NCBI GenBank assembly: GCA_016190215.1
Contig: JACPRA010000020.1
Location: 12,868-76,867, forward strand
Source: Candidatus Omnitrophota bacterium
GTDB lineage: Bacteria; Omnitrophota; Gorgyraeia; Aquiviventales; Aquiviventaceae
Length of the DNA stretch: 64,000 nucleotides
Reading direction: 5' to 3'
Part shown: positions 1-64,000 of the stretch, in pieces
Layout of the letters: every line of letters begins with the position of its first letter
How positions within the stretch are numbered: the first letter of the stretch is position 1
The notes under the pieces: generated by a model
The model's input: the letters and a program-made list of their open reading frames with translations, nothing else
Told to the model about the DNA's origin: nothing
The model's database searches: none
Made by a program: the position numbers and the translations under genes

Positions 1-1
1 G

Positions 2-487
2 CGGCAGGGGCTGTTCACCGGCTACCTCAGCTCCCGCGAATCAGCCTCCCGGCTCGGCTTACCCTCCAGCGGCGGCGCGATGCGCGCCGAGCACTGGGAC
101 ACCCCGCCCCTGGTGCGCATGACCAACGTGAACCTGGAGCCGGGCGAGGCCACCGTCGAGGAACTGCTCCGGGACGTCCGGCGCGGCTACCTGCTCAGCA
201 CCAACAAAAGCTGGTCCATCGACGACAAACGCCTCAACTTCCAGTTCACCACGGAGATCGGCCGCGAGATCATCAACGGGCACATGGGCGCCCTGATCGC
301 CAACCCGCTCTACACCGGCATCACCCCGCAGTTCTGGGGGCGCTGCACCGGTCTGTCCAATAAGGCAAGCTGGCAGTTATGGGGCGTGCCCAACTGCGCC
401 AAAGGCGAGCCGATGCAGCTCATGCACGTCGGGCACGGCGCGCCGTACGCCCGGTTCGACGGCGTATGGATCGGAGCCGCGGACTGA
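2..487 (+). CDS. tldD: TldD-family metalloprotease, C-terminal part (5' end outside window)
   Basis: Open frame from the window edge. The C-terminal motifs GVPNCAKGEPMQLMHVGHGAPYARFDGVWIGA are typical of TldD/PmbA. The stop overlaps the next start (ATGA at 485-489). Confidence 0.7.
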   Translation, partial: RQGLFTGYLSSRESASRLGLPSSGGAMRAEHWDTPPLVRMTNVNLEPGEATVEELLRDVRRGYLLSTNKSWSIDDKRLNFQFTTEIGREIINGHMGALIANPLYTGITPQFWGRCTGLSNKASWQLWGVPNCAKGEPMQLMHVGHGAPYARFDGVWIGAAD

Positions 488-1839
488 TGATCGGCTCCAC
501 ACGACTCCTCGAGGAGTTGACGCGCCTGGCGGCCCGTTCGAAGGCGGACGGCACCAGCATCTGCGCGCAGGGGCAAGGGCGGCACGTGTTGCGCTTCGCC
601 TACGGCACGGTGCATCAGGTGCTGTTTCAAGAGCACATCACCGTCACCATCAAGGCCGTGCTGGGCAAACGGGTGGGGGTGGCCTCCACCGACACCTTCG
701 ACCGCGCGAGCTTGAACCGCACGCTGGCCGCCGCCGTGGCCCTGGCCCGGCACTCCCCCAACCACCCCTCGCTGCCGCCACTGCCCGCCTCTCATCAGCT
801 CTTGACCACGGAAGACCACGACGCTGCGACCGCCCAGGCCGGTCCGGAAGCCTTTTTGCCGTCGCTGAAGCGGCTGTTCCACCTCTGCCAGGGCGCGGGC
901 GCGTCGCTGGCCGGGTCGTGCGCCGTGGGGGAGGACGAGCTGGCCGTCGTCAATTCCGCCGGGGTGGCCTGCTATGCCGCCTCGACGCTGACCGGGGCGA
1001 AGCTGGTGACGATGTACCGCAAGCTCAGCGGCTTCTCCAGCCGGGTGGAGCGCCAGGTGAGCCGGCTCAACCTGGAAGCGCTGCTGGAAACTTCCTTGGG
1101 CCAGTGCCTGCACCGGCAGGCCCCCATCACACTGCCGCTGGGAACCTACGAGGTCATCCTGGAGCCGGAAGCGGTGGCGGAGCTGCTGATGTGGCTGGGT
1201 TCCATCGCGTTCGGCGCCAAGAGTTTTCATGAGAAGAGCAGCTGCATCTCCGGGCGCATCGGCGAGCAGGTGATGGACAAGCGCATCACGATCCTCGACG
1301 ACGGCGCGCACCCGGACGGGCTGCGGATGCTGTTCGATTTCGAGGGGGTGCCCAAGCGGCGCGTCCCGCTCATCAACCGCGGCACGGCGGCCGGCCTGGT
1401 CTACGATACGACCTACGGCCACCTGTACGGCCAGGCCTCCACCGGCCACGGCCTCCCGCCGGACGACGTGGAAGGCCCGCAACCCTTGCACATGTTCTTG
1501 GAGCCGGGCACCGCGTCCCGCGACGAGCTGATTCGCGGCTGCGAGCGGGGCGTCCTGATCCCGAGGTTCCACTACGTCAACGGCCTGCTGAACCCGCCTG
1601 AGGCGCTGATGACCGGCCTCACCCGCGAAGGCGCCTGGCTAATCGAGCGCGGCCGCCGCAAAGCACCGGTGACGACGCTGCGCTTCACGCACAGCCTGCT
1701 GGACGCGCTGCGCCATGTGGTGGCCATTTCGAAAGAGCGCCACCGCGTGGCCGACCCGATGCAGGAATCCGGCTGCGCGGTCGTGCCGGCGCTGCACCTG
1801 GCCCGGTTCAAATTCACCGGCCGCTCCGAGGACGCATGA
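487..1839 (+). CDS. pmbA: PmbA/TldE-family metalloprotease
   Basis: A 450-aa protein immediately downstream of tldD with a 1-nt start/stop overlap. Its composition and length fit a TldD/PmbA family partner. Confidence 0.65.
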   Translation: MIGSTRLLEELTRLAARSKADGTSICAQGQGRHVLRFAYGTVHQVLFQEHITVTIKAVLGKRVGVASTDTFDRASLNRTLAAAVALARHSPNHPSLPPLPASHQLLTTEDHDAATAQAGPEAFLPSLKRLFHLCQGAGASLAGSCAVGEDELAVVNSAGVACYAASTLTGAKLVTMYRKLSGFSSRVERQVSRLNLEALLETSLGQCLHRQAPITLPLGTYEVILEPEAVAELLMWLGSIAFGAKSFHEKSSCISGRIGEQVMDKRITILDDGAHPDGLRMLFDFEGVPKRRVPLINRGTAAGLVYDTTYGHLYGQASTGHGLPPDDVEGPQPLHMFLEPGTASRDELIRGCERGVLIPRFHYVNGLLNPPEALMTGLTREGAWLIERGRRKAPVTTLRFTHSLLDALRHVVAISKERHRVADPMQESGCAVVPALHLARFKFTGRSEDA

Positions 1840-3086
1840 ACCACAGCAGACAGCAGACAGCACACAGCCGACAGACAGGTCCAGAGCGGTATCCGCTTGT
1901 TCTGTTTGCTGTGTGCTGTGTGCTGTGCGCCGGGCTCTCCGTCGGATGCGCGGTGCTGTGGCCGATCGGCTCCCGGGTGCCCCATCATCCGGCCAGGGCG
2001 CAGGAAACACTGGAGGACGGCTACCACGATCACCCCGGCGTCATCCACGTGCACACCACGTACTCCCACGACGCCGACGGCACGCTGGCGGACGTCGCGC
2101 GGGTGGCCAACGCGGAAGGGCTGCACTACGTCATCACGACGGAGCACAATAATCTCCGCTCGCTGCGCGAAGGCAACCAGGGCTGGCACGGCATGACGCT
2201 GATCCTCGTGGGCGAGGAGGTCTCCACGCGGGACGGGCACGTGCTCGCGCTCAACGTGCAGGAGGAGATTGACCGGGACCAGCCCACCCAAGCGATCCTC
2301 GACGAGATCGCCCGGCAGGGCGGGCTGTCGTTCCTGGCCCACCCCTACTTCAAAAAACATCGCTGGAAGAACTGGTCCGTGCAGGGGTTCACCGGGATCG
2401 AGGGATACAACACCACCCACGACGCCTTCGACGAAAACCTGCTGCGCGTGGCGTTGTGGGGCCTGACGGTGTCGCCCCATACGCTGTATCTCTCGCTCGT
2501 GGACCGGCCGTACGATCCGCTGGACCGGTGGGACGCGCTGGTCCGTCGGCACGGCCGCGTCGTCGGCATCGGCTCCAGCGACGCGCATGAAGTCCGCCTG
2601 TTGGGGGTGAAATTCGTGCCGTATGAGGTGCTCTTCAAGCTGGTGCGCACGCACCTGCTCGTGCCCGCCGGCGCGGCGTTGTCGCCGGCCGCGGTGTACG
2701 AGGCGCTGCGCGCCGGCCATGCCTATTTTTCCCTGGACCTGCTCGCGGACGCCACCGGATTCACCTTCATGGCCGACGACGGCCAACAGGTCTTCGGCGT
2801 GATGGGCGATGAGATCGAGCTGGCCGACCCGATGCAGCTGACCGTCATCCTGCCGGCCTCGGCCCACCTCGCGCTCTTCAAAGACGGCAGCGTAACGGCC
2901 ACCAGCGTCGGGCGGGTGTGGCACATCCGCGTGAGCGAGCCGGGCAGTTACCGGGTGGAGGCTTCCTTGAACGGCAAGCCCTGGATTTTTTCCAACCCCA
3001 TCTACGTCAGCCTACAGCCTACAGCACACAGCATACAGAACGAGCCGTCGTCTTCAATGCCCTCCCCGACCCCCACCGCGGAGTGA
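1836..3086 (+). CDS. PHP-domain metal-dependent phosphoesterase, secreted/membrane-anchored
   Basis: Carries the HVHTTYSHDADG ... ITTEHNN PHP motifs. The N-terminus MNHSRQQTAHSRQ...[13 protein letters not shown] is encoded entirely by the family-1 palindrome. The start overlaps the pmbA stop (ATGA). Confidence 0.7.
   Translation: MNHSRQQTAHSRQTGPERYPLVLFAVCCVLCAGLSVGCAVLWPIGSRVPHHPARAQETLEDGYHDHPGVIHVHTTYSHDADGTLADVARVANAEGLHYVITTEHNNLRSLREGNQGWHGMTLILVGEEVSTRDGHVLALNVQEEIDRDQPTQAILDEIARQGGLSFLAHPYFKKHRWKNWSVQGFTGIEGYNTTHDAFDENLLRVALWGLTVSPHTLYLSLVDRPYDPLDRWDALVRRHGRVVGIGSSDAHEVRLLGVKFVPYEVLFKLVRTHLLVPAGAALSPAAVYEALRAGHAYFSLDLLADATGFTFMADDGQQVFGVMGDEIELADPMQLTVILPASAHLALFKDGSVTATSVGRVWHIRVSEPGSYRVEASLNGKPWIFSNPIYVSLQPTAHSIQNEPSSSMPSPTPTAE
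1843..1935. repeat. Palindromic heptamer-repeat element, family 1 (CAGCAGA/CAGCACA ... GCTGTGT), full hairpin
   Basis: The left arm cagcagacagcagacagcacacagccgacagacag and right arm ctgtttgctgtgtgctgtgtgctgtgcgcc form an inverted repeat. It is embedded in the first 35 codons of the PHP gene. Confidence 0.85.
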
Positions 3087-3152
3087 CCGGCAACCCCCTA
3101 TGACGCGCCGAAACATGTTCACTCTGTTTGCTGTGTGCTGTCTGCTATGTGC
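3008..3152. repeat. Family-1 repeat, two arms separated by about 80 nt spanning the PHP 3' end and lipoprotein 5' end
   Basis: The left arm is cctacagcctacagcacacagcatacag (3008-3040). The right arm is ctgtttgctgtgtgctgtctgctatgtgct (3118-3150). The right arm encodes the lipoprotein signal peptide LFAVCCLLCASLGC. Confidence 0.75.
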
Positions 3153-4065
3153 TAGCCTGGGCTGCGCCCACGTGCGGCTGGACCCGCGCTATCAGGGCGT
3201 CCAACCGCTTCCTCCTGAGGCCGTCGAGTACTACACCGTCCCGGGCGAGCCGCCCGCTGCGGAACCGGAATGGATCGAGGAGCGCAGAGCGTACCGTCGA
3301 GGTATGGTGCGATTTCCGTTGCAGGCGGATTTCGAGCCCACCGAACCGATGGTGGAGATCGAATGGTTCGAATCCCGCAAACCCGGCCGGCGGCCGGCGA
3401 TCCTCTTTTCCCCGATCCTCGGCGGCGACTACCCGCTGGAGCGAGGATTTTGCAAGTACTTTGCTTCCAAAGGGTTCCATGTCGCTTTGGTCCACAGAAA
3501 AACGCTGAAAATTTCTCCGGAGCACGGCGCCGACCGCATCGAGCTGTTGCTGCGCCAGACCGTCGTGCGCAACCGGCAGATCGTCGGCTGGATGAGCCGG
3601 CAGCCGCGCGTGGACCCGGAGCGACTCGGCGGCGTCGGCATCAGCATGGGCGGGATGGCGGATCTCATCACGGCGGCGGTGGAGCCGCGCCTGAAAGCGC
3701 ATGTCGTCCTCCTGGCCGGCGGCAGCTTGGCCGACATCATCCGCGATTCCCGCGACCGCCTGCTGACCAAACCCCGCGGCCGGTATCTGGCCGCCCACGG
3801 CCTGGATATCCCGACGATGCACCGGCGGCTCAGCGACGAGATCCACACCGATCCGCTGCGCTTCGCTCCGTACGTGGATGCCAGGCGGCTGCTCATGTTC
3901 ATCGCCCTCAACGACTCCACCATCGGCCGGAGCAACGCGCTGCGGCTCTGGCGCGCCGTCGGAAAACCACAGGTCATTTTCGCCCCAACCGGCCATTACA
4001 CCTCCTACCTGTACTTGCCCTATCTTAAATACGCCTCCCTGAAATTCCTCCGCAAGCACCTGTAA
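3100..4065 (+). CDS. Lipoprotein with alpha/beta-hydrolase fold
   Basis: Has a lipobox SLGC after a hydrophobic N-terminus and a GISMGG nucleophile-elbow-like motif. About 320 aa. Confidence 0.5.
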   Translation: MTRRNMFTLFAVCCLLCASLGCAHVRLDPRYQGVQPLPPEAVEYYTVPGEPPAAEPEWIEERRAYRRGMVRFPLQADFEPTEPMVEIEWFESRKPGRRPAILFSPILGGDYPLERGFCKYFASKGFHVALVHRKTLKISPEHGADRIELLLRQTVVRNRQIVGWMSRQPRVDPERLGGVGISMGGMADLITAAVEPRLKAHVVLLAGGSLADIIRDSRDRLLTKPRGRYLAAHGLDIPTMHRRLSDEIHTDPLRFAPYVDARRLLMFIALNDSTIGRSNALRLWRAVGKPQVIFAPTGHYTSYLYLPYLKYASLKFLRKHL

Positions 4066-4161
4066 TCGCGTCCCGCGTAAAAATTAATTCTAACTCATTG
4101 TTATACAGTAAGATACAGTCAACCAGACCTTCGGGGGATATGGTATAGTTACCTTGGTAAC
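4066..4161 (+). promoter_or_regulatory. AT-rich intergenic region, putative promoter of the PilX-like gene
   Basis: A sharp GC drop (taaaaattaattctaactcattgttatacagtaagatacagtc ... tatggtatagtt) in an otherwise roughly 65% GC window. Contains TATAGT/TATACA-like -10 candidates. Confidence 0.35.
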
Positions 4162-4191
4162 ATGGAGGCAGTGCACCTGGAGGGTTCTGGG

Positions 4192-5736
4192 ATGTTCTGG
4201 CGGCAGTTCGAGACAACGCGGACGCGACACCAGCGCCGGTCTTCCGAGCGCGGGGCCGTCTTCCTGCTGCAGAGCTATCTCACGGTGTTTTGGTTCGTCG
4301 TCCTGACCACCGCCATGCTCACCCGCAGCTCCATGGAGCTGCGCCACTCGCAAGTGGCCCTGGAGGAGCACCAGGCGTTCTGGCAGGCGGAGGCCGGTCT
4401 GGACGAAACCCTCTACGGCATCAAAACCAATCCGCCCGCGCTGGCCGCCAATGAATGCACGGAGCCGACGGACCAGCTGCTGTCGCTGTCGGTGGGAGAG
4501 GGCTACGCGTACACGTACCAGGTGTGCCTGAACGAAAACGGGCAATACAGCGTGATCTCCACCGGCGAAGGCAACACCTCGGCGATCGAAGAACTCAGCA
4601 CCACGGTGGCCATTCCGAACGACAACCTGCGCTTCCGGCAGGCGGTGTTGGCCATTGACCAGATGGTCACGCGCCAGGCGACGTTCGGGGCCGTCAGTTC
4701 GGTGCTCACGACGCTGGGCGGAGGCACCACGCTGGTGTTGCCGTCCACTACTACTCTGAACCGGCAGGCCCATCTGGTGGCGCTCGCCAAGAACCCCGAC
4801 GGCGCAGCCGTCAAGCTCTCTGAGCGTTCCTACGTCAAAGGGAACGTGGTCATCCCGCCGGGGCTCACGTCAACCTCAGGATTGGTCATTGAAGAAGACA
4901 GCTCCCTCACCAATGAACAGGGGACCAGCGAGGCCAGCGTCTTGGAGGACCGGATCGTCTTGCCGGAACCCGTGGCCGTGCCGAGCGATGCAGTCAATCT
5001 TGGCGCGCTGGAACTGAAGGGCACCACCCGGTGCCTTGAGCCCGGCACGTACAAAACCACCAGCCTGGTCATGAGCAAAGAGGGCGGCGTGGAGCCGGTG
5101 CTCTGCACGAAAGGCGCGGTGAATCTCTACGTCACCGGCACCGTCACGCAGTCGTCCGGACGCCTGTACGGCCAGCCGGACACGACGAGCAGCACGCCGA
5201 TGAACCGGTACTCCCCCAAGCACCTGCGGATCTTCGTCACGGGAGAGCAGGAAGTGAAGTTCGGCGCCAGCATCACTGCCGCCGTGGTGTACGCGCCCCG
5301 CGCCCACGTGATCATCGGCAAGAAGCAGGTCTTCATGGGATCGGTCATCGCCAAGAAGGCGTCCATCGGCGGAACCGGCGAAGGCAACCGGACCTATTTC
5401 CTCTACGACCAGGCGCTGGCGAACGAGCGGTTCTCGGTGAACACCGGAACCCGCCAGGTGACCGTGCAGGCCCAGCAGGCCGTGCCCCAGGCCAGCGTCT
5501 CGCACTTCGCCGCCGGCACGGTGCCCTTCCGGGTCATTGACGGGTTTGATCCTTCCCACAGGATTGTCGCGCCGCCGGCGGGCGGAGGGCACAGCTTCAG
5601 CGCCCAATCCGCGACCCCCACGACCGCACCGAAAACGGAGTTGTCCGCCGCGGAGAAGCTCGCCGCCTACCTGAAAGAGTTGCTCAAGAAGGCTGCCGCG
5701 GCGATCAGCGCCTACCTGCGGGATCACGACGATTGA
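4192..5736 (+). CDS. PilX N-terminal domain protein (putative type IV pilus/pseudopilus minor component)
   Basis: The N-terminal anchor VFLLQSYLTVFWFVVLTTAMLTRSSMELRHSQVALEEHQAFWQAEAGLDE matches the PilX_N pattern (TM helix followed by QAfxaAEAGl). There is a GGAGGG RBS 8 nt before the ATG at 4192; an alternative ATG lies at 4162. Confidence 0.5.
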   Translation: MFWRQFETTRTRHQRRSSERGAVFLLQSYLTVFWFVVLTTAMLTRSSMELRHSQVALEEHQAFWQAEAGLDETLYGIKTNPPALAANECTEPTDQLLSLSVGEGYAYTYQVCLNENGQYSVISTGEGNTSAIEELSTTVAIPNDNLRFRQAVLAIDQMVTRQATFGAVSSVLTTLGGGTTLVLPSTTTLNRQAHLVALAKNPDGAAVKLSERSYVKGNVVIPPGLTSTSGLVIEEDSSLTNEQGTSEASVLEDRIVLPEPVAVPSDAVNLGALELKGTTRCLEPGTYKTTSLVMSKEGGVEPVLCTKGAVNLYVTGTVTQSSGRLYGQPDTTSSTPMNRYSPKHLRIFVTGEQEVKFGASITAAVVYAPRAHVIIGKKQVFMGSVIAKKASIGGTGEGNRTYFLYDQALANERFSVNTGTRQVTVQAQQAVPQASVSHFAAGTVPFRVIDGFDPSHRIVAPPAGGGHSFSAQSATPTTAPKTELSAAEKLAAYLKELLKKAAAAISAYLRDHDD

Positions 5737-5814
5737 TAGAGCGTCGGCGGCGTAGCCGACCCGCGTTCGCGGCATTCTTGTTCCCGGCCTTCCCGTCCCT
5801 GCTATAATACCCGC

Positions 5815-6768
5815 ATGTCCATTCAGAAGGTCTTGCTGGCCAAACCGCGCGGATTCTGCGCCGGCGTAGACCGGGCCATTGAGACGGTGGAGCTCGCGCT
5901 CTTGCGCTTGCCCGGGCCGGTCTACGTCCGCCGGGAGATCGTGCATAACCCGCACGTCGTCAACGCGCTGCGGGAAAAGGGCACGAAGTTCGTCGAGGAG
6001 GTCGAGGAGATTCCGGAGGGCGCCACGGCGATCTTCAGCGCCCACGGCATCTCGCCCGCCGTCCGGGAGGCGGCTGCTACCCGACGCCTCCAGGTCATTG
6101 ACGCCACCTGCCCCCTGGTCACCAAAGTGCACGTCGAGGCCACGCGCTATGCCCAAGCCGGGTACACGATCCTGCTGGTCGGGCATGCGGGGCACGACGA
6201 GGTGATCGGCACCACGGGGGAAGCCCCGGAGGCCATCCGGCTGGTCCAGACCGTGGAGGAAGCGGAGCAGGTCGCGGTGGCCGATCCGGACAAAGTGGCC
6301 GTGATCACCCAGACCACCTTGAGCCTCGATGACACCGCCGCCATCATCGCCGTGTTGAAGCGGCGCTTCCCGGCGCTGCTCGCGCCGGCCAAGCAGGACA
6401 TCTGCTATGCCACGCAGAACCGGCAGAACGCCGTCAAAGCGATCGCGGCGGAAGCTGAGGTCATCCTTGTGATCGGGGCGAAGAACAGCTCCAACTCCAT
6501 CCGCCTGACCGAAGTCGCCGAAGACGCCGGGCGCCGGGCGCACCTGATCAACCACGCGTCGGAAATTGACCCCCGGTGGCTGGAGGGAGCGCGCTGCATC
6601 GGCGTGACCTCCGGCGCGTCGGCGCCTGAGCACCTCGTGCAGGAAGTGGTCGAGCGGCTCAAGAGCTTGGGGGCATCTCAAGTCGAAGAGTGGGAGCTGG
6701 TGCGCGAGGACGTCAACTTCGGCCTGCCGAGCGAGCTGACCTCCTCCATCGCGAAAACCCGCGTGTAA
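5815..6768 (+). CDS. ispH: 4-hydroxy-3-methylbut-2-enyl diphosphate reductase
   Basis: MSIQKVLLAKPRGFCAGVDRAIE is a typical IspH/LytB N-terminus. The protein is 317 aa. Confidence 0.9.
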   Translation: MSIQKVLLAKPRGFCAGVDRAIETVELALLRLPGPVYVRREIVHNPHVVNALREKGTKFVEEVEEIPEGATAIFSAHGISPAVREAAATRRLQVIDATCPLVTKVHVEATRYAQAGYTILLVGHAGHDEVIGTTGEAPEAIRLVQTVEEAEQVAVADPDKVAVITQTTLSLDDTAAIIAVLKRRFPALLAPAKQDICYATQNRQNAVKAIAAEAEVILVIGAKNSSNSIRLTEVAEDAGRRAHLINHASEIDPRWLEGARCIGVTSGASAPEHLVQEVVERLKSLGASQVEEWELVREDVNFGLPSELTSSIAKTRV

Positions 6769-6781
6769 CTCCGCCCGCCCC

Positions 6782-7195
6782 GTGAAACACCTCACCGAGT
6801 ACTTGTGGTTCCACACTAAGACCCGCCGCGACCTGGTCAATATCACCGACCGGATCGGCGAGCTTGTGGCCGACAGCGGCGTGCAGGAGGGGTTCTGCCT
6901 CGTCTCGGCGATGCACATCACCGCCGGCATCTGGGTCAACGATGACGAGGACGGCTTGTGGAAGGATTTATGGGAGCTGCTGGACCGGCTGGTCCCGGTG
7001 GAGCGGGCCTACCAGCACCACCTCACCGGGGAAGACAACGGCGACGCCCACCTGAAGCGCACGCTGGTGCATCATCAGGCCATCCTCCCGATCACCAAGG
7101 GCAAGCTGGACTTGGGCCCGTGGGAGCAGGTCTTCTATGCCGAGTTCGACGGCCGCCGCAAGAAGCGCGTGGTAGTCAAGATCCTCGGTGAGTGA
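6782..7195 (+). CDS. yjbQ: YjbQ/UPF0047 family secondary thiamine-phosphate synthase-like enzyme
   Basis: 137 aa. The conserved LVSAMHITAGIWVNDDEDGLWKDL ... HHLTGEDNGDAHLKRTL matches YjbQ. Confidence 0.75.
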   Translation: MKHLTEYLWFHTKTRRDLVNITDRIGELVADSGVQEGFCLVSAMHITAGIWVNDDEDGLWKDLWELLDRLVPVERAYQHHLTGEDNGDAHLKRTLVHHQAILPITKGKLDLGPWEQVFYAEFDGRRKKRVVVKILGE

Positions 7196-7310
7196 ACTTG
7201 ATTATGGATGCCTGACGAAAGATGATGCTGGATGACTGATGATAGGTGATGGATGTCGTTCGCCCTTCATCAATCATCCATCATCAGGCATCAATCATCT
7301 CTCCTCAGAA
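7196..7310. repeat. Palindromic element of about 100 bp, family 3 (GATGATGGATG), copy 1
   Basis: The arms gatgcctgacga...gatgatag and catcaatcatccatcatcaggcatc form a long stem. It is about 93% identical to the copy at 18858-18975. It sits between the convergent genes yjbQ and the C45 peptidase. Confidence 0.85.
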
Positions 7311-8508
7311 GTTCCTCTACGTTAAGGCGGTGGTACGGGGTCTGAGCCGCCCGCGTCATTCCCTGCGCATTGGCGACCCACATGTCGGGCCACGCAAACA
7401 CCACGCTTTGCATATTGGAGCCGGGGGCCACCGCCTGCGCGATTTGCATCGCGCCCTGGGCGTCGAGACGGCCGTAGTGGGCCATGAGGCCGGCGGCTTG
7501 GCCGAGATAGCGCACCTCATACGCGGAGCCGGACGGCGGCTCCAGCCCCGGGCGCTTGGGGTCCCCGCCGGAGGCGATCTGCCTGGCGCGGATGCCGGGG
7601 TCCATCGCCGTATCCGCGCGCAGCACGGCATCCGGCACCGGGCGGGCGTAGGAGACTCCGGCTTCCTTCGGGTCGTCCGCCTGGAAGACCACCGCCTGCC
7701 GGTGCGTGGTTTCGACCGCCACCGCCCGCGGCGGCTCGGCCTGCGCGATCACGTAGTTGACGCCGACGGTGCGGGGCGCCGTCCGGATGATCTCCACCGC
7801 TTGGTCCAGCGCGGAGGCGTCTTCCAACACGCGGCGCATCAGGAACACCATGGGGATCCCGCGGGCGGAGATGTCGTCGGTTTCCGCGCCCACCTGCCCG
7901 ATCGAGATCGCCTGGTCATTGATGCCGGTGAGGACGCCGATAAACCCGGCCCACCCCGCATTCACAAACGCGCGGCGGCCCGACGGCTTCACCACGAACA
8001 CCGCCGCAAACTGCTGGAGGCCCACCTCGATGTTCCAATCCAGGTTCCGGCTATGCACCAGCCGTCCCGATGAGGTGGCGCGCCCCCAGGCCGCCACGTT
8101 CGCGCAGGAATACGTGCGGTCTGGAATCGCGTGCAGGCGGGCCAGCTCGCGCAGCGGCACGCCGGACCCCTGCGCCAACCCCCGCAGTTCTTCGCGGTAG
8201 GCCTCCGGCAGAAAATCCCATCCCTGCGCCCAGGCACGGTCCAGCCACCAGTCCGCCGCCCAGCGGTTGACCAGCGGCACCTTCAGGTAGCGCCGGAAGT
8301 AGCTCAGCACCTGCGCCACACACTGCCGCACCTCCTCGCGCAGCAGCTCCCCATGCTGCCGTCCCAGCTCGTACGGTGAGCCCTCCAGAAAAACGATGGG
8401 AAGTTCTTCCTGATATTCGACGTGCGCCGCCTCCGCCGTGACAAGTGACAAGTTACAAGTGACAAGAATCATGACCAACCACACTCGCCAGGTTCGCATT
8501 TCTTTCAC
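7291..8508 (-). CDS. C45-family peptidase (acyl-CoA:6-APA acyltransferase-like), secreted
   Basis: Has the autoproteolytic YSCANVAAWG motif region. The signal peptide MILVTCNLSLVTAEA is encoded by the GTGACAAG repeat arm. An AGGTGA RBS precedes the start. Confidence 0.5.
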   Translation of the reverse strand: MKEMRTWRVWLVMILVTCNLSLVTAEAAHVEYQEELPIVFLEGSPYELGRQHGELLREEVRQCVAQVLSYFRRYLKVPLVNRWAADWWLDRAWAQGWDFLPEAYREELRGLAQGSGVPLRELARLHAIPDRTYSCANVAAWGRATSSGRLVHSRNLDWNIEVGLQQFAAVFVVKPSGRRAFVNAGWAGFIGVLTGINDQAISIGQVGAETDDISARGIPMVFLMRRVLEDASALDQAVEIIRTAPRTVGVNYVIAQAEPPRAVAVETTHRQAVVFQADDPKEAGVSYARPVPDAVLRADTAMDPGIRARQIASGGDPKRPGLEPPSGSAYEVRYLGQAAGLMAHYGRLDAQGAMQIAQAVAPGSNMQSVVFAWPDMWVANAQGMTRAAQTPYHRLNVEELLRRDD

Positions 8509-8570
8509 CTGTCACCTGTCACGTGTCACTTGTTGCCCGCCCTGTCACCTATCACTTCATCCATCATCCG
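8436..8570. repeat. Family-2 heptamer repeat (GTGACAG), inverted pair
   Basis: The left arm is gtgacaagtgacaagttacaagtgacaag (8438-8466). The right arm is cacctgtcacctgtcacgtgtcacttgt...ctgtcacctatcac (8505-8560). The left arm encodes the C45 signal peptide. The right arm encodes the ceramidase C-terminus GDRAGNK plus stop. Confidence 0.85.
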
Positions 8571-9800
8571 CTTCAACTCCTCCACGATCAGCGGCCCGGT
8601 CGTCGGCCCGTTGAAGCTCATCAGCGCCTCATACGCCCCGCTGTCATACCAGCGGCTCGGCAGGCAGTAGCCGATATAGTCGTCGGCGAACCCCACGATC
8701 ATGCCGGTCCATCCCGCGGCGCGCGCCGCCTCCTTGAGCTCCAGGCCCAGCTCCGAGGAGAGATCGCACGGCACGCCGATGAAGGCGATCCCGCCGACGG
8801 CGGCGAGCGTGAGGGTCGCATCGTCGTCCACGAGCCGCCGGCTCATCCAGCCCGGCAACGCGGTTGTCGTGCTCAGGCGCGCCTTGGCCGGCGGCAGGGG
8901 GATGGTGCGCTGAACAGCCTCGATGTCCTCGCCGGTCTCCGGCGTCATGTGCTCCAGCAATCCCAGCGCCGCGGCCGCAATCGGCCGGCCGATGCGCTCC
9001 GCCCGCTCGAAGGCGTCGCCGGATTTGGCCGGCGCCTGATCGGCCACGGCACCGGCGAAAAACAAGACGACCGCGTTCGGAAATCGCTCGGCGATCGCGC
9101 GGCGGGCGGCGCCTGGATAATCCGCTGAGAGCTGCCGGTTCCAGCTTCCCAGGGACGTCGGATGCGCGGAGAAGTTGACGACGAGGGCCAGCGGATCGTT
9201 CGCGCCGGAGGGATAGACGCCCAGCACCTGCACGGCGGGATCCGTGCGGCCGCGCGGATCCATCCGATTTTGGATGAGCTGCGGAAGCTCGGCGCGCGCC
9301 GCGACGATGCTCGCGGGCGCCAGGCGCGACACGGCACGCTCGACCGACATCGCCGCGGCTTCCACGATGCCGTCGAAGGCCTCGGGGTCATAGTGCCCCA
9401 TGGAGATTTTTTCAAGGAATCGCCGGCCATAGGCGCCGGGGCCGGAGTGGGTATGCGTGGCCGCAATCAACATCGTCGCTGTCGGATCCACGCGGCCTCC
9501 GCGGAGCACGCGGTCGCGGATCGCCTGCGAGAGCGCTTCATCCACAATCAACACATCCAGGCTCACCAGCGCGATCGCGCGGCGATCGGTTGTCAAGACC
9601 AGGGCGTGCGCGCCGACCGGATCATGGGTGCCGGTCGAGGGCCGGCCCTTGCGCCGGCTGTAGCCGGCCAACGGCACGCCGCGCGGCAAAGCGAACTCGG
9701 CGGACGCGGCCCCGGCTTTGAGCTCGCCGCTCCATGCAGCCTCCGGCGACGCGGCGCATGCCAGGCAGAGCACGACGAGCGCCGGCCGGCCAATCCGCAT
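8526..9800 (-). CDS. Neutral/alkaline ceramidase-like hydrolase, secreted
   Basis: The start is MRIGRPALVVLCLACAASPEAAW. HTHSGPG and the downstream motifs match the non-lysosomal ceramidase N-terminal domain. The upstream part of the longer ORF 8526..10742 is antisense to cca and was rejected. Confidence 0.6.
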   Translation of the reverse strand: MRIGRPALVVLCLACAASPEAAWSGELKAGAASAEFALPRGVPLAGYSRRKGRPSTGTHDPVGAHALVLTTDRRAIALVSLDVLIVDEALSQAIRDRVLRGGRVDPTATMLIAATHTHSGPGAYGRRFLEKISMGHYDPEAFDGIVEAAAMSVERAVSRLAPASIVAARAELPQLIQNRMDPRGRTDPAVQVLGVYPSGANDPLALVVNFSAHPTSLGSWNRQLSADYPGAARRAIAERFPNAVVLFFAGAVADQAPAKSGDAFERAERIGRPIAAAALGLLEHMTPETGEDIEAVQRTIPLPPAKARLSTTTALPGWMSRRLVDDDATLTLAAVGGIAFIGVPCDLSSELGLELKEAARAAGWTGMIVGFADDYIGYCLPSRWYDSGAYEALMSFNGPTTGPLIVEELKRMMDEVIGDRAGNK

Positions 9801-11275
9801 TATCGCGTCCGCTCGAGCTCTTCCCGAGCGACGCGGAGGGCGTCCTCTACGCCGGCGACGCGTCCCTCGGCCTGCGCCTCCTGGACCGCTTGAAGCAACC
9901 GGCCGATCACCGGGCCGGGGGGCAGTCCCAACGCCTGCATCAGTTGGCGGCCGTCCAGCAACTTCGGCGGCGCGACCGCCTCTTCGGGTTTGAGGAAATA
10001 CGCGCGCAGCAGCTCCTCCAGCCGGGCGCGCTGCTGGTCGATCTGGTCCACATTGGAAGACGGGCCGCGCGTGGCCATCCGGTCCGCCCACCACACCAGC
10101 AGGCAGGCGGGGCCGTCTTCGCCCAGGTCGCGGAAGAACCGGAACACGGCGCGGGCCGTCAACTGCACTTCCCGGCTCAAGTGGCCGGGGCGCAGGTGGG
10201 AGCGAACGAGCTGCTCCACCATGGCGGTTTCGCGGTTCGCCAGCCGCAACCGCTCCAAGGGCGCGCCCACCAGCTCCGCGCCGAAGTGCTCGTGCCCCAG
10301 GAACCAAATGTCGCCATCCGGCTTGACCCGTTTGGTCGCCGGCTTGCCGACGTCGTGGAACAGGCCGGCCAGCTTGATGAGCGCTTTGCGGGAGCGCCCC
10401 TCCACCGGCTCGACGGCGCAATAGGCAGCCATGGGAGCGCGCAGCTCTTCGCTGAATTCGGCGAAATCCCGCAGCATGCGGTCGCCCTGCGCGACCGTTT
10501 CCAGCTCGTGCCCGAGCACGTCCAGGTGATGGTACGTGCCCTGGTCGAGCCCGCGCCCCGGCGCCAGCTCGGGAAACAACCGGCCGAGCACGCCAAGCTG
10601 CTCCAATGAGCGTAGGGCGGGCGCGGCCGCATCCGTCTGAAAGATCGCCAGCAGCTCGTCGCGGACGCGCTCGCCGGACACGCCGGCCAAACGCGGGGCT
10701 ACGGCCGAGATCAACGGCAGCATGGCGGGATCCAGGTGCCACCCAAGACCGGCGGCGAACCGGAACGCGCGCAGGATGCGGACCGGGTCGTCTTCAAACG
10801 TCTTGGGAAAGCAGGCGCGCAGCAGGCCGCGTTCGGCATCGCGGCGGCCGCCCAGCGGGTCCAGCAGGTGCGCGGCCCAGTGCGGGTCGCGGCACCAGCG
10901 CTCCAGCACAACGGCGAAGGCGTTGACGGTGAAATCCCGTCGGCTGAGATCCTCTTCGATGGTCCGCCCGCGGAACTCCGCGCAGTCCAGCTCCACCCGG
11001 CCGGACGACGACGTGAAGACGATGCGGGCGGTCGGCTGGCTTTCGTCGAGGCAGATATACGTCCCCCCGAGCCGGTCCGCCAGCCGGCGGGCGAAGGCCA
11101 GCGCCTCCGAGGGCACGGCCACGTCCACGTTCACGCGGGCGGGCGACGGCAGCGGACGCCCCAGGACGGCATCGCGCAGCAACCCGCCGACGAGATAGAC
11201 CGGCCGGCCTTCGGCGCGGCCGGCGTCAGCGACGCGGCCGAGCAGCGTGCGAAGCGATTCCAATGTCGTCGTCAT
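9800..11275 (-). CDS. cca: CCA tRNA nucleotidyltransferase / polyA polymerase family with HD domain
   Basis: Carries the LVGGLLRD ... RRDFTVNA head-domain motifs plus an HD region (LFHDVGK, HEHFGAELV). The TAA stop overlaps the ceramidase ATG (TAATG). Confidence 0.8.
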   Translation of the reverse strand: MTTTLESLRTLLGRVADAGRAEGRPVYLVGGLLRDAVLGRPLPSPARVNVDVAVPSEALAFARRLADRLGGTYICLDESQPTARIVFTSSSGRVELDCAEFRGRTIEEDLSRRDFTVNAFAVVLERWCRDPHWAAHLLDPLGGRRDAERGLLRACFPKTFEDDPVRILRAFRFAAGLGWHLDPAMLPLISAVAPRLAGVSGERVRDELLAIFQTDAAAPALRSLEQLGVLGRLFPELAPGRGLDQGTYHHLDVLGHELETVAQGDRMLRDFAEFSEELRAPMAAYCAVEPVEGRSRKALIKLAGLFHDVGKPATKRVKPDGDIWFLGHEHFGAELVGAPLERLRLANRETAMVEQLVRSHLRPGHLSREVQLTARAVFRFFRDLGEDGPACLLVWWADRMATRGPSSNVDQIDQQRARLEELLRAYFLKPEEAVAPPKLLDGRQLMQALGLPPGPVIGRLLQAVQEAQAEGRVAGVEDALRVAREELERTR

Positions 11276-11337
11276 CGGTTCGACGTCTATTATACCTGCC
11301 CCTTGACAAGCTTCCTGCGGTATTCAACAATACCCGC

Positions 11338-11730
11338 ATGCAGAAACGGTCGCGTACGAAAGAGCTGCTGGAATTTGAAATCGGATTTTATGAACGGCTC
11401 CTGGAGGCGCATCCGGATTTCACGGACGCGCTCACGGCCCTCGGCGAGGCGTACACGCGCAGCCGGCTCTACGACAAGGGGCTGGCGGTGGACCTGAAGC
11501 TGGCCCAGATCAAAGGCCGAGATCCGGTGGTCTGGTACAACCTCGCCTGCAGCTACTCCCTGCTCAACCGGCCCGAGGAATCTCTGGACGCGCTGCAGCG
11601 GGCCATCACGCTGGGGTACGACGACTTTTCCCACCTGGGCAAAGACCCGGACCTCTCGCACCTGCGGCAGTCGCCCAAGTTCCGCCGCTTTCTCGAAACC
11701 CTCGTCGCCGCCAAACCCTCAGCGGCGTGA
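11338..11730 (+). CDS. TPR-repeat protein
   Basis: Short protein with a TPR-like ALTALGEAY...VWYNLACSY pattern. The start is uncertain: the ATG at 11263 would overlap the cca start. Confidence 0.4.
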   Translation: MQKRSRTKELLEFEIGFYERLLEAHPDFTDALTALGEAYTRSRLYDKGLAVDLKLAQIKGRDPVVWYNLACSYSLLNRPEESLDALQRAITLGYDDFSHLGKDPDLSHLRQSPKFRRFLETLVAAKPSAA

Positions 11731-12228
11731 CGGCGGCAGCGCCCACAATCCACGCCGCTCGGCCCGCGCCTGCTTCGCCAGTTCGCGGAATTCCTCAGCG
11801 TGCTTCACGTTCGGAGGGATCGTCAGCAGGTGCGCGTAGCCCTCTTCCACGAGCTGCGCGTTGATCAAGCGCCCGTCCACGTATACATACGCCAGCAGCC
11901 GCCCATAGCGGTCGTGCGGCTCCACGTCGTATTCCAAGCGCACGGTATGGCCTTCCACGAGCCGCCGGTTGGCCTCGGAGGCTTCCCGGCCGAACGGTTC
12001 TGGGTCCTCCACCCAGCGATCCCCTGCTCGCCGGCGCGTCTCCGGCGTATCAATGCCGATATAGCGCACGAGACGCCCGTCCGTCAGCTCAATGGTATCG
12101 CCGTCAATGACGCGGCGTACGCGGGCGTCCGTCGGGAGCGGGGCCGCGCAGCTTGCAAGGGGAAGGACAAGGCTGAGAAGGACGGCGGCGCACCACCGGC
12201 CGGCCGATCGGCGCACGGTGCGGATCAC
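11719..12228 (-). CDS. Thermonuclease (SNase-like) lipoprotein
   Basis: VIDGDTIEL...YIGIDTPE ... YGRLLAYVYVDGRLINAQLVEEGYA matches the staphylococcal nuclease family. Has a lipobox LASC. Confidence 0.75.
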   Translation of the reverse strand: MIRTVRRSAGRWCAAVLLSLVLPLASCAAPLPTDARVRRVIDGDTIELTDGRLVRYIGIDTPETRRRAGDRWVEDPEPFGREASEANRRLVEGHTVRLEYDVEPHDRYGRLLAYVYVDGRLINAQLVEEGYAHLLTIPPNVKHAEEFRELAKQARAERRGLWALPPSRR

Positions 12229-12539
12229 TTCTTGAGGGATTTGCCGACTTTCGCTTCCAGCGACGCGACTTTTGAGGTGATACGACCCGACCCGGGCTGA
12301 TCGCGCCGGTCGTCCACGCGGATGGTCGTCATGACGCGCTGGGCGTTTTTCAGCATCGCCTCATGGCACTGCTTGGCCAGCTTCATCACATCGTCCCAGC
12401 TGCCTTCGACCACGGTGCCCATCGGGCCGACCCGGTAGTCGAGCCCGCTGGCGTCAATCAGCTTGGCCACCTGCGCCAGCGCCGGGCTCACGCTGGCGCT
12501 TCCCGTACCCAGCGGCACAATTTCCAGCTCAGCCAGCAT
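12225..12539 (-). CDS. MTH1187/YkoF-family small protein
   Basis: 104 aa. EIVPLGTGSASVSPALAQVAKLIDASGLDYRVGPMGTVVEG fits the DUF77 pattern. It has a 4-nt overlap with the thermonuclease start. Confidence 0.6.
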   Translation of the reverse strand: MLAELEIVPLGTGSASVSPALAQVAKLIDASGLDYRVGPMGTVVEGSWDDVMKLAKQCHEAMLKNAQRVMTTIRVDDRRDQPGSGRITSKVASLEAKVGKSLKK

Positions 12540-12575
12540 GGGTCTCCTCCTCGCGGTCCTGTAACCTTCCTGGAC

Positions 12576-13979
12576 TTAACGACAATCAACAGTGGCCCAA
12601 CCCGTCCGATACTCGAGCAGCCAGCTATTTCCAGACGAGGGGCATGGTGAGGTGCAGCTCGTTCCTCCCGTCGCAATAATCGTGGAGCTTCCACTGTAAC
12701 AGCTCGGGCCGGTATATGCATGACAGACTCTCCATCCACCCCCGGCACCGCACGATGGAACGGTGGATGAGGTAAATCCGCCGGTACCCCCCGGCACCGT
12801 CCCCCTGTAACACGGTCCAGTAGGCCACACACCCAACACCTCCTCAGAAGATGTTGTGGTGTAGCTGTCGAGGCAGGTCCACTCCGGATTGCGCGTCTCC
12901 TCCCCGTCACAATTATAGTCGTAGCTTCCGCTGCTTCTCGGCGAGGAGAAAAACGCGTTCTGTTCAGGATGGACATTGTTGTTCCCATCATCGCAGTCCG
13001 AAGGAGTCGTCCTGCTGGTTCGATAGCCGCCGAGGCTCTCACAAGAGATGCCCCGACACACCGTCACTACCCCAGCGAGCGTCCAAACGTCGTTGTCGCT
13101 ATCCGGATAGCACGCGAGCAGCTGCCATTGGCTTCCGTCCGTTGGCGCGCAGTCAGTGCCATCATGGCTCGCAGTCCACCCGGTCGCCGGAGCTGGCTCT
13201 CCACAGACTTGGGTGGCCACGGCGTCAGGGGTGGTATGACCATCATTGTCCGGATCGGGATAGCGGGTATACAGCGCGTATTTGGTCGGATCGCCGTCAT
13301 CGCAGTCATCAGGACTCGAGCGGGTTGTCTTCCATCCGGCTGGGAGAAACGGATCCCCTTGAATCGTCTGCAACTCACCAATGGTATGCCCATCCCCATC
13401 ACTATCACGGTAGGCTTGATACGTTTGGCCTCCAGGGGGGTCCGCACACGCGACAGAGACTGGAAGCAACGTCCCATCAGTCTTGATATAGAGGTTATGA
13501 CAGGTCGGGTTGCCGACCGGACTGTCCACGTCAACCAGTCGCAAGCCGGTGCCGCGAACCGGCAGAAAGACGTCTCCCGCCACCGCCAACGGCGCTCCCG
13601 GCTGCGTGGTTCCGATCCCGACCCGGCCCTCCATGGTCACCAGCAGCCCGGCGGGTTTGCACTCCTGGTCGTCCAGCGCGCGATCCGCATTCTCGTCATA
13701 CCAGGCGGTCCCGCTCGGACAGGGGCCGGTCGTCCCGCCGACCATTGTGGGGTTGGTGGCCGGGGAGCCGGCGACCACCAGCCGATGCAAAATCGGTTGA
13801 TTGTCCGAATCGGTAGGCCGCTGGCCGCCGATGGCCAGCGTTTCGGTAGCACGCAGCTCCTGATAGACCCCGCGCGGGGAGGGGTAGTAGGTCGTGAGGG
13901 TGAGGTCTTCGGCGAGGGCGTAGGCCAGGGTGCCCACGCTAACCAGCACGACCAACCAGTTCCCGATTCTCGTTCGCAT
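12576..13979 (-). CDS. Secreted Cys/Asp-rich protein with shared N-terminal module (paralogue A)
   Basis: Has a signal peptide then EDLTLTTYYPSPRGVYQELR. The body carries repeated DSDGDGHT / DPDNDGHT / DCDDGDP / DCDDGNN motifs and is Cys-rich. 467 aa. Confidence 0.8.
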   Translation of the reverse strand: MRTRIGNWLVVLVSVGTLAYALAEDLTLTTYYPSPRGVYQELRATETLAIGGQRPTDSDNQPILHRLVVAGSPATNPTMVGGTTGPCPSGTAWYDENADRALDDQECKPAGLLVTMEGRVGIGTTQPGAPLAVAGDVFLPVRGTGLRLVDVDSPVGNPTCHNLYIKTDGTLLPVSVACADPPGGQTYQAYRDSDGDGHTIGELQTIQGDPFLPAGWKTTRSSPDDCDDGDPTKYALYTRYPDPDNDGHTTPDAVATQVCGEPAPATGWTASHDGTDCAPTDGSQWQLLACYPDSDNDVWTLAGVVTVCRGISCESLGGYRTSRTTPSDCDDGNNNVHPEQNAFFSSPRSSGSYDYNCDGEETRNPEWTCLDSYTTTSSEEVLGVWPTGPCYRGTVPGGTGGFTSSTVPSCGAGGGWRVCHAYTGPSCYSGSSTIIATGGTSCTSPCPSSGNSWLLEYRTGWATVDCR

Positions 13980-14130
13980 GGTGGTGGGGCTCTCCGGGAT
14001 ACTCGGAACACCTCAAGAACTTTTCATGCCATTATACGCCGGTACGGCGTCTCTGAGTTTGGCACCAACAGGAACGCCTCCGATGCTCCCCTACGTTACG
14101 TGTCCCCGCGGAACCCGGTACGGATTTCCA

Positions 14131-15408
14131 TCAATGATATACCTCCTCAACGCAATAGTAGACGTTGTTGCCTGCGCTGGAAGCAAAGTTCTGATAGAAC
14201 TGAACGCCGAAACACGTAACGTTCGAACCAGACCCGACATGGTCGGACGCAAACAGGCGGCAACTGCTCCCCTGTGGGCACGGGTTCACAGAACAGGCAC
14301 TGCCGGTTAACCAACGGTATGGAGCAGTGACGACAGGCCCGCAGCTGCTGTTGAGAACTCCCCACTCTTGGCTCGTCGTATCATCGGCCGTCCCATTGCA
14401 ATCTTGGTCGAGACCATCAGGACTGCTCGTCGCATTGCCGCTGCTCGGAAAACACATCGAACAGCTATCATTGCAATCGGTATTGGAGGCCGCCAGATTC
14501 GTTCCGCAGACGCCCGGCCCCGAAGCACAAATCGGCGACCCGCCTGCGGCATTTCGGTCTCCATACTCGTCATTATCGCCATCGGGATAACAGGTCACGA
14601 GCACATGCACCGCCGCATCGTTGTCGTTGCAGTCCGCCGACGCACTGCTGGTCGTCTTCAAATACGCTGGATGAGTGCCGGCGGCGCACACCGTGGCGGG
14701 ATCGGCCAGCGTCCAGCCATCGTTGTCTTGATCCGGCCAGCCGGTGTAGGACTGCCAAACGCTGGGGTCGTTGTCGTCACAATCGTTCCCCTGTTGGGAC
14801 GCTCGCCAGCCCCCCTGCTCAAACGTTTCCAAGGAAACATTCTGCGCCCCTCCTACGGTGTAACCATCGTAGTCGCTGTCCCGATAGGCGGAGAGTGTCC
14901 GGCCGCCAGGCGGATCCACGCAGGTGACGGCGAGCGTCAATAGCGCACCGGTCGAATCCACGTACAGGTTATAGCATTTCGTCGGGTCGTTGATGGCGCG
15001 CATGCGCAGGCCGGCGCCTTGGGTTTCAATGGCAATGTCGCCGCCCTTAACGCCGAACGTCGCCGCCGGCTGCACGGTCCCGATCCCCACCGGCCCCGAT
15101 GTGCTCACCACTAATGCGGTCCGCTTGCACTCTCCCTGCGCGTCCTTCAACCCATTCTGATTCTCGTCATACCAGTCATACCCGGCGGGACAGTCCCCGA
15201 ATTCCGTTCCCACGCTTCCCCCCACGATTGTGAGAACCCCCTTGGACTCGCTCGTCCCCAGGCTGGCGTTATCTACCACCCGCAAGGATTTATAGACCCC
15301 GCGCGGGGAGGGGTAGTAGGTGGTCAGCGTGAGGTCTTCAGCAATCGCATAGGCGACCGCGCCGAAGCACGCCAGCAGCAGCAGCCCGCGCGACCGGATC
15401 GGACTCAT
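14131..15408 (-). CDS. Secreted Cys/Asp-rich protein with shared N-terminal module (paralogue B)
   Basis: The same N-terminal module (AEDLTLTTYYPSPRGVYKSLR) and the same DxDxDG / DCDD / DCND Cys-rich motifs. The ATG overlaps the ICMT stop (ATGA). Confidence 0.8.
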   Translation of the reverse strand: MSPIRSRGLLLLACFGAVAYAIAEDLTLTTYYPSPRGVYKSLRVVDNASLGTSESKGVLTIVGGSVGTEFGDCPAGYDWYDENQNGLKDAQGECKRTALVVSTSGPVGIGTVQPAATFGVKGGDIAIETQGAGLRMRAINDPTKCYNLYVDSTGALLTLAVTCVDPPGGRTLSAYRDSDYDGYTVGGAQNVSLETFEQGGWRASQQGNDCDDNDPSVWQSYTGWPDQDNDGWTLADPATVCAAGTHPAYLKTTSSASADCNDNDAAVHVLVTCYPDGDNDEYGDRNAAGGSPICASGPGVCGTNLAASNTDCNDSCSMCFPSSGNATSSPDGLDQDCNGTADDTTSQEWGVLNSSCGPVVTAPYRWLTGSACSVNPCPQGSSCRLFASDHVGSGSNVTCFGVQFYQNFASSAGNNVYYCVEEVYH

Positions 15409-16103
15409 CGTTTCGGCAGACCCGCCCGGCAGCGCAATTCAGCGATGCCGTCCGTCAGGATGCACGCCACCAAAACGAGCGCCAGCACGATATGCGTGAG
15501 CCGCGATGCCCCGGCAAACAGCTCGCCCTCCTGCAAGAACTCTTCGTGGAAATACAACCCCACCAGGCCCACCCCCAGCCAGAGCACCGTCTTGAGCTCT
15601 TTGCTGGCCTGGATGCCCTGCCGGCTCCACGTGCCGTTCCGGTGGGCATACCGGCGCCAGGTCGGAACCCATCGCGGCACCGCCCGCTGGTACGCCGCGT
15701 AAGCCTCGCCCCACTCTTCGAGGATCAGCGCTTCTTCCTGGCGGACTTTCGGGACGTACGTCAGCGCATAGAACAGCACGACGCCGAGGGCGCCCCACAC
15801 GCTTTGGGCCGCCACGCACAACCCGATGCCGATCAGAAAGGTCCCCACGTAGAGGGGATTGCGCATGTAGGCATAGGGCCCGGCGGTGATGAGCGAGCCA
15901 ATTTTTTTCGCCTCAAGCCCAGCGTGAGCCGTATTCACTTTGCGATGGCCGACGTAGCCGTTCGCCCAGAGGCGGATCACCTCGCCAAGCAGCGCCAGCA
16001 GGACCCCGACGCGCAGCGACGTCTCGCTGGTGCGGGCGGTCAGCACCCCGAAGACCACCAGCGGATAGACCCAGATGAATCGCAACTTTCGAAACGATCT
16101 CAT
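15405..16103 (-). CDS. Isoprenylcysteine carboxyl methyltransferase (ICMT/PEMT) family membrane methyltransferase
   Basis: A multi-TM protein with the YMRNPLYVG ... EEALILEEWGEAYAAYQRAVPRWVP C-terminal signature of ICMT/phospholipid methyltransferase. The start overlaps the Ste24 stop (ATGA). Confidence 0.7.
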   Translation of the reverse strand: MRSFRKLRFIWVYPLVVFGVLTARTSETSLRVGVLLALLGEVIRLWANGYVGHRKVNTAHAGLEAKKIGSLITAGPYAYMRNPLYVGTFLIGIGLCVAAQSVWGALGVVLFYALTYVPKVRQEEALILEEWGEAYAAYQRAVPRWVPTWRRYAHRNGTWSRQGIQASKELKTVLWLGVGLVGLYFHEEFLQEGELFAGASRLTHIVLALVLVACILTDGIAELRCRAGLPKR

Positions 16104-17206
16104 GACGCGCCCTGCTCCGCCACCCGAATCCGCTCGCTGATCGGCGGGTGATCATACAGCAGCCACACGATCCAGGCCGGCGGGCTGGGATCGGCGAGGT
16201 TCAACTGACCCAGCCGCTTGAGCGCCGACGCGAACGCGCGGGGCTGGTTCGTCAGCCGCACCGCGAACCGGTCCGCCTGCCACTCGAACGCGCGCGAGAT
16301 CGCCTGCTGAATGGGCAGCCCCAGGAGGCCCACCGCCGACAGGGCCAGCAGTAAAATTGGAAACCCGCGCAGATCATCCAGGGCGGCCATCAGGCCGGCC
16401 GGGATGGCCCAGCCATGCACCCAGCTATTGATGAGGCTCAGCGCGATCCACGACCCGACCCCGCTGATGGCCAGCATCCGCACCAGGTGGCGATGCACGT
16501 GGTGCCCCAGCTCATGCGCCAGCACGGTTTCAATTTCTTCCGGAGGAAACGATTCGAGCAGTGTGTCGGACACCAGCACCCGCCGGGTGCGCCCCAAGCC
16601 GGTGAGGGCGGCGTTGGCCTTGCGCGTCTCCTTCCCCAGCTCCACGCGGAAGACGCCCAGGGCCGGCAGGCCGATGCGGTCGCACAAGGCCAGGAGGCGC
16701 GGGGCCACCTCGCGATCCCGCAGCGGCTCCGTCCGATAAAACAACCGCAGGAGCCAGGTGGGAAACACGCGCGTCATCACCACGCTGAGGCCCATCCAGC
16801 CCAGCGCCGCCACCAGCGGCCAGGCGGCGGGCCACTGCCGGATCAGCGCGTACCAGCCTTCCATGATCAGCAGCCCGAACGTTCCGCTCAGGAGCAGCTG
16901 CTTCGCCTCGCGACGCGCCCATTCGCCGGGACTCATGCGAGACAATCCGAAGCGATGTTCCAAGACGAACCCGCCATACCAGCGCAGCGGCAGCATGATC
17001 AGCGCATTGACGATCCCGAACACCACGAGGTAGGCCGCCAGCGTGATGCTGAAGGGCGCGGCCCACGCTTCCACGCGCGCGGCCACGGCCGCCGAGCATC
17101 CGCCGGCGTGATAGCCCCACACGAACAGAAACCACCCCAGCAGCTCCAGGAGCGCCACGCGGTAGCGCAGCGTCGCGTACCGGCGGGCCTGGGTGTCTTC
17201 AATCAT
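16100..17206 (-). CDS. Ste24-type M48 zinc metalloprotease (CAAX prenyl protease-like)
   Basis: HELGHHVHRH is an HExxH motif. A long multi-TM N-terminal domain precedes the M48 domain (Ste24 architecture, about 370 aa). The start at 17206 (MIEDTQ) overlaps the glpD stop by 8 nt. Confidence 0.7.
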   Translation of the reverse strand: MIEDTQARRYATLRYRVALLELLGWFLFVWGYHAGGCSAAVAARVEAWAAPFSITLAAYLVVFGIVNALIMLPLRWYGGFVLEHRFGLSRMSPGEWARREAKQLLLSGTFGLLIMEGWYALIRQWPAAWPLVAALGWMGLSVVMTRVFPTWLLRLFYRTEPLRDREVAPRLLALCDRIGLPALGVFRVELGKETRKANAALTGLGRTRRVLVSDTLLESFPPEEIETVLAHELGHHVHRHLVRMLAISGVGSWIALSLINSWVHGWAIPAGLMAALDDLRGFPILLLALSAVGLLGLPIQQAISRAFEWQADRFAVRLTNQPRAFASALKRLGQLNLADPSPPAWIVWLLYDHPPISERIRVAEQGAS

Positions 17207-18839
17207 TGGCTTCAGAGGAGAAGGCTTCGGCCGGCTCGGCGGACGCGTCGCGAAACGCCAGGCTCTCCGCCAAGAGCGTCCGGTACTCCGCCACCTGCGC
17301 GTCCAGCTCCTCGCGGCTGGCATGGCCGTACCGCCCCATCAGCTCGGTCAAGGTGGAGAGAAAATCCAGCCCCTGGCACGCGCTGTAGGCGACGCGCGTC
17401 CGGCGGACCAGCACGTCGCTGACGGTGCACGCCAGCTCCTGCTGGAGCGCGTAGACCAATTCCGCCAGCAGATAGTCGTGGTGCGGGCACGCCGGTTCCG
17501 CCAACTTCGGCTCGAACTCGACGAGCTCCAGAACACGGAACGCGCCGGTGCCGTAGAGCGAGAGCAAGCGGCCCAACAGCTCCGGATGGATGCGCTGCGT
17601 GACGCGCTGCCAGCGGTCCAGTACCACTGGATGCACCGGCTCCAGCAGACTCACTTGATCAGTCAGGCACCGCTCCACGGAGAACCGCCACCGGCGGACG
17701 ATCGCGTCCACCGTCTGTTGGGCGATCAGCCGATACGTTGTATATTTACCGCCGAGCACGCTGACCAATCCGAACCGGTCCACCTCAATGCGGTGCTCGC
17801 GGGATGCCGAGGTCGAGGAACCGGAAAACGCCAGTAAGGGCCTCGCCCCGGCATACGCCCCGATCACGTCCTGCGGGGCCAGCGCTTCGTCTGGAAAGAG
17901 CCGGTTCGCTTCATCGAGCAAATAGGCGGCCTCATCGCGCGTCGGCCGCAACCCGTCCAGCGACGGCACGGGCGATTCGGTGGTGCCGAGAATGGAGGTG
18001 TTGCCCCACGGCAACAGGAAGATCACGCGGCGGTCCGCGTGGGCTTGGAAGCAGACGCCGTGCGTCGCCAGCCTGGGCACGACCAAATGGATGCCTTTGG
18101 TCGGGGCCAGCCGGAGGCCGGTCTGCCGGTCGCTGAGCTGCCGCACGCGGTCCCCCCAGGGGCCGCCGGCGTTCACGACGACGGTAGCACGCACATCGAA
18201 CACTTCGCCGGTGCGCCGGTCTTCCACGGCAGCACCGTAGAGCCGGCCCAGGGCTTTCTCGAGCGCGATGACCCGGAGATAGTTGCCGCAGATGGCGCCG
18301 AAGCTGACCGCCTGCAGGATGTTGGCCAGGCAGAGCCGGGCGTCGTCCATCATGCCGTCCGTGTACTCGCCCATCGCCTGCAAGCCGCCCTGGCGCAACC
18401 GCGGCTCCAGCCGCGCGGCGTGGCGGGCCGCGTGCCAGCGATGCCGGCGCACGGCGTGAGAGGCGCTGAGGAGGTCATACAGCGTTAAACCCGCCCGCAC
18501 CACCGACGGGCGGCGCGCGTCTCCGCGATAGACCGGCAACAGCAGCGACAGCGGCCGCACCAGCCCCGGCGCGATCGTCAACAGGGTGCTGCGCTCCTGC
18601 AGGCCCTCCCCGACCAGGCGCAGGCGCCCGTGCTCCAGATACCGCAGCCCGCCGTGGATGAGCTTGGAGGTTTTGGAGCTGGTGCCGCCGGCGAAATCGC
18701 CCTGCTCCACCAGCGCGACGCGCAGCCCGCGCATGGCGGCATCGCGGGCGATGCCCGCGCCCACAATGCCTCCGCCGATGACCAGCAGGTCAAAGGCTTG
18801 ATGGCGTAATTGCGCTAGAATTTCGTTGCGACGCGCCAT
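17199..18839 (-). CDS. glpD: FAD-dependent glycerol-3-phosphate dehydrogenase
   Basis: DLLVIGGGIVGAGIARDAAMRGLRVALVEQGDFAGGTSSKTSKLIHGGLRYLE is the GlpD N-terminus. 546 aa. Confidence 0.85.
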   Translation of the reverse strand: MARRNEILAQLRHQAFDLLVIGGGIVGAGIARDAAMRGLRVALVEQGDFAGGTSSKTSKLIHGGLRYLEHGRLRLVGEGLQERSTLLTIAPGLVRPLSLLLPVYRGDARRPSVVRAGLTLYDLLSASHAVRRHRWHAARHAARLEPRLRQGGLQAMGEYTDGMMDDARLCLANILQAVSFGAICGNYLRVIALEKALGRLYGAAVEDRRTGEVFDVRATVVVNAGGPWGDRVRQLSDRQTGLRLAPTKGIHLVVPRLATHGVCFQAHADRRVIFLLPWGNTSILGTTESPVPSLDGLRPTRDEAAYLLDEANRLFPDEALAPQDVIGAYAGARPLLAFSGSSTSASREHRIEVDRFGLVSVLGGKYTTYRLIAQQTVDAIVRRWRFSVERCLTDQVSLLEPVHPVVLDRWQRVTQRIHPELLGRLLSLYGTGAFRVLELVEFEPKLAEPACPHHDYLLAELVYALQQELACTVSDVLVRRTRVAYSACQGLDFLSTLTELMGRYGHASREELDAQVAEYRTLLAESLAFRDASAEPAEAFSSEAND

Positions 18840-18857
18840 GTGTTCTCCGCTACGACA

Positions 18858-18959
18858 GGCTCATGATGCTGAATGCCTGATGAAAGATGATGCCGGATGA
18901 CTGATGATAGATGATGGATGTAATTCGCCCTTCATCAATCATCCATCATCAGGCATCAA

Positions 18960-18975
<16 letters not shown>
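18858..18975. repeat. Palindromic element of about 100 bp, family 3, copy 2
   Basis: Near-identical to 7196-7310. It lies between glpD and glpK. Confidence 0.85.
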
Positions 18976-20472
<1,497 letters not shown>

Positions 20473-20474
<2 letters not shown>

Positions 20475-21267
20475 GTCCTTCACATCCGATTCCACACGTT
20501 TTTTGGCCGTCGCGGTCCGCGCCGCGCGCGCGGCCGGCGTCTTGCTGGCCGAGCGCGCCGGCAAACCGCGCCGCGTTGACACCAAGCGCAATGCCATTGA
20601 TCTGGTGACGGAGGTGGACCGCGCCGCCGAACGGATGATCCACCAGGCGGTGCGCGCCGCGTTTCCGTCCCACGGGTTTCAGGGAGAAGAGCGCACCCGC
20701 GCCAACCCGGCGTCCCCGTTCCAGTGGATCGTGGACCCGGTGGACGGCACGATGAACTTCGTGCACGGCCTGCCGACGTTCGCCGTCTCGATCGGCCTGC
20801 ATCACGAGGGCCGGCCGCTCGTCGGTGTCATCTATGACCCGATGCGCCGGGAACTGTTTTCCGGCATCGCCGGGCGCGGCGCGTGGCTCAACGGCGCGCG
20901 CATCCGCGTCTCCCGCGCCCCGCACCTCTCCACCAGCCTGCTCTCGACCGGATTTCCCTCAGCGTTCCGCCGGACCCCGCGCCGGTTTCTCAAGCCCTTT
21001 GAGGCGTTTCAGTCCCGCTGCCACGGCGTCAGGAGGATGGGCTGCACGACCATCAGCTTAGCGTATGTGGCCTGCGGGAGATTGGAAGGGTTTTACGAGC
21101 AGAACTTGTGGCCGTGGGACATCGCCGCCGGCATGCTCCTGGTGCAGGAAGCCGGCGGGCGCCTCAGCGACTTCCGCGGCCGTCCGGCCCAGCTGAGCCG
21201 GGGCGAGTTGGTCGCATCTAACAGCTTGATCCACCACGAGATGCTGTCGCATCTCGCCACAGTATAG
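20473..21267 (+). CDS. Inositol monophosphatase family protein (SuhB-like)
   Basis: WIVDPVDGTMNFVHGLP and downstream motifs are typical of the IMPase family. It is divergent from glpK with overlapping start codons. Confidence 0.75.
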
Positions 21268-21396
21268 CCCAACCGCTTTCCCTTGCCTAGCGTTCGAGCA
21301 TAACGGCCGGGCAACATAGTTGCATCATACCTTCCAAATAGGCCTACACTGCAGGTATCCCCCATACAGACAACCAGAATTTGAGAGGACGTGAGC

Positions 21397-21993
21397 ATGG
21401 CGCACGACGGTCTGAGTCATCCCGCATGGCGGGTGTCCTATCTCGCAGTCGTGGCATCGCTGCTGCTCGCGCTCTTCCCCGCGCTGGGCCGCGCCGGCTC
21501 CCTGGCGCCGGCGCTGCACCCCTTCGCGAAAGGTTCGCGCTACTGGTCGGCGACGGCCGGGGTGGCGGAGGACACCTCGTACGGCCCGATCGCCCTCGCG
21601 CAGGTCGCCGTCAGTCACTACATCCGCGACAACCTGGCCCTGGAGTGGGGCGGGATGTTCGGCTATGCCGATTCGAAGCGAACGTCCGGGGGTGTATTGG
21701 GCGGGGCGGGACTGGGCTTGCGCTGGCATGTGGCCACGCGAGCGCGTTGGTCCTGGTACCTCGACGCGTTGGTCGGAGCGGTGTACCAGGAGCTGCCGCT
21801 CAGCCAGGACAGCCTGCGATTCAATTTTAATCTTCAGCCCGGCGGCGGGGCGACCTATCGCCTCAGCGACACCACGCTGTTCCAGGGCGGGTTTCGCTGG
21901 TATCACCTCTCCAACGCCGGCGTCCGCGGCAAAGCCCATAACCTCGGCTACGACGGCCCGATGCTGTACCTCGGCATGCTGCGCTCGTTTTGA
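21397..21993 (+). CDS. PagL-like lipid A deacylase / outer-membrane acyloxyacyl hydrolase family
   Basis: Has a signal peptide. The size fits a beta-barrel of about 200 aa. HLSNAG resembles the PagL HxSNG catalytic motif. An RBS gagagga lies upstream. Confidence 0.45.
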   Translation: MAHDGLSHPAWRVSYLAVVASLLLALFPALGRAGSLAPALHPFAKGSRYWSATAGVAEDTSYGPIALAQVAVSHYIRDNLALEWGGMFGYADSKRTSGGVLGGAGLGLRWHVATRARWSWYLDALVGAVYQELPLSQDSLRFNFNLQPGGGATYRLSDTTLFQGGFRWYHLSNAGVRGKAHNLGYDGPMLYLGMLRSF

Positions 21994-22047
21994 ACACGCG
22001 CATCGTGTGCCGTGCCCACGGCGCCATCCCACCCGGCTGAGGCGTGC

Positions 22048-22938
22048 CTATTCGGCTGCCAGTGGTTGTGGTCTCCAACGCCGATGGCCCCACGACCATT
22101 GCTCAGGATAGGCGCGGATCTGAGACTCCAGAACGTCATTGAGCCGCTGCGTGGTGCGGATCTCCCAGGCCGGATCACGCGGCAACGGGACGGCCGGCAG
22201 CATGTGAATCTCGTAGTGGCCGATGGCTGTTCTGATGCAATAAATCGGGATGAGCGCGCAGCCTGTTTTATTGGCCAGCCGCGCCGGAAGCGACGTGGTC
22301 GAGGTGGCCTGGCCGAAGAACTCAACCCACAGCCCGGCGCTGCCCGCCCATTGGTCGATCACAATCGCGACCCCGTGATTCTGGCGCAATTCGGCCAAAG
22401 TGCGCCGGAGGGCGCTCGCGTCTTTCGGGATGGGCACGGTATCGGTGGCTCTTCGTAAGGCATCGATCATGCGGTCCAGATGCGGATTCTTGAGTGTTTT
22501 GACGATCACCGCATGCGGAAAGTGCGCGAGGTAGCCGGGGAATCCGATGTATTCCCACGAACCCAGGTGTGACGCGACAAACACCACGCCGTGCCCGCGC
22601 GCCACGGCCTCATCGAAATGCTGCTGTCCCGTGATGGAAAACCGGCGCGCGGCGTTCCGTTTCATGTGTGTGACGACCAGCAACTCCAGAATCGAGAGCG
22701 CTTGGTTCTCGAACGACCGCCGGGCGATGGTCCGTTTCTGCTCAGCGGACCGCGTGTGCCCGTAGGCGATGGTGAGGTTGGCTAACGCGATATTTCTTCG
22801 TTTGGGAGAACAGACAAAATAGAGATCGGCGGCGCGCGTGACCAGCCATCCGGACAGCGCGAACGGCACAAGCCTCAGACCGATCACCAGGGCTTGCACG
22901 ATATAAAATTGCAGCACATATCCCATCGAGGACCCCAC
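22048..22938 (-). CDS. lpxL: Lipid A biosynthesis late acyltransferase (LpxL/HtrB family)
   Basis: ASHLGSWE is an HX4E-type acyltransferase motif. There is an N-terminal membrane anchor. About 296 aa. Confidence 0.65.
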   Translation of the reverse strand: MGSSMGYVLQFYIVQALVIGLRLVPFALSGWLVTRAADLYFVCSPKRRNIALANLTIAYGHTRSAEQKRTIARRSFENQALSILELLVVTHMKRNAARRFSITGQQHFDEAVARGHGVVFVASHLGSWEYIGFPGYLAHFPHAVIVKTLKNPHLDRMIDALRRATDTVPIPKDASALRRTLAELRQNHGVAIVIDQWAGSAGLWVEFFGQATSTTSLPARLANKTGCALIPIYCIRTAIGHYEIHMLPAVPLPRDPAWEIRTTQRLNDVLESQIRAYPEQWSWGHRRWRPQPLAAE

Positions 22939-23023
22939 CGTGAGTCACGGGCTCTGAAAAATCTGGACGGTTCTATTTTCCCCTACTGACCTGAGCTTCG
23001 CCACCGAGAAATGACATGGAGCG

Positions 23024-24235
23024 CTACGCGCGGTCGAGGAGGGCGAGGACTTCGACGTGGGCGGTGTGGGGGAAGAGGTCGAACGCTTCCACGCGGCGCA
23101 GGCGGTAGCGCGGGAAGCCGGAGCCCAGCCGCTGCAGGTCGCGCGCCAGCGCCTCGGCGTTGCAGGAGATGTAGATGATCTGCGCCGGGCGCGCCCCCAG
23201 CAGCGTCGAGATGACGCGCTCGTGCAGGCCGGTTCGCGGCGGGTCTACGACCACGAGGTGCGGCTTGGCCTCCAGCAGCCAAAACCGCTTGTCCGCCACC
23301 ACGTCTTCGGCGCGGCCCTGGTGAAACGTCACGTTGTCCAAGCGGTTGCGCTGCGCGTTGAGGCGGCCCAACTCGATGTTGCGCGGCTCGCTGTCCACCC
23401 CGTAGACATGCCGGTACTTCCCGGCCAGGTGGAAACCCACCACGCCGATCCCGCAGTAGAAATCCCACGCGTTGCCTGAGGGCGCGCCCTCCGCCCACTC
23501 CGCCATCCGCGCATACAAGCGCTGCGCCAGCGCCGGGGTGGGCTGCAGAAACGTCAGCGGATGCACCTGCAGCTCAAAGGGGCCCAGCCGGTCTTCCAGA
23601 TACGCGCGGCCCCGCACGAGGATCAGCTCCTCCGGTGCTGACACATCAGCCAGCTTCGACGTCACCCCCCAATAGACGCTGACCAGGTTCGGATGCGCGG
23701 CCATGAGCGTGCCGGCCAGCGCGTCCACGGCGGCGCGGTCCCACGGCGTGGTCACCAGGCAGAGCATGATCGTCCCGTCGGCGTGGCTGGACCGCACCAG
23801 CAAGAAGCGGAAGATGCCTTCGTGCCGCCGGGGAAAGTACGGCGACAGTCCGGTCTCGCGAATGAGCGCGCGGACATCGCGGATCACGCGGGCCACCGCC
23901 TCCGGCAGCAGCAGGCAGTCGTCCAGGTCCACGATCTTCCAAAAGGAGCGCGCCGCGTGGAACCCCAGCGTCACGCTGCCCTGCTCGGCGCCGAAGCTCA
24001 GCTCGGCTCGATGGCGGTACCGCCAGGGCGGCTCCAGCGCGTGCACCGGGATCGCCGCCGGGAGCTCGAACGGGCTGAACACGCGCGCGAGGCGCTGCTG
24101 CTTGAGGGCGAGCTGGTCCGGGTAGCTTAGGTCCTGGAGGGTGCAGCCGCCGCACGCGCCGACCAGGGGGCACGGGGCGTCAATGCGGGGAAAGAGGGCT
24201 TTGTCGTGCGCGAGCTGTTGCTCCGCCTGGCTCAT
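23024..24235 (-). CDS. rlmD: 23S rRNA (uracil-5-)-methyltransferase RlmD/RumA family
   Basis: Has a TRAM-like N-terminus with CGGC Fe-S cysteines, plus a SAM-MTase C-terminal domain. Confidence 0.7.
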   Translation of the reverse strand: MSQAEQQLAHDKALFPRIDAPCPLVGACGGCTLQDLSYPDQLALKQQRLARVFSPFELPAAIPVHALEPPWRYRHRAELSFGAEQGSVTLGFHAARSFWKIVDLDDCLLLPEAVARVIRDVRALIRETGLSPYFPRRHEGIFRFLLVRSSHADGTIMLCLVTTPWDRAAVDALAGTLMAAHPNLVSVYWGVTSKLADVSAPEELILVRGRAYLEDRLGPFELQVHPLTFLQPTPALAQRLYARMAEWAEGAPSGNAWDFYCGIGVVGFHLAGKYRHVYGVDSEPRNIELGRLNAQRNRLDNVTFHQGRAEDVVADKRFWLLEAKPHLVVVDPPRTGLHERVISTLLGARPAQIIYISCNAEALARDLQRLGSGFPRYRLRRVEAFDLFPHTAHVEVLALLDRA

Positions 24236-24322
24236 CCCCCCACCTGCCGCATGCCGCGGTGCGGCATCTGCGGCCGCAGGCCGCAGGTCACCTTCGGTGA
24301 AGCGGCAGGTGGGGGGATCATC

Positions 24323-25000
24323 TCACGCGACGCGGCGCCGGCGCAGCCACCCCACCAAGACGAGGCCGCTGACAAACCCGCCGACATGCGCCCACCATGC
24401 CACCCCGCCGGTCTGCGCCGCCTCGCCGAGTGCGGGCAGGCCCTGGATCCACTGGAGCACGAACCAGAACCCGAGAAACACGAAGGCCGGGATTTCCACT
24501 GTCTGTAATACTAAGAAGATCGGCACGAGTGTGACAATTTTGGCAAAGGGGAACAGCAGGAAATAGGCGCCTAGCACCCCGGCAATGGCGCCGCTGGCCC
24601 CGATCATCGGCACCGACGAGTCTGGATGCATGAACAGTTGCGTCAGCGCCGCCACGATGCCGCAGCCCAAGTACAGCGCGAGGAACCGCCCATGCCCCAG
24701 CCGGTCTTCCACGTTATCGCCGAAGATCCACAAGTAGAGCATGTTGGATCCCAGGTGCAGCAGCCCGCCGTGGAAAAACTGCGACGTGACCAGCGTCCAG
24801 AGGCGCTGCGGCAGCTCCAGCATGTCGGCCGGCCGCTCCCAGACCCAGAGGCTGGGCACCACGCCGAACCGGTACAGCCATGCCTCCGCGGCAGGACCCT
24901 GCCAGAGCTCCCAGAAAAATACGAGGACATTGAGGTGCACGAGGGCCAGCATGACCCAGGGGGCGCGCTGGGACGGAATGGTGTCGCGAATCGGGATCAT
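24323..25000 (-). CDS. Rhomboid family intramembrane serine protease
   Basis: GASGAIAGVLGAY carries the catalytic Ser. HLGSNMLYLWIFG is also present. Multi-TM. Confidence 0.8.
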   Translation of the reverse strand: MIPIRDTIPSQRAPWVMLALVHLNVLVFFWELWQGPAAEAWLYRFGVVPSLWVWERPADMLELPQRLWTLVTSQFFHGGLLHLGSNMLYLWIFGDNVEDRLGHGRFLALYLGCGIVAALTQLFMHPDSSVPMIGASGAIAGVLGAYFLLFPFAKIVTLVPIFLVLQTVEIPAFVFLGFWFVLQWIQGLPALGEAAQTGGVAWWAHVGGFVSGLVLVGWLRRRRVA

Positions 25001-25036
25001 GGCGCAGGCGCGCGTGGGCGCAGGCGGATCGAGGGA

Positions 25037-25855
25037 TCAGGCAGCGGGCTCAACGCCCACGAGGGCGATGCCGGCGGCGTCGGCCTGGGAGACGCAGGCG
25101 TCGCGGTCCAGGAGCAGGGTCTTGCCCGCGTGAACCGCCAGGCAGGTCACCCCAGCCGCCCGAGCCGCCGCGACCGTGTTGATACCGAGGACCGGGACAT
25201 CAAACCGCATGTCCTGGTTCGGGGCGGCCATCTTGACCACCACGCAGCCCGGCCCGGCCAGGGCCCCGGCCCGCTGGATGGCGGCATCGGTGCCTTCCAG
25301 CGCTTCCACGGCCACCACGACGGTGCGCTTGACGACGACGGTCTGCCCCACGTCCCAGCGCGCGAGCTGGCGCGCGATGTCCGTGCCGAGTCGGATGTCC
25401 GCCTGCTCCTCCGGGGTGGGCTGGCGCCGGGTCAGCGTGCCAGCGGGACAGAGGCTCTCGCGGAGGAACGTGGAGGAATCCACCAGCGCGATGCCGCGCT
25501 CGCCCAACTGGGCGGCGACGGCGCCGAGGAGTTGCGGGACGGAGAACTCGTTCGCGCCGGCGAGCACGCGCTGCGCGGCGGCGTCAAACGACGCGCGTGA
25601 ATCCAGGAGGACCTGCTTCGTGACTTTCCCGGCCATGATGGCCGTTGAGGCGCCCTGGCCGGCCACCCACGCGATGAGGCGGCCGAGCTCGCCCACCGGG
25701 ATGGAGGCGTAGGCATCCACCTGCGCTTCCAGCGAGGGGTCCGCCCATCCGTGCAGCCCCACGGCGACCACCCGGCATCCCGCGCGCTTGGCTTCCCGGG
25801 CCACCTGCAGCGGAAACGACCCGGACCCGGCAATAATCGCGCAGGTCGTCGTCAT
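25037..25855 (-). CDS. lpxI: UDP-2,3-diacylglucosamine diphosphatase LpxI (DUF1009)
   Basis: The N-terminal IIAGSGSFP motif and a length of about 270 aa match the LpxI family. It is adjacent to lpxA. Confidence 0.65.
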   Translation of the reverse strand: MTTTCAIIAGSGSFPLQVAREAKRAGCRVVAVGLHGWADPSLEAQVDAYASIPVGELGRLIAWVAGQGASTAIMAGKVTKQVLLDSRASFDAAAQRVLAGANEFSVPQLLGAVAAQLGERGIALVDSSTFLRESLCPAGTLTRRQPTPEEQADIRLGTDIARQLARWDVGQTVVVKRTVVVAVEALEGTDAAIQRAGALAGPGCVVVKMAAPNQDMRFDVPVLGINTVAAARAAGVTCLAVHAGKTLLLDRDACVSQADAAGIALVGVEPAA

Positions 25856-25874
25856 GGGCGCCCGTCGCGGCGGA

Positions 25875-26666
25875 TCACGCCCGGCAGACGCCGCGCTTCG
25901 ACTGCCGAATGAACTCCAGCAGGCGCGTCACTTCCGGGCAGGGGGCCACTTCCTTCGCCACCCGCTCGAGGGCATGGCTCATGGAAAGCCCGGAGTTGAA
26001 GAGCAGCCGGAACGCCTTGTGCAGAAGCTCTTTGGATTCGGCGGAGACTCCGGCGCGCCGCAGGCCTTCGTTGTTCAGCCCGAACACCTGCGTGGGATAC
26101 CCGGCACAGGTGGAATAGGGCGGGATGTCCTGCGCCACGCGCGAGCAGCCGCCGGTGATGGACAGCCGCCCCACCCGGACAAACTGATGGATGCCCACGA
26201 GCCCCCCCATCACCGCGCCGTCTTCAATTTCGATGTGCCCGGCCAACTCTGTGGTATTCGCGATGATCACGTGGTTGCCGATGAGACAGTCATGCGCCAC
26301 GTGGGAATACGCCATGAGCAGGCAGTCGGAGCCGATCACCGTCTTGCCCCCGCCGCCCTTGGTGCCGGGATTGATGGTCACGTACTCGCGGATGCGGTTG
26401 CGGTCGCCGATGATGAGCTCGGTTTTTTCGCCGGCGTACTTGAGGTCCTGCGGGATGCTGCCGATCACCGCGCCGGTGAAGAGCTGGCAGTCGGAGCCGA
26501 TGGTGGTGTAGCCCTCCACGACGCAGTGCACGCCGATGCGGGTGCCGGACCCGATGCGGACGTTCGGCCCGATCACCGAGTAGGGGCCGACGTCCACCCC
26601 CTCGCCCAGGACGGCCTGCGGATCAATGATGGCCGTCGGATGGATGGTCGCGGTGGCCGCCATCAT
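25875..26666 (-). CDS. lpxA: Acyl-ACP--UDP-GlcNAc O-acyltransferase
   Basis: IHPTAIIDPQAVLGEGVDVGPYSVIG and hexapeptide repeats. The start is placed at MMAATATIHPT. Confidence 0.85.
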   Translation of the reverse strand: MMAATATIHPTAIIDPQAVLGEGVDVGPYSVIGPNVRIGSGTRIGVHCVVEGYTTIGSDCQLFTGAVIGSIPQDLKYAGEKTELIIGDRNRIREYVTINPGTKGGGGKTVIGSDCLLMAYSHVAHDCLIGNHVIIANTTELAGHIEIEDGAVMGGLVGIHQFVRVGRLSITGGCSRVAQDIPPYSTCAGYPTQVFGLNNEGLRRAGVSAESKELLHKAFRLLFNSGLSMSHALERVAKEVAPCPEVTRLLEFIRQSKRGVCRA

Positions 26667-27991
26667 GCGCTCTCCTCCGCCAGCGCGAACATCAGCTCGC
26701 CCTCGCACACCAGCTTGCCGTCCACGTACGCTTTCCCGCTCAGCTGGCCGGTCCGCGAGCGCAGCTTCACCAGCTCGGCTTCCAGGACCAGCTGGTCGCC
26801 CGGCACGACCGGCTTGCGGAATTTCACCTTGTCCACGGACATGAAGTAGGCCAGCTTCCCGAGGTTTTCTCCTTTATTCAGGATCAAGATGCCCCCCACC
26901 TGCGCCATCGCTTCGATGATCAGGACGCCCGGCATCACCGGCCGGTTGGGGAAATGGCCGCGGAAGAAATAGTCGTTCATCGTCACGCATTTCAGGCCGA
27001 CGGCCTTGGTGTCCGTCAGCGACGTGATGCGGTCCACCAGCAGGAACGGATAGCGGTGCGGCAGGACTTTCTGGATCTGGAGAATATCGAGCTGCGGCCC
27101 GACCATGATCTCCTGGCTGGGAGACTGCAGCGAGCCGGTCAGCCAGGCGTCCCGGGCCTGGGCCAGCTTGTGCAGCAGCTTCACGTTCAGGCGATGCCCG
27201 CTCTTGATGGCGACAACATGGGCGTTCAGGTGCGCCCCCAGCAAGTAGAGATCGCCGATCAGGTCGAGGATCTTGTGCCGGACGAATTCATCGTCAAACC
27301 GGAGCGTGTTCTGGATCACGCCCTTCGCTCCGACCACCAGGGTGTTGGTGTAGTTGGCGCCCCGGCCGAACCCCTGGGCCCGCAGCGCTTCCGCCTCTTC
27401 CTGCAGGCAGAACGTCCGCGCCGGCGCGATCACCTCGTCGAAGTGCTGATGGCCGTTGCGCTCGAAGGACGCGAACTGGGATTTCAGCGCCACGTGCGGG
27501 TAGCTCAGCGTATAGGACACTTTGAAGGACGGACTCGGGAAGACAGCCAGCATGGACTCGCCCTCGTCCACGATGACCGGTTCGCGCAGCGAAAAGACCT
27601 TGCGCGGGGCCGCCTGCTCGACGATGCCGGCGGCTTTCAATTGCTCGGCAAACGGGGCGGCGGAGCCGTCCACCCCCGGCAGCTCGATCCCGGAAACCTC
27701 CACGTATGCGTTGTCGATGCCCACGCCCCACAGGGAGGCCATGAAGTGCTCCACCGTCTGCACCTCCACCCCGTCCTTGGTCAGGCTGGTGCGCCGCATG
27801 CCCATGCCGGTGTCCACCGCATGGGCCGGCGTGGCGGGGATGGTCGGGCGGTTCGGCAGGTCCGTCCGAATAAAGATCACCCCCGCGTGCTCAGGGGCGG
27901 GCATTACCCGCATGGTCACTGTCTCGCCGGTGTGCAGTCCAGCGCCCTCGAGGGACACCGGCCGGGCCAGTGTGCGCTGCTGCGCGCTCAT
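26663..27991 (-). CDS. lpxC-fabZ: Bifunctional UDP-3-O-acyl-GlcNAc deacetylase / 3-hydroxyacyl-ACP dehydratase (LpxC-FabZ fusion)
   Basis: The N-terminal half has LpxC motifs (QRTLARPVSLEGAGLHTG, HxxxD region). The C-terminal half has the FabZ hot-dog (LPHRYPFLLVDRI, GHFP). Confidence 0.8.
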   Translation of the reverse strand: MSAQQRTLARPVSLEGAGLHTGETVTMRVMPAPEHAGVIFIRTDLPNRPTIPATPAHAVDTGMGMRRTSLTKDGVEVQTVEHFMASLWGVGIDNAYVEVSGIELPGVDGSAAPFAEQLKAAGIVEQAAPRKVFSLREPVIVDEGESMLAVFPSPSFKVSYTLSYPHVALKSQFASFERNGHQHFDEVIAPARTFCLQEEAEALRAQGFGRGANYTNTLVVGAKGVIQNTLRFDDEFVRHKILDLIGDLYLLGAHLNAHVVAIKSGHRLNVKLLHKLAQARDAWLTGSLQSPSQEIMVGPQLDILQIQKVLPHRYPFLLVDRITSLTDTKAVGLKCVTMNDYFFRGHFPNRPVMPGVLIIEAMAQVGGILILNKGENLGKLAYFMSVDKVKFRKPVVPGDQLVLEAELVKLRSRTGQLSGKAYVDGKLVCEGELMFALAEESA

Positions 27992-28016
27992 GGTTCGATT
28001 CCTCGGTGTTGACGGA

Positions 28017-28580
28017 TCATGATCCCTTTTTGCCGCCGGCGGCATACCGGTCGTTGAGCGACTTCAGCACTTCGTCGGTGAGATCGTAGACATCGTCGCC
28101 GACGATCAGCGAGCGCTGGTCCAGCACCAGGGAAAATCCGTTCGCCCTGGCGTACGCGGTGACGGCGCCGTCAATCTCATCAAAAATCTGCTTGGCCACC
28201 TGGTTGCGGTCGCGCACCGACTCCCGCTCGCTCTTGGTCTTGAGCCGCTGGAATTCGTCCGACTTCTCTTCCAGCTCTTTCGACTTGGCTTCTTTCGCCT
28301 GGTCGTTGAGCAGCTCCAGGTTCTGCCGCATCTTCTTGAGCTCGCCGAGCCGCCCTTCCAGCTCCGACAGCTTCTGCTTGCCGCGCTGCTCCAGCACCTG
28401 CTCGGTATCCTTGGTGCGCTGGTACTCTTCAAACACACGGACCAGGTTCACGTAGCCGATTTTCAGCTCGGCCGCCTTCAGGACGGGACAGGAGACAGGT
28501 GACAGGAGACAGGTGCCAACCAACAACGCTCGGATGCTCCAGGACATCATCCACGTGTTCAGCCGAACTGGCGTCTTCAT
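28017..28580 (-). CDS. skp: OmpH/Skp periplasmic chaperone
   Basis: Has a signal peptide. The coiled-coil is rich in Lys/Glu (KIGYVNLVRVFEEY...). It sits between bamA and the lpx genes. Confidence 0.7.
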   Translation of the reverse strand: MKTPVRLNTWMMSWSIRALLVGTCLLSPVSCPVLKAAELKIGYVNLVRVFEEYQRTKDTEQVLEQRGKQKLSELEGRLGELKKMRQNLELLNDQAKEAKSKELEEKSDEFQRLKTKSERESVRDRNQVAKQIFDEIDGAVTAYARANGFSLVLDQRSLIVGDDVYDLTDEVLKSLNDRYAAGGKKGS

Positions 28581-28662
28581 CACGTCGTCTCTCCTCATGC
28601 AGTTGTTGTGTCGTCGCATACCTGTCTCACTTGTAACCTGTCACGTGTCACCTGTTACTTTG
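28478..28662. repeat. Family-2 heptamer repeat (GTGACAG), inverted pair flanking the skp 5' end
   Basis: One arm is gacaggagacaggtgacaggagacaggtgcc (28478-28520). The other is cctgtctcacttgtaacctgtcacgtgtcacctgtt (28620-28660). The first arm encodes the Skp signal peptide LLVGTCLLSPVSCPV. Confidence 0.8.
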
Positions 28663-28663
28663 G

Positions 28664-30967
28664 CTAAAAACTCCGGCTGACGTTGAAGTGGATGCGCGGG
28701 GAGCGCTTCTCATCGCCCAACTGGGTGATGGGGAACCCCAGATCCACCCGGACCGGGCCGATCGGCGTGTTCACCCGCATGCCGATGCCGGTGCCGCTCT
28801 CGAATGACTGCCCGAAATCGCTGATGCTCCTCCACACATTGCCCACGTCATAGAAGACCGACCCCTTCAGGATGGACTTGCCGCGCTCATCCTTCAAGAT
28901 GGTCGCCACCTCTTCCAGCGTGCCCATGAAGATCGCTTCACCGCCAATGGGGTCGTTGGAGACGGCGTCCTTCGGGCCGACGCGCCGCTCGCGGAACCCG
29001 CGGATGGTGTCCGCGCCGCCGGCGAAGAACCGCTCGAAGATCGGGACCTGCGCGGTGTTATCGTATTCGTTGACCAGGCCGGTTTTGAGGCGGGTCTCCA
29101 GCGTGAACCGGTCCCAGTGCGAATAGTAGGTGCTGACACCGCCCTGCAGCCGGTAGAAATCCCGGTTGCCGGCCAGCAGCCCGCCGGCCAGGTCGGACGA
29201 CACGAAGGTCACGATGCCGCGCGTGGGCTCGAAGCGGTTGTCCCGCGTGTCCCACGTCAGCGTCGCGTTCGCCACGCTGATGTCGCTGCGGCCCTGTTCC
29301 GCTTTCAAGTCGGCCGACGCGTCCGCCACCACATCCGAGATGTCCGTCCGGAACAGCTGGTAGCCGATCCCCGCGTGGAGGTTTTCGCCGAAGCTCTTGC
29401 CCAGCCGCAGGCCGCCTCCCTGCCGCCGCTCTTCAAACGCCAACCCCAGGTTCCGGCTGCGCAGCCGGGTCCGGCTGAACGCATCCACCCCGAGGGAGAC
29501 CGGATGGCCGAAAATCCACGGCTCGGTAAACGAGAGGTCGAAGTACCGCCGCACCGTCCCGACTTCCACGCGGAAGCGCAAATCCTGCCCCGCCCCCGTG
29601 AAGTTCGGCGGGTTGAAGAGATCGAAGTTGCGCTGCTCGACTTCCACCAGCCCGACGATGCGGTCCACTGAGGAGAACCCGCCTCCGAAGCTGAAGCTGC
29701 CGGTCTTGGCTTCCTTCACGTTGACGATCAGGTCGTCATGCTGCGGCAGCGGCGTCGCCTGCGTGTCCACGTTCACTTCTTCGAAATAACCGAGATTGTA
29801 CAGCCGCTCGATGGACCGGCGGATGCGCGAGCCGTCGAAGGGCTCGCCCGGATGCAGGCGTATTTCCCGCCGCACCACCACGTCTTTCGTGCGCAGGTTT
29901 CCCCGGATGTCAATGCGCCGCACGTAGGTGAGGTCGTGCTCCTCGACCTGCAGCGCCAGGTCCACGCGCTTGCTGGCCGGGTCCAGGGTCGTCGCCGGCG
30001 TCACCACCGCGTGGATGTACCCGCGGTCGCCGTAGTACTGCGTCATCGTGCGCAAGTCTTCCTGCAGCACCTCGGTGTTGTACACCGCGCCCGGCTTCAA
30101 GCGCAGGAGCACTTGCAGGTCTTCCGGCGGGAACAGCGTCACGCCAGCGAGGGAGATCGTCCCGATGCGGTGCTGCAACCCCTCGGCAATTTTCAGGTGG
30201 AGATACAGCTGGCGGCCGGACGGATCGGCGGCCAGGGAGTGCTCCACGCGGACATCCTGGTAGCCGTTGCGCCGGTAAAACGCGCGGATCCGCTCCGCAT
30301 CTTCTTCCAGCACTTGCTCGTCGTACACGCCGGCGGTGAACCAATGCCGCCGCTTGGTCTTCAGCAGCTTCAGGATGCGCCGGTCCGGAACGGCCAGATT
30401 GCCTTCGATGAAGATCCGGCGGATGCGCATCTGCGGCCCCTCATCCGCCACCACGTACACGGTGGCTTGGTTGGTGGCCGGATCGGCGGACACGCTGCTT
30501 TCGACGGCGATCTTCGAGTAGCCCTTGCGGCGGTACTCAGCCTTGAGCTTGTCGACGCCTTCCTTCACCTTGCGGGGGTCATAGAGCTGCCCGGCCTCCA
30601 CGCCCAGCAATTGCCGCAGCCGCTCGACCCGAAACAGCCGGAACCCCTCGAATTCCACCGCGGTGATCGTGGGCTTCTCGGTGACCTGAAAGACCACGCG
30701 CACGCCGTCCGCCGCCGGCTCCGTGGCCACCTGGATGTCGGTGAAGTAGCCCAGCGCGTAGAGCCGGCGGATGTCCTCGCTGACGACGGATTCGGCATAG
30801 AGCATGCCCGGCTTGGTTTGCACGCGCGCCAAGCACGTTTCCGACGCGATGGTGTGCAGGCCGGCCACGTCCACGCTGACGACGCGCGGGGCCTCGTTCT
30901 CCGCCATCGCCGGGGCGGCCCCGCCGATCAGCACGACCCCCAGCCAGAGCGCCTGCCACGCGCGCAT
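28664..30967 (-). CDS. bamA: Outer membrane protein assembly factor BamA
   Basis: 767 aa. Has a signal peptide, POTRA repeats and a C-terminal beta-barrel. Confidence 0.85.
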   Translation of the reverse strand: MRAWQALWLGVVLIGGAAPAMAENEAPRVVSVDVAGLHTIASETCLARVQTKPGMLYAESVVSEDIRRLYALGYFTDIQVATEPAADGVRVVFQVTEKPTITAVEFEGFRLFRVERLRQLLGVEAGQLYDPRKVKEGVDKLKAEYRRKGYSKIAVESSVSADPATNQATVYVVADEGPQMRIRRIFIEGNLAVPDRRILKLLKTKRRHWFTAGVYDEQVLEEDAERIRAFYRRNGYQDVRVEHSLAADPSGRQLYLHLKIAEGLQHRIGTISLAGVTLFPPEDLQVLLRLKPGAVYNTEVLQEDLRTMTQYYGDRGYIHAVVTPATTLDPASKRVDLALQVEEHDLTYVRRIDIRGNLRTKDVVVRREIRLHPGEPFDGSRIRRSIERLYNLGYFEEVNVDTQATPLPQHDDLIVNVKEAKTGSFSFGGGFSSVDRIVGLVEVEQRNFDLFNPPNFTGAGQDLRFRVEVGTVRRYFDLSFTEPWIFGHPVSLGVDAFSRTRLRSRNLGLAFEERRQGGGLRLGKSFGENLHAGIGYQLFRTDISDVVADASADLKAEQGRSDISVANATLTWDTRDNRFEPTRGIVTFVSSDLAGGLLAGNRDFYRLQGGVSTYYSHWDRFTLETRLKTGLVNEYDNTAQVPIFERFFAGGADTIRGFRERRVGPKDAVSNDPIGGEAIFMGTLEEVATILKDERGKSILKGSVFYDVGNVWRSISDFGQSFESGTGIGMRVNTPIGPVRVDLGFPITQLGDEKRSPRIHFNVSRSF

Positions 30968-32310
30968 TACACCTGCGCCAACGTTTCGAATCGCGTGTAC
31001 TCCTTGATGAACGCCAGCTTGATGGTGCCGGTGGGGCCGTTGCGCTGTTTGGCGATGATCACTTCGGCCACCCCCTGGTTTTCCGGCGTGGGGGTGTAGT
31101 AATCTTCCCGGAAGAGCAGGAGCACCACGTCCGCGTCCTGCTCGATGGCCCCGGATTCGCGCAGGTCCGACAGGCGGGGCCGGAAGGTCTCGCGGCGCTC
31201 CGGCGCGCGCGAGAGCTGGCTCACGCCGATCACCGGCACCTCCAATTCCCGCGCGATCGCTTTCAGGCTGCGCGAGATCACCGAGATCTCCTGCTGGCGG
31301 TTGTCCGACTTGTTGGGCTCCTCCATCAACTGCAGGTAATCCAGAATCAGCAGGCCGATGCCGTGGCGGGCCTTCAGGCGCCGCGCGCGCGCCCGCAGCT
31401 CCAGGATCGAGACGCCCGGCGTATCGTCAATATAGATGGGGGCCTCGGAGAGCTTGCCCGCCGCCTGCGTGAGCTTGGGCCAATCGCTGCTGGAGAGCAT
31501 GCCCGAGCGCACGTTGTGGGCGTTGATCCGCGCGTGCGAGCAGAGCAGGCGCTGGACCAGGTTCTCCTTGGACATTTCGAGGCTGAACACCGCCACCGGC
31601 GCGCGCTGGACCAGCGCGGCGTGCTCCGCCAATCCCATGGCGAAGCTGCTCTTGCCCATCGCCGGCCGGCCGGCGACGACGATAAAATCCGCCGGCTGCA
31701 GCCCGGAGAGCATCTGATCCAGCTCGGTGAACCCGGTGGGCAGCCCGGTGGTGGCCCCTTTGCGCTGGTAGAGCGCGTCAATGGTCTCGATGGAGCCCTT
31801 GATCAGCTCCTTGATGGCCACGGCGTCCCGCTTGATCTTGTGGGAGGCGATCTGGAAAATCCGCTGCTCGGCCTGGTCCAGCAGCCCGCTCGCCTCGCCG
31901 GAGGACTCGTAGCATTCCGTGGCGATGCTGGTGGAGGCTTTGATGAGGGAGCGGAGAATGGCCTTGTCGCGGACGATCCGGCAGTAATGCTCGACATTGG
32001 CGGCGGTGGGCACCACCCCCGTCAGGCTGGCCAGGTAGCTGGCCCCGCCGACGGCGTCGAGCAGGTTGCGGCTCTTGAGCGCCTCCGTCACGGTGACGAG
32101 GTCAACCGCCACATCCTGCTGGTAGAGCTGGGTCAGGACGGAGAAAATCTTGCGGTGCGCGTCTTTGTAGAAGGCGGTTTCGTCGAGCTGCTCGAGCGCG
32201 GCGGCCAGGGCGTCCTCCTCCAGCAGCATGGACCCCAGGACGGCCATCTCGGCGTCCAGGTTCTGCGGGGGAAGACGCTCCAGCGACGTCGTCAGTTCGG
32301 ACACATTCAT
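30967..32310 (-). CDS. dnaB: Replicative DNA helicase
   Basis: PQNLDAEMAVLGSMLL is the DnaB N-terminus. Carries Walker A GRPAMGKSSFA. Confidence 0.9.
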   Translation of the reverse strand: MNVSELTTSLERLPPQNLDAEMAVLGSMLLEEDALAAALEQLDETAFYKDAHRKIFSVLTQLYQQDVAVDLVTVTEALKSRNLLDAVGGASYLASLTGVVPTAANVEHYCRIVRDKAILRSLIKASTSIATECYESSGEASGLLDQAEQRIFQIASHKIKRDAVAIKELIKGSIETIDALYQRKGATTGLPTGFTELDQMLSGLQPADFIVVAGRPAMGKSSFAMGLAEHAALVQRAPVAVFSLEMSKENLVQRLLCSHARINAHNVRSGMLSSSDWPKLTQAAGKLSEAPIYIDDTPGVSILELRARARRLKARHGIGLLILDYLQLMEEPNKSDNRQQEISVISRSLKAIARELEVPVIGVSQLSRAPERRETFRPRLSDLRESGAIEQDADVVLLLFREDYYTPTPENQGVAEVIIAKQRNGPTGTIKLAFIKEYTRFETLAQV

Positions 32311-32316
32311 AATCTT

Positions 32317-32420
32317 ATCCTAGCGTACAGCGTACAGCGTGCAGCGTGCAGGAAAGGCGACGCGAGCAACGTGATGTGGTGTGGTTGCCTGTCCGCTCTA
32401 CGCTGAACGCTGTCCGCTAG
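32317..32420. repeat. Heptamer palindromic repeat variant (GTACAGC/GTGCAGC)
   Basis: The left arm tagcgtacagcgtacagcgtgcagcgtgcagg faces a complementary arm cgctctacgctgaacgctgtccgctag. It lies between dnaB and rplI. Confidence 0.7.
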
Positions 32421-32436
32421 CCATACGTCCTGAGGC

Positions 32437-32880
32437 TTAGGCTTTGACGACCCACACTTTGAGGGTCGCCGTGACGTCCGCCGCCAGCCGGACCGGCACG
32501 TCGTAAATCCCCAGGGCCTTGAACGGCTCATCCAGCTGGACCGCCTGCTTCTCCACGGTAATCCCGTCGCGCGCCAGGGCGTCCACGATGTCGCGGGCGG
32601 TCACCGATCCGAACGTCGCGCCGTGCTCGCCCGTCGTCAGCTTCACGCTCAGCGAGTGCTGCTGCACGCGCTGCTTGAGCGATTCCAGCTCCGTCCGCGC
32701 GCGCGTGGCTTTCTGCTCGGCCTGCCGCCGCTTGGCCTCGACCGCCCGTCGCTGCTCCTCCGTCGCCGGGACCGCCAATCCGCGCGGCAGCAGGAAATTG
32801 CGGGCATAGCCGGGCTTGACGTGCACCACCGCTTCGGCCTTGCCGACGCGGTCCACATCTTTCACCAAGATCACATCCAT
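32437..32880 (-). CDS. rplI: 50S ribosomal protein L9
   Basis: MDVILVKDVDRVGKAEAVVHVKPGYARNFLLP is the L9 N-terminus. Confidence 0.85.
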   Translation of the reverse strand: MDVILVKDVDRVGKAEAVVHVKPGYARNFLLPRGLAVPATEEQRRAVEAKRRQAEQKATRARTELESLKQRVQQHSLSVKLTTGEHGATFGSVTARDIVDALARDGITVEKQAVQLDEPFKALGIYDVPVRLAADVTATLKVWVVKA

Positions 32881-32994
32881 TGGACGCTCCTCTGAGGATT
32901 GTCGGTGCACGGCGATCAGCCACGGCCGTCCTGTTGCCGGTCAACGATCACCAGCACGACTCACGTGACCGTCAACCGTGGACCGAGATCGAGA

Positions 32995-33264
32995 TCACCC
33001 GGCCACGTACGGCAGCAGGGCCATGTACCGCGCCCGCTTCACGGCGGTCGCCAGCCAGCGCTGGTGCTTGGCGCAGTTTCCGGTCACGCGGGAGGGCATG
33101 ATCTTGCCGCGATCGGTCACGTACCGGCTGAGGCGCTCCAAGTCCTTATAATCAATGTCCCGCACCTTATCCGTGCAAAACCGGCAGCCTTTGCGGGGCC
33201 CGCGCCGCGCAAACGCCGTCGTCCCTCGTTTTTTCGTCCCTCGCTTTTCAGAACGGCGGTTCAT
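32995..33264 (-). CDS. rpsR: 30S ribosomal protein S18
   Basis: [60 protein letters not shown] matches S18. Confidence 0.85.
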
Positions 33265-33673
33265 CTTCTCCTGGCCCGTCCCCGCCAGCCTCCTGTTGAG
33301 CAAGTTCCTGGGCGGGCTCGGGAGCCGCAGCCCCCTCGTCCCGGCGCGGACCGAGAAATTGGACGCGGTCCGCTTTGACTTCCAGGGTGGAACGGGTCTT
33401 CCCGTCTTGCTCCCAGCTACGATACACCAACCGGCCCTCGATGAATACCGAGCGGCCTTTCTTCAAATATTGATTGCACAGCTCGGCCTGCTTGCCCCAC
33501 ACCACCACCCGAAGAAAACAGACTTCGGTCTTCGGCTCGTTGCCCGCGCCCATAGGGATCGTGGTGTTGACGGCCAAACCGATCGTGGCCACGGCAGCAC
33601 CCGAGGGGATGTAGCGCAGCTCCGGATCGCGCGTCAAGTTGCCGATCAGAAACACCCGGTTCAGGCTCGCCAT
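33248..33673 (-). CDS. ssb: Single-stranded DNA-binding protein
   Basis: Has an OB fold ([21 protein letters not shown]) and an acidic C-terminal tail DEPPF. Confidence 0.9.
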
Positions 33674-33677
33674 GGGG

Positions 33678-34055
33678 CTAGTCTCGGTATTCCCGGTGGC
33701 GTCCAGCCGGCGCCGACGAGCGCTCGCTCAGCACCGGCGGGGTCGTGCCGGCCGCAGCCAGCGCCGCCTCGTCCTGCGTCAGGATCAGGTAGCGGACGAT
33801 GGACTCGTTGAGCTGCAGGAGCCGCTTGAGCTCATCGAGCTGCAGCGAATCGAGACGGAACCGCAGCCAATGATAATAGCCTTCCTGCTGGCGCGCGATG
33901 CGGTAGGCAAACCGCCGCCGGCCCCAGCTGCTGGAGAGGTCAATCTGCCCGCTAAGCTTCTTGACGGGCTCCTCGACCCGGGCGACTGCTTGCGATTGCT
34001 CGGCTTCGGTCCCGATCGCCTTGAGGATGACGAGGGCTTCATACGTCCGGTTCAT
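33678..34055 (-). CDS. rpsF: 30S ribosomal protein S6
   Basis: MNRTYEALVILK is the S6 N-terminus. The start overlaps the pth stop (ATGA). Confidence 0.85.
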   Translation of the reverse strand: MNRTYEALVILKAIGTEAEQSQAVARVEEPVKKLSGQIDLSSSWGRRRFAYRIARQQEGYYHWLRFRLDSLQLDELKRLLQLNESIVRYLILTQDEAALAAAGTTPPVLSERSSAPAGRHREYRD

Positions 34056-34684
34056 TCGTCCGTCTCAACTCCTTCCCGTTTCGCCTCGGGTGCATTCACC
34101 CCGCCCCCAGGGGCGGGGTTCACCCGGTTCATTGCCGTCTTCATCCCGTCCCGGGCCCACACCCGGCATCCGTCAACGGCGATGCGGCATGCCTGATCCA
34201 CCACGGCCTGTTCCTCCGATCGGAACGGCGAGAGCACAAATTCCGTCAAATCTCTCGGCAGCGGAGCGCGGCCCACTCCCACGCGCATCCGCGCCACCTG
34301 CAGCGTCTTGAGGGCTTCAAAACACGACGCCAGCCCGTGGTGCCCGCCGTCGCTGCCCTGCGGCCGCAACCGCACGACGCCCAGCGGCAGGTTGACGTCG
34401 TCGCATACCAGCAGCAACCCCTGCTCGACCTGGATATGCCAGGCTGTTGCCGCCGCCGCCACGGCCCGGCCTGAGGCGTTCATCAGCGTCTCCGGCAAGA
34501 GCAGCCGGACGCGCAACCCGCCTTCCGTCAGCTCGCAGTAGCGGCCCAGAACCTCCCGGCCCTCCCGCAGCGGCTGCCAGGCGGCTCGCGGTCCCGCCAG
34601 CGCTACGACCACGTCCCAGCCCGCGTTGTGGCGCGTGTGCGCGTACGCGTCGCCGACGTTGCCTAATCCGACAATGACCTTCAT
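34052..34684 (-). CDS. pth: Peptidyl-tRNA hydrolase
   Basis: MKVIVGLGNVGDAYAHTRHNAGW. Confidence 0.9.
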   Translation of the reverse strand: MKVIVGLGNVGDAYAHTRHNAGWDVVVALAGPRAAWQPLREGREVLGRYCELTEGGLRVRLLLPETLMNASGRAVAAAATAWHIQVEQGLLLVCDDVNLPLGVVRLRPQGSDGGHHGLASCFEALKTLQVARMRVGVGRAPLPRDLTEFVLSPFRSEEQAVVDQACRIAVDGCRVWARDGMKTAMNRVNPAPGGGVNAPEAKREGVETDE

Positions 34685-34775
34685 TCAGCACACAGCTGAC
34701 AGCACACAGCCGACAGCAGACAGAGGAAACGCCGTAATGAAATGTCTGTGTGCTGTCTGCTGTGTGCTCAAGGCT
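34682..34775. repeat. Family-1 palindromic heptamer element, full hairpin
   Basis: cagcacacagctgacagcacacagccgacagcagacag, then a loop, then ctgtgtgctgtctgctgtgtgct. It lies between the pth start and the rplY stop. Confidence 0.85.
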
Positions 34776-35515
34776 TATTTCTCAGACTTCTTTTCTTCCT
34801 TCTCCGGCTTGGCTTCCGCGGCTTCGCCTTCGGCTTCAGGCTTCTTCTCGCGGATCACTTCCGGCTCGGTGATGGCAGCTTCTTCGGTTTCCGGCTTCTC
34901 TTCCTTCGGCGCCATCACCGAAGCGACCACGCTGTCGGCCTCGGTCAGGATGCGCACCCCGGCGGGGGCGGCCAGATCGCGCACATGGATCGTGTCGCCC
35001 AGCTTCATCGCGGAGATGTCGTGCGCCACCTGCTCCGGGATCTCCGTGGGCAGACACTCCACCTCCAGCTCGCGCAGGAAGTGCTCCAGAATCCCGCTGT
35101 CCTGCTTGACGCCGATGGATACGCCGGTGAGCGCCAGGGGCACTTTCACGCGGATCTGTTCCGTCAGGAGAATGGCTTGGAAATCCACGTGCAGGATGTC
35201 GCCGGTCACCGGGTGGTGGTCCACATGCTTGATGAGGGCGGGCTTTTCCCACTCGGCGGCCGCCTCAGCCTTGGATGACGACGCGCCCAGGCGCAGCGTC
35301 ACCAGCCCATGCTCTCCGGTGCGCAGCTTCAGCACCTGCACCAGATCTTTCCGGACGACGGCAATAGCCGTGGCTTTCACTTTCTTGCCGTAGACCACCC
35401 CCGGCACGATGCCTTCGAGGCGGCTCCGCCGCGACACGCGGGTGCCGAGCGCCTCGCGCGGCTGCACGGTCAGCGTCGGACGCTGGGGTGACGAGATCTT
35501 CTGACGAGCGCTCAT
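34775..35515 (-). CDS. rplY: 50S ribosomal protein L25 / general stress protein Ctc form
   Basis: Has the L25 N-terminal domain plus a Lys/Glu/Ala-rich C-terminal tail (KPEAEGEAAEAKPEKEEKKSEK). Confidence 0.85.
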   Translation of the reverse strand: MSARQKISSPQRPTLTVQPREALGTRVSRRSRLEGIVPGVVYGKKVKATAIAVVRKDLVQVLKLRTGEHGLVTLRLGASSSKAEAAAEWEKPALIKHVDHHPVTGDILHVDFQAILLTEQIRVKVPLALTGVSIGVKQDSGILEHFLRELEVECLPTEIPEQVAHDISAMKLGDTIHVRDLAAPAGVRILTEADSVVASVMAPKEEKPETEEAAITEPEVIREKKPEAEGEAAEAKPEKEEKKSEK

Positions 35516-35542
35516 GTGGACTCCCGGGTATGGTGCCTGGCG

Positions 35543-36517
35543 TCAGCCATGCACTCCGTCAAACAACGAACTGATGGACTGCGAGTAATGGATCCGCCGG
35601 ATGGCCTCGCCCAACAAGGGCGCCACCGACAACACGGTCAACTTGGGATGCCGTTTCTCTTTGGACAGGGGGATGGTGTCGGTCACGATCAGCTCCGTCA
35701 GCGGCGAGCGGTTGATATTGTCGAAGGCGTTGCCGGACAACACCGCGTGGGTGATGGCCCCGTAGATCGCTTTGGCGCCCTGCTGGTGCAGCGCCCGCGC
35801 CGCTTCCATCAGCGAGCTGCCGGTAGCGATCAGGTCATCCACCATCAGGCAGACGCAGCCCTTCACTTCCCCCAGGATGTGCATCACCTCGGTGGCCTCG
35901 GGGCTCGTGCGCCGCTTGTCCACGATGGCCAGCCCGGCCCCCAGGCGCTTCGCATAGGCGCGGGCCATCTTGATGCCGCCCACATCCGGCGACACCACGA
36001 CGAGGGGCTTCAGGCGCTTTCGTTTGACATACTGCGCCATCACGTTGATGGCGTAGAGGTGATCGAGCGGGATGTCGAAAAATCCCTGGATCTGGCCCGC
36101 GTGTAAGTCCATGGTGATCACGCGGTCCGCGCCAGCGGTGGTGATGAGGTTGGCCACCAGCTTGGCGGTAATGGGCACCCGCGGCTGGTCCTTGCGGTCC
36201 TGCCGGGCATACCCGTAATACGGCACCACCGCCGTAATCCGCTTCGCGGACGCCCGCCGGAGCGCGTCAATCATGATCAGCAGCTCCATGAGGTTGTCGT
36301 TCGGCGGCGAGCACGTCGGCTGCACGACGAAGACGTCTTTACCGCGGACGTTTTCATTGATCTTGACCCGGATTTCCCCTTCGCTGAACCGCCCGACGAA
36401 ACAATCAGACAGCTTCACCCCCAGGAACCGGCAAATGGCGTCGGCCAAGCGGGGATTGGCGTTCCCGCTGAAGACGGACAGCTCTGAGGCGAGTTGTTTC
36501 GGAGTTACGCGCGGCAT
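35543..36517 (-). CDS. prs: Ribose-phosphate pyrophosphokinase
   Basis: Has the Prs family PRPP-binding loop and DLHAGQIQGFF. Confidence 0.9.
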   Translation of the reverse strand: MPRVTPKQLASELSVFSGNANPRLADAICRFLGVKLSDCFVGRFSEGEIRVKINENVRGKDVFVVQPTCSPPNDNLMELLIMIDALRRASAKRITAVVPYYGYARQDRKDQPRVPITAKLVANLITTAGADRVITMDLHAGQIQGFFDIPLDHLYAINVMAQYVKRKRLKPLVVVSPDVGGIKMARAYAKRLGAGLAIVDKRRTSPEATEVMHILGEVKGCVCLMVDDLIATGSSLMEAARALHQQGAKAIYGAITHAVLSGNAFDNINRSPLTELIVTDTIPLSKEKRHPKLTVLSVAPLLGEAIRRIHYSQSISSLFDGVHG

Positions 36518-36529
36518 GCCGTCACGGTG

Positions 36530-37960
36530 TTATCGTTTCTTCCGCTGCACGGGCCGCGGCCGCGGGACCGGGCGGCGGACGGCCGGCTTCGCCTTGCGGG
36601 CCGGAGCCGGCTTTCGAGCCGGCGCAACCTTCGCGCGCGATCTGGCCGCCGGACGCGGAGCAGCCGCCGGGCGGGACGCCGGTTCCGGATGATCGCCATT
36701 CTTCGACGCCTTCTCCAGCAACCGCGCCGGCACGCCGACGACGACGCCGCGCTGCGGCACATCGTGCCCCTTGGGCACGACACTGCCCGCACCCGTGACC
36801 GCGCCGGGGCCGACCTTCACCGGGGCCACCAGCACCGTATCCGAGCCGATGAAGGCCCCTTTGCCGATCAGGGTGGCGTGTTTTTCTTTGCCGTCATAAT
36901 TCGCGGTGATGGTGCCCGCGCCGATGTTGACGTCGTCTTCCACGGTGGAATCGCCCAAGTAGCTCACGTGGCCGATGCGCACGCGCTCGCCGATTTTGGC
37001 GCGCACGAGCTCCGCGAAGTTGCCCACCCGCGTGCCATCGCCGATGGCGACCCCGCTGCGCAGCCGCGCGAACGGCCCGATCGAGCAGCGGCGGCCGATG
37101 TGGACGCCGGATTCGATCACCGTGCCGGGGTGGATCACCGTGTCCTGGCCGATGGTCACGCCGTGATCGATGTAGGTGGCGTGCGGGTCCACGATGGTGA
37201 CACCATTGTGCAAATGCGCGTCCACGATCCGCTGGCGGATGATGCCGGTGGCTTTGGCCAGCTCGACGCGGGAGTTGACGCCCAGCGCTTCCAGGGCGTT
37301 ATCGAGCCGGGCCGTGCTGAATTTCGTGCCGGATTGCTGGGCGAGCAGTCCCACCGCTTGCGTCAGGTACCACTCTTTGGTGGCGGAGGCGGGCTTGACC
37401 TGGGCCAGCGCTTCAAAGAGCGCATGCGCTTTCAGGCAGATGGGGCCGACGTTGACTTCGCGGACGGCCCGCTGCGCGAGATTGGCTTCCGCTTCTTCCA
37501 CCACGCCGGTGACGACGCCGGTGGCGTCGCGGATGACGCGCCCGTATCCGGTGGGGTCCGCCAGGTGCGTGGTCAGCAAGGTGCAGGTGGAGCTGGCCCG
37601 GCGGTGGGTTTCAATGAGGCGCTGGATCGTCGTGCGGCGCACCAGCGGGGTGTCGGCGTACAGGATGACGACGTCGCCGGAGAATCCGCCGAGGGTGCGT
37701 TTGGCCAGAGCCACCGCGTCGCCGGTGCCCAGCGGCTTGGGCTGAATCACCACCCGGGCTTCTTTGGGGAGGATCGGCTTCACCTGCTCGGCCGCCTTGC
37801 CGAGGATGACGATCGGCTGCTTGACGCCGGTTGCTGCGGCCAGGTCCAAGGCATACGAGATCATCGGGCGCCCGCAGATCGGGTGCAACACTTTCGGGGT
37901 CTCCGACTTCATCCGCGTCCCGTCGCCCGCAGCCAGGATGATGATTTGGACAGCGCTCAT
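36530..37960 (-). CDS. glmU: Bifunctional GlcNAc-1-P uridyltransferase / GlcN-1-P acetyltransferase, with basic Pro/Arg/Lys-rich C-terminal extension
   Basis: MSAVQIIILAAGDGTRMKS is the GlmU N-terminus. Hexapeptide repeats follow. The protein ends in a roughly 55-aa tail ...PRPAARSRAKVAPARKPAPARKAKPAVRRPVPRPRPVQRKKR. Confidence 0.85.
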   Translation of the reverse strand: MSAVQIIILAAGDGTRMKSETPKVLHPICGRPMISYALDLAAATGVKQPIVILGKAAEQVKPILPKEARVVIQPKPLGTGDAVALAKRTLGGFSGDVVILYADTPLVRRTTIQRLIETHRRASSTCTLLTTHLADPTGYGRVIRDATGVVTGVVEEAEANLAQRAVREVNVGPICLKAHALFEALAQVKPASATKEWYLTQAVGLLAQQSGTKFSTARLDNALEALGVNSRVELAKATGIIRQRIVDAHLHNGVTIVDPHATYIDHGVTIGQDTVIHPGTVIESGVHIGRRCSIGPFARLRSGVAIGDGTRVGNFAELVRAKIGERVRIGHVSYLGDSTVEDDVNIGAGTITANYDGKEKHATLIGKGAFIGSDTVLVAPVKVGPGAVTGAGSVVPKGHDVPQRGVVVGVPARLLEKASKNGDHPEPASRPAAAPRPAARSRAKVAPARKPAPARKAKPAVRRPVPRPRPVQRKKR

Positions 37961-38084
37961 CGGTCTGTGTGCTCCTTACCAACCTCGTTGCTGTGCCGAT
38001 TCATGATACCGTTTCTCTAACAGTTGCCCCGACGTGACGAGGATCGCGGCTCCCTTCGAGCCCTGGAATACCCACGACAAAACC

Positions 38085-38154
38085 TGGGGAGCCAGGGCTC
38101 GAACCTGGACGTAGGGCTTCAAAGGCCCTTGTGCTACCGTTACACTACTCCCCA
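38085..38154 (-). tRNA. tRNA-Gln (anticodon UUG)
   Basis: Manual fold of the reverse complement TGGGGAGTAGTGTAACGGTAGCACAAGGGCCTTTGAAGCCCTACGTCCAGGTTCGAGCCCTGGCTCCCCA. It has a 7-bp acceptor stem, anticodon loop CTTTGAA (TTG) and T-loop TTCGAGC. CCA is not encoded. Confidence 0.85.
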
Positions 38155-39041
38155 CCGCAGCGCTCCGTGCGTACCACATGAATGGTCCAGGTGGGCGAAC
38201 CTTTGGCGCGAAGGCTGTCGGCGATCGTGCGGGCATGCGACTCATCGCGACAGAGACCGAAAACGGTTGGTCCGCTCCCTGACATCAGCACCACAGGACA
38301 TCCCGCCTCGTGAAGGCGGGACAGGATCGTCGCAATGAGAGGACAACGCCGGATCGCCACAGGCGTCAAATCATTGACCAATCCCTGAGCGAGCTCGCTG
38401 AGCGAGCCGTTGGACAAGGCGTGTGCAAGTATTTTAAGCGATCCCTCCGGCACTGTCAAGGCGGCCCCCGCCTGCGCGCAGTCCCAGTCGTCAAAGATGT
38501 CCTTCGTGGAGAGGGCCGTCGGCAGGGCCACCAGCACGTGCCACAGCGTCGGGACTCCGCGCAGCGGCTCGCACCGCTCGCCTCGGCCCCGTCCCACGGC
38601 CACGGCGGCCTCCTCGAGGAAAAAGGGCACGTCGCTGCCCAGTTGGGCCGCCAAAGGCTTGAGGCGCGCTCGCGACCACGACAACCCCCACAGATCGTTC
38701 AAGCCCAGCAGCGTCGTGGCGGCGTCTGAGGAGCCCCCGCCCAACCCGCCGGCCACCGGAATGCGCTTGGTCAAGCGGATCGCCGCCCCGGTTGAGACGC
38801 CGGCCGTCTGCTGCAACAGCTTGGCCGCCTTCAAGATCAGGTTATCCGGTCCAACGCTTAAGGTGGGATGATCCGTCGTCAGCGTCACAGTGGAATCGGG
38901 CCACGGCTCGAACGTCAGCTCGTCGGCGAGGTCAATGCGCTCAAACACCGTCTCCAACTCGTGATAGCCGTCAGGACGGCGTCCCACGATGCGCAGGTAG
39001 AGATTCAGCTTGGCAGGTGCTCTCAATTGAACCGGGGGCAT
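38145..39041 (-). CDS. ispE: 4-diphosphocytidyl-2-C-methyl-D-erythritol kinase
   Basis: APAKLNLYLRIVGRRPDGYHEL is the IspE N-terminus. The ATG directly follows the paralogue C stop (TAAATG). Confidence 0.85.
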   Translation of the reverse strand: MPPVQLRAPAKLNLYLRIVGRRPDGYHELETVFERIDLADELTFEPWPDSTVTLTTDHPTLSVGPDNLILKAAKLLQQTAGVSTGAAIRLTKRIPVAGGLGGGSSDAATTLLGLNDLWGLSWSRARLKPLAAQLGSDVPFFLEEAAVAVGRGRGERCEPLRGVPTLWHVLVALPTALSTKDIFDDWDCAQAGAALTVPEGSLKILAHALSNGSLSELAQGLVNDLTPVAIRRCPLIATILSRLHEAGCPVVLMSGSGPTVFGLCRDESHARTIADSLRAKGSPTWTIHVVRTERCGGE

Positions 39042-40223
39042 TTACCACGAGATCACAACCTTGCCTTTGGCGCCAGTGCCCCCGTCCGGGCCACCTCCCG
39101 CTCCCCCGCCACCAGGCGCGGCCCCCACCGCAGCCGTCGTGGCTCCGCCGGATCCGCCATTGCCGCCATCGCCGCCTCGACCGCCGGAGCCGGCCACTGG
39201 CGTATCGCCCTGGGCTCCTGCTTGGCCTGAAATCGCCAAGGTCAGCGTACTACTCCCTCCCTGGCCGGCCCCTGAGCAGGTGGTACTGCACCCGTTTTTC
39301 CCTCCACCACCACCGGTCGCGTTATACGAGATCCCTTGTCCGGAAAATGTGCTCGAGCCGCCGGTGCACCCGTACCCGCCACATGCCGCTCCGCCTGCTC
39401 CGCCCGCTCCAACCACCACCGTATATGAGGCTCCGGAGATGACCGGCACAATCCCCTTGCCGTATCCTCCGCCTCCTCCCCCGGCGCCTGGCGTCCAACA
39501 ACACACGGCATTCCCGCCTCCGCCGCCCGCCCCCCACATCTCCAGCACAATCTGGGGCACATCCGCCGGAGCGATAAACGTATAGGTGCCTGCCGTGTCA
39601 TACGGTTGTATCCCATGCGGGAGGGCCCCGCCGGCGGATTTCCAACTCGTCCCATCATAGACTTCCAGTTGGTTCGAGTCCGTGTTATAGATGACCATCC
39701 CCTCCACCGGAGAGGTCACCGCGCTCGGGAGCAGCCGGGGCGGAAGGAAGCCGGAATTGGTCGAACGAATGTCCAGGGCGGCGGTCGGATTCGTCGTCCC
39801 AATGCCGACCTGGCCGTTGAGGAAAATGAGTGTGCTCGTGTCGCTGGTCCCGACGCGTAACGTATTGCCCTGCACCCGCAGCGCGTACCCTCCCGGATCG
39901 GTCGTCCCGATGGCGACATTGCCGTTACTATCGATCAAGAAGGGGCTCGTATCCCCGCTCGGAGCATCATCAATACGAAGGGTCGTTGTTCCGCCGCCGC
40001 CGACCACATACACGGCAGGATTGTTCAGATCGCCGATGACCTGCAATCGCGCGGCGGGCGAACTCGTCGTGCCGATCGCCACATCTCCGCTGGTGCGCAG
40101 CTCCTTATAGACGCCGCGGGGCGAGGGGTAGTACGTCGTGAGGGTCAAGTCTTCGGCGAGGGCGTAGGCGAGGGTGCCAAGAAGGATAACCAGAACCCAC
40201 CAGCCGCGGAGGCGTGAAGTCAT
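39042..40223 (-). CDS. Secreted Gly-rich protein with shared N-terminal module (paralogue C)
   Basis: The start MTSRLRGWWVLVILLGTLAYALAEDLTLTTYYPSPRGVYKELR is chosen by alignment to the other three paralogues. The body has the motif LPPRLLPSAVTSPVEGMVIYNTDSNQLEVYDGTSWK, then a Gly-rich domain (LEMWGAGGGGG ...), and ends GKVVISW. Confidence 0.75.
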   Translation of the reverse strand: MTSRLRGWWVLVILLGTLAYALAEDLTLTTYYPSPRGVYKELRTSGDVAIGTTSSPAARLQVIGDLNNPAVYVVGGGGTTTLRIDDAPSGDTSPFLIDSNGNVAIGTTDPGGYALRVQGNTLRVGTSDTSTLIFLNGQVGIGTTNPTAALDIRSTNSGFLPPRLLPSAVTSPVEGMVIYNTDSNQLEVYDGTSWKSAGGALPHGIQPYDTAGTYTFIAPADVPQIVLEMWGAGGGGGNAVCCWTPGAGGGGGGYGKGIVPVISGASYTVVVGAGGAGGAACGGYGCTGGSSTFSGQGISYNATGGGGGKNGCSTTCSGAGQGGSSTLTLAISGQAGAQGDTPVAGSGGRGGDGGNGGSGGATTAAVGAAPGGGGAGGGPDGGTGAKGKVVISW

Positions 40224-40230
40224 TGCGTGT

Positions 40231-40533
40231 TTATACCCACCCGAGTTTGCGCAGCCGAGGGATGGCGTCCAAATAGACCTGTGCGTCTCGACGCATGCCG
40301 ACTTTGACAACGAGCACGATCAGACGTTGGCGCTCGATCCGGTAAATCACGCGGTAGTCCTCAACCCGCAGCCGCCGATATCCCGCCAAGACGCCTCCCA
40401 ACGGTTTGCCGAACTCGGTCGGGGCCGCGGTCAATTTCTTCCGGAGGGCCTTGGTGATCTGCAGGCGAGCCTGCGGATCGAGCCGAGCCAAATCCTCTGT
40501 CCAGACGAGTGGATGAATCTCAACCTGCCACAT
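40231..40533 (-). CDS. relE: Type II toxin RelE/ParE family
   Basis: 100 aa. GYRRLRVEDYRVIYRIERQRLIVLVVKVGMRRD is the RelE/ParE core. It follows the Phd gene. Confidence 0.75.
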   Translation of the reverse strand: MWQVEIHPLVWTEDLARLDPQARLQITKALRKKLTAAPTEFGKPLGGVLAGYRRLRVEDYRVIYRIERQRLIVLVVKVGMRRDAQVYLDAIPRLRKLGWV

Positions 40534-40539
40534 CCAGGG

Positions 40540-40830
40540 TTAGGAATGCCGCAGGCCCACTCGCCGTTCCAGCTCTTCCAAGCTCAGGTAGGATTTCACC
40601 GGATGGCGCTGCTCGCGTTCTTTCGCCAACAACCCCAGCAGGTACTCTTCCAGCGCATCCAAGGTGGCTTCCGTGCGCTCATATCGCTGGATGGGCACCA
40701 ACACCGCAATCGGCCGATGGTGTTTTTCGAGAATGACGGATTCCCTCTGCGCCACTTTCACAATTTCCTCCGCGTGGGTGCGCAACTCCGAGATCCCCAC
40801 GAGCGTCGTATCCCCTTTAATCTGCCGCAT
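40540..40830 (-). CDS. Type II antitoxin Phd/YefM family
   Basis: 96 aa. ISELRTHAEEIVKVAQRESVILEKHHRPIAVLVPIQRYE is the Phd/YefM pattern. It lies 7 nt upstream of relE. Confidence 0.75.
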   Translation of the reverse strand: MRQIKGDTTLVGISELRTHAEEIVKVAQRESVILEKHHRPIAVLVPIQRYERTEATLDALEEYLLGLLAKEREQRHPVKSYLSLEELERRVGLRHS

Positions 40831-40913
40831 CGTCCCTCCTGTTCCTCACCAGCACAAGCCTATCATATGACTATTTAATTGTCAAATTAATTGTCAATCG
40901 TATTCTCTCTCGC

Positions 40914-42158
40914 TCACCACGTGATCGCGACTCGGCCCGGGGCGCCATCCCCACCATCATATCCACTCACCACCGATGGATGCGCACCGCCACCACCTCC
41001 CCCACCGCCGGGAGCGTCGCCATTCGCCCCTGCATTCTGAGGCGCTCCCCCGCGACCACCGGTACCACCGTTGCCACCACTTCCGCCACTACCGCCTTTG
41101 GGAGGAATGTTTTGAGAAATGCACGCAGCATTTTCTCCCCACTGACCGGAGACACTCATGTATTCACTACTCCCGCCACCACGACCGCCATAGATCACAC
41201 CGCTCTCCGTGCTGCCTCCGGTCGCTAAGACCGTGCCGAATGCTTGGCTCGCAACAGTACTCGAGCCTCCAGCCGTCGCAGCCCACTCACCCTGAGCGAT
41301 GCCGCCCTGCCCTCCTGCCCCGACGGTGACGGTGATCGGATAGGAGGCTACGTCGGGCGTCACAGCCACCACCCGCTTTCCATATCCTCCTCCCCCGCCC
41401 CCTCCACCACCACAGGCTACCAACACCCCACCACTCATATACGAGTTCGCGTAGCTTCCACCCGCCCCCGCACCCCATGCTTCTATCTGGATGCTGGATA
41501 CATCTGGCGGAATCAGAAACGTGTTAGAACCGGGGCTAGTAAAGACTTCCATCCCGTGCGCCGATGGCGGCGGAGGTGGGGGCGGCGGAGTGCCGCCGCA
41601 TGGCCAGACCACGCTGCCACAGGCTTCCAGCTGATTCGTGTCGGTGTTGTAGACCACCAACCCCTCGGCTGGAGTGAGAATTGCATCCCGCTGGCTCGTC
41701 GTCATCCGGGGAGGCAACAATCCTTGAGTGACGGACGAGATTTCGACGGCCGCGGAAGCAGTGGGACTCGTTGTTCCGATCCCCACCTGCCCTGCCGTAG
41801 TCACGAGCAGGCCGGGGGGCCTGCACTCCTGGTTATCGAGGGAGAGGTCCGCGTCCTCGTCATACCAGGCGGTCCCGGCGGGGCAGGGGCCGGTCACACC
41901 CCCCACCTCTGTCGGGTTTGTCGCCGGGGCACCGGCCACGACCAACCGGTGCGGAATCAGCTGGGCTGAGGTGTCGGTGGGGCGCTGGCCGCCAATGGCG
42001 ACCATCTCGGTGGCGCGCAGGTCCGTCGTGCGCAGCGACTGATAGACCCCCCGCGGCGAGGGGTAGTACGTCGTGAGGGTCAAGTCTTCGGCGAAGGCGT
42101 AGGCGAGGGTGCCCACCAACAGAACAGCCACGATCCAACCGTTCAGGCGCGGAGACAC
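40914..42158 (-). CDS. Secreted Gly-rich protein with shared N-terminal module (paralogue D)
   Basis: Has a signal peptide then AEDLTLTTYYPSPRGVYQSLR. The first third resembles paralogue A (GPCPAGTAWYDEDAD). It then has LPPRMTTSQRDAILTPAEGLVVYNTDTNQLE, a P8 stretch, a Gly-rich domain, and ends GRVAITW. Confidence 0.8.
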   Translation of the reverse strand: MSPRLNGWIVAVLLVGTLAYAFAEDLTLTTYYPSPRGVYQSLRTTDLRATEMVAIGGQRPTDTSAQLIPHRLVVAGAPATNPTEVGGVTGPCPAGTAWYDEDADLSLDNQECRPPGLLVTTAGQVGIGTTSPTASAAVEISSVTQGLLPPRMTTSQRDAILTPAEGLVVYNTDTNQLEACGSVVWPCGGTPPPPPPPPSAHGMEVFTSPGSNTFLIPPDVSSIQIEAWGAGAGGSYANSYMSGGVLVACGGGGGGGGGYGKRVVAVTPDVASYPITVTVGAGGQGGIAQGEWAATAGGSSTVASQAFGTVLATGGSTESGVIYGGRGGGSSEYMSVSGQWGENAACISQNIPPKGGSGGSGGNGGTGGRGGAPQNAGANGDAPGGGGGGGGAHPSVVSGYDGGDGAPGRVAITW

Positions 42159-42188
42159 GTGCCCTCTCTGGTTGACAGGTGGAACGTC

Positions 42189-43148
42189 TTACGTTTTGGA
42201 GCTGCACGCATGCGATTTCGCGCGCAGCAGGTCTTTTGCGGCCGTGACCAGATCGTCGGGCATGAGATGGAACGCTTTCAGCAGCTCGGCCGGATCGCCG
42301 GAGGTGCCGAAGCGGTCCATGACGCCGACCATCCGCATCGGCACCGGGTGTTGCTGCGCCACCACCTCCGCGACGGCGCCGCCCAACCCGCCCAGGATTG
42401 TGTGCTCTTCGGCAGTAACAATCGCCCCAGTCTCGCGGGCGGCGGAGAGGATGGCGGCCTGGTCAATCGGCTTGATGGTGTGCAGGTTCAATACGCGCGC
42501 CTCGACACCCTCGCGCGCCAACTGCGCGGCGGCCTCCAGGGCGTGGGAGACGAGGACGCCGCACGCGATAAAGGTGAGGTCCTGCCCGGCGCGAAGCTGG
42601 TTGGCCTTGCCGATGATGAAGGGGTCCTCGGGCTTGGTCAGCTCCGGCACCGGGTTGCGGCCCAGGCGCAGATAGACCGGACCCGGATAGGCCGCGGCCG
42701 CGATGGTGGCTTTCTTGGCTTCTAATGCATCGCACGGGGAGATCACCGTCATGAACGGCAGGCAGCGCAGATGGGCGAACTCTTCCAGGGCTTCCGCGGT
42801 GGCGCCATCTGCCCCGACGGAGAGCCCGCCGTGCGAGCCGGCCATCTTGACGTTGAGCCGCTGGTAGCAGACCGCCATGCGCATCTGCTCCAGCCCCTTG
42901 CCGACGAGAAACTGGGAGAAGGAGCAAGCGAAGGGCAGCTTGCCCGCCATCGCCAAGCCGGCGGCGGTGCCCACGAGGTCTTGCTCCGCGATGCCGACCG
43001 AGAAGAAGCGGTCCGGAAACTGCTGCTTGAACCAGATGGCGCGGGCGGAATCTTCCAAGTCGCCGGAGAGGGCGACCACGTTGGGGTTGGTCTTCCCCAG
43101 CTCCACCAAGCCTTCGCCAAATCCGTCGCGCGTGGGTTTATTTGCCAT
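42189..43148 (-). CDS. tkt: Transketolase, C-terminal subunit (split transketolase)
   Basis: Has the pyrimidine-binding and C-terminal domains (FFSVGIAEQDLVGTAAGLAMAGKLPF). Confidence 0.8.
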   Translation of the reverse strand: MANKPTRDGFGEGLVELGKTNPNVVALSGDLEDSARAIWFKQQFPDRFFSVGIAEQDLVGTAAGLAMAGKLPFACSFSQFLVGKGLEQMRMAVCYQRLNVKMAGSHGGLSVGADGATAEALEEFAHLRCLPFMTVISPCDALEAKKATIAAAAYPGPVYLRLGRNPVPELTKPEDPFIIGKANQLRAGQDLTFIACGVLVSHALEAAAQLAREGVEARVLNLHTIKPIDQAAILSAARETGAIVTAEEHTILGGLGGAVAEVVAQQHPVPMRMVGVMDRFGTSGDPAELLKAFHLMPDDLVTAAKDLLRAKSHACSSKT

Positions 43149-44001
43149 GAGCCGTCAGCGCCTCCGCCTGGACGTCCAGTTCCTTCAACGCGCGGGCCAA
43201 TTCGTCCGGCTTCGGCGCCACCCCGTGCCAGGCGTGATTGTTCTCCATGAAGGAAATGCCTTTCCCTTTTACCGTCCGGGCGATGACGACCTGCGGCTTG
43301 CCCTTCACCGCCGCCGCCTCGTCGTACGCCCGCAGCACCTGCGTGATGTCGTGGCCGTCAATCTCGATGACATGCCAGCCGAAGGCCCGCCATTTGTCCG
43401 CCAGCGGCTCGATGTCCTGGATCTGCTTGACCGGGCCGTTCTGCTGCAGCCCATTGGCGTCCACGATGCCGCAGACGCGGTCCAGCTTGTGATGATGGGA
43501 CGTCATTGCCGCTTCCCAGACCTGGCCTTCCTGCAGTTCTCCGTCGCCCATGATGCAAAACACCCGGCGCGTCCGGCCGTCCAGCCGGTCGGCCAGCGCG
43601 ATGCCATTGGCCATGGACAATCCTTGTCCCAGCGAGCCGGAGGACATCTCGATGCCGGGGAGCGATCCGCGCTCCGGGTGCCCCTGCAGGCGCGTGGGAT
43701 AGCGGCGCAGGGTCGCCAGCTCCTCCTTCGGGAAATAGCCGCGCCAGGCCAGCACGGTGTAGAGCGCCGGGCAGCCGTGCCCCTTGGAGAGCAGGCACAG
43801 GTCGCGCTCCGCCCAATCGGGCCGGGCGGGATCATGCCGCAGCGCGTGCCAAAACAGCCCCACGAGAATCTCGACCATCGAGAGTGACCCGCCGGGGTGG
43901 CCGCTGCCGGCCGTGGCGATGGTGCGCAGGATGTCGCGCCGCAGGTCCACAGCCAACCGGCGCAATGCCGCCGCGTCCGGCGTCTTCACAGCAGGCGTCA
44001 T
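43138..44001 (-). CDS. tkt: Transketolase, N-terminal subunit (split transketolase)
   Basis: Has the TPP-binding domain (GSGHPGGSLSMVEILVGLF ... GDGELQEGQVWEA). Confidence 0.8.
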   Translation of the reverse strand: MTPAVKTPDAAALRRLAVDLRRDILRTIATAGSGHPGGSLSMVEILVGLFWHALRHDPARPDWAERDLCLLSKGHGCPALYTVLAWRGYFPKEELATLRRYPTRLQGHPERGSLPGIEMSSGSLGQGLSMANGIALADRLDGRTRRVFCIMGDGELQEGQVWEAAMTSHHHKLDRVCGIVDANGLQQNGPVKQIQDIEPLADKWRAFGWHVIEIDGHDITQVLRAYDEAAAVKGKPQVVIARTVKGKGISFMENNHAWHGVAPKPDELARALKELDVQAEALTAHGK

Positions 44002-45500
44002 GGCACTTTCACCTCGCGAGCTCGTTGATCCGTCAACATGTCCAGTTTATACCGCACCAGGTCCAATGTCGCATCCAGTTCCAGGGCTGTGCGCCAGGCC
44101 GCTTGCGCGCGGGCCGTATCACCGCGCCGGGCGTAGGCGTCGCCTAGGTGCTCGAAGATGGTCGGGTCCGTCTCCAACAGCTCGGCCGCCCGCTCCAACT
44201 GCCGGATCGCTTCCGGCAGGTTGCCCATCTTGAAATATGCCCAGCCTAAACTATCCACGTAGGCGCCGTTGTCCGGGTCAATGGCCAGGGCGCGCTCGAC
44301 CAGCGCTTTCGCCTGCGGCAGGTTGATCCCCTCGTCAATATCGAGGTAGCCGAGGTAGTTCAGCGCGTCCGCGTGCGAGGGCTCCAGCTCCACGGTCTGC
44401 TGCAGCTCTCGGCGCGCCTCCGCGTGGCGCCCCATCCGGTCCAATTGGACCCCGCAGTAAAAGTGCGCGGTGGCGGACGCGCCCTGTAACGCCACTGCTT
44501 GTTCGAACGCCCGGAGGGCTTCAAGCGGAGCATCGGCTTCCTGGTACAGTAAGCCGAGGATGAGGTACAGCTCCGTGCGCCGGCCCGAGATGCTCAACTG
44601 GTGCGCCAGCAAGGTTTGCGCCGGCCCGAATTTCCGCTGCGCGATCCACGCGTGCACCAGGCCGTTGACCGCTTCGAGGTCTTTGGGCGCCAAATCCAGA
44701 ATGGCCTGGTAATCCGCCACCGCCTCCGGCCAGCGTTGCTGCGCGGCGTACACGCGGGCCGCGTGCGGATAGACCCGCGGGTTGAGCGGGTCGAGGCGAA
44801 TCGCCTCTTCGTACTGCCGCACCGCCTCGTCCGGATGCTGCCTGATCTCGTGGGTCAGGCCCAGCGCCACGCGCATGTCGGCGGAGTCGGGAGACAGCTC
44901 CACCGCCCGAGACAGCTCCTGCACCGCGCGCTCAAACTGGTTCAGCCGGCCGTACAGCACCCCGAGATTGAAATGTAATTGCGCTGAGGCATCGTCGTGC
45001 TGCGCGAGCTGCTCATAGAGGCTCACCGCTTGCGTGAGGTCGCCTTGGAGCACGTACAGGTCCGCCAGGGCGCTCAACAGGAACTGATCGGCCGGCTCCT
45101 GCTCCAGCAATTGCTGGTACGCGCGGATCGCCCCCTCGATGTTCCCCTGCGACGTCTGGAGCATCGCGATCCAGCGCCAAGCGTCGCGGTTCGTCGGGTC
45201 CGACGCCAGGGCGCGCTGAAAGCTCTTCAGGGCCTGCTCAGGCTGGCCGAGGCGGACTTGCGTCGCGCCGATGCGGACGTGCAAAAACGGCGAGCGCGCG
45301 TCGCGCTCCGCCGCCTGCTCATACGCCTTCAGCGCATCCGGAAGCTCCGAGGAGCGCTCCAGCATCAACCCGCGCAGATACAGGCCGAGGGCGGCGCGCT
45401 GGCTTTCAGGATGGCGGCGGATCGGCTGGCCCGCGCACCCTTGCGCCAGCACGAGCGCGACCGCGCCGACGATCCATGGCGTGCGTGATGCAGTGCTCAC
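43998..45500 (-). CDS. TPR-repeat lipoprotein
   Basis: Has a lipobox LAQGC and more than 10 TPR units. The stop overlaps the tkt start (ATGA). Confidence 0.65.
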   Translation of the reverse strand: MSTASRTPWIVGAVALVLAQGCAGQPIRRHPESQRAALGLYLRGLMLERSSELPDALKAYEQAAERDARSPFLHVRIGATQVRLGQPEQALKSFQRALASDPTNRDAWRWIAMLQTSQGNIEGAIRAYQQLLEQEPADQFLLSALADLYVLQGDLTQAVSLYEQLAQHDDASAQLHFNLGVLYGRLNQFERAVQELSRAVELSPDSADMRVALGLTHEIRQHPDEAVRQYEEAIRLDPLNPRVYPHAARVYAAQQRWPEAVADYQAILDLAPKDLEAVNGLVHAWIAQRKFGPAQTLLAHQLSISGRRTELYLILGLLYQEADAPLEALRAFEQAVALQGASATAHFYCGVQLDRMGRHAEARRELQQTVELEPSHADALNYLGYLDIDEGINLPQAKALVERALAIDPDNGAYVDSLGWAYFKMGNLPEAIRQLERAAELLETDPTIFEHLGDAYARRGDTARAQAAWRTALELDATLDLVRYKLDMLTDQRAREVKVP

Positions 45501-45592
45501 GACGAAGTATCCTCGCTCGATGTCAACAAAACGCCCTACGGGCCAAGGGGCTTGGCCCGTCGCCGTGCCTGGGCCAGCGCCCGAGGCGACCG

Positions 45593-45679
45593 CTACTTCT
45601 TATGCCGCAGCCGTCGGCGCAATTTCTTGCGCTTGTGGGTGCGGATTTTCTGCAGTTTTCGTTTCCGACCGCTTGGCAT
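45593..45679 (-). CDS. Small, extremely basic 28-aa protein (MPSGRKRKLQKIRTHKRKKLRRRLRHKK)
   Basis: Has a strong RBS GAGGTGAAT immediately before the ATG. The 28 residues are 60% Lys/Arg, like small ribosomal/RNA-binding peptides. No confident family assignment. Confidence 0.4.
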   Translation of the reverse strand: MPSGRKRKLQKIRTHKRKKLRRRLRHKK

Positions 45680-45689
45680 ATTCACCTCG

Positions 45690-45790
45690 ATTCGCTCGGT
45701 GGATGATAGATGACGGATGATTGATGACTGATGGACGGATGCCTTGCACATCCATCATCCATAATCCGTCATCCATCATGGTAGTTAATG
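45690..45790. repeat. GATGATGGATG-type palindromic element (family 3 relative)
   Basis: ggatgatagatgacggatgattgatgactgatggacggatgccttgcacatccatcatccataatccgtcatccatcatgg. It is self-complementary around gccttgca. Confidence 0.75.
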
Positions 45791-46750
45791 GATGACTTTG
45801 TTCAGCGGATATTCAATAATGTCTTGGGCGCCGGCGTCTTTCAAGGCGGGCACCAGGCGCTTGACCTGGTCTTCTTCGATGACCACTTCCACCGCCCACC
45901 AGGGATCGCCGCCGTTCTTCGACCACAGCTTCGAGACGGTGGGCCGCTTCATCGCCGGCAGCACGTCCATGACGCGGTTCAATTGCGTTTCCGGCACGTT
46001 GAGCTTCAGGCCCACCTTGCCTTCGGCCGCCACTGCCCCTTGCAGCAGCATGCAGAGGTGTTCGATCTTCCGGCGCTTCCAGGGGTCCGTGAGGGCGGCG
46101 TGATTGGCGATCAACTGGGTGGTGGACTCGCAAATGGTATCAACGATCCGCAGGCCGTTGGCAATGAGCGTCTGGCCGGGTTCGGTCAGCTCCACGATGG
46201 CGTGCACCAGCCCGGCGCGCACTTTGCCTTCCGTGGCGCCCCAGGAAAACTCGACGTCGGCGCTCACCCCGTGCCGGGCCAGGTATTGCTTGGTGACTTG
46301 GACCAGCTCGGTGGCGATGCGCTTGCCCTGGAGGTCCTTCACCGAGACGATCGCAGAGTCTTTCGGGACCGCCACGACCCAGCGTACCGCGCGGTTGGTG
46401 CGTTTGGCATAGCGCAGTTCCGTCACGCGCGCCACGTCGGAGCCGTTCTCGAGCACCCAATCGTTGCCGGTAATGCCGCAATCGAGCACGCCCTGCTCGA
46501 CGTAGCGGGCCATCTCCTGGGCGCGGAGCAGCATCGGCTCCAGCTCCGCATCGTCAATGCTGGGGGCATAGGACCGGTCGCTGATGGACACTTTGAATCC
46601 GGCCCGCTCGAACAGGCGGGCGGTCGCCTCCTGCAGGCTGCCCTTGGGCAGCCCCAGCTTGAGGCGCTGCGCGCCGCCTGCGGGGGCGGCGGAACGTCCG
46701 GTGGAGCGCGGCTGCGTGCCGCGGGCGCGAGTCGAGCGTTTGGCGGTCAT
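45785..46750 (-). CDS. hisG: ATP phosphoribosyltransferase, long form
   Basis: [23 protein letters not shown] and a C-terminal regulatory domain. The N-terminal 29 aa of the ORF are an unusual extension, so the true start may be a downstream non-ATG codon. Confidence 0.75.
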
Positions 46751-47026
46751 GAATGTGAGTGTGCAGGTGCCGGGCCGTCGAGCGCGGCCGGTGTCACAGA
46801 AAGTGCATTATATCGTAGAGGGCGCGCTGGTGTCAACGCGCTGACGCTTGGTTGGCGGGTCCTGCCGCCTCATCTATCCGGTGACCGAGCCGCCATCGAG
46901 GCGGCGACGGTCATGTCGCACGCGGAGGTGCGTGCGACGCTCCGGCGTCACCCGCCAACTTAACCCTTCGCTGGCGCGAAGGGAGGGTTGAAGGGGAAAA
47001 GAGAATACGGTACGATACCTCACACT

Positions 47027-47734
47027 ATGTTCAAAAAATTACTGCATTCGAAATCGGTGCAGCGGCGGGCGGCGTGGATTCTCATCATCATGCTGGTGCC
47101 CCCCTTCATTCTCTTCTTCAACACGTGGATGGGCGGTACCGCGCTCACCGGCGGCGAAACGGCGGGCGTCGTGTTCGGGCGGCACGTCCCGCTGAGCGAG
47201 TTTCAGGAAGAATACGCGCGGCTGCGCCAGCGGCTGGAGGACGAGGTCGGTCCGGTGCCGGAGGTGCTGGAGCCCTGGCTGCGCGATCAGACCTGGGACC
47301 GGCTGATCCTGCAGGCGGAAGCTAAGCGGCGCGAGAAGGTCAGCGACCAGGAGCTGGCGGAGTTCATCCGGAATCAGCCGGCGTTCCAGCGGGATGGCCG
47401 CTTCATGCCGGAGATCTACCACCAGTTCATCGCCTCGCGCGGCATGACGCCCGCGCGGTTCGAAACCCGGCTCCGGAATGAGCTGCGCATCACCAAGCTC
47501 GTCAACTCGGCAACGGCGTCCGTGCAGATGTCCGATGAGGAGTTACGGCGCGCCTGGGAAGAGGACCGCCCGGCGTCGGACGACGCGGAGTTTGCGCACG
47601 AGAAAGAGGCCTTCCGGACCGCCGCGCTCGGCGGGAAACAGCAACTGCGCTTCCACGAGTGGCTCACGCAACTGCGCGAGCGCGCCCACCTGAAGAATCT
47701 TCTGCCGCCGGCCCCGCTGTCGGCGGCCCCGTAA
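47027..47734 (+). CDS. SurA N-terminal domain / PpiD-like periplasmic chaperone fragment-type protein
   Basis: Has an N-terminal TM anchor followed by a SurA_N-like helical region. The start at the ATG 47027 is uncertain; a TTG lies at 46988. Confidence 0.45.
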   Translation: MFKKLLHSKSVQRRAAWILIIMLVPPFILFFNTWMGGTALTGGETAGVVFGRHVPLSEFQEEYARLRQRLEDEVGPVPEVLEPWLRDQTWDRLILQAEAKRREKVSDQELAEFIRNQPAFQRDGRFMPEIYHQFIASRGMTPARFETRLRNELRITKLVNSATASVQMSDEELRRAWEEDRPASDDAEFAHEKEAFRTAALGGKQQLRFHEWLTQLRERAHLKNLLPPAPLSAAP

Positions 47735-47758
47735 CCCAACCGCCGGCGCGCCCCGCCG

Positions 47759-48226
47759 CTACGACGCGGGGTGCCGCTTTGCCAGCAGGTCGTTGAGCTC
47801 GCGCATGAACTGCTCGGCGTCCTTGAACTCGCGGTAGACCGAGGCGAACCGCACGTAGGCGATGGGGTCCAGCTCGTGCAGGCGCTTCATCACCCGCTCG
47901 CCGATCTGCCGGGAGGGCACTTCGCGCTCCGCCTGGCGCGAGATGTCGCGCTCGATTTCGTCCACCAGGTCTTCGATCTGGTCCATGCTGATGGGGCGCT
48001 TCTCGCAAGCTTTGAGCAACCCGCCGAGGAGCTTGTCGCGGTCGAAGGGTTCGCGGCGGCCGTCCTTCTTGATGACCATGAGCCGCTCTTCCTCCACGTG
48101 CTCATAGGTCGTGAACCGCTTGCCGCAGGAGAGGCACTCGCGCCGGCGGCGGATGGCGGACCCTTCCGCGCTGGCGCGGGAATCCACCACCTTGTCCTCC
48201 TGATGGCCGCAGACGGGGCACTTCAT
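47759..48226 (-). CDS. nrdR: Transcriptional repressor NrdR
   Basis: [17 protein letters not shown] ... [12 protein letters not shown] has a zinc ribbon plus an ATP-cone. Confidence 0.9.
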
Positions 48227-48290
48227 TGCGTTGAAGGCTAGCGTCCGGAACTCAGCGGCCAGATTTCAGAAGTCAGATCTCTGCCCTCTG

Positions 48291-49577
48291 TCATCCGACT
48301 TCTGAGCGCGAGGCCATATGTAATTCCGGATACAGGGGAAACTGCTCCGTCAGCGCTTCGACGCCGGAGCGGACGGCTTTCACGGCCTCCGCGTCCGCGC
48401 GGCCGATCAGCGCGTCGTCAATCAATTGGGCGATGCGGCGCATCTCCGCTTCTTTCATGCCGCGCGCCGTCACGGCCGGCGTGCCCAGGCGGATCCCGCT
48501 GGCCTTGCCGGGCGGCAGCGGATCGAACGGGATGGCGTTTTTGTTCACGGTGATCCGCGCGGCCTCCAGCGCCTCCTGCGCCTCTTTCCCGTTCACGCCC
48601 TTCGACGTCACGTCCACAAGCATCAGGTGGTTGTCCGTTCCGCCGGAGACGATCCGGTAGCCGCGGCCCGCCATCGCCGAGGCCAGCGTCTTGGCGTTGG
48701 CGACCACCTGCCGCTGGTACTGCGCGAACTCCGCGGAAGCCGCGTCGCGGAAGCAGACCGCTTTGGCGGCGATCACGTGCATCAGCGGCCCGCCCTGGAT
48801 GCCGGGGAACACCGCGGAATCAATCGCCTTGGCATAGGCCTGCCGGCAGAGGATGAAGCCGCCGCGCGGGCCGCGCAAGGTCTTATGGGTGGTGGAAGTG
48901 ACGACGTCCGACACCGGGACGGGGTTCGGGTACACGCCGCCGGCCACGAGGCCGGCAAAATGGGCCATGTCCACCATCAAGAGCGCGCCCACCTCATCGG
49001 CGATGGCGCGGAACCGCGCAAAATCTAATACCCTAGAGTAGGCGGAATAGCCGGCCATGATCAGCTTAGGCCGGTGCTCGCGCGCGAGTGCGGCCACCTC
49101 ATCGTAGTTGATCTGCTCGGTCCCCTGGCTCACCCCGTAGGGGATGATGGTGAAGAGCCGGCCGGAGTAATTCTTGGGATGCCCATGCGAGAGGTGCCCG
49201 CCGTGCGCCAGGCTCATGGCGAGGATCTTGTCGCCCGGCTGCAGCAGGGCGAACAGCACGGCGATGTTGGCCTCGGTGCCGGAATGGGGCTGCACGTTGG
49301 CGTGCTCGGCGCCGAAGAGAGCCTTGACCCGGTCGATCGCCAGTTGCTCGACGACGTCCACGAACTCGCAGCCGCCGTACCAGCGCGCCTTGGGGTAGCC
49401 TTCGGCGTATTTGTTGGTCAGCACGGAGCCTTGCGCTTCCAGCACGGCGAGGCTGGTGAAATTCTCCGAGGCGATCAGCTCCAGGTGCTCGTGCTGGCGT
49501 CGGCGCTCGCCCTGGATCGCCGCGTAAATGTCCGGGTCGTTCTCCTGCAACCGCCCCATCGAGTCGCTCTCCTTCAT
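48291..49577 (-). CDS. glyA: Serine hydroxymethyltransferase
   Basis: [12 protein letters not shown] plus a PLP-binding region. The start overlaps the rpiB stop (ATGA). Confidence 0.9.
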
Positions 49578-50128
49578 GACGATGTTGAGCTGCGTGATCG
49601 TGTCGCCGGGGCGGCAGCGCGCGCGCCCGCGAGAATCTTCCGTTCCAACGCGGCGATCTGCCGGACGCGCCGCTCATGCCGGCCGCCGGACTCAAAGGGG
49701 GTCGCGAACCAGGCGGCGACGATGCGGCGGGCCGCCGCGAGCGGCAGGCGCTCCGCGCCGAGCACCAGCACGTTGGCGTCGTTATGGCTGCGGCTGCGCT
49801 CCGCGTCGAACAGGTCGTGGCAGACCGCAGCACGGATGCCGGGCACCTTGTTGGCGGCGATGGCGATGCCGACACCGGACTTACACAGCAGCACCCCGCG
49901 GCTGAACGAGCCGGAGGCCACCGCTTGGGCCACCTTGAAGCCGATGGCCGGATAGTCGCACGCCTCCGGCGAATGGGTCCCCAGGTCGGCCACCTCGTAC
50001 CCCAGGTCCGACAACCAGGCCACCACCTTCGCCTTGAGCTCAAACCCGCCGTGGTCGGCCCCGACGGCGACCCGGTGGGCGATGCCGCGCGCCTGGCCAG
50101 ATTTTTTGTGAACCATGCGCCGGCTCAT
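49574..50128 (-). CDS. rpiB: Ribose-5-phosphate isomerase B
   Basis: [10 protein letters not shown]...[15 protein letters not shown] is the RpiB/LacAB family. Confidence 0.8.
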
Positions 50129-50173
50129 TCGCGCTCTCCGTCACTTTGCCACTCTGTCACTTGGCCACTCATC

Positions 50174-50671
50174 CTATGGCTCCTGGGGAGCGAAGAGCGC
50201 ATTGGCGACCCGCTCGACGCACGTTCGAATCAGGGCAAAACATCGTTCATACACCTCCGGCGGTTTGCCGATGGGATCCGGAATGTCGGCGTCCAGCGAC
50301 GCAACGTCGGACGCCAGGGGCAGCCCGAACGTTTTGAGCAGATGCACTTTTGGCGTGGCGTCCGGCACGCGCCGGACGAGTTCATTCGCCTGGAACCGTT
50401 CCATCACGAAAATGAGGTCCGCCTCCCGAATCAGGCGGTCTGTCACGACCTGCGCCATGTGGGAAGACATATCAATGCCCGCCTGCTGCAGGAGCCGCAC
50501 GGTGTCCCGCGAGGGCGGCATGCCCTCGATGGCGAAGATGCCGGCCGAGGCCACCTCCACCGGCTCGCTGAGCCGGTGCTCCTGCTGCTTGAGCGCATGC
50601 TGGAGCAACCCCTGCGCCATCACGCTACGGCAGCTGTTGCCGGTGCAAACCAACAGGATGCGCTTCGGCAT
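50174..50671 (-). CDS. Low-molecular-weight protein tyrosine phosphatase / ArsC-like
   Basis: ILLVCTGNSCRSVMAQGLL is the CX5R P-loop. The start is placed at MPKRI. Confidence 0.7.
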   Translation of the reverse strand: MPKRILLVCTGNSCRSVMAQGLLQHALKQQEHRLSEPVEVASAGIFAIEGMPPSRDTVRLLQQAGIDMSSHMAQVVTDRLIREADLIFVMERFQANELVRRVPDATPKVHLLKTFGLPLASDVASLDADIPDPIGKPPEVYERCFALIRTCVERVANALFAPQEP

Positions 50672-50687
50672 CGCTGCAACCCCTTCG

Positions 50688-51290
50688 TCACGCCGCCTCA
50701 AGGGCGGCCGCGGAGATGGCGCCTTCGCGCAAGATCTGCAGGCGGCCGCCGACGACGGACACCACGGTGGATTCCCGCCCCAGCGGCGTCGGGCCGGCAT
50801 CGAGCAGGCATTCGCACGCCTCGCCGAGCGCGGCCAGCACTTCCGGGCTGTCGGTCGGCGGAGGAGAACCTGAGCGGTTGGCGCTGGGCGCGACGACGGG
50901 CGTGCCGCACGCTTGCAGGAACGCCTGGGCCACGGCGTGCTGCGGCAGCCGGAACCCCAATGACCCGGTCCGCGCCGGCATCACGATGGTCAACGGGCCG
51001 GGCCAAAACTTGTCCATCAGGCGCTGGGCGATGGGCGGCACCGCATCCACGAACTCCCGCACCTGGGCAACGGAATAGAGATGCAGCGAATAGGGCTTCT
51101 CCGGCGGGCGCCCCTTCACGCGGTTGAGGCGCTCGATGGCCTTGGGGTTGTTCGCGGCGGCCGCGAGGCCGTAGACCGTCTCGGTGGGAAACGCCACGAG
51201 CCCGCCGCGCCGAATGCGGTCGGCCGCGTCCTTGATGGCGGCCGGATCAATGTCGCTGGGGTTGACTGTGAGAATCACAGGCTGGGCCAT
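50688..51290 (-). CDS. tsaC: L-threonylcarbamoyladenylate synthase (YrdC/TsaC family)
   Basis: GGLVAFPTETVYGLAA ... KGRPPEKPYSLHL. Confidence 0.85.
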   Translation of the reverse strand: MAQPVILTVNPSDIDPAAIKDAADRIRRGGLVAFPTETVYGLAAAANNPKAIERLNRVKGRPPEKPYSLHLYSVAQVREFVDAVPPIAQRLMDKFWPGPLTIVMPARTGSLGFRLPQHAVAQAFLQACGTPVVAPSANRSGSPPPTDSPEVLAALGEACECLLDAGPTPLGRESTVVSVVGGRLQILREGAISAAALEAA

Positions 51291-51299
51291 GGAGATGTG

Positions 51300-51872
51300 T
51301 TAGGCGCGTCCGCCACCCCGGCCCGCCGGCGGTACTTTCTGCCGGGGCGGGCGGCGAGGAGCTGTCTCGGCGGGCCGGGGGATCCGCTTGCCCAATGCGC
51401 GGTCGGCTTGCAGGCACTTCCGGGCCAGCTCGCGCTTATAGGCCGTGAGTTTCGCGCGCAAGGCGGCGTCGTGCAGCGCCAACATCTGCACCGCCAGGAT
51501 GGCGGCGTTGGCGGCATTGCCGATCGCCACCGTCGCCACCGGCACGCCGCGCGGCATCTGGACGGTGGAGAGCAGGCTGTCCAGCCCGTTGAGCGACGGG
51601 GTGCTCACCGGCACGCCGATGACCGGGCGGATCGTGTGCGCCGCCACCGCGCCGGCCAGGTGGGCTGCCCCGCCGGCCGCCGCGATAAAGACGGCCGTGC
51701 CCTGGCGCGAGGCCCGCTCCACGTACTGCCGCAACGGCGCCGGGCTGCGGTGCGCGGAAAGCACCCGGACGTCGGAGGAGAGGCCGAAATCCTTCAGCAC
51801 CGTAGCGGCCGACTCCATCACCGGCCAATCCGAATCCGATCCCATGAGAATGGCGACTAGGGCTTGTTTCAT
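51300..51872 (-). CDS. purE: N5-carboxyaminoimidazole ribonucleotide mutase, with Pro/Arg-rich C-terminal extension
   Basis: LMGSDSDWPVM ... AAGGAAHLAG. The roughly 25-aa C-terminal tail RIPRPAETAPRRPPRQKVPPAGRGGGRA is not typical of PurE. Confidence 0.8.
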   Translation of the reverse strand: MKQALVAILMGSDSDWPVMESAATVLKDFGLSSDVRVLSAHRSPAPLRQYVERASRQGTAVFIAAAGGAAHLAGAVAAHTIRPVIGVPVSTPSLNGLDSLLSTVQMPRGVPVATVAIGNAANAAILAVQMLALHDAALRAKLTAYKRELARKCLQADRALGKRIPRPAETAPRRPPRQKVPPAGRGGGRA

Positions 51873-52003
51873 CGCTCGTCTCTCCAGGTTATCGGTCGTC
51901 GGAAACTGGTCACGTCAGTCGTAACGTCCCACGATGATTGGTAACGTCAACAACCGACGGCCGTGTGCCGACAACCGGCACCATCTTCGTGACCGATCAC
52001 CGT

Positions 52004-53287
52004 TTACCGAGTGATAGGTTTCTTCATCGCGCGCCAGGCGATGTCCTTGCGGTACACCATGCCCTCGTAGCTGATGTCATCAATGGCGCGGTACACTTTC
52101 TTCACGGCCGACTCGATATCCACGTCCGTCGCCACGACGTTGAGCACCCGTCCGCCCCACGTGACGAACCGGTTGCGGTCCCGCTTGGTGCCGCCGTGGA
52201 AGACCGCGACCCCCTCGCGGCCCTTCAGCTTGTCGAGGCCCTTGATCTCTTTGCCGATCTGGTATTCGCCGGGGTAGCCCTGGGAGGCCAGCACGACGCA
52301 GACGCAGGAGCCCTCCTGCCACTCGCAGTGGTCCGCGGAGAGGCGCCCTTCCACCGTGTCGTCGAGGAGCGACACCAGATCGCTCTTGAGCAGCGGGAGA
52401 ATCGCCTGCAGCTCCGGGTCGCCGAAGCGCACGTTGTATTCCAGCACTTTCGGCCCCTCCGGCGTCATCATGAGCCCGGCGTAGAGCACGCCGCGGAACA
52501 AGATGCCCTCATTGGCCAGTCCTTTCAGCGTCGGGTGGATCACCTGCGTCATGATCTGCTTCGCCAAGGCGTCCGTCACCACCGGGGCCGGGGCGTACGC
52601 GCCCATGCCGCCGGTGTTCGGCCCCTTGTCGTGGTCCAGCAGCCGCTTGTGGTCCTGCGAGGTCAGCAGTGGCACCGCGGTCGTACCGTCGGTGAGCACG
52701 ATGATGGAGGCCTCTTCGCCCTGCAATCGCTCCTCGACGACGATGCGCTCGCCGGCTTGCTTGAAGATGTGGTCTTCCATCAGCAGGTCAATGGCGCCCA
52801 GCGCTTCGCTGAGCGTGCTGGCGACGATGGTGCCTTTGCCGCCGCAGAGCCCGTCCGCCTTCACTACGATGGGCGCGCCCACCTGGCGGACGTAGGCCCG
52901 GGCCGCCTGGGCGTCGTCGAACACGGCGAACTGCCCGGTCGGCACGTGGTATTTCTTCATGAGGGTCTTGGCGAAGGCTTTGCTGGATTCCAAGCGGGCG
53001 GCCGCTTTGCCCGGGCCGAAGATCCGCAGGCCGCGCTTCTCGAAGACGTCCACGATGCCCTTGGCCAGCGGCCCTTCCGGCCCGACGATGGTCAAGTCAA
53101 CGTCCTTCGTCTCGGCGAACTCCGCGAGAGCTTCCAAATCCTCCGGGCCGATCTCCACCGGCTCCGCCAATTCGCTGATGCCGCCGTTGCCCGGCGCGCA
53201 GTAGATCGCCTGGACCTCCGGCGACTGGCTCAGCTTCCAGATTAAGGCATGCTCCCGGCCGCCGGATCCCACCACCAGTACCTTCAT
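52004..53287 (-). CDS. purD: Phosphoribosylamine--glycine ligase
   Basis: MKVLVVGSGGREHALIWKL. Confidence 0.9.
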   Translation of the reverse strand: MKVLVVGSGGREHALIWKLSQSPEVQAIYCAPGNGGISELAEPVEIGPEDLEALAEFAETKDVDLTIVGPEGPLAKGIVDVFEKRGLRIFGPGKAAARLESSKAFAKTLMKKYHVPTGQFAVFDDAQAARAYVRQVGAPIVVKADGLCGGKGTIVASTLSEALGAIDLLMEDHIFKQAGERIVVEERLQGEEASIIVLTDGTTAVPLLTSQDHKRLLDHDKGPNTGGMGAYAPAPVVTDALAKQIMTQVIHPTLKGLANEGILFRGVLYAGLMMTPEGPKVLEYNVRFGDPELQAILPLLKSDLVSLLDDTVEGRLSADHCEWQEGSCVCVVLASQGYPGEYQIGKEIKGLDKLKGREGVAVFHGGTKRDRNRFVTWGGRVLNVVATDVDIESAVKKVYRAIDDISYEGMVYRKDIAWRAMKKPITR

Positions 53288-53318
53288 CGCACGGACCCCT
53301 CCGACACGCTCGCGTTGC

Positions 53319-54305
53319 TCATGAGCGCCGCTCCACCGTTCCGATGGGCCACGCGGCCACACCGGCTTGCCGCAGCATCCGGATCACTCCGGCGCCCTCG
53401 CGCGGCGCGCACACCAGCGCCATGCCGATCCCCATGTTGAATGTTGACTCCATCTGCTCGTCGGTCACCTGCCCGGCGGCCTGGATGTGGCGAAAGATCT
53501 CCGGCACCGGCCAGCTCCCTGGCCGCCAGGCCACGTCCAGCGACGGCTGGCGGGCCGTAAGGCTGGCCAGGCGCCGGCGCAGCCCGCCGCCAGTCACGTG
53601 CGCCATCGCACGGATCCGGAACCGTCGCAGCACCGCCAACACCGGCTTGACGTAAATCTTCGTCGGCGTCAACAGGTCCCGGCCCCAGCGCTTGAGCCCG
53701 CGGGACCCCAGCGCCGCCCGCACCAGCGAAAACCCGTTGGCATGGACGCCGGAGGAGGCCAGCCCGATCACCGCATCCCCGGCGCGCACCGCCGAGCCGT
53801 CCACGATGGCGCGGCGCTCCACGATGCCGACGCAGAACCCGGCGATATCGTACTCGCCCGGCTTGTAGACGCCCGGCATCTCGGCGGTTTCTCCGCCGGT
53901 CAAGGCGCACCCGCTCTGCGCGCAGCCATCGGCCACACCGCGGACCAGCGCAGAGAGCAGCCGCCGGTCAATTTTTCCCATCGCCACATAATCCAGGAAG
54001 AAGAGCGGCCGCGCGCCGTAGACCAACACGTCGTTGACGTTCATCGCCACCGCGTCCACCCCGATGCCCTCATGCCGGCCGAGGAGCTGGGCGACTTTGA
54101 GCTTCGTGCCGACCCCGTCGGTGGACGACACCAGCACCGGATCGCGGTACCGGCCGCGCCCCAGCGCGAACAACCCGGCGAACTGTCCGCGGTCCGGCAG
54201 CACTTCCGGCCCATGCGTGGCGCGGATGACCGGCCCAAGCTGATGGAGCCAGCGGTCGGTGGCGGCGATGTTGACGCCGGCTTTCCGATACGTCACACCC
54301 TTCAT
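53319..54305 (-). CDS. purM: Phosphoribosylformylglycinamidine cyclo-ligase
   Basis: VLVSSTDGVGTKLKVA is the PurM motif. The start is at MKGVTYRK. Confidence 0.85.
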   Translation of the reverse strand: MKGVTYRKAGVNIAATDRWLHQLGPVIRATHGPEVLPDRGQFAGLFALGRGRYRDPVLVSSTDGVGTKLKVAQLLGRHEGIGVDAVAMNVNDVLVYGARPLFFLDYVAMGKIDRRLLSALVRGVADGCAQSGCALTGGETAEMPGVYKPGEYDIAGFCVGIVERRAIVDGSAVRAGDAVIGLASSGVHANGFSLVRAALGSRGLKRWGRDLLTPTKIYVKPVLAVLRRFRIRAMAHVTGGGLRRRLASLTARQPSLDVAWRPGSWPVPEIFRHIQAAGQVTDEQMESTFNMGIGMALVCAPREGAGVIRMLRQAGVAAWPIGTVERRS

Positions 54306-54350
54306 CGTCGCTCGTCGCTCGTCGCTCGTGATCCACGAGCGACGATCCAC
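54306..54350. repeat. CGTCGCT heptamer tandem plus palindrome, abutting the purM start codon
   Basis: cgtcgctcgtcgctcgtcgctcgtgatccacgagcgacgatccacg contains three tandem heptamers and a self-complementary core (cgctcgtgatccacgagcg). Confidence 0.75.
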
Positions 54351-54369
54351 GATTCCCGATTCACCGGCA

Positions 54370-55797
54370 TCATTGCGGTCCTTCGCCGGCGTGCTTCTCC
54401 AGCGCGAACTTGTCCCCCTCATCGCCGAAGGGAATGGGATACTGGCCGGTCCAGCAGGCCGTGCAGTAGCGCTCCGGGTGCGTGACGCCTTTCTGCAGCC
54501 GCTCCAGCGAGAGGTAGCCGAGGGTGTCCGCCCCGATGAATTTGCGGATCTCCTCCAGCGACATCCGGTTGGCGATCAGCTCTTTCCTCGTCGGAAAATC
54601 CACCCCGTAGAAGCAGGAATACGACGTCGGCGGGCAGCTGATGCGCATGTGCACTTCTTTCGCGCCCGCTTCCCGAAGGCTTTTGATGCGCGCGCGCGTC
54701 GTCGTGCCGCGGATGAGCGAGTCATCCACGACCACCAAGCGCTTCCCTTTGATGATGTCGCGGATCGGATTGAACTTCACGCGCACTTTGAGGTCGCGGA
54801 TTTCCTGGGCGGGCTGGATGAAGGTCCGCCCGACGTAGTGGTTGCGGATGATGCCCAGCGCGAAGGGTATCTGCGACTCCAGGCTGAAACCCAGGGCGGC
54901 GAAGTTGCCTGAGTCCGGGATCGGCATCACCAGGTCCGCCTTCACCGGGTGCTCCTGGGCGAGCTGGCGTCCCAGTTTGACCCGCACCTCCTGCACGCTC
55001 TCGCCGAAGATGCGCGAGTCCGGCCGCGCGAAGTAGACATGCTCGAAGAGGCAATGGGTCGGCTGGACGGCCGGCTGGTCCTTGAAGGGAAACAGCGAGC
55101 GGAGGCCGGTCGGGCTGATGACGAGCACTTCGCCGGGGGCGACTTCGCGCACGAACCGCGCGCCGATCAGGTCCAGAGCGCACGTCTCCGATGCCAGCAC
55201 GTAGGTCTTGTTCAGCTTGCCCAAGCAGAGCGGCTTGAACCCGTTGGGGTCGCGGCAGCCGAACAGGCCGTCCGGCGTCAGGCACAGCAGCGAGTAGGCG
55301 CCCTTGAGCATCGGCAGCGACTCCATCAAATCTTCCTCAAAGGTCTTGTGTGTGGAGCGCGCCAGCAGGTGCAGGATGATCTCGCTGTCAATGCTGGTCT
55401 GGAAGATGGAGCCGGTCCCTTCGAGCATCCGGCGCAGCTCGTAGGCGTTGACCAAGTTGCCGTTGTGCGCGAGCGCGACCGAGCCCTTGGCGTACGTCAC
55501 CAGCAGGGGCTGCGCGTTCTTGAGGTGGCTCGAGCCGGTGGTGGAGTAGCGCGTGTGGCCGATGGCGGCGCGGCCGGGCAGCAGCCGCAGCGCCTCCTCA
55601 TGGAAGACCTCGGACACCAAGCCCTGCCCCTTGTGGGAATGCATCTTGCGGCCCTGGGAGGTGACGATGCCGGCCGCTTCTTCGCCGCGATGCTGCAGCG
55701 AATACAACCCCAGATAGGTCAGCCGCGCGGCGTCGCGATGGCTCCAAATGCCGAAGAGCCCGCAGGCTTCTTTGGCGCGGTCTTGATCCACACTCAT
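54370..55797 (-). CDS. purF: Amidophosphoribosyltransferase
   Basis: CGLFGIW contains the N-terminal nucleophile Cys, preceded by a short propeptide. The start at MSVDQ gives an ATGA overlap with the purL stop; the ORF also extends to 55824. Confidence 0.85.
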   Translation of the reverse strand: MSVDQDRAKEACGLFGIWSHRDAARLTYLGLYSLQHRGEEAAGIVTSQGRKMHSHKGQGLVSEVFHEEALRLLPGRAAIGHTRYSTTGSSHLKNAQPLLVTYAKGSVALAHNGNLVNAYELRRMLEGTGSIFQTSIDSEIILHLLARSTHKTFEEDLMESLPMLKGAYSLLCLTPDGLFGCRDPNGFKPLCLGKLNKTYVLASETCALDLIGARFVREVAPGEVLVISPTGLRSLFPFKDQPAVQPTHCLFEHVYFARPDSRIFGESVQEVRVKLGRQLAQEHPVKADLVMPIPDSGNFAALGFSLESQIPFALGIIRNHYVGRTFIQPAQEIRDLKVRVKFNPIRDIIKGKRLVVVDDSLIRGTTTRARIKSLREAGAKEVHMRISCPPTSYSCFYGVDFPTRKELIANRMSLEEIRKFIGADTLGYLSLERLQKGVTHPERYCTACWTGQYPIPFGDEGDKFALEKHAGEGPQ

Positions 55798-58100
55798 GCC
55801 GTCCTCCGAAACGCGCCACGCCATGCCGCGCTTAGTTCTCCGATGCCCGCGTCAATCCATTCCCCGATTTTCACGCGGCCTCCGCCGACGGTGCCGACCA
55901 ACCGCGCCGGCACGCCGGCGCGCGCGGTCAAGGCCGCCACCCGCTTGGTGCGGTGCGGCTCGCAGCTGATCACCACGCGCCCGGCGGACTCGCCGAAGAG
56001 CAGCGCATCTAATCTCAGTGACAGGTGACAGGTGACAAGTGACAGGTCCAACACAGCGCCAATGATATGATCCGGCTCCGCGATGCAGCACTCTGCCACC
56101 GCCACGGCCAGCCCGCCTTCGGCGCAATCATGCGCGGACTTCCACAGCCCGGCCCGCGCGCCCTCCACCAGCAACTGCTGCAACCGGCGCTCCGCCGCCA
56201 AGTCCACGCGCGGCGGCCGGCCCTGCTTGCGGTGATGGATCAGCTTGAGATATTCGCTCGCCCCCAGCTCCTCGCGCGTCTCGCCCAGCAGCCAGACCAG
56301 ATCTCCTTCATCCTTAAATCCCATCGTCACCGGCGCATAGCAGGCGCGTCCCTCTGTATGCTGTATGCTGTGTGCTGTGTGCTGAATCAATCCGATCATC
56401 CCGATCACCGGCGTGGGGTCCACCGCTCCGCGCGGGCTTTCGTTGTAGAGGCTGACATTGCCGCCGGTCACCGGCGTGCCGAAGGCGCGGCAGGCCTCGG
56501 AGATGCCGCGCACGCATTCGCGAAACTGCCACATGACGCCGGGGTCCAAGGGGCTGCCGAAATTGAGGCAATCCGTCACCGCCAGCGGCTCGGCCCCGAC
56601 GCAGGCCACGTTGCGCGCGGCTTCGGCCACGGCGAGCTTACCGCCTTCGTACGGGTCGAGCAGGCAGTACGTGCCATTGGCGTCCGTCGTCGCGGCCAGC
56701 AGCGTGCCGGTGCCTTTCAGGCGCAGCACCGCCGCGTCCGACCGGCCCGGCAGCACGACGGTGTTGGTCTGGACCATGTGGTCGTACTGCTCGTATACGG
56801 CTGCTTTATCGGCGATCGTGGGCGAGCCCAGCAGCTGCAGCAGGGTGTGATTCAGGTCGCGCGGCACCGGCACGGCGCGCAGCGGCAAGCGCTGGAGACG
56901 CGCAAAGCCCGCCGGGCGCTTGACCGGGCGGCGGTAGACCGGCGCCCCGTGCGTCAGCGCGGCGACCGGGGCATCCGCCACGAGCTCAGTCCCGTCGAAG
57001 ACGCGCACCCGGTCGCCGCCGGTGACGCGGCCGATCGTCACGGCATTCAATCCCCATTTGGCGAAGAGCTTCTTCACCGCGGCTTCTTGGCCCTGCTTAG
57101 CGATGAGCAGCATCCGCTCCTGCGATTCGGAGAGCATCACCTCGTAGGGCGTCATGCCGGTTTCGCGCCGGGGCACTTTGGCGACGTCAATCTCCATGCC
57201 GCACCCGCCGCGCGACGCGGTCTCAGAGGTGGAGCAGGTCAAGCCGGCGGCACCCATGTCCTGGATGCCGACGACGTCGCCGGTGGCCAGCGCCTCCAGC
57301 GTCGCCTCGATCAGACATTTCTCGGCGAACGGATCGCCAAGCTGCACCGCCGGGCGGTCCGCTTCGGATTCGTCGCTCAGCTCCCGCGAGGCGAAGCTGG
57401 CCCCGCCCAGGCCGTCGCGGCCCGTCGAGGAGCCGACGTAGATCACCGGGTTGCCCCTCCCGCGCGCCGCACCCTTCGCCACCGCTGTGTGCGGCACGAC
57501 GCCGATGCACATCACGTTGACCAGCGGATTCTCCCGATACGCTTCATCGAAGTAGATTTCTCCGCCCACCGTCGGCACGCCGACGGAGTTGCCGTAATCG
57601 GCGATGCCTTTCACGACCCCCTCGAACAGGAACCGCGTGCGGGCGTGGCCGTTGAGCGGACCGAAGCGCAGGCTGTCGAACAGCGCAATCGGCCGCGCGC
57701 CCATCGTGAAGATGTCGCGGATGATGCCGCCGACCCCGGTGGCCGCCCCGGCATGCGGTTCCACCGCTGAGGGGTGGTTGTGCGACTCGGCCTTGAACGC
57801 GACTGCCAGGCCGTCGCCGATATCCACCAGCCCCGCATTCTCCTTGCCGGCCGCCACCAGGATCCGCTTGCCTTTCGTCGGAAACGTCCTCAGATAAATC
57901 TTCGAGCTCGCGTAAGAACAATGTTCGGCCCAGAGGACGCCAAACATTCCCACTTCGGTCAGCGTGGGCGGGCGGCGCAGGATGCGCACGATCTGCGCGT
58001 ACTGCTCATCAGTCAGGTTGTGCGATTTCGCCACCCGACGGACGAGCCGCTCATCGTCTTTCACTGTGGGAGCCGTCGGCCTGGCTGGACTCATCGGCAC
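55794..58100 (-). CDS. purL: Phosphoribosylformylglycinamidine synthase subunit PurL, carrying two in-frame repeat insertions
   Basis: Full-length PurL (768 aa). The GTGACAG repeat at 56003-56047 encodes ...[15 protein letters not shown]... The GCTGTGT repeat at 56338-56382 encodes ...[15 protein letters not shown]... Both are in frame. Confidence 0.9.
56003..56047. repeat. Family-2 GTGACAG repeat arm inside the purL coding sequence
   Basis: cagtgacaggtgacaggtgacaagtgacaggtcc. It has no partner arm nearby. Confidence 0.8.
56338..56382. repeat. Family-1 GCTGTGT/ATGCTGT repeat arm inside the purL coding sequence
   Basis: ctctgtatgctgtatgctgtgtgctgtgtgctgaatc. Confidence 0.8.
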
Positions 58101-58786
58101 GCCACCGACTGGAGAATAGATTCAAACACGCCGCGGCCGTCGGCGGAGCCCAGCGACGGCTCCGAGGCGCGTTCCGGGTGCGGCATCATGCCCAGCACGT
58201 TGCCGGCCTCATTGCACAGCCCGGCGATGGCCTCCAGCGACCCGTTGGGGTTGGCGGCGTCGGTCACTTGCCCATCCGCGTCGCAGTACCGGAAGAGCAC
58301 CTGGCCACGCTCCGCGATCCGCTTCAACCCGGCCGCATCCACCGTGTAATTACCCTCGTTGTGGGCGATGGGCAAGCGCAGCACCTGGCCCGGCTGGAAC
58401 CGGTTGGTGAAGGGCGTGTCGGTCCGCTCCACCCGCACCGTCACGTAGCGGCAGATGAACCGCAAACTGGTATTACGCAGCATCGCGCCGGGCAGCAGCC
58501 CGGCCTCGAGCAGGATCTGGAAACCGTTGCAGATGCCGATCACCAGCCCGCCGTCCTTGGCGAAGGCCGCGACGGACTTCATCACCGGCGAGAGCTTCGC
58601 GATCGCGCCGGTCCGCAGGTAGTCGCCGTAGCTGAAGCCGCCCGGCAGCACCACACAGTCGCACCCGCGCAGCGAGGACTCTTGGTGCCACAACAGCACC
58701 ACCTCCTGCTCCAGCACGTCGCGCAGCACGTGCACGCAGTCCTGGTCGCAGTTCGATCCGGGGAACACCACCACGCCGAATTTCAT
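58091..58786 (-). CDS. purQ: Phosphoribosylformylglycinamidine synthase glutaminase subunit
   Basis: [16 protein letters not shown]. The GATase1 Cys is in GICNGFQ. Confidence 0.9.
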
Positions 58787-58882
58787 GAGAGAACCCTGAA
58801 GTAAGAAGTAGGAAGTATGATGTATGAACTGGAAAAACTGCTTGGCCGTTTCATACTTCCGACTTCATACCTCTTACTTCGA

Positions 58883-59122
58883 TCATTTAATTTCAATCCG
58901 GTACATTTCCACGATGGGATTGGCGAGCAGCTTCTGGCACATCCGCTCGACCTCTTTCTTGGCCGCGGCCTTGCTGCCGCCTTGCAGTTCGATCTCGATC
59001 AATTTGCCCATGCGCACGCGCTTGACCCCCTTGAAGCCGAGCGATTCCAGCGCCTGGTGGATGGTGGTGCCCTGCGGATCGAGGATGCTGGGCTTAAGCG
59101 TGACCGACACTCGAGCGATCAT
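58883..59122 (-). CDS. purS: Phosphoribosylformylglycinamidine synthase subunit PurS
   Basis: 79 aa. VTLKPSILDPQGTTIHQAL is the PurS fold pattern. Confidence 0.85.
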   Translation of the reverse strand: MIARVSVTLKPSILDPQGTTIHQALESLGFKGVKRVRMGKLIEIELQGGSKAAAKKEVERMCQKLLANPIVEMYRIEIK

Positions 59123-59174
59123 GGTTCGACTCCTTGCTCACCATGATCCTGAGCACGTGCAACACGTCGAAGGA

Positions 59175-59894
59175 TCATACCCCCTCCCCCAGCACGCGCG
59201 TGAGCATTTCCTGATACGCGGCTTCCACGTCGCCGAGGTCGCGGCGGAACCGGTCTTTGTCCAGCTTCTTCTTCGTGCCCTGCTCCCAGAAGCGGCAGGT
59301 GTCCGGCGAAATCTCGTCGCCCAGCAGGATGGTCCCGCGATGCCGGCCGAACTCCAGCTTGAAGTCCACCAGGTCGATCCCGCGCGCGGCGAAATAGGCC
59401 TTCAGCTCGTCGTTGACCCGCGCTGACAGCGCGCGGATGGTCTGCAGCTCCTCCGGGGTGGCCAGCTTCAGGGCGAGAATATGGTCGTCGTTGATGAGCG
59501 GGTCGCCCAGCGGATCGCTTTTGTAGTGCCATTCAAAGACCGGCGGATTCAAGACGATCCCTTCCTCGATGCCGAGCATCCGGCTCATACCGCCGGCGGT
59601 GAGGTTGCGCATGGTCACCTCCAGCGGGATGATCTCCAGGCGCTTGACCAGCATCTCGCGGTCGCTCAATTGCTTGATGAAATGGGTCGGCACGCCGCGC
59701 TGCGCAAGCCACTCGAACAGGCGCGAGGCGATGCGGTTGTTGCACACCCCTTTGCCGATGATCGTGCCGCGCTTCTGCGCGTTGAACGCGGTGGCGTCGT
59801 CTTTGAAATATTGGATCACCTGGTGGGGATCCTCCGTCGCGTACAGGATCTTGGCTTTCCCTTCGTAGAGCTTCTCTCCTCGCGTCGTCACCAT
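59175..59894 (-). CDS. purC: SAICAR synthetase
   Basis: LYEGKAKILYATEDP ... is the PurC pattern. The start is placed at MVTTRGEK. Confidence 0.85.
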   Translation of the reverse strand: MVTTRGEKLYEGKAKILYATEDPHQVIQYFKDDATAFNAQKRGTIIGKGVCNNRIASRLFEWLAQRGVPTHFIKQLSDREMLVKRLEIIPLEVTMRNLTAGGMSRMLGIEEGIVLNPPVFEWHYKSDPLGDPLINDDHILALKLATPEELQTIRALSARVNDELKAYFAARGIDLVDFKLEFGRHRGTILLGDEISPDTCRFWEQGTKKKLDKDRFRRDLGDVEAAYQEMLTRVLGEGV

Positions 59895-59911
59895 GCAGGC
59901 GCCATCCTTGT

Positions 59912-60361
59912 TCACTCGTCCACAGCCGGATCGGGCGGCAGCTCGCGCGGCGGCAGCGCCGGCGGTTTCGGAACGTTCAGCTCCGGGGTCGGCGCGAGCT
60001 GATAGGACAACACCCGGTTGTCCCGCACCTGAAACGGCACCACTTCCATCACCAGGTCGAAGGGAATCCACATGTAGGGCGGCGCCTTGAGCAGGGTGAG
60101 ATCGTCCGTCCGCTCATAGCCGTCCTTGACGAGGGCGATGCGGTGCCAGCCGTACCATTCAAAATCGTAGGTATAGGGGGTGACCCCTTGCATCTTGTGG
60201 TCATTGACGAAAATGACCGCACCCGGCGGGTTGGATTTGATCGTCAGGCTGCGGTGCAGGCAACCCGTGATCAGCAGACAGCAGACAGCACACAGCACAC
60301 AGATAAAGCGGTTGATCGGTTGGTCTTCCTGTCCGCTGTATGCTGTCTGCTGTGTGCTCAT
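59912..60361 (-). CDS. PEGA-domain lipoprotein
   Basis: Has a lipobox LITGC. PGAVIFVNDHKMQGVTPY...RIALVKDGYE is a PEGA-like domain. The first 35 codons (MSTQQTAYSGQ...FICVLCAVCCLLITGC) are encoded by a complete family-1 palindrome. The start overlaps the purB stop. Confidence 0.6.
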   Translation of the reverse strand: MSTQQTAYSGQEDQPINRFICVLCAVCCLLITGCLHRSLTIKSNPPGAVIFVNDHKMQGVTPYTYDFEWYGWHRIALVKDGYERTDDLTLLKAPPYMWIPFDLVMEVVPFQVRDNRVLSYQLAPTPELNVPKPPALPPRELPPDPAVDE

Positions 60362-60362
60362 G
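60268..60362. repeat. Family-1 palindromic heptamer element, full hairpin, entirely coding
   Basis: cagcagacagcagacagcacacagcacacag, then a loop, then ctgtccgctgtatgctgtctgctgtgtgct. Confidence 0.85.
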
Positions 60363-61653
60363 AAAGTCCTACCCGCTTGAAGATCTCGTCCACATGGCGC
60401 AAGGCGGCGGCCGGGTCCAGGCAGCGCGCGATCTGCGTCGGGGTCAGGTGCCGGCGGATGCGGGCATCCTTCAGGAGCGCCTCCTGGAAATTCGTGCCGG
60501 TGCGCCAGACCTGCAGCGCCACCCCCTGCACCAGCTCATACGCGGCCGTGCGCGACAGCCCCCGGCCCATCAGGGCCAGGAGCACCTGGCCGGAAAATAC
60601 CACCCCGTGAGTGAGGTTGATGTTCGCGCGCATCCGGTCTGCGTGCACCACCAGCCCCTCGAGCACCCAGGTCATGGTCTGCAGCATGTAGTCCATGAGG
60701 ATGCTCGCGTCGGCCAGCATCACCCGCTCCGTCGAGGAGTGGGTGATGTCCCGCTCGTGCCAGAGGCAGATGTTTTCCAGGGCGGTCACGCTGTAGCCGC
60801 GCAGCAATCGGGAGAGGCCCGCGATGCGCTCGCAGGTGATAGGGTTTTTCTTGTGCGGCATGGCGGAGGAGCCTTTCTGTCCCGTACCGAAGGGCTCCTC
60901 CAGCTCGCGCACTTCGGTACGCTGCAGGTTGCGGATCTCGGTCGCGAGCTGCTCGAGGGTGCCGCCGATGAGGGCCAGCGTCGTGACGTAGCTGGCGTGG
61001 ATGTCCCGCTGCACGATCTGGGTGGAGATGGGTGCGGGACGCAGCCCCAGGCGGCGGCAGACGTGGCGCTCCACCGCCGGGTCCACGTTGGCGAACGTGC
61101 CGACCGCGCCGGAGATCTTGCCGACGCTGACCTCGCGCTGCACCGCCTCCAGGCGGGTGCGGTGGCGGGTAAACTCGTCGTAAAACATCGCCAGCTTCAA
61201 CCCGAAGGTGGTCGGCTCGGCGTGCACGCCGTGGGTGCGGCCCATGGCCAGCGTGCGCTTGTGCCTCCGGGCCTGCGAGGCCAGCACCTGCATGAGCCGC
61301 CGCAAGTCCTGCTGCAGCAGCCCGGCGGAGTCGCGCAACACCACGCCCAACGAGGTGTCGAGCACGTCGCTGGAGGTCAACCCGAAGTGGAGGTAGCGCC
61401 CATAGGGGCCGACCCGCTCTTCCAAGTGCTCGATGAAGGCGATGACATCGTGGCGGGTGGCGGCCTCGCGCTGCTGCACGCGGGCGACGTCCACGCGCAC
61501 TTTCTTACGGATCTCCCGGAGGGCCTTGGCCGGCACCAGGCCCAGCGTGACTTGGGCCTCCAGCACCAGCAGCTCGACGTCGAGCATGACCTGGAGCCGA
61601 TGCGCATCGCTCCAGAGGCGGCCCATCTCCGGCAGGGTATAGCGGGGAATCAT
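60358..61653 (-). CDS. purB: Adenylosuccinate lyase
   Basis: MIPRYTLPEMGRLWSD is the PurB N-terminus. 431 aa. Confidence 0.9.
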   Translation of the reverse strand: MIPRYTLPEMGRLWSDAHRLQVMLDVELLVLEAQVTLGLVPAKALREIRKKVRVDVARVQQREAATRHDVIAFIEHLEERVGPYGRYLHFGLTSSDVLDTSLGVVLRDSAGLLQQDLRRLMQVLASQARRHKRTLAMGRTHGVHAEPTTFGLKLAMFYDEFTRHRTRLEAVQREVSVGKISGAVGTFANVDPAVERHVCRRLGLRPAPISTQIVQRDIHASYVTTLALIGGTLEQLATEIRNLQRTEVRELEEPFGTGQKGSSAMPHKKNPITCERIAGLSRLLRGYSVTALENICLWHERDITHSSTERVMLADASILMDYMLQTMTWVLEGLVVHADRMRANINLTHGVVFSGQVLLALMGRGLSRTAAYELVQGVALQVWRTGTNFQEALLKDARIRRHLTPTQIARCLDPAAALRHVDEIFKRVGLS

Positions 61654-61675
61654 ACGGCTTCCCCGAAGAAGTACG

Positions 61676-61712
61676 AGGTGACAGGTGACAGGTGACAGGT
61701 GACAGGAGGAAC
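61676..61712. repeat. Family-2 GTGACAG tandem (4 units) in the purB 5' leader
   Basis: gaggtgacaggtgacaggtgacaggtgacaggagg. Confidence 0.8.
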
Positions 61713-61876
61713 AACGAATACAAGGACGGGGTGAGGCGTCAACCCCGGCCGAAGACGCCTGGCGCTATCTCTTGAAGGAGTGTCGCACACAGTCGGTCAC
61801 GGTTCGTTGCGGTTTGCAAGGCAGGTGTGACGTCGAACGACGAACATATGTATGCTAACACAGTCCCCGCATACTG

Positions 61877-62539
61877 TCAAAACCCCGGCCCGGCGGGCGC
61901 CGCATCGCTGGGACGGGTGCGAGCACGCTGCACCAGGTACCCGGACGGCGTCACCGCCACCTCAACCGGGACCGCCGGGTTGACATAGGCAAACGCTGTG
62001 CTGCCATACACCGCGTCCACGAACGGCAGGTAGGGATCCAGTTGGTAGAACCACCACCATACCAGGCCGGGTTCCGGCCCGATGGCGACCGCGCTGGGCG
62101 GCAGCGCGGCTTCCTCCGACGCGGTGGCATACCGGCCGCTCAGCCGGGTGGGCCGGTGGTAGCTGGGCAGCCCCAAGGCCGTCAGCCAGGGGTGCCATTT
62201 CACGACCCCGCCGCTGATCGCCCATTGGTCGCCGCGCAGCGGGACGATCAGCGGTTGGCCCGGCGCGTCCGGTGTGACCGGCACCCAGGTCAGCTCAAAC
62301 GCCTTCGGCCCGGTCCAGCGGCAGCGCACCTGGGCAATGACCGTGGAGGTGGAAAACGCCTCAAACGACCGCAGCGCCAGGCCCAGGCCCAGCGAGAGCC
62401 CGCCCACGCCCATCAGCAGCATGCCCAGCAGCATCCCGCGCAGCTTGGCCAGGAGGGGCCGACGCCACGCCGTCATCCACGCCAGCGCGCCGATGAGCAG
62501 CAGCCCCCATCCCAGCACGGTGAACCATCCCGTCAGCAT
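61877..62539 (-). CDS. Hypothetical membrane protein
   Basis: Two N-terminal TM helices (LLLIGALAWMTAW, LLGMLLMGVGGLSLGLGLAL). No recognisable family. Confidence 0.4.
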   Translation of the reverse strand: MLTGWFTVLGWGLLLIGALAWMTAWRRPLLAKLRGMLLGMLLMGVGGLSLGLGLALRSFEAFSTSTVIAQVRCRWTGPKAFELTWVPVTPDAPGQPLIVPLRGDQWAISGGVVKWHPWLTALGLPSYHRPTRLSGRYATASEEAALPPSAVAIGPEPGLVWWWFYQLDPYLPFVDAVYGSTAFAYVNPAVPVEVAVTPSGYLVQRARTRPSDAAPAGPGF

Positions 62540-62593
62540 CGCAGACCTTTCTCCTTGCTGGGCGTTGAAGCCCTATGCTAGACTACGGGCGAC

Positions 62594-63415
62594 ATGCGCG
62601 ACTTCTTGACGCTGTCAGCGGATGTGCCCGTCGAGGAACTGGTTCACGTGCAGGAGGAACCGGCCCTCGAAATCGCCCTCCCCCAGGTCTTCACGCAGCC
62701 TGACCTCGGCGCCCTGCGCCGGGGCAAGCTGCCGCACGCCGAATGGCTGGTCGCTCAATTGTACCAAACCCACGCCGCCGCGCTGCATTCCGGCGAGGCC
62801 ATCCCCGGCGGGCTGGGGCCGGCCTATCAAGAGCTGGTCCAGGAGTTTCAGCCGTTATTTACCTGGGGGATCGCGTGCTGGGACTTCTTGCTCTCCACCG
62901 AGGGCTGCCGGTTCGTTCCCAGGACCAGCGACGAGCGCCGCAGCGCCCGCGGAGATTACCGGGCGTTCACCGACCGGGACCATTCCCGGCTGCTCCACCG
63001 AATCTTCCGCCAAGAGGTGTTCGCCTTTGCGCATGACCCGGCTGAATCCTCGCTGGCCGGGTACCTGCGCGCCCGGTTCTGGCCTGAGGTGGTGGCCGCC
63101 TACAACAAGTTGAGCGATCCGCCGAATCCGCTTGAACGCAAGCTCAGTGCGTACAGCTACTTACGATGTATTCCCTATCAATTCCTCAACAGCGTCCACC
63201 AGACCCTGGTCGCCGATGCGCTCTCGACTCTGCCCCGGCAAGAACGCGCCACCGTGGAAGGGTATTTTCTGCGGTTCCAGACCATTTCCGGCACGGCGCA
63301 ACTCATGAGTTTCTCTGAAGAGGCCGTGGAAACCCTGCTGCAGCGCTCCTTAGTCACTCTGCTCACCCGCGACCGGCTGGTCTACTGCCTGCTCCGTCAG
63401 ATAGAGCGGTACTAA
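62594..63415 (+). CDS. Hypothetical protein
   Basis: 273-aa ORF in a clean frame with coding-like composition. No recognisable motif. Confidence 0.35.
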   Translation: MRDFLTLSADVPVEELVHVQEEPALEIALPQVFTQPDLGALRRGKLPHAEWLVAQLYQTHAAALHSGEAIPGGLGPAYQELVQEFQPLFTWGIACWDFLLSTEGCRFVPRTSDERRSARGDYRAFTDRDHSRLLHRIFRQEVFAFAHDPAESSLAGYLRARFWPEVVAAYNKLSDPPNPLERKLSAYSYLRCIPYQFLNSVHQTLVADALSTLPRQERATVEGYFLRFQTISGTAQLMSFSEEAVETLLQRSLVTLLTRDRLVYCLLRQIERY

Positions 63416-63527
63416 CCCGCCCCCAGCCCCGCGGCGCTTTTCCTTTGACAACCCCTCCCGCACCCGATATTCTAGAGGGGCGCGTGTTCTCCAGCGCACA
63501 CACCAAAAGCCCCACAAAAGGAGGCTG

Positions 63528-64000
63528 ATGTCCACCACCCTTGCTAACCCTGAACTCCAAGCGGTTGAACAGGACCTGGACCGCCAAGCGGCCGCAGGAC
63601 TGATCAAGCCGCGCCTGAAAATTAAATGGGACATCGCCGTGGGGATCGCGATCATCCACCTGGGCGCCCTCCTGGCTCTGTCGCCATCCATGTTCACCTG
63701 GAAAGCGTTTTGGACGTTTTTCGTGCTCCAATGGCTCACCGGCGGGGTCGGCATTACCTTGGCGTTCCACCGCCTGCTGACCCACCGAAGTTTCCGAGTG
63801 CCCAAGTGGCTGGAATATGCCGTCACCTTCCTGGGCTCGCTGGCCTTACAGGGCGGGCCGTTGAAGTGGGTGGCCACACACCGGGTGCATCACGCCTTTT
63901 CCGACCGGCCGGAGGACCCGCACAGCCCCACCCGCGGGTTCTGGTGGGCCCACGTCCTCTGGCTCTTCGCCTACGACGACGTGCTGGACCATCCCGTCAA
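63528..64000 (+). CDS. Acyl-CoA/acyl-lipid delta-9 fatty-acid desaturase (3' end outside window)
   Basis: AGGAGG RBS before the ATG. Has the histidine boxes HRLLTHRSF and HRVHHAFSD and is TM-rich. Confidence 0.8.
   Translation, partial: MSTTLANPELQAVEQDLDRQAAAGLIKPRLKIKWDIAVGIAIIHLGALLALSPSMFTWKAFWTFFVLQWLTGGVGITLAFHRLLTHRSFRVPKWLEYAVTFLGSLALQGGPLKWVATHRVHHAFSDRPEDPHSPTRGFWWAHVLWLFAYDDVLDHPV

Follow-up and report, generated by a model that had tools for sequence, protein, structure and literature searches.

Two exported, phage-tail-fibre-like proteins encoded between tktC and ispE belong to a large Omnitrophota family

Results

The DNA analysed here (the window, 64,000 nucleotides in all) comes from a Candidatus Omnitrophica MAG and carries two paralogous genes, C and D, both on the minus strand. 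Paralogue D (40914..42158) begins with GTG, has GAGAGGG 5' of the start, and encodes an exported fibre-like protein of 414 aa. Paralogue C (39042..40223) encodes an exported fibre-like protein of 393 aa with a 100% match to P0001. For C, the TTG start at 40310 in the mechanical ORF list was rejected as overlong, and translation from ATG 40223 yields the 393-aa protein recorded as HYY15_02230.

Both proteins have a common layout, in which a Sec signal peptide leads into the invariant peptide AEDLTLTTYYPSPRGVY, and a stalk with GxVGIGTT repeats is followed by a YNTD neck and, last, a glycine-rich head. The features described in an earlier sequence-only reading were all present on the minus strand, including the glycine-rich GGGGGGYGK in both proteins and the C-terminal endings GKVVISW (C) and GRVAITW (D). 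Its LPPR...YNTD...NQLE expression was exact for D; since the spacer of C is 3 residues shorter, the expression fits C only with an indel. D contains GLLPPRMTTSQRDAILTPAEGLVVYNTDTNQLE and WPCGGTPPPPPPPPSAHG, and C contains GFLPPRLLPSAVTSPVEGMVIYNTDSNQLEVYDGTSW.

In D (all features on the minus strand), a basic n-region, hydrophobic core and A-x-A site were read by eye as a signal peptide (residues 1-21, 42096..42158) that ends in AYA, after which cleavage would occur. It is followed by the N-terminal peptide FAEDLTLTTYYPSPRGVYQSLR (42030..42095), which is invariant across paralogues A to D, and by an A-type stalk (residues 44-145, 41724..42029) that holds a CPxGTxWYDE...EC module and a single GQVGIGTT repeat. 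The neck motif GLLPPRMTTSQRDAILTPAEGLVVYNTDTNQLEACGSVVWPCGG (41592..41723) has 49% identity to the neck of C and is joined to the head by a Pro8 linker (41565..41588), read from the sequence and lacking in C. The glycine-rich head (40917..41564, about 30% Gly) matches Gly_rich_2 over residues 207-414 and has 52% identity to the head of C.

In C (likewise on the minus strand), the signal peptide (residues 1-21) and the N-terminal peptide LAEDLTLTTYYPSPRGVYKELR (residues 22-43) occupy 40095..40223, and nucleotides 46-131 of the gene have 90-92% DNA identity to A and D. The stalk (39753..40094) carries three G-x-V-(A/G)-I-G-T-T repeats at residues 46, 101 and 137 and forms short strands in the monomer AlphaFold model (pLDDT 51-85). 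The neck GFLPPRLLPSAVTSPVEGMVIYNTDSNQLEVYDGTSWKSAGG (39627..39752) has three short strands in the model and a weak DUF2793 match at residues 171-196; PF26696 PTL_trimer is precomputed for C itself (P0001) and for the D-like P0014. Over about 32 residues this neck is 67.6% identical to Synechococcus phage proteins, in which the YNTD motif recurs. The head (39045..39626, 34% Gly) is a TNF-like plus glycine-rich domain modelled at pLDDT > 85. When the heads of C and D were aligned, identity was 74% in glycine columns versus 39% in other columns, with indels between the glycine motifs, so that conserved glycine motifs alternate with variable segments. The stalk of D is 73% identical to that of A, while it can be aligned to the stalk of C across 23 residues only. 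D is thus a mosaic, its stalk being of the A type and its head of the C type, and stalks and tips are shuffled among the paralogues.

Gly_rich_2 (PF21722) was matched by C and D with 45.5 and 46.6 bits (E 1.2e-11 and 5.7e-12, respectively) where the cut-off is 24.3. Phage tail families (PHROGs) were matched by the last 230 residues of C, and tail family 863 was hit by C with E 6e-18 and by D with E 2.6e-19. AlphaFold modelled residues 160-394 of C at pLDDT > 85, while the N-terminal peptide and stalk had no confident fold in either of two runs (pLDDT 41-85). Foldseek searches with the head of C returned cyanophage Pam3 fibre gp24 (7ypx_A, E 7e-8, 26% identity) and the mycobacteriophage Bxb1 tail-tip protein (9d93_Qa, E 4e-8), both with probability 1.0 and with 26-29% identity over about 220-234 columns. 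Predicted viral structures (BFVD) gave 242 matches at E<=1e-3, including minor tail proteins and tail fibre proteins. The suggestion that C and D are tail-fibre-like was thus borne out by PHROG families, Foldseek structures, viral matches and the PTL_trimer neck alike. On the predicted model, the head of C and D has the fold carried on the tail fibres or tail tips of Pam3 and Bxb1.

Pam3 gp24 (PDB 7YPX/7YFW) and the Bxb1 tail-tip protein (PDB 9D93 chains Qa/Qb) have a TNF-like plus glycine-rich head as C and D do, and in gp24 and the phage S16 gp38 adhesin conserved glycine motifs likewise alternate with variable segments (PMC9608196). Unlike these phage proteins, C and D are chromosomal, carry Sec signal peptides and a GxVGIGTT stalk, and have a cell-lineage-specific N-terminal peptide where phage fibres have a baseplate-docking helix. 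The next Foldseek matches after the phage structures were the TNF-like plus glycine-rich domains of ALK/LTK (E 1e-3 to 1e-2, probability 0.93-0.99). Their extracellular TG domain shares the polyglycine-lattice fold of the C head, and Pfam relatives of this type of head are Gly_rich_2, above cut-off in C and D, and Gly_rich (PF12810). The likeness is distant (14-18% identity, TM about 0.2-0.26), and ALK/LTK are eukaryotic receptor kinases with another biological role.

Between D and C lies the RelE/Phd pair named in the sequence-only reading, and both of its proteins passed the Pfam and NCBIfam cut-offs. The Phd/YefM-family antitoxin (96 aa, 40540..40830, minus strand) matched PF02604 (E 8.5e-10) and TIGR01552 (E 5e-8), and the RelE/ParE-family toxin (100 aa, 40231..40533, minus strand) matched PF05016 (E 1.9e-10) and TIGR02385 (E 2.5e-7). 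A sigma-70-like promoter with tandem TTGACAATTAA boxes (40870..40897, minus strand; TTGACA-16-AATAGT, 10/12 matches) lies upstream of the antitoxin in a spacer with a GC of 0.41. As in other RelE/ParE-Phd/YefM type II modules, the antitoxin comes first, the toxin follows 6 nt downstream, and an AT-rich promoter with a tandem repeat stands upstream. The module is ordinary in itself, its place between two fibre paralogues being the only notable point. The pair may be a separate addiction module that landed beside, or travelled with, the fibre genes.

The upstream edge of the block is tktC (transketolase C-terminal subunit, by Pfam; 42189..43148, minus strand) and the downstream edge is ispE (38145..39041, minus strand), which has GHMP kinase domains. 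The stop codon of C (TAA, 39044-39042) directly abuts the ispE start (ATG, 39041-39039) in a TAAATG junction (39039..39044, minus strand), as previously noted. The described order ispE, tRNA-Gln (38154-38084), glmU, prs and ctc/rplY was also recovered, the genes from glmU onward being identified through their syntenic homologues in relatives. The order TPR-tktN-tktC-ispE-glmU-prs-ctc was conserved in all eight Omnitrophota relatives, and tktC stood about 100 nt or less from ispE in seven of them, with about 580 nt between the two genes in the eighth (L008). The closest relative (L006, IspE 78% identical) had a spacer of 20 nt, and no family member lay within 10 kb of ispE in any of the eight. 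Since tktC directly adjoins ispE in relatives, D-Phd-RelE-C is an insertion of 3.1 kb, specific to this lineage, in the conserved tkt-ispE operon, and the idea of an accessory insertion upstream of ispE agrees with this comparison. GC3 was 0.67-0.73 for D, C and the toxin-antitoxin genes and 0.78-0.86 for their neighbours. The inserted block would share a transcription unit with the essential ispE.

Two further paralogues were found in the window, both on the minus strand. A (12576..13979, 467 aa) has the same signal peptide and N-terminal peptide, a D-like stalk and a Cys-rich tip with 20 Cys. B (14131..15408, 425 aa) has the same N-terminal peptide and a Cys-rich tip with a sub-threshold MopE-like motif. 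The N-terminal peptide follows the nearly invariant pattern (A/Q)E(D/E)xTxTTYYPSPxGxY, of which T30, Y31, Y32, P33, P35, G37 and Y39 were invariant in 44 diverse members. A profile of it matched 5,760 clusters at E<=1e-3, of which 1,475 remained at E<=1e-10, and among the matches listed the match began no more than about 40 residues from the N-terminus in 150 of 150. All matches with an organism name were Candidatus Omnitrophica/Omnitrophota, and in 2.9 million viral contigs (IMG/VR) no match was confirmed. C and D are dispersed copies within a large and so far undescribed family of exported, phage-tail-fibre-like proteins from Omnitrophota, and this peptide is the defining part of the family. 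Pfam scanning of 107 members assigned tips to 9 Peptidase_S74, 7 Gly_rich_2, 1 Gp53-like_C and 1 dockerin, with a lone RecT match otherwise and no Pfam tip domain in the remaining members; C-terminal tips are swapped from one family member to another. A C1q tip is also present in the family.

Elsewhere, family genes often lie in type IV pilus operons. In eight metagenome loci, 1-4 family genes stood between 3-5 N_methyl pilin genes and pilMN-pilO-pilP-like-secretin-T2SSE-T2SSF-pilin, and one named Omnitrophica genome had the same order of minor pilin, fibre and pil genes. These eight loci are strongly diverged among themselves (PilMN 32-47% and PilQ 50-62% identical). In L093 the fibre gene and the last pilin gene share a 10-nt overlap, and in L138, L147 and L161 no more than about 15 nt separate the two. 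The sample consisted of the 80 loci with the highest similarity to the query, so that the pilus-operon fraction is not unbiased. Where the upstream sequence sufficed (43 loci), the operon's minor pilin lay directly upstream of the family gene in 21, and where the downstream sequence sufficed (14 loci), pilMN lay downstream in 7. Roughly half of the loci in the sample were outside pilus operons. Within the 64-kb window, C and D lie away from pilus genes and no pilin-like gene was found, so the pilus link for C and D rests on shared family membership.

Discussion

The family genes in these operons hold the position that PilY1 holds elsewhere, and no PilY1-type domain was found among the proteins scanned between minor pilin and pilMN. 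The tip and priming complex of the pilus consists of PilY1 and minor pilins (PMC7541494), and PilC/PilY1 dock on a PilK-family pilin through a short terminal beta-strand (PMC12918778). In type IVa pili, the PilY1/PilC gene comes directly after the minor pilins and before or near pilMNOPQ, and its product has a Sec-type signal peptide and a short conserved terminal peptide; the peptide of the C/D family could dock by strand addition likewise (PMC12918778). Unlike PilY1/PilC, this family lacks the beta-propeller domain and has a phage-fibre-type head as the adhesive part, its conserved terminus is N-terminal rather than C-terminal, and it has many paralogues, half of them dispersed in the genome.

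As the best explanation of the whole, we infer with moderate confidence that the family members, C and D included, serve as exchangeable adhesin fibres presented together with a type IV pilus-like machine. The proteins would cross the inner membrane by Sec and be cut after AYA, and the freed N-terminal peptide would dock the fibre on the machine, most likely as a strand that joins the minor-pilin tip complex in the manner of the PilC/PilY1 terminal strand. The stalk would trimerise, and variable loops of the glycine-rich head would bind a ligand on the surface of a partner or prey cell, which would make C and D alternative heads of different specificity. Pam3 gp24 requires a dedicated chaperone (PMC9608196), and the lack of a candidate gp25-like chaperone gene adjoining C or D counts against this explanation.

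The synteny fits alike a tip adhesin, a type II secretion-like cargo and a co-regulated independent surface fibre. The last of these, in which pilus synteny reflects co-regulation of attachment functions only, is a less probable but serious alternative. The fibres would resemble the mosaic adhesive trimers (MAT) of Bdellovibrio bacteriovorus, and the N-terminal peptide would bind another envelope element (outer membrane, lipopolysaccharide or S-layer). MATs are a functional analogue, a multigene, signal-peptide-bearing family with swapped tips, and their layout matches in signal peptide, conserved N-terminus, repeat stalk, many paralogues, and a Peptidase_S74 chaperone domain on some tips and not on others (PMC10769870). 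Half of the family loci, including A, B, C and D, being away from pilus genes also suits this reading. However, the position between minor pilin and pilM is kept across lineages in which PilMN is only 32-47% identical, and the overlap or close spacing with the last pilin gene exceeds what co-regulation would normally require. What is conserved is a peptide of about 20 residues rather than the folded, beta-rich domain of about 130 aa in MATs, which have not been reported inside pilus operons. The described MAT fibres also exceed 1,000 aa (PMC10769870), compared with 393 and 414 aa here.

It is rather unlikely that the proteins are cargo of a type II secretion-like machine, whose pseudopilus would push folded fibres through the secretin, to be released or to re-bind the surface with the N-terminal peptide as an export or retention tag. 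The operon's secretin is named GspD by NCBI, its ATPase has an MshEN domain and the pilO product weakly matches T2SSM_b, and T2SS cargo depends on Sec, with its genes sometimes next to those of the machine. Yet the same secretins are annotated PilQ by JGI, and the operons matched the PilM_2, PilN and PilO models and had no match to the T2SS-specific GspC, GspL and GspK. No linear N-terminal signal is known to be common to T2SS substrates, which also speaks against cargo.

A prophage or tailocin remnant, with the ordinary tail-fibre genes of a phage staying behind in the chromosome, would account for the head fold and PHROG matches to phage tail proteins, the low GC3 and the accompanying toxin-antitoxin module. 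This is very improbable, as the housekeeping flanks hold no other phage gene, C and D both have signal peptides, copies are scattered singly or in tandem within housekeeping operons, and the N-terminal peptide, unconfirmed in IMG/VR contigs, defines over 1,400 clusters, in which every member with an organism name is a cellular Omnitrophota sequence. That C and D are spurious ORFs of GC-rich, glycine-codon-rich DNA is scarcely credible: the window has 66% GC and long ORFs in many frames, but homologues at 35-60% identity in many assemblies, family-level HMM matches, a confident fold and a conserved domain order already contradict it.

Exchangeable adhesin fibres displayed with a pilus-like machine thus remain our preferred reading. 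Given their fibre-like heads and their frequent siting in pilus operons, members of this family may help these tiny Omnitrophota bacteria grip other cells.

Results

Gene content of the interval and anatomy of paralogues C and D

The interval 39042-42158 contains four genes, all on the minus strand: paralogue D (42158-40914, 414 aa, with a GTG start behind GAGAGGG), a Phd/YefM antitoxin gene (40830-40540), a RelE/ParE toxin gene (40533-40231), the latter two assigned by Pfam and TIGR families, and paralogue C (40223-39042, 393 aa). The start of C was set at ATG 40223 instead of TTG 40310 of the mechanical ORF list; the ATG version is exactly the deposited protein HYY15_02230, whose source record is a 'Candidatus Omnitrophica bacterium' MAG. 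D is preceded by a TPR gene and the two genes of a split transketolase (tktN and tktC), and C is followed by ispE, tRNA-Gln, glmU, prs and ctc. The stop codon of C directly abuts the ispE ATG, as had been read in the sequence-only reading, and a search for terminators between D, C and ispE returned chance-level matches only. Inside ispE, a sigma-70-like match on the minus strand (38431-38459, TTGACA-17-TAAAAT, 11/12), about 280 nt upstream of tRNA-Gln, is possibly the promoter of this tRNA gene.

C and D have the same order of domains, namely signal peptide, N-terminal peptide, stalk, neck and head. Residues 1-21 are basic and then hydrophobic, resemble a signal peptide and end in AYA, while residues 22-43, (L/F)AEDLTLTTYYPSPRGVY..LR, are invariant across the four paralogues of the window (A to D). 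The stalk of C consists of three G-x-V-(A/G)-I-G-T-T repeats and that of D of one such repeat and a Cys-containing CPxGTxWYDE module. The neck reads G(F/L)LPPR...EG..(I/V)YNTD.NQLE, continuing as ..Y.G..W in C, and is joined to the head by a Pro8 linker in D only. The heads are 189-212 residues long with 30-34% glycine and end in G(K/R)V(V/A)I(S/T)W. All of the peptides listed earlier for the two proteins were present, except that the LPPR-to-EG spacer is three residues shorter in C than in D. A prepilin (class III) signal was rejected for the N-terminus, which is without G/FTLxE and has its hydrophobic stretch before the conserved Glu, not after the cleavage site. In both AlphaFold monomer models, including a second run with the 107-member family alignment, the N-terminal peptide and the stalk were predicted with low to moderate confidence; for the stalk, this is compatible with an obligate oligomer but no demonstration of one.

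The head has a phage-fibre-like profile and fold

Both heads matched Gly_rich_2 (PF21722) above the gathering cut-off of 24.3 bits (C, 45.5 bits, residues 210-393; D, 46.6 bits, residues 207-414), and PF26696 PTL_trimer occurs in the precomputed annotation of C (P0001) and of C/D-like proteins. Among the PHROGs tail families, phrog_863 was matched at E 6e-18 by C and 3e-19 by D, together with several 'minor tail protein' and 'tail fiber protein' families. In the AlphaFold model of C, pLDDT exceeds 85 from residue 160 up to the C-terminus. A Foldseek search with this model retrieved a tail-tip protein of mycobacteriophage Bxb1 (9d93_Qa/Qb, E 4e-8) and gp24, the fibre of cyanophage Pam3 (7ypx_A, E 7e-8, probability 1.0; 7yfw_a also matched), followed after the phage hits by the TNF-like plus glycine-rich domains of ALK and LTK. 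Superposition on 7ypx_A gave a TM (target) of 0.58 and an rmsd of 4.1 over 222 columns. The head was also matched at E<=1e-3 by 242 predicted viral structures, among them glycine-rich-domain proteins of uncultured phages, mycobacteriophage minor tail proteins, a Xanthomonas phage tail fibre and syn9 Gp38. Thus, both profile and fold support the description of the two proteins as tail-fibre-like.

When the heads of C and D were aligned, glycine columns were 74% identical and the other columns 39%, with indels falling between the glycine motifs, which is the same alternation of glycine motifs and variable segments as in Pam3 gp24. A PDB sequence search with C found no relative, the only match being a chance one to myosin (E 0.5). 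When the head was compared with 50,697 phage genomes by tblastn, the neck motif alone was matched, and in unannotated Synechococcus phage genes only, with 68% identity in the phage proteins; the glycine-rich part was probably masked by the low-complexity filter of BLAST. At the metagenome locus L106, two family members beside pilus genes (2536-3756 and 3812-4966) carry a YNTD-like motif at the extreme C-terminus (...GRMIVQMTGTTKLWVCRGASGW... and ...GLMIFDTTNNKLYICHSNGTW...), and the neck motif of C and D therefore also serves as a terminal module.

A family defined by its N-terminal peptide, with exchanged parts

The paralogues A (13979-12576) and B (15408-14131) of the window have the same signal peptide and N-terminal peptide and a Cys-rich tip, with 20-21 cysteines, DxDxDG-type repeats and a MopE-like match below the cut-off. 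The stalk of D shares 73% identity with the A stalk and can hardly be aligned with the C stalk, while the neck and head of D show 49-52% identity to their counterparts in C; D is thus a mosaic of an A-like stalk and a C-like neck and head. At the DNA level, a 5' box of 83-86 nt (nt 46-131 of each gene; 40093-40178 in C, 42028-42113 in D and 13849-13934 in A) is 90-92% identical between the three genes, and the remainder of each gene has diverged beyond blastn detection. The box encodes the end of the signal peptide and TTYYPSPRGVY, and recombination or gene conversion could act on it.

With residues 1-160 of C as the query, 146 proteins were retrieved, and all of those with an organism name were from Omnitrophica/Omnitrophota. 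A family profile built from 44 diverse N-termini was scored against 1.84 billion cluster representatives and matched 1,475 proteins at E<=1e-10 and 5,760 at E<=1e-3, a tier that may include generic signal peptides. In all 150 matches listed, the match began within about 40 residues of the N-terminus. Across 2.9 million viral contigs (IMG/VR), the N-terminal peptide had no confirmed match. Pfam tips recognised in 107 scanned members were Peptidase_S74 (9), Gly_rich_2 (7), Gp53-like_C (1) and dockerin (1); apart from a single RecT match no other family was seen, and the remaining members have no recognisable tip. A C1q tip is also present in the family. The MAG itself encodes at least 12 paralogues, by a count of HYY15 locus tags to which A, B and D were added. 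The family motif and the Pfam names and accessions of head and neck occur in none of the papers searched.

Three members at pilus loci of diverged lineages (L098 12075-14030, L138 6331-8418 and L161 11099-12895) share an unannotated C-terminus, ...DGRF.V......NPSQ.FYWE.KAVRAD..PL.VE..K, possibly a further conserved tip or a chaperone-like module. In the window, genes for a Ste24-like M48 peptidase (17323-16100) and a PEMT/ICMT-like methyltransferase (16103-15405), both on the minus strand, directly precede B and A, and the methyltransferase stop overlaps the B start by 4 nt. That the two enzymes form a CAAX-processing pair for A and B was rejected as unlikely, since neither paralogue ends in a CAAX box.

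Insertion into the tkt-ispE operon

For comparison, ispE loci of 20 kb each were taken from species-representative genomes and the window proteins were mapped onto them. The order TPR-tktN-tktC-ispE-glmU-prs-ctc is kept in eight Omnitrophota relatives. In the closest of these (L006; IspE 78% and TktC 94% identical), the tktC stop is separated from the ispE start by 20 nt, the junction at which the window has D, the toxin-antitoxin pair and C. The family motif was absent from all the fetched 20 kb ispE loci of relatives. In the closest relative, family members are found elsewhere, three as a tandem array flanked by aroC and aroK and a single one between an H+-pyrophosphatase gene and ompA; the tktC-ispE position is therefore not an inherited one. 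GC3 is 0.67 for D, 0.70 for C and 0.72-0.73 for the toxin-antitoxin genes, compared with 0.78-0.86 for the flanking genes. The proposal of an accessory insertion upstream of ispE is therefore upheld, as none of the relatives compared has these genes at this position and the head does have a fibre-like fold. No direct repeats or att-like sites flank the 3.1 kb insertion; the only repeats are the paralogous 5' boxes and glycine-codon repeats.

Some relatives have extra DNA of their own in this operon: in L015, about 2.7 kb separate tktN from tktC (6149-8870); in L011, L014 and L016, about 2.5 kb separate the TPR gene from tktN (~5717-8264); and in L008, tktC and ispE are about 580 nt apart (9419-10001). 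The family motif is absent from all five. In the aro operon of the closest relative (L003 5413-6303), where the three tandem C/D-like genes follow aroC, a prepilin peptidase gene (Peptidase_A24) lies one gene upstream.

The toxin-antitoxin module

The RelE/Phd call made from the sequence was correct. The toxin scored 41.6 bits for PF05016 (cut-off 23) and 31.1 for TIGR02385 (cut-off 27.9), and the antitoxin 38.7 bits for PF02604 (cut-off 29.8) and 32.1 for TIGR01552 (cut-off 20.8). With the antitoxin gene first and the toxin gene adjacent after a spacer of 6 nt, the pair is, as judged from gene order and profiles, an ordinary Phd-RelE type II module, and what is notable is its location. The spacer between D and the antitoxin gene is 83 nt long with 41% GC, and at 40870-40913 two tandem TTGACAATTAA boxes overlap a sigma-70-like promoter and look like the operator of the module. 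By simple count, toxin-antitoxin modules lie within about 2 kb of five of the family members looked at: the Phd/RelE pair between D and C (40231-40830, minus strand), a Phd with a 98-aa partner beside P0021 (L168 11714-12257), an 82-aa protein with a PIN toxin beside HYY15_04495 (L169 1993-2642), an RHH-ParE pair beside P0008 (L171 12859-13315), and a PIN gene beside a fibre gene in a pilus operon (L093 11951-12352). A tblastn of these proteins against the 64 kb window gave no homologue besides the pair between D and C.

Family genes in type IV pilus operons

Scanning metagenomes for the peptide yielded 563 confirmed stretches, from which 79 loci were kept, and neighbour genes were clustered in 19 loci of at least 8 kb together with the window and two relatives. 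Eight loci (L093, L098, L106, L129, L138, L139, L147 and L161) have a conserved neighbourhood by Pfam, in which 3-5 pilin-like genes with an N-terminal methylation motif and G|FTLxE sites are followed by 1-4 family genes and then by genes for a PilM-PilN fusion, PilO, a PilP-sized protein, a secretin, a T2SSE ATPase with an MshEN domain, a T2SSF platform protein and another pilin. Identity among the eight loci is low (PilMN 32-47%, last pilin 24-37%, secretin 50-62%), so the arrangement is conserved and does not come from one organism resampled. In L093, the fibre gene and the last pilin gene share 10 nt, and in L138, L147 and L161 no more than about 15 nt lie between the two. The operon's last pilin lies directly upstream of the family gene in 21 of the 43 loci with at least 900 nt of upstream sequence, and pilMN lies downstream in 7 of the 14 with enough downstream sequence. 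The same pilin-fibre-pil order is found in the Omnitrophica genome GCA_016196405.1.

About half of the sampled family loci lie outside pilus operons. The 64 kb window has no pilin gene, C and D being dispersed copies. A pilus-linked copy in the HYY15 MAG did not emerge from exact look-ups of its paralogues P0025, P0007 and P0063, which had no match on record, or from the best 120 secretin matches, which included no HYY15 protein. A PilY1-type domain was present neither in C, D or 11 family members at pilus loci nor in any protein scanned at that position.

Discussion

In conclusion, we consider it highly probable that C and D are exported, modular, phage-fibre-like proteins encoded in an accessory insertion. 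Their modelled head is a Gly_rich_2 member sharing the fold of Pam3 gp24, that is, a TNF-like sandwich followed by a glycine-motif lattice, and Pam3 gp24 is a trimer (PMC9608196). As fibres of a phage, however, they fail the tests, since phage context is missing and the export signal is cellular: the neighbours are tkt, ispE and toxin-antitoxin genes instead of tail or baseplate genes, the N-terminus consists of a signal peptide and a peptide unconfirmed in IMG/VR instead of a baseplate-docking one, and a chaperone gene like that of Pam3 gp25 is not adjacent, D being followed by the antitoxin gene and C by ispE.

In other bacteria, the gene position found for the family at pilus loci is that of PilY1/PilC. 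There, PilY1 and minor pilins prime and tip the pilus (PMC7541494), and a short terminal beta-strand attaches PilY1/PilC to a pilin of the PilK family (PMC12918778). A location with minor pilins is matched by about half of the family loci but not by C and D, and the C-terminal beta-propeller of PilY1/PilC is absent from C, D and the family members scanned. In layout, the family agrees with the mosaic adhesive trimer (MAT) fibres of Bdellovibrio, which have a signal peptide, a conserved N-terminus, a stalk and S74 or non-S74 tips (PMC10769870); the family likewise has a signal peptide, a conserved N-terminal region, many paralogues and exchanged tips with and without Peptidase_S74. The MAT N-terminus is a beta-rich domain of roughly 130 aa, whereas the conserved element here is about 20 residues without a predicted fold. 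By analogy of layout and gene position, the family proteins may work like MAT fibres and sit like PilY1.

On such a model, C and D would be exported by Sec and cleaved after AYA, the freed N-terminal peptide would dock on a minor-pilin tip complex or another part of the machine, the stalk would trimerise, and the variable loops of the glycine-rich head would bind ligand, with C and D as alternative heads. We regard the pilus-tip mechanism specifically as tentative, somewhat short of an even chance; the synteny would fit a tip adhesin, type II secretion cargo and a co-regulated surface fibre alike. More doubtful is the general proposal that Omnitrophota type IV pili carry interchangeable trimeric phage-fibre-like heads, plugged onto the minor-pilin tip by a universal N-terminal strand, TTYYPSPxGxY, with the 86-nt 5' box as the swap handle. 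If it were true, a cell with a dozen paralogues (C, D, A, B and others) could display a range of receptor specificities on a single retractile filament, a cellular counterpart of the swapping of phage receptor-binding proteins, for catching hosts or prey.

The insertion also means that family genes and toxin-antitoxin modules can enter essential operons without breaking them, and thousands of 'hypothetical proteins' can be annotated with a family name and a domain map. The Omnitrophota, uncultured bacteria that are mostly ultra-small, are suspected of living on other cells. The attachment clues published for them are type IV(a) pili and giant ORFs, and the main genomics paper does not use the terms minor pilin and PilY1 (PMC10066038). 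A family of more than 1,400 clusters, in which a lineage-specific putative docking peptide is combined with phage-type receptor-binding heads and half of the sampled loci lie in pilus operons, is a concrete candidate for partner recognition by Omnitrophota cells, and it would be the second independent case, after Bdellovibrio MAT, of bacterial phage-fibre modules in cell-cell recognition.

Follow-up and report, generated by a model that had tools for sequence, protein, structure and literature searches.

Heptanucleotide repeat arrays of two dispersed families within the purL gene of an Omnitrophota bacterium

How do two short tandem repeats come to lie in frame inside a conserved gene of purine synthesis? 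The gene in question, purL of a Candidatus Omnitrophota bacterium, codes for the FGAM synthase subunit PurL (768 aa) and is found on the minus strand at 55794..58100 of the window, the whole 64,000-nucleotide stretch of DNA analysed here. The ORF is intact, its product matches the Thermus thermophilus PurL of PDB entry 3VIU (E = 1e-196) and is 100% identical to one NCBI Omnitrophica PurL (P0001), and the local gene order is purB-purC-purS-purQ-purL-purF-purM. An error in the assembly or binning of this metagenome-assembled genome is conceivable, as the exact window protein is represented by a single contig only and assemblers can be misled by short repeats; two database contigs in which purL is broken precisely at the first of the two arrays (L209 and L210) are possible examples. 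However, the window's purL ORF is intact, arrays occur at both sites in independent NCBI, ENA, JGI and Logan assemblies, and the array-bearing protein P0003 is present in 16 contigs, leaving an artefact very improbable.

Both segments are arrays of four tandem 7-nt units, about 30 nt long and in frame with PurL, for which TRF gives a period of 7, 4.3 and 4.4 copies and 91-95% matches. The site-1 array (56354..56384, minus strand; aa 573-582) is of the CAGCA[C/T]A type, here called family A, and reads in mRNA sense CAGCACA, CAGCACA, CAGCATA, CAGCATA, CAG. The site-2 array (56016..56047, minus strand; aa 686-695) is of the CTGTCAC type, family B, and reads CTGTCAC, TTGTCAC, CTGTCAC, CTGTCAC, TG. 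A first-pass annotation had already reported two in-frame repeat strings from distinct families in this ORF, between recognisable PurL segments. Both strings are indeed in frame within the intact minus-strand ORF, cagtgacaggtgacaggtgacaagtgacag at 56016-45 and ctctgtatgctgtatgctgtgtgctgtgtgctg at 56352-84, and conserved PurL blocks flank both; the peptides it quoted are likewise there, encoded at 56007-51 and 56343-87, a few bases from the positions it gave (56003-47 and 56338-82). That purL is essential, as the annotation put it, is an assumption only. As 7 and 3 have no common factor, translation of such an array would give a peptide with a period of 7 residues. At third positions, GC is 50-60% in the array codons versus 84% for the whole purL gene.

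The two sites differ when set against the closest orthologue (L001, 85% aa identity). In a codon-aware alignment, the site-1 array is followed by a tail (56337..56353, minus strand; AGGGACGCGCCTGCTAT in mRNA sense), and of the 48 nt of array plus tail 42 nt are extra, an insertion of 14 aa. A CTGCTATGC stretch that ends 2 nt past the tail is able to pair with the array's GCATACAG and may be the remnant of a second arm since lost, the pairing being weak in the minimum-energy fold and not significant. Site 2, in contrast, is equal in length to that of L001, whose codons there are different and non-periodic; compared with PurLs from outside the clade it has 4 extra aa, and compared with 3VIU it has 7. 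The expectation that both segments would prove to be loop insertions against orthologues was therefore borne out at site 1 and not in length at site 2. Judged from pLDDT and the secondary structure of the model, site 1 is a loop predicted to be disordered, the insertion being modelled as coil with pLDDT below 50 (aa 576-587), whereas for site 2 the model has a short helix at pLDDT 76-88. Of the two array-bearing loops, one comes after GMIGLI, at the junction preceding the last AIRS_C domain, and the other just before the invariant R-x-D-A-L-L-F-G-E-S.

Neither purL array is isolated in this genome. By a strict criterion the window holds eight period-7 arrays and none of period 5, 6 or 8-11, and 100 Markov-1 simulations of the window gave no period-7 arrays; the array density is 3.75 per 10 kb. 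Families A and B each occupy five loci in the window, purL included, where none would be expected by chance; they are separate repeat families, as described earlier, and both are scattered through this genome. All non-purL copies of family A and most of family B are inverted-pair hairpins at gene boundaries. The family-A two-arm elements are found at 1843..1927, between two plus-strand genes (CAGCA[N]A x4, a 23-nt spacer and CTGT[N]TG x4; predicted hairpin of -54.8 kcal/mol, z = -4.7), at 3008..3153, across a gene junction where the left arm forms the last codons of ORF 1836-3086, at 34686..34768, separating pth from the gene for ribosomal protein L25 (z = -5.1), and at 60272..60358, between purB and purC (z = -5.3); their spacers are not conserved between copies. 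Family B has a two-arm element at 8438..8555 (GTGACAA x4 and TCACCTG x4-7), a similar one with a 111-nt spacer at 28487..28660 (GACAGG[A/T] and TCAC[N]TG), upstream of, or inside the 5' end of, the OmpH/skp gene, and a solo array, a perfect AGGTGAC x4.4, at 61676..61706 on the plus strand immediately upstream of purB. A third family, C, is a composite element with GGATGA-type arms whose two copies (7205..7299 and 18863..18964) are about 97 nt long and about 93% identical including the spacer, with unrelated flanks, and thus are duplicates of a whole element. In a folding test, the intergenic inverted pairs gave z = -4.7 to -5.3, whereas the solo arrays of purL folded no better than shuffled sequence (z = +0.9 and +2.7); the same test gave no internal hairpins in the purL arrays and no pairing between them, their arms being mutually non-complementary. 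An Rfam scan of the whole window returned tRNA-Gln alone, with no match on the arrays.

Could the purL arrays nevertheless have arisen where they stand, as ordinary microsatellites amplified by replication slippage from a resident heptamer? Growth from one to four units would lengthen the gene by 21 nt without breaking the frame, one-arm forms of site 1 in relatives exceed the empty forms by about 7 aa, and the site-1 array begins CAGC where L001 reads CAGCGG. According to work cited in PMC4679880, heptanucleotides are the most abundant longer simple repeat in many prokaryotes, and polymerase slippage has been put forward to explain them. However, a local origin does not account for the match of each purL array to a family at four further loci in the window, nor for what is seen in relatives: the purL array of L083 is identical (30/30) to an intergenic array 6.3 kb distant, purL and intergenic arrays of L004 share an identical order of unit variants, and in L088 one 73-nt two-arm element stands at both purL sites, 66 of 72 positions being identical and the spacer the same. 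Whole elements have been copied between loci in this clade. Moreover, intergenic arrays, which are free of any frame constraint, likewise favour four units. An origin in situ is accordingly improbable.

The arrays in purL are open in frame, and the first-pass annotation had taken this as evidence that such elements are selected to be translatable. That claim fails. A random heptamer of matching base composition has an 84% chance of being free of stop codons on a given strand, and 6 of the 12 unit types in the window have a stop codon on one strand. As GTGACAG contains TGA, family B is survivable only in the orientation found in purL, and survivorship is enough to explain the open reading frame of the purL arrays.

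A scan of genome collections with the PurL peptide pattern returned mostly Nitrospirota and other phyla, with only about four close Omnitrophota loci, and relatives were therefore collected individually. Among 120 PurLs of the Omnitrophota clade, many different heptamer arrays are found at these same two loops. Loop lengths cluster at 9-11, 18 and 29-31 aa for site 1 and at 11-12, 15 and 27-28 aa for site 2, with peptides that are periodic at 7 aa. Among close relatives, site 1 is plainly either empty or filled, and where filled it has an element of one arm or two, each arm with four units. At site 2, all eight array-bearing relatives read as DNA have exactly four units at the identical position; among those that share both with the window are L083, L087, L030, L084, L085, L086 and L004. 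The units themselves are CTGTCAC, GTGTCAC, CAGCGTA, CAGCACT, CAATCCG and TTCGGAA across these eight, and on the PurL tree the array types lie scattered; unrelated units occupy site 2 even in close relatives. The two loops are hot spots: in seven relatives, with about 100 neighbouring genes scanned, deep intragenic arrays occur in purL only, and outside Omnitrophota an 80-locus scan found an array in 1 of about 75 purL genes, the exception being a C-terminal array in L013.

It might be argued that the loops require a 7-residue repeat peptide and that nucleotide periodicity is a by-product. Peptides of this period are present at the sites in many homologues, and a short helix is modelled at site 2. 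However, different lineages encode unrelated peptides (LSLVTCH, SAIRNPQ, YSVQRTA and FGVRNSE among others), the period holds almost perfectly in the nucleotides, synonymous positions included, and the L001 loop is not periodic at all; selection on the peptide is close to refuted.

The DNA itself is conserved beyond neutral expectation. Between the window and L083, the arrays are identical at 27 of 28 positions, against an identity of 71.5% over the genes and 57% at synonymous third positions (P = 1e-3 to 3e-6). Four units are the preferred number, 61% of 147 arrays having 3.9-4.9 units. A metagenome scan for CTGTCAC x4 matched at least 120 contigs of 35-69% GC, none of the matches being in purL and only about 1 of 89 arrays lying deep inside a convincing gene. 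This shows that the CTGTCAC unit is widespread and mostly non-coding; since the scan was conditioned on at least four units, a strict four-unit rule cannot be claimed from it.

Such conservation could point to a function, either as a cis-regulatory DNA or RNA site for some factor or as a slippage switch of purine synthesis like that of neuO. There are precedents for both, as four-heptanucleotide elements of Geobacter are annotated as putative global regulatory elements (PMC2700814) and the neuO repeat is translated and capable of phase variation (PMC13001214). A change of one unit would break the purL frame, and in L209 and L210 the gene is broken right at the site-1 array. However, with unit sequences wholly different between relatives, no specific binding site is conserved. 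Four units are few for frequent slippage, neuO having 3-53, and the number at site 2 is four in 8 of 8 relatives. Of the two broken genes, L209 has a 31-nt deletion rather than a unit slip and the lesion of L210 is in G-runs prone to assembly error. Given these points, we regard either function as a poor prospect.

We think it probable that the two purL segments are solo copies of dispersed repeats of about four 7-nt units that settled in tolerant loops and have since been renewed or swapped. The dispersed class consists of arrays of about four tandem units, 28-31 nt in all, which in this genome and its relatives normally form inverted pairs, giving long hairpins at gene boundaries that often overlap stop codons. 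Under this scenario, the two loops in PurL of the Omnitrophota clade would accept nearly any peptide, such that arrays settling there would simply be translated, and only copies that kept the frame in a stop-free orientation would have survived. Resident arrays may then have been renewed, or exchanged for others of the same genome's families, by recombination or gene conversion between dispersed arrays or, alternatively, by a fresh insertion beside the resident array followed by deletion. For efficient homologous pairing, the minimal length is about 28-30 nt. Where a lineage lost its arrays genome-wide, the purL copy would decay to ordinary codons of the same length, as may have happened in L001, whose locus has one weak array in 17.5 kb compared with the window's 3.75 per 10 kb.

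Several observations count against this explanation. The roughly 58 ORFs of the window include no mobilising enzyme, and target-site duplications are not visible. Site 2 is exactly 15 residues in array-bearing and in non-periodic forms, basal ones included. The fair model confidence and short helix at site 2 make a floppy loop there less than obvious. Finally, homologous gene conversion alone cannot exchange a unit type for an unrelated one, and yet close relatives differ in just this way at site 2.

An alternative mode of arrival is de novo insertion, in which a transposase-driven element like an RPE or MITE would enter an empty loop anew in each lineage, with selection purging insertions elsewhere and so producing the hot spots. 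Whole-element duplicates exist (in L088, and family C in the window), site 1 is empty or filled in close relatives, and the intergenic elements resemble the inverted doublets of REPINs (PMC3116915). Yet insertion into an ancestral site-2 loop of 11-12 aa predicts about 21 aa and not a constant 15 aa with every unit type. Spacers of family A are not conserved, whereas those of MITE copies are, and the at least eight unit families within 13 kb of L087 are too many for one transposase each. Among the roughly 58 ORFs of the window there is no transposase, RAYT or integrase domain, and no target-site duplication is visible. Repeated insertion of this kind is therefore unlikely, though it deserves more weight than slippage in place.

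A further and speculative reading is that the arrays are the footprint of an undescribed copy-and-replace mechanism that recognises array periodicity and not a particular sequence. We hold this to be doubtful. If true, a new four-unit array or two-arm element would be written over, or beside, the resident one, the PurL loops would be long-lived landing pads with their content overwritten repeatedly, and the four-unit rule in Geobacter, Xanthomonas, Nostoc, Nitrospira and Omnitrophota would reflect the machinery, not G-quadruplexes or chance.

The purL arrays belong to a known but still unexplained class, the four-unit heptanucleotide arrays of Geobacter, Xanthomonas and Nostoc, with which they share the 7-nt tandem unit, the preference for four units, and dispersed copies that are mostly near gene ends and in some cases intragenic. 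Reports of such arrays from several bacterial phyla go back more than 15 years, with no accepted origin or function. In Geobacter metallireducens, the 49 reported Gmet_H4 elements are dispersed and made of four tandem 7-nt units as in purL; sets of five heptanucleotide repeats, paired and switching strand, occur there as well (Aklujkar et al. 2009, PMC2700814). The Gmet_H4 unit, GGACCGG, and the phylum are different, and that report, which read the elements as regulatory RNA or protein-binding sites, has no analysis of reading frame, of placement in protein loops, of hot spots or of turnover among relatives (PMC2700814). [quoted passage not shown] 2015, PMC4692102); the arrays described here differ in that their families form inverted pairs and occupy conserved enzyme loops. 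The four-unit preference of those heptamers was ascribed to G-quadruplexes (PMC4692102). This cause is ruled out here, as CTGTCAC, CAGCACA and CAGCATA have no GG or GGG runs, and with four units also preferred by units unable to form G-quadruplexes the only published explanation is removed.

Two other systems are similar in part. REPINs are extragenic, hairpin-forming doublets of REP sequences that RAYT transposases mobilise (Bertels and Rainey 2011, PMC3116915), and the intergenic members of our families similarly have two conserved inverted arms, a less conserved spacer and a hairpin, with solo copies that look like doublet remnants. However, tandem heptamers do not make up the arms of REP sequences; a REPIN family pairs with a single RAYT gene, whereas here there are many unit families and no RAYT among the roughly 58 ORFs of the 64-kb window; and the two purL copies are solo arms without an inverted doublet. 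E. coli K1 neuO, an accessory phage gene switched on and off by slippage of 3-53 units at its 5' end (PMC13001214), shares with purL a coding 7-nt tandem repeat, a 7-residue periodic peptide and a frame set by unit number. The purL arrays are unlike it in their fixed four units, their place in internal loops of a core enzyme and their dispersed families.

The literature holds nothing specific that we could find on heptamer repeats in Omnitrophota, and what is new here is the hot-spot turnover of arrays in enzyme loops. Omnitrophota PurL is a natural experiment, with empty, one-arm, two-arm, decayed and swapped states in more than 100 lineages, and as the two positions are fixed and alignable in a conserved enzyme, the protein can serve as a clock for how fast, and in which direction, arrays are gained, lost and replaced. 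Annotators of metagenome-assembled genomes should expect such arrays to yield peptides with a 7-residue period and spurious N-terminal extensions, and occasionally to break a gene. The likeness to Rickettsia palindromic elements (RPEs) drawn in the first-pass annotation is correct as far as translated repeat DNA in a housekeeping enzyme goes. As far as their descriptions reach, RPEs are also dispersed repeats found in frame in unrelated housekeeping genes, adding a peptide where the fold is thought tolerant, and comprise ten palindromic families, defined by sequence, of about 150 bp with a conserved encoded peptide (Ogata et al. 2000; PMC10969869). By those same descriptions the purL copies, at 30-48 nt, non-palindromic, without a fold or conserved peptide and in another phylum, are not RPEs. 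They instead make Omnitrophota the second case, following Rickettsia, of repeat DNA that has repeatedly supplied new loop sequence to a core enzyme.

An intact open reading frame of 768 codons on the minus strand (55794-58100 of the window) encodes PurL. It matches T. thermophilus PurL (PDB 3VIU) over residues 23-766 (E = 1e-196), its product is 100% identical to the NCBI-named PurL of a Candidatus Omnitrophica MAG, and the surrounding gene order is purB-purC-purS-purQ-purL-purF-purM-purD-purE. The first-pass annotation had reported two in-frame repeat segments in this gene, from two different repeat families. Both are real and lie within the intact frame; the DNA strings quoted are present (56016-56045 and 56352-56384), while the peptides are encoded at 56007-56051 and 56343-56387, 4-5 bases from where they had been placed. 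Tandem Repeats Finder (TRF) assigns a period of 7 to CTGTATG x4.4 at 56354-56384 (site 1, the loop after GMIGL) and to GTGACAG x4.3 at 56018-56047 (site 2, the loop before R-x-DALLFGES). Read as mRNA, site 1 is CAGCACA twice, CAGCATA twice and a final CAG (aa 573-582), and site 2 is CTGTCAC, TTGTCAC, CTGTCAC twice and a final TG (aa 686-695). Under a strict criterion the window holds eight period-7 arrays and none of period 5, 6 or 8-11; the same criterion found no period-7 array in 100 Markov-1 simulations. The period-7 arrays are far above chance expectation, and to regard them as an artefact is hardly credible. At third positions the array codons are 50-60% GC, versus 84% for the gene, and the rare ATA is among them, consistent with DNA that was not moulded as coding sequence.

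Each purL array belongs to a family dispersed in the window, as the assignment to two families had implied. Family A (CAGCA[N]A, complement CTGT[N]TG; site 1) comprises nine arms at five loci and family B (GTGACA[N]; site 2) occurs at five loci, where zero matches to either would be expected by chance. The four family-A loci other than purL are inverted pairs, an arm of ~4.4 units being followed after a spacer of ~20-85 nt by its complement, placed between genes or overlapping gene ends. Folding is strong in the intergenic pairs tested (-46 to -55 kcal/mol, z = -4.7 to -5.3) and absent from the two purL arrays, each a solo arm (z = +0.9 and +2.7). Within the site-1 insertion, the tail carries CTGCTATGC, able to pair with GCATACAG of the array, and may be the leftover of a second arm, its fold not being significant. 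The fetched loci, 1.41 Mb in all, contain 147 arrays, 61% with 3.9-4.9 units and 45% in inverted pairs; no Rfam family matches the arrays of the window. In many two-arm elements the left arm coincides with the final 3-22 nt of a gene, so that it encodes C-terminal residues and covers the stop codon (window 3008-3153; L083:10614-10647 and 14143-14168; L086:11984-12016 and 13508-13532, L-numbers being loci outside the window). A non-heptamer short array also lies at a gene boundary, a period-8/16 repeat (CTCCGTCACTTGGCCA x2.2) at 50136-50170 between rpiB and a low-molecular-weight phosphatase gene. Elsewhere in the window, two paralogous minus-strand ORFs with a Gly_rich_2 domain (PF21722; 39042-40310 and 40914-42158) have third-position GC of 0.67-0.70, below neighbouring genes, and several period-9 repeats (39145-39410, 40985-41096). 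The ~2.8 kb at 12576-15408 may be foreign or fast-evolving DNA: its long ORFs, of 467 and 425 aa, lack a convincing Pfam hit, third-position GC is 0.68-0.71 and overall GC falls to 0.62-0.63.

Both segments had been expected to appear as insertions of about 15 aa relative to orthologues, which holds for site 1 only. In a codon-by-codon alignment with the DNA of the closest orthologue (P0002, locus L001, 85% aa identity), the window has 42 additional nt (14 aa) at site 1, accounted for by the array and a 17-nt tail, where L001 encodes GLLQRPPVTM. Site 2 is of equal length in both, L001 having ordinary, GC-rich, non-periodic codons, LEAEALASGRRLRLD, in place of the array. Relative to 3VIU the window PurL has 13 more residues at site 1 and 7 more at site 2, and site 2 is 4 residues shorter in PurLs outside the clade than in the window. 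By these lengths site 1 is a plain insertion; site 2 counts as a replacement when set against the nearest relative, and as an insertion only over a longer evolutionary span. L001 is array-poor (one weak hit in 17.5 kb versus 3.75 per 10 kb in the window), and its non-periodic site-2 loop is what array decay would look like once renewal stops. In the L001 locus, small ORFs of 97 and 90 aa (7631-8193) separate purL from purF, genes that in the window overlap by 31 nt (55794-55824). A PEGA-domain gene separates purB from purC in L001; in the window nothing but a two-arm family-A element lies there. An AlphaFold2 model from a 25-sequence alignment (mean pLDDT 84, pTM 0.88) predicts the site-1 insertion (aa 576-587) as coil with pLDDT < 50, after the strand 563-572 and before the last AIRS_C domain, and site 2 (aa 686-695; pLDDT 76-88, short helix 687-690) between a strand and a conserved helix. 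Residues invariant in the alignment are all retained in the window PurL.

The same two loops vary across the clade. Among 120 homologues the site-1 segment has 9-11 residues (empty), 18 (one array) or 29-31 (two arrays), and the site-2 segment 11-12, 15 or 27-28; 7-residue periodic peptides make up many of these segments. Ten relatives were read as DNA, and the eight with a site-2 array all have it at one and the same position and with exactly four heptamer units, the units themselves differing: CTGTCAC (window, L083), GTGTCAC (L087, L030), [T/C]AGCGTA (L084), C[G/A]GCACT (L085), CAATCCG (L086) and TTCGGA[G/A] (L004). Site 1 carries GAATGCG x4 in L083 and two arms of four units each in L084, L085, L087, L005 and L030, some of them folding as periodic hairpins (z = -4.9, -4.0), and is empty in L001, L003 and L004. 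That the protein requires a repeated peptide is scarcely believable. Array types are scattered over a neighbour-joining PurL tree built with both sites masked, and sister sequences are mostly unlike in array type. A fresh transposase-driven insertion in each lineage is unlikely; no candidate mobilising enzyme was found among the ~58 ORFs of the window.

In an 80-locus genome scan, mostly of Nitrospirota and other phyla, internal purL arrays were restricted to Omnitrophota-type genes, with one exception, a C-terminal purL array in a Methylomirabilota locus (L013). Several other genomes of the scan have heptamer hairpins directly after the purL stop codon. In Nitrospira, a heptamer inverted pair (GGGGTAA / CCTCACG type) lies directly 3' of that stop, its position kept across several species (pairs or related loci at L046:2912-3006, L042:12289-12319, L026:12289-12319 and L020:4801-4886). 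Heptamer arrays are also present in Methylomirabilota and Peptococcaceae loci. Some Omnitrophota PurLs, ~1260-1280 aa long, have an intein (Pfam Intein_splicing and LAGLIDADG_3) as well as heptamer arrays (P0047, P0059, P0067, P0077; L088:7243-11052; L030), so that one gene hosts two kinds of selfish insert. Predicted PurLs of other relatives have long N-terminal extensions of 7-residue periodic peptides (such as MRNAECG and IRNPQS; P0020, P0023, P0026, P0028, P0052, P0075 and others, alignment columns 1-80; L087:10054-10125), which are probably upstream intergenic arrays read through from a start codon called too early. A further conserved protein carries heptamer arrays: an ORF of metagenome contig Ga0134123_10110481 (L165) with CTGTCAC-coded segments and the 7-residue periodic peptide EEGTGDREQGTGNRDE which, judged by eye, appears to be the C-terminal part of a DnaE2-like error-prone DNA polymerase.

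The elements had been proposed to be selected to be translatable, and of this there is no sign. Because the unit length of 7 is coprime to 3, every frame meets each of the seven codons of the cyclic unit in the course of 21 nt, and whether an array is open is therefore set by unit and strand, not frame. GTGACAG contains TGA, so only the orientation that purL has leaves family B readable; family A is free of stops on either strand. Among random heptamers of the same composition, 84% are stop-free on one strand and 72.5% on both; of the 12 unit types of the window, 6 carry a stop on one strand. In-frame, stop-free copies are simply those able to survive in a needed gene. We infer that the arrays are translated, given this orientation rule and the fact that every full-length homologue is in frame despite varied insert lengths. 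In two database contigs purL is split into two frames exactly at a site-1 array: one has lost 31 nt between GGGATG and an AATGCGG array (L209:3480-3560; P0100), and in the other the frame shifts within a G-rich array of GGGGCG[A/G] units (L210:4130-4200; P0111). Real pseudogenes, variants in the population and errors of assembly are all conceivable explanations.

Several loci point to copying. In L083, whose genome also carries the window's family A, the site-2 array matches at 30/30 positions an array that lies between genes 6.3 kb downstream. The purL array of L004 has TTCGGAG first and TTCGGAA after it, an order of unit variants that recurs in an intergenic array at a distance of 4 kb. L088 has one ~73-nt two-arm element at both sites of the same purL (66/72 identical, with a common AAACCA spacer) and a related array upstream. 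Within the window, 7205-7299 and 18863-18964 hold two copies of a ~97-nt composite element, each with a left part of 24-nt period and a TCATCAA x4.7 right arm; with 93% identity that includes the spacer, and with unrelated flanks, they indicate whole-element duplication within the genome. Between the window and L083 the arrays are identical at 27/28 positions, versus 71.5% for the genes and only 57% for synonymous third positions (binomial P = 1e-3 to 3e-6), so that the arrays are more conserved than neutral sequence should be. In-place slippage is improbable next to such matches between loci.

The best-supported scenario is that, early in the clade, two tolerant loops of PurL were settled by arrays from a dispersed class of repeats, which would then be translated and be repeatedly renewed or swapped with arrays of the same genome. 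Recombination between dispersed 28-30-nt arrays is a candidate route, which would yield near-perfect periodicity, identity with same-genome arrays and constant site-2 length, and would allow out-of-register pairing to homogenise units within an array. In E. coli, RecA-type recombination needs at least ~23-27 bp to pair efficiently, and this might be why arrays have about four units. Recombination leaves swaps between unrelated units in close relatives unaccounted for, and these would need a new insertion beside the resident array followed by deletion. Fitting that route, intermediates are known that have two different arrays side by side (22-aa forms such as GVRNLES + KIQNPKS), and unrelated arrays abut ~10 times more often than density predicts, a figure based on only 3 pairs versus 0.3 expected.

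In the searchable literature nothing was found on these repeats in Omnitrophota; the class of repeat is already known. What is new is the recurrence, throughout a phylum-level clade, of four-unit heptamer arrays with many sequences in two conserved loops of a core enzyme, together with direct evidence of element copying between the two sites. Among the longer simple repeats of many prokaryotes, heptanucleotide repeats have been reported as the most abundant (cited in PMC4679880). Paired sets of five are listed for Geobacter metallireducens (PMC2700814), and those of Xanthomonas and Nostoc are concentrated within 50 bp of stop codons, much like the gene-end overlap of left arms here, and under-represented in coding regions (Rehm et al.; PMC4692102). 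The window arrays share unit length, four-unit preference, dispersal and gene-end location with these repeats. Rehm et al. attribute the four-unit preference in Xanthomonas and Nostoc to G-quadruplex formation (PMC4692102); unlike those repeats the window arrays have no G-tracts, so that explanation does not carry over and is ruled out as the reason for four units here. The example of neuO shows that switching can be achieved by a heptanucleotide repeat that is translated (PMC13001214); that repeat has many more units than the purL arrays and varies in unit number. For the purL arrays a regulatory or phase-switch role is an improbable reading. REPINs are extragenic and tied to a RAYT gene (PMC3116915); they resemble the intergenic two-arm form but are not tandem heptamers, and no RAYT gene was seen among the ~58 ORFs of the window. 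Rickettsia palindromic elements (RPEs), to which the purL segments had been likened, are ~150-bp palindromes with defined families and conserved peptides (PMC10969869). The purL arrays lack the two defining features tested but share the in-frame insertion of peptides into housekeeping proteins. The original observation is confirmed and its interpretation right in part: these elements work like RPEs rather than being RPEs.
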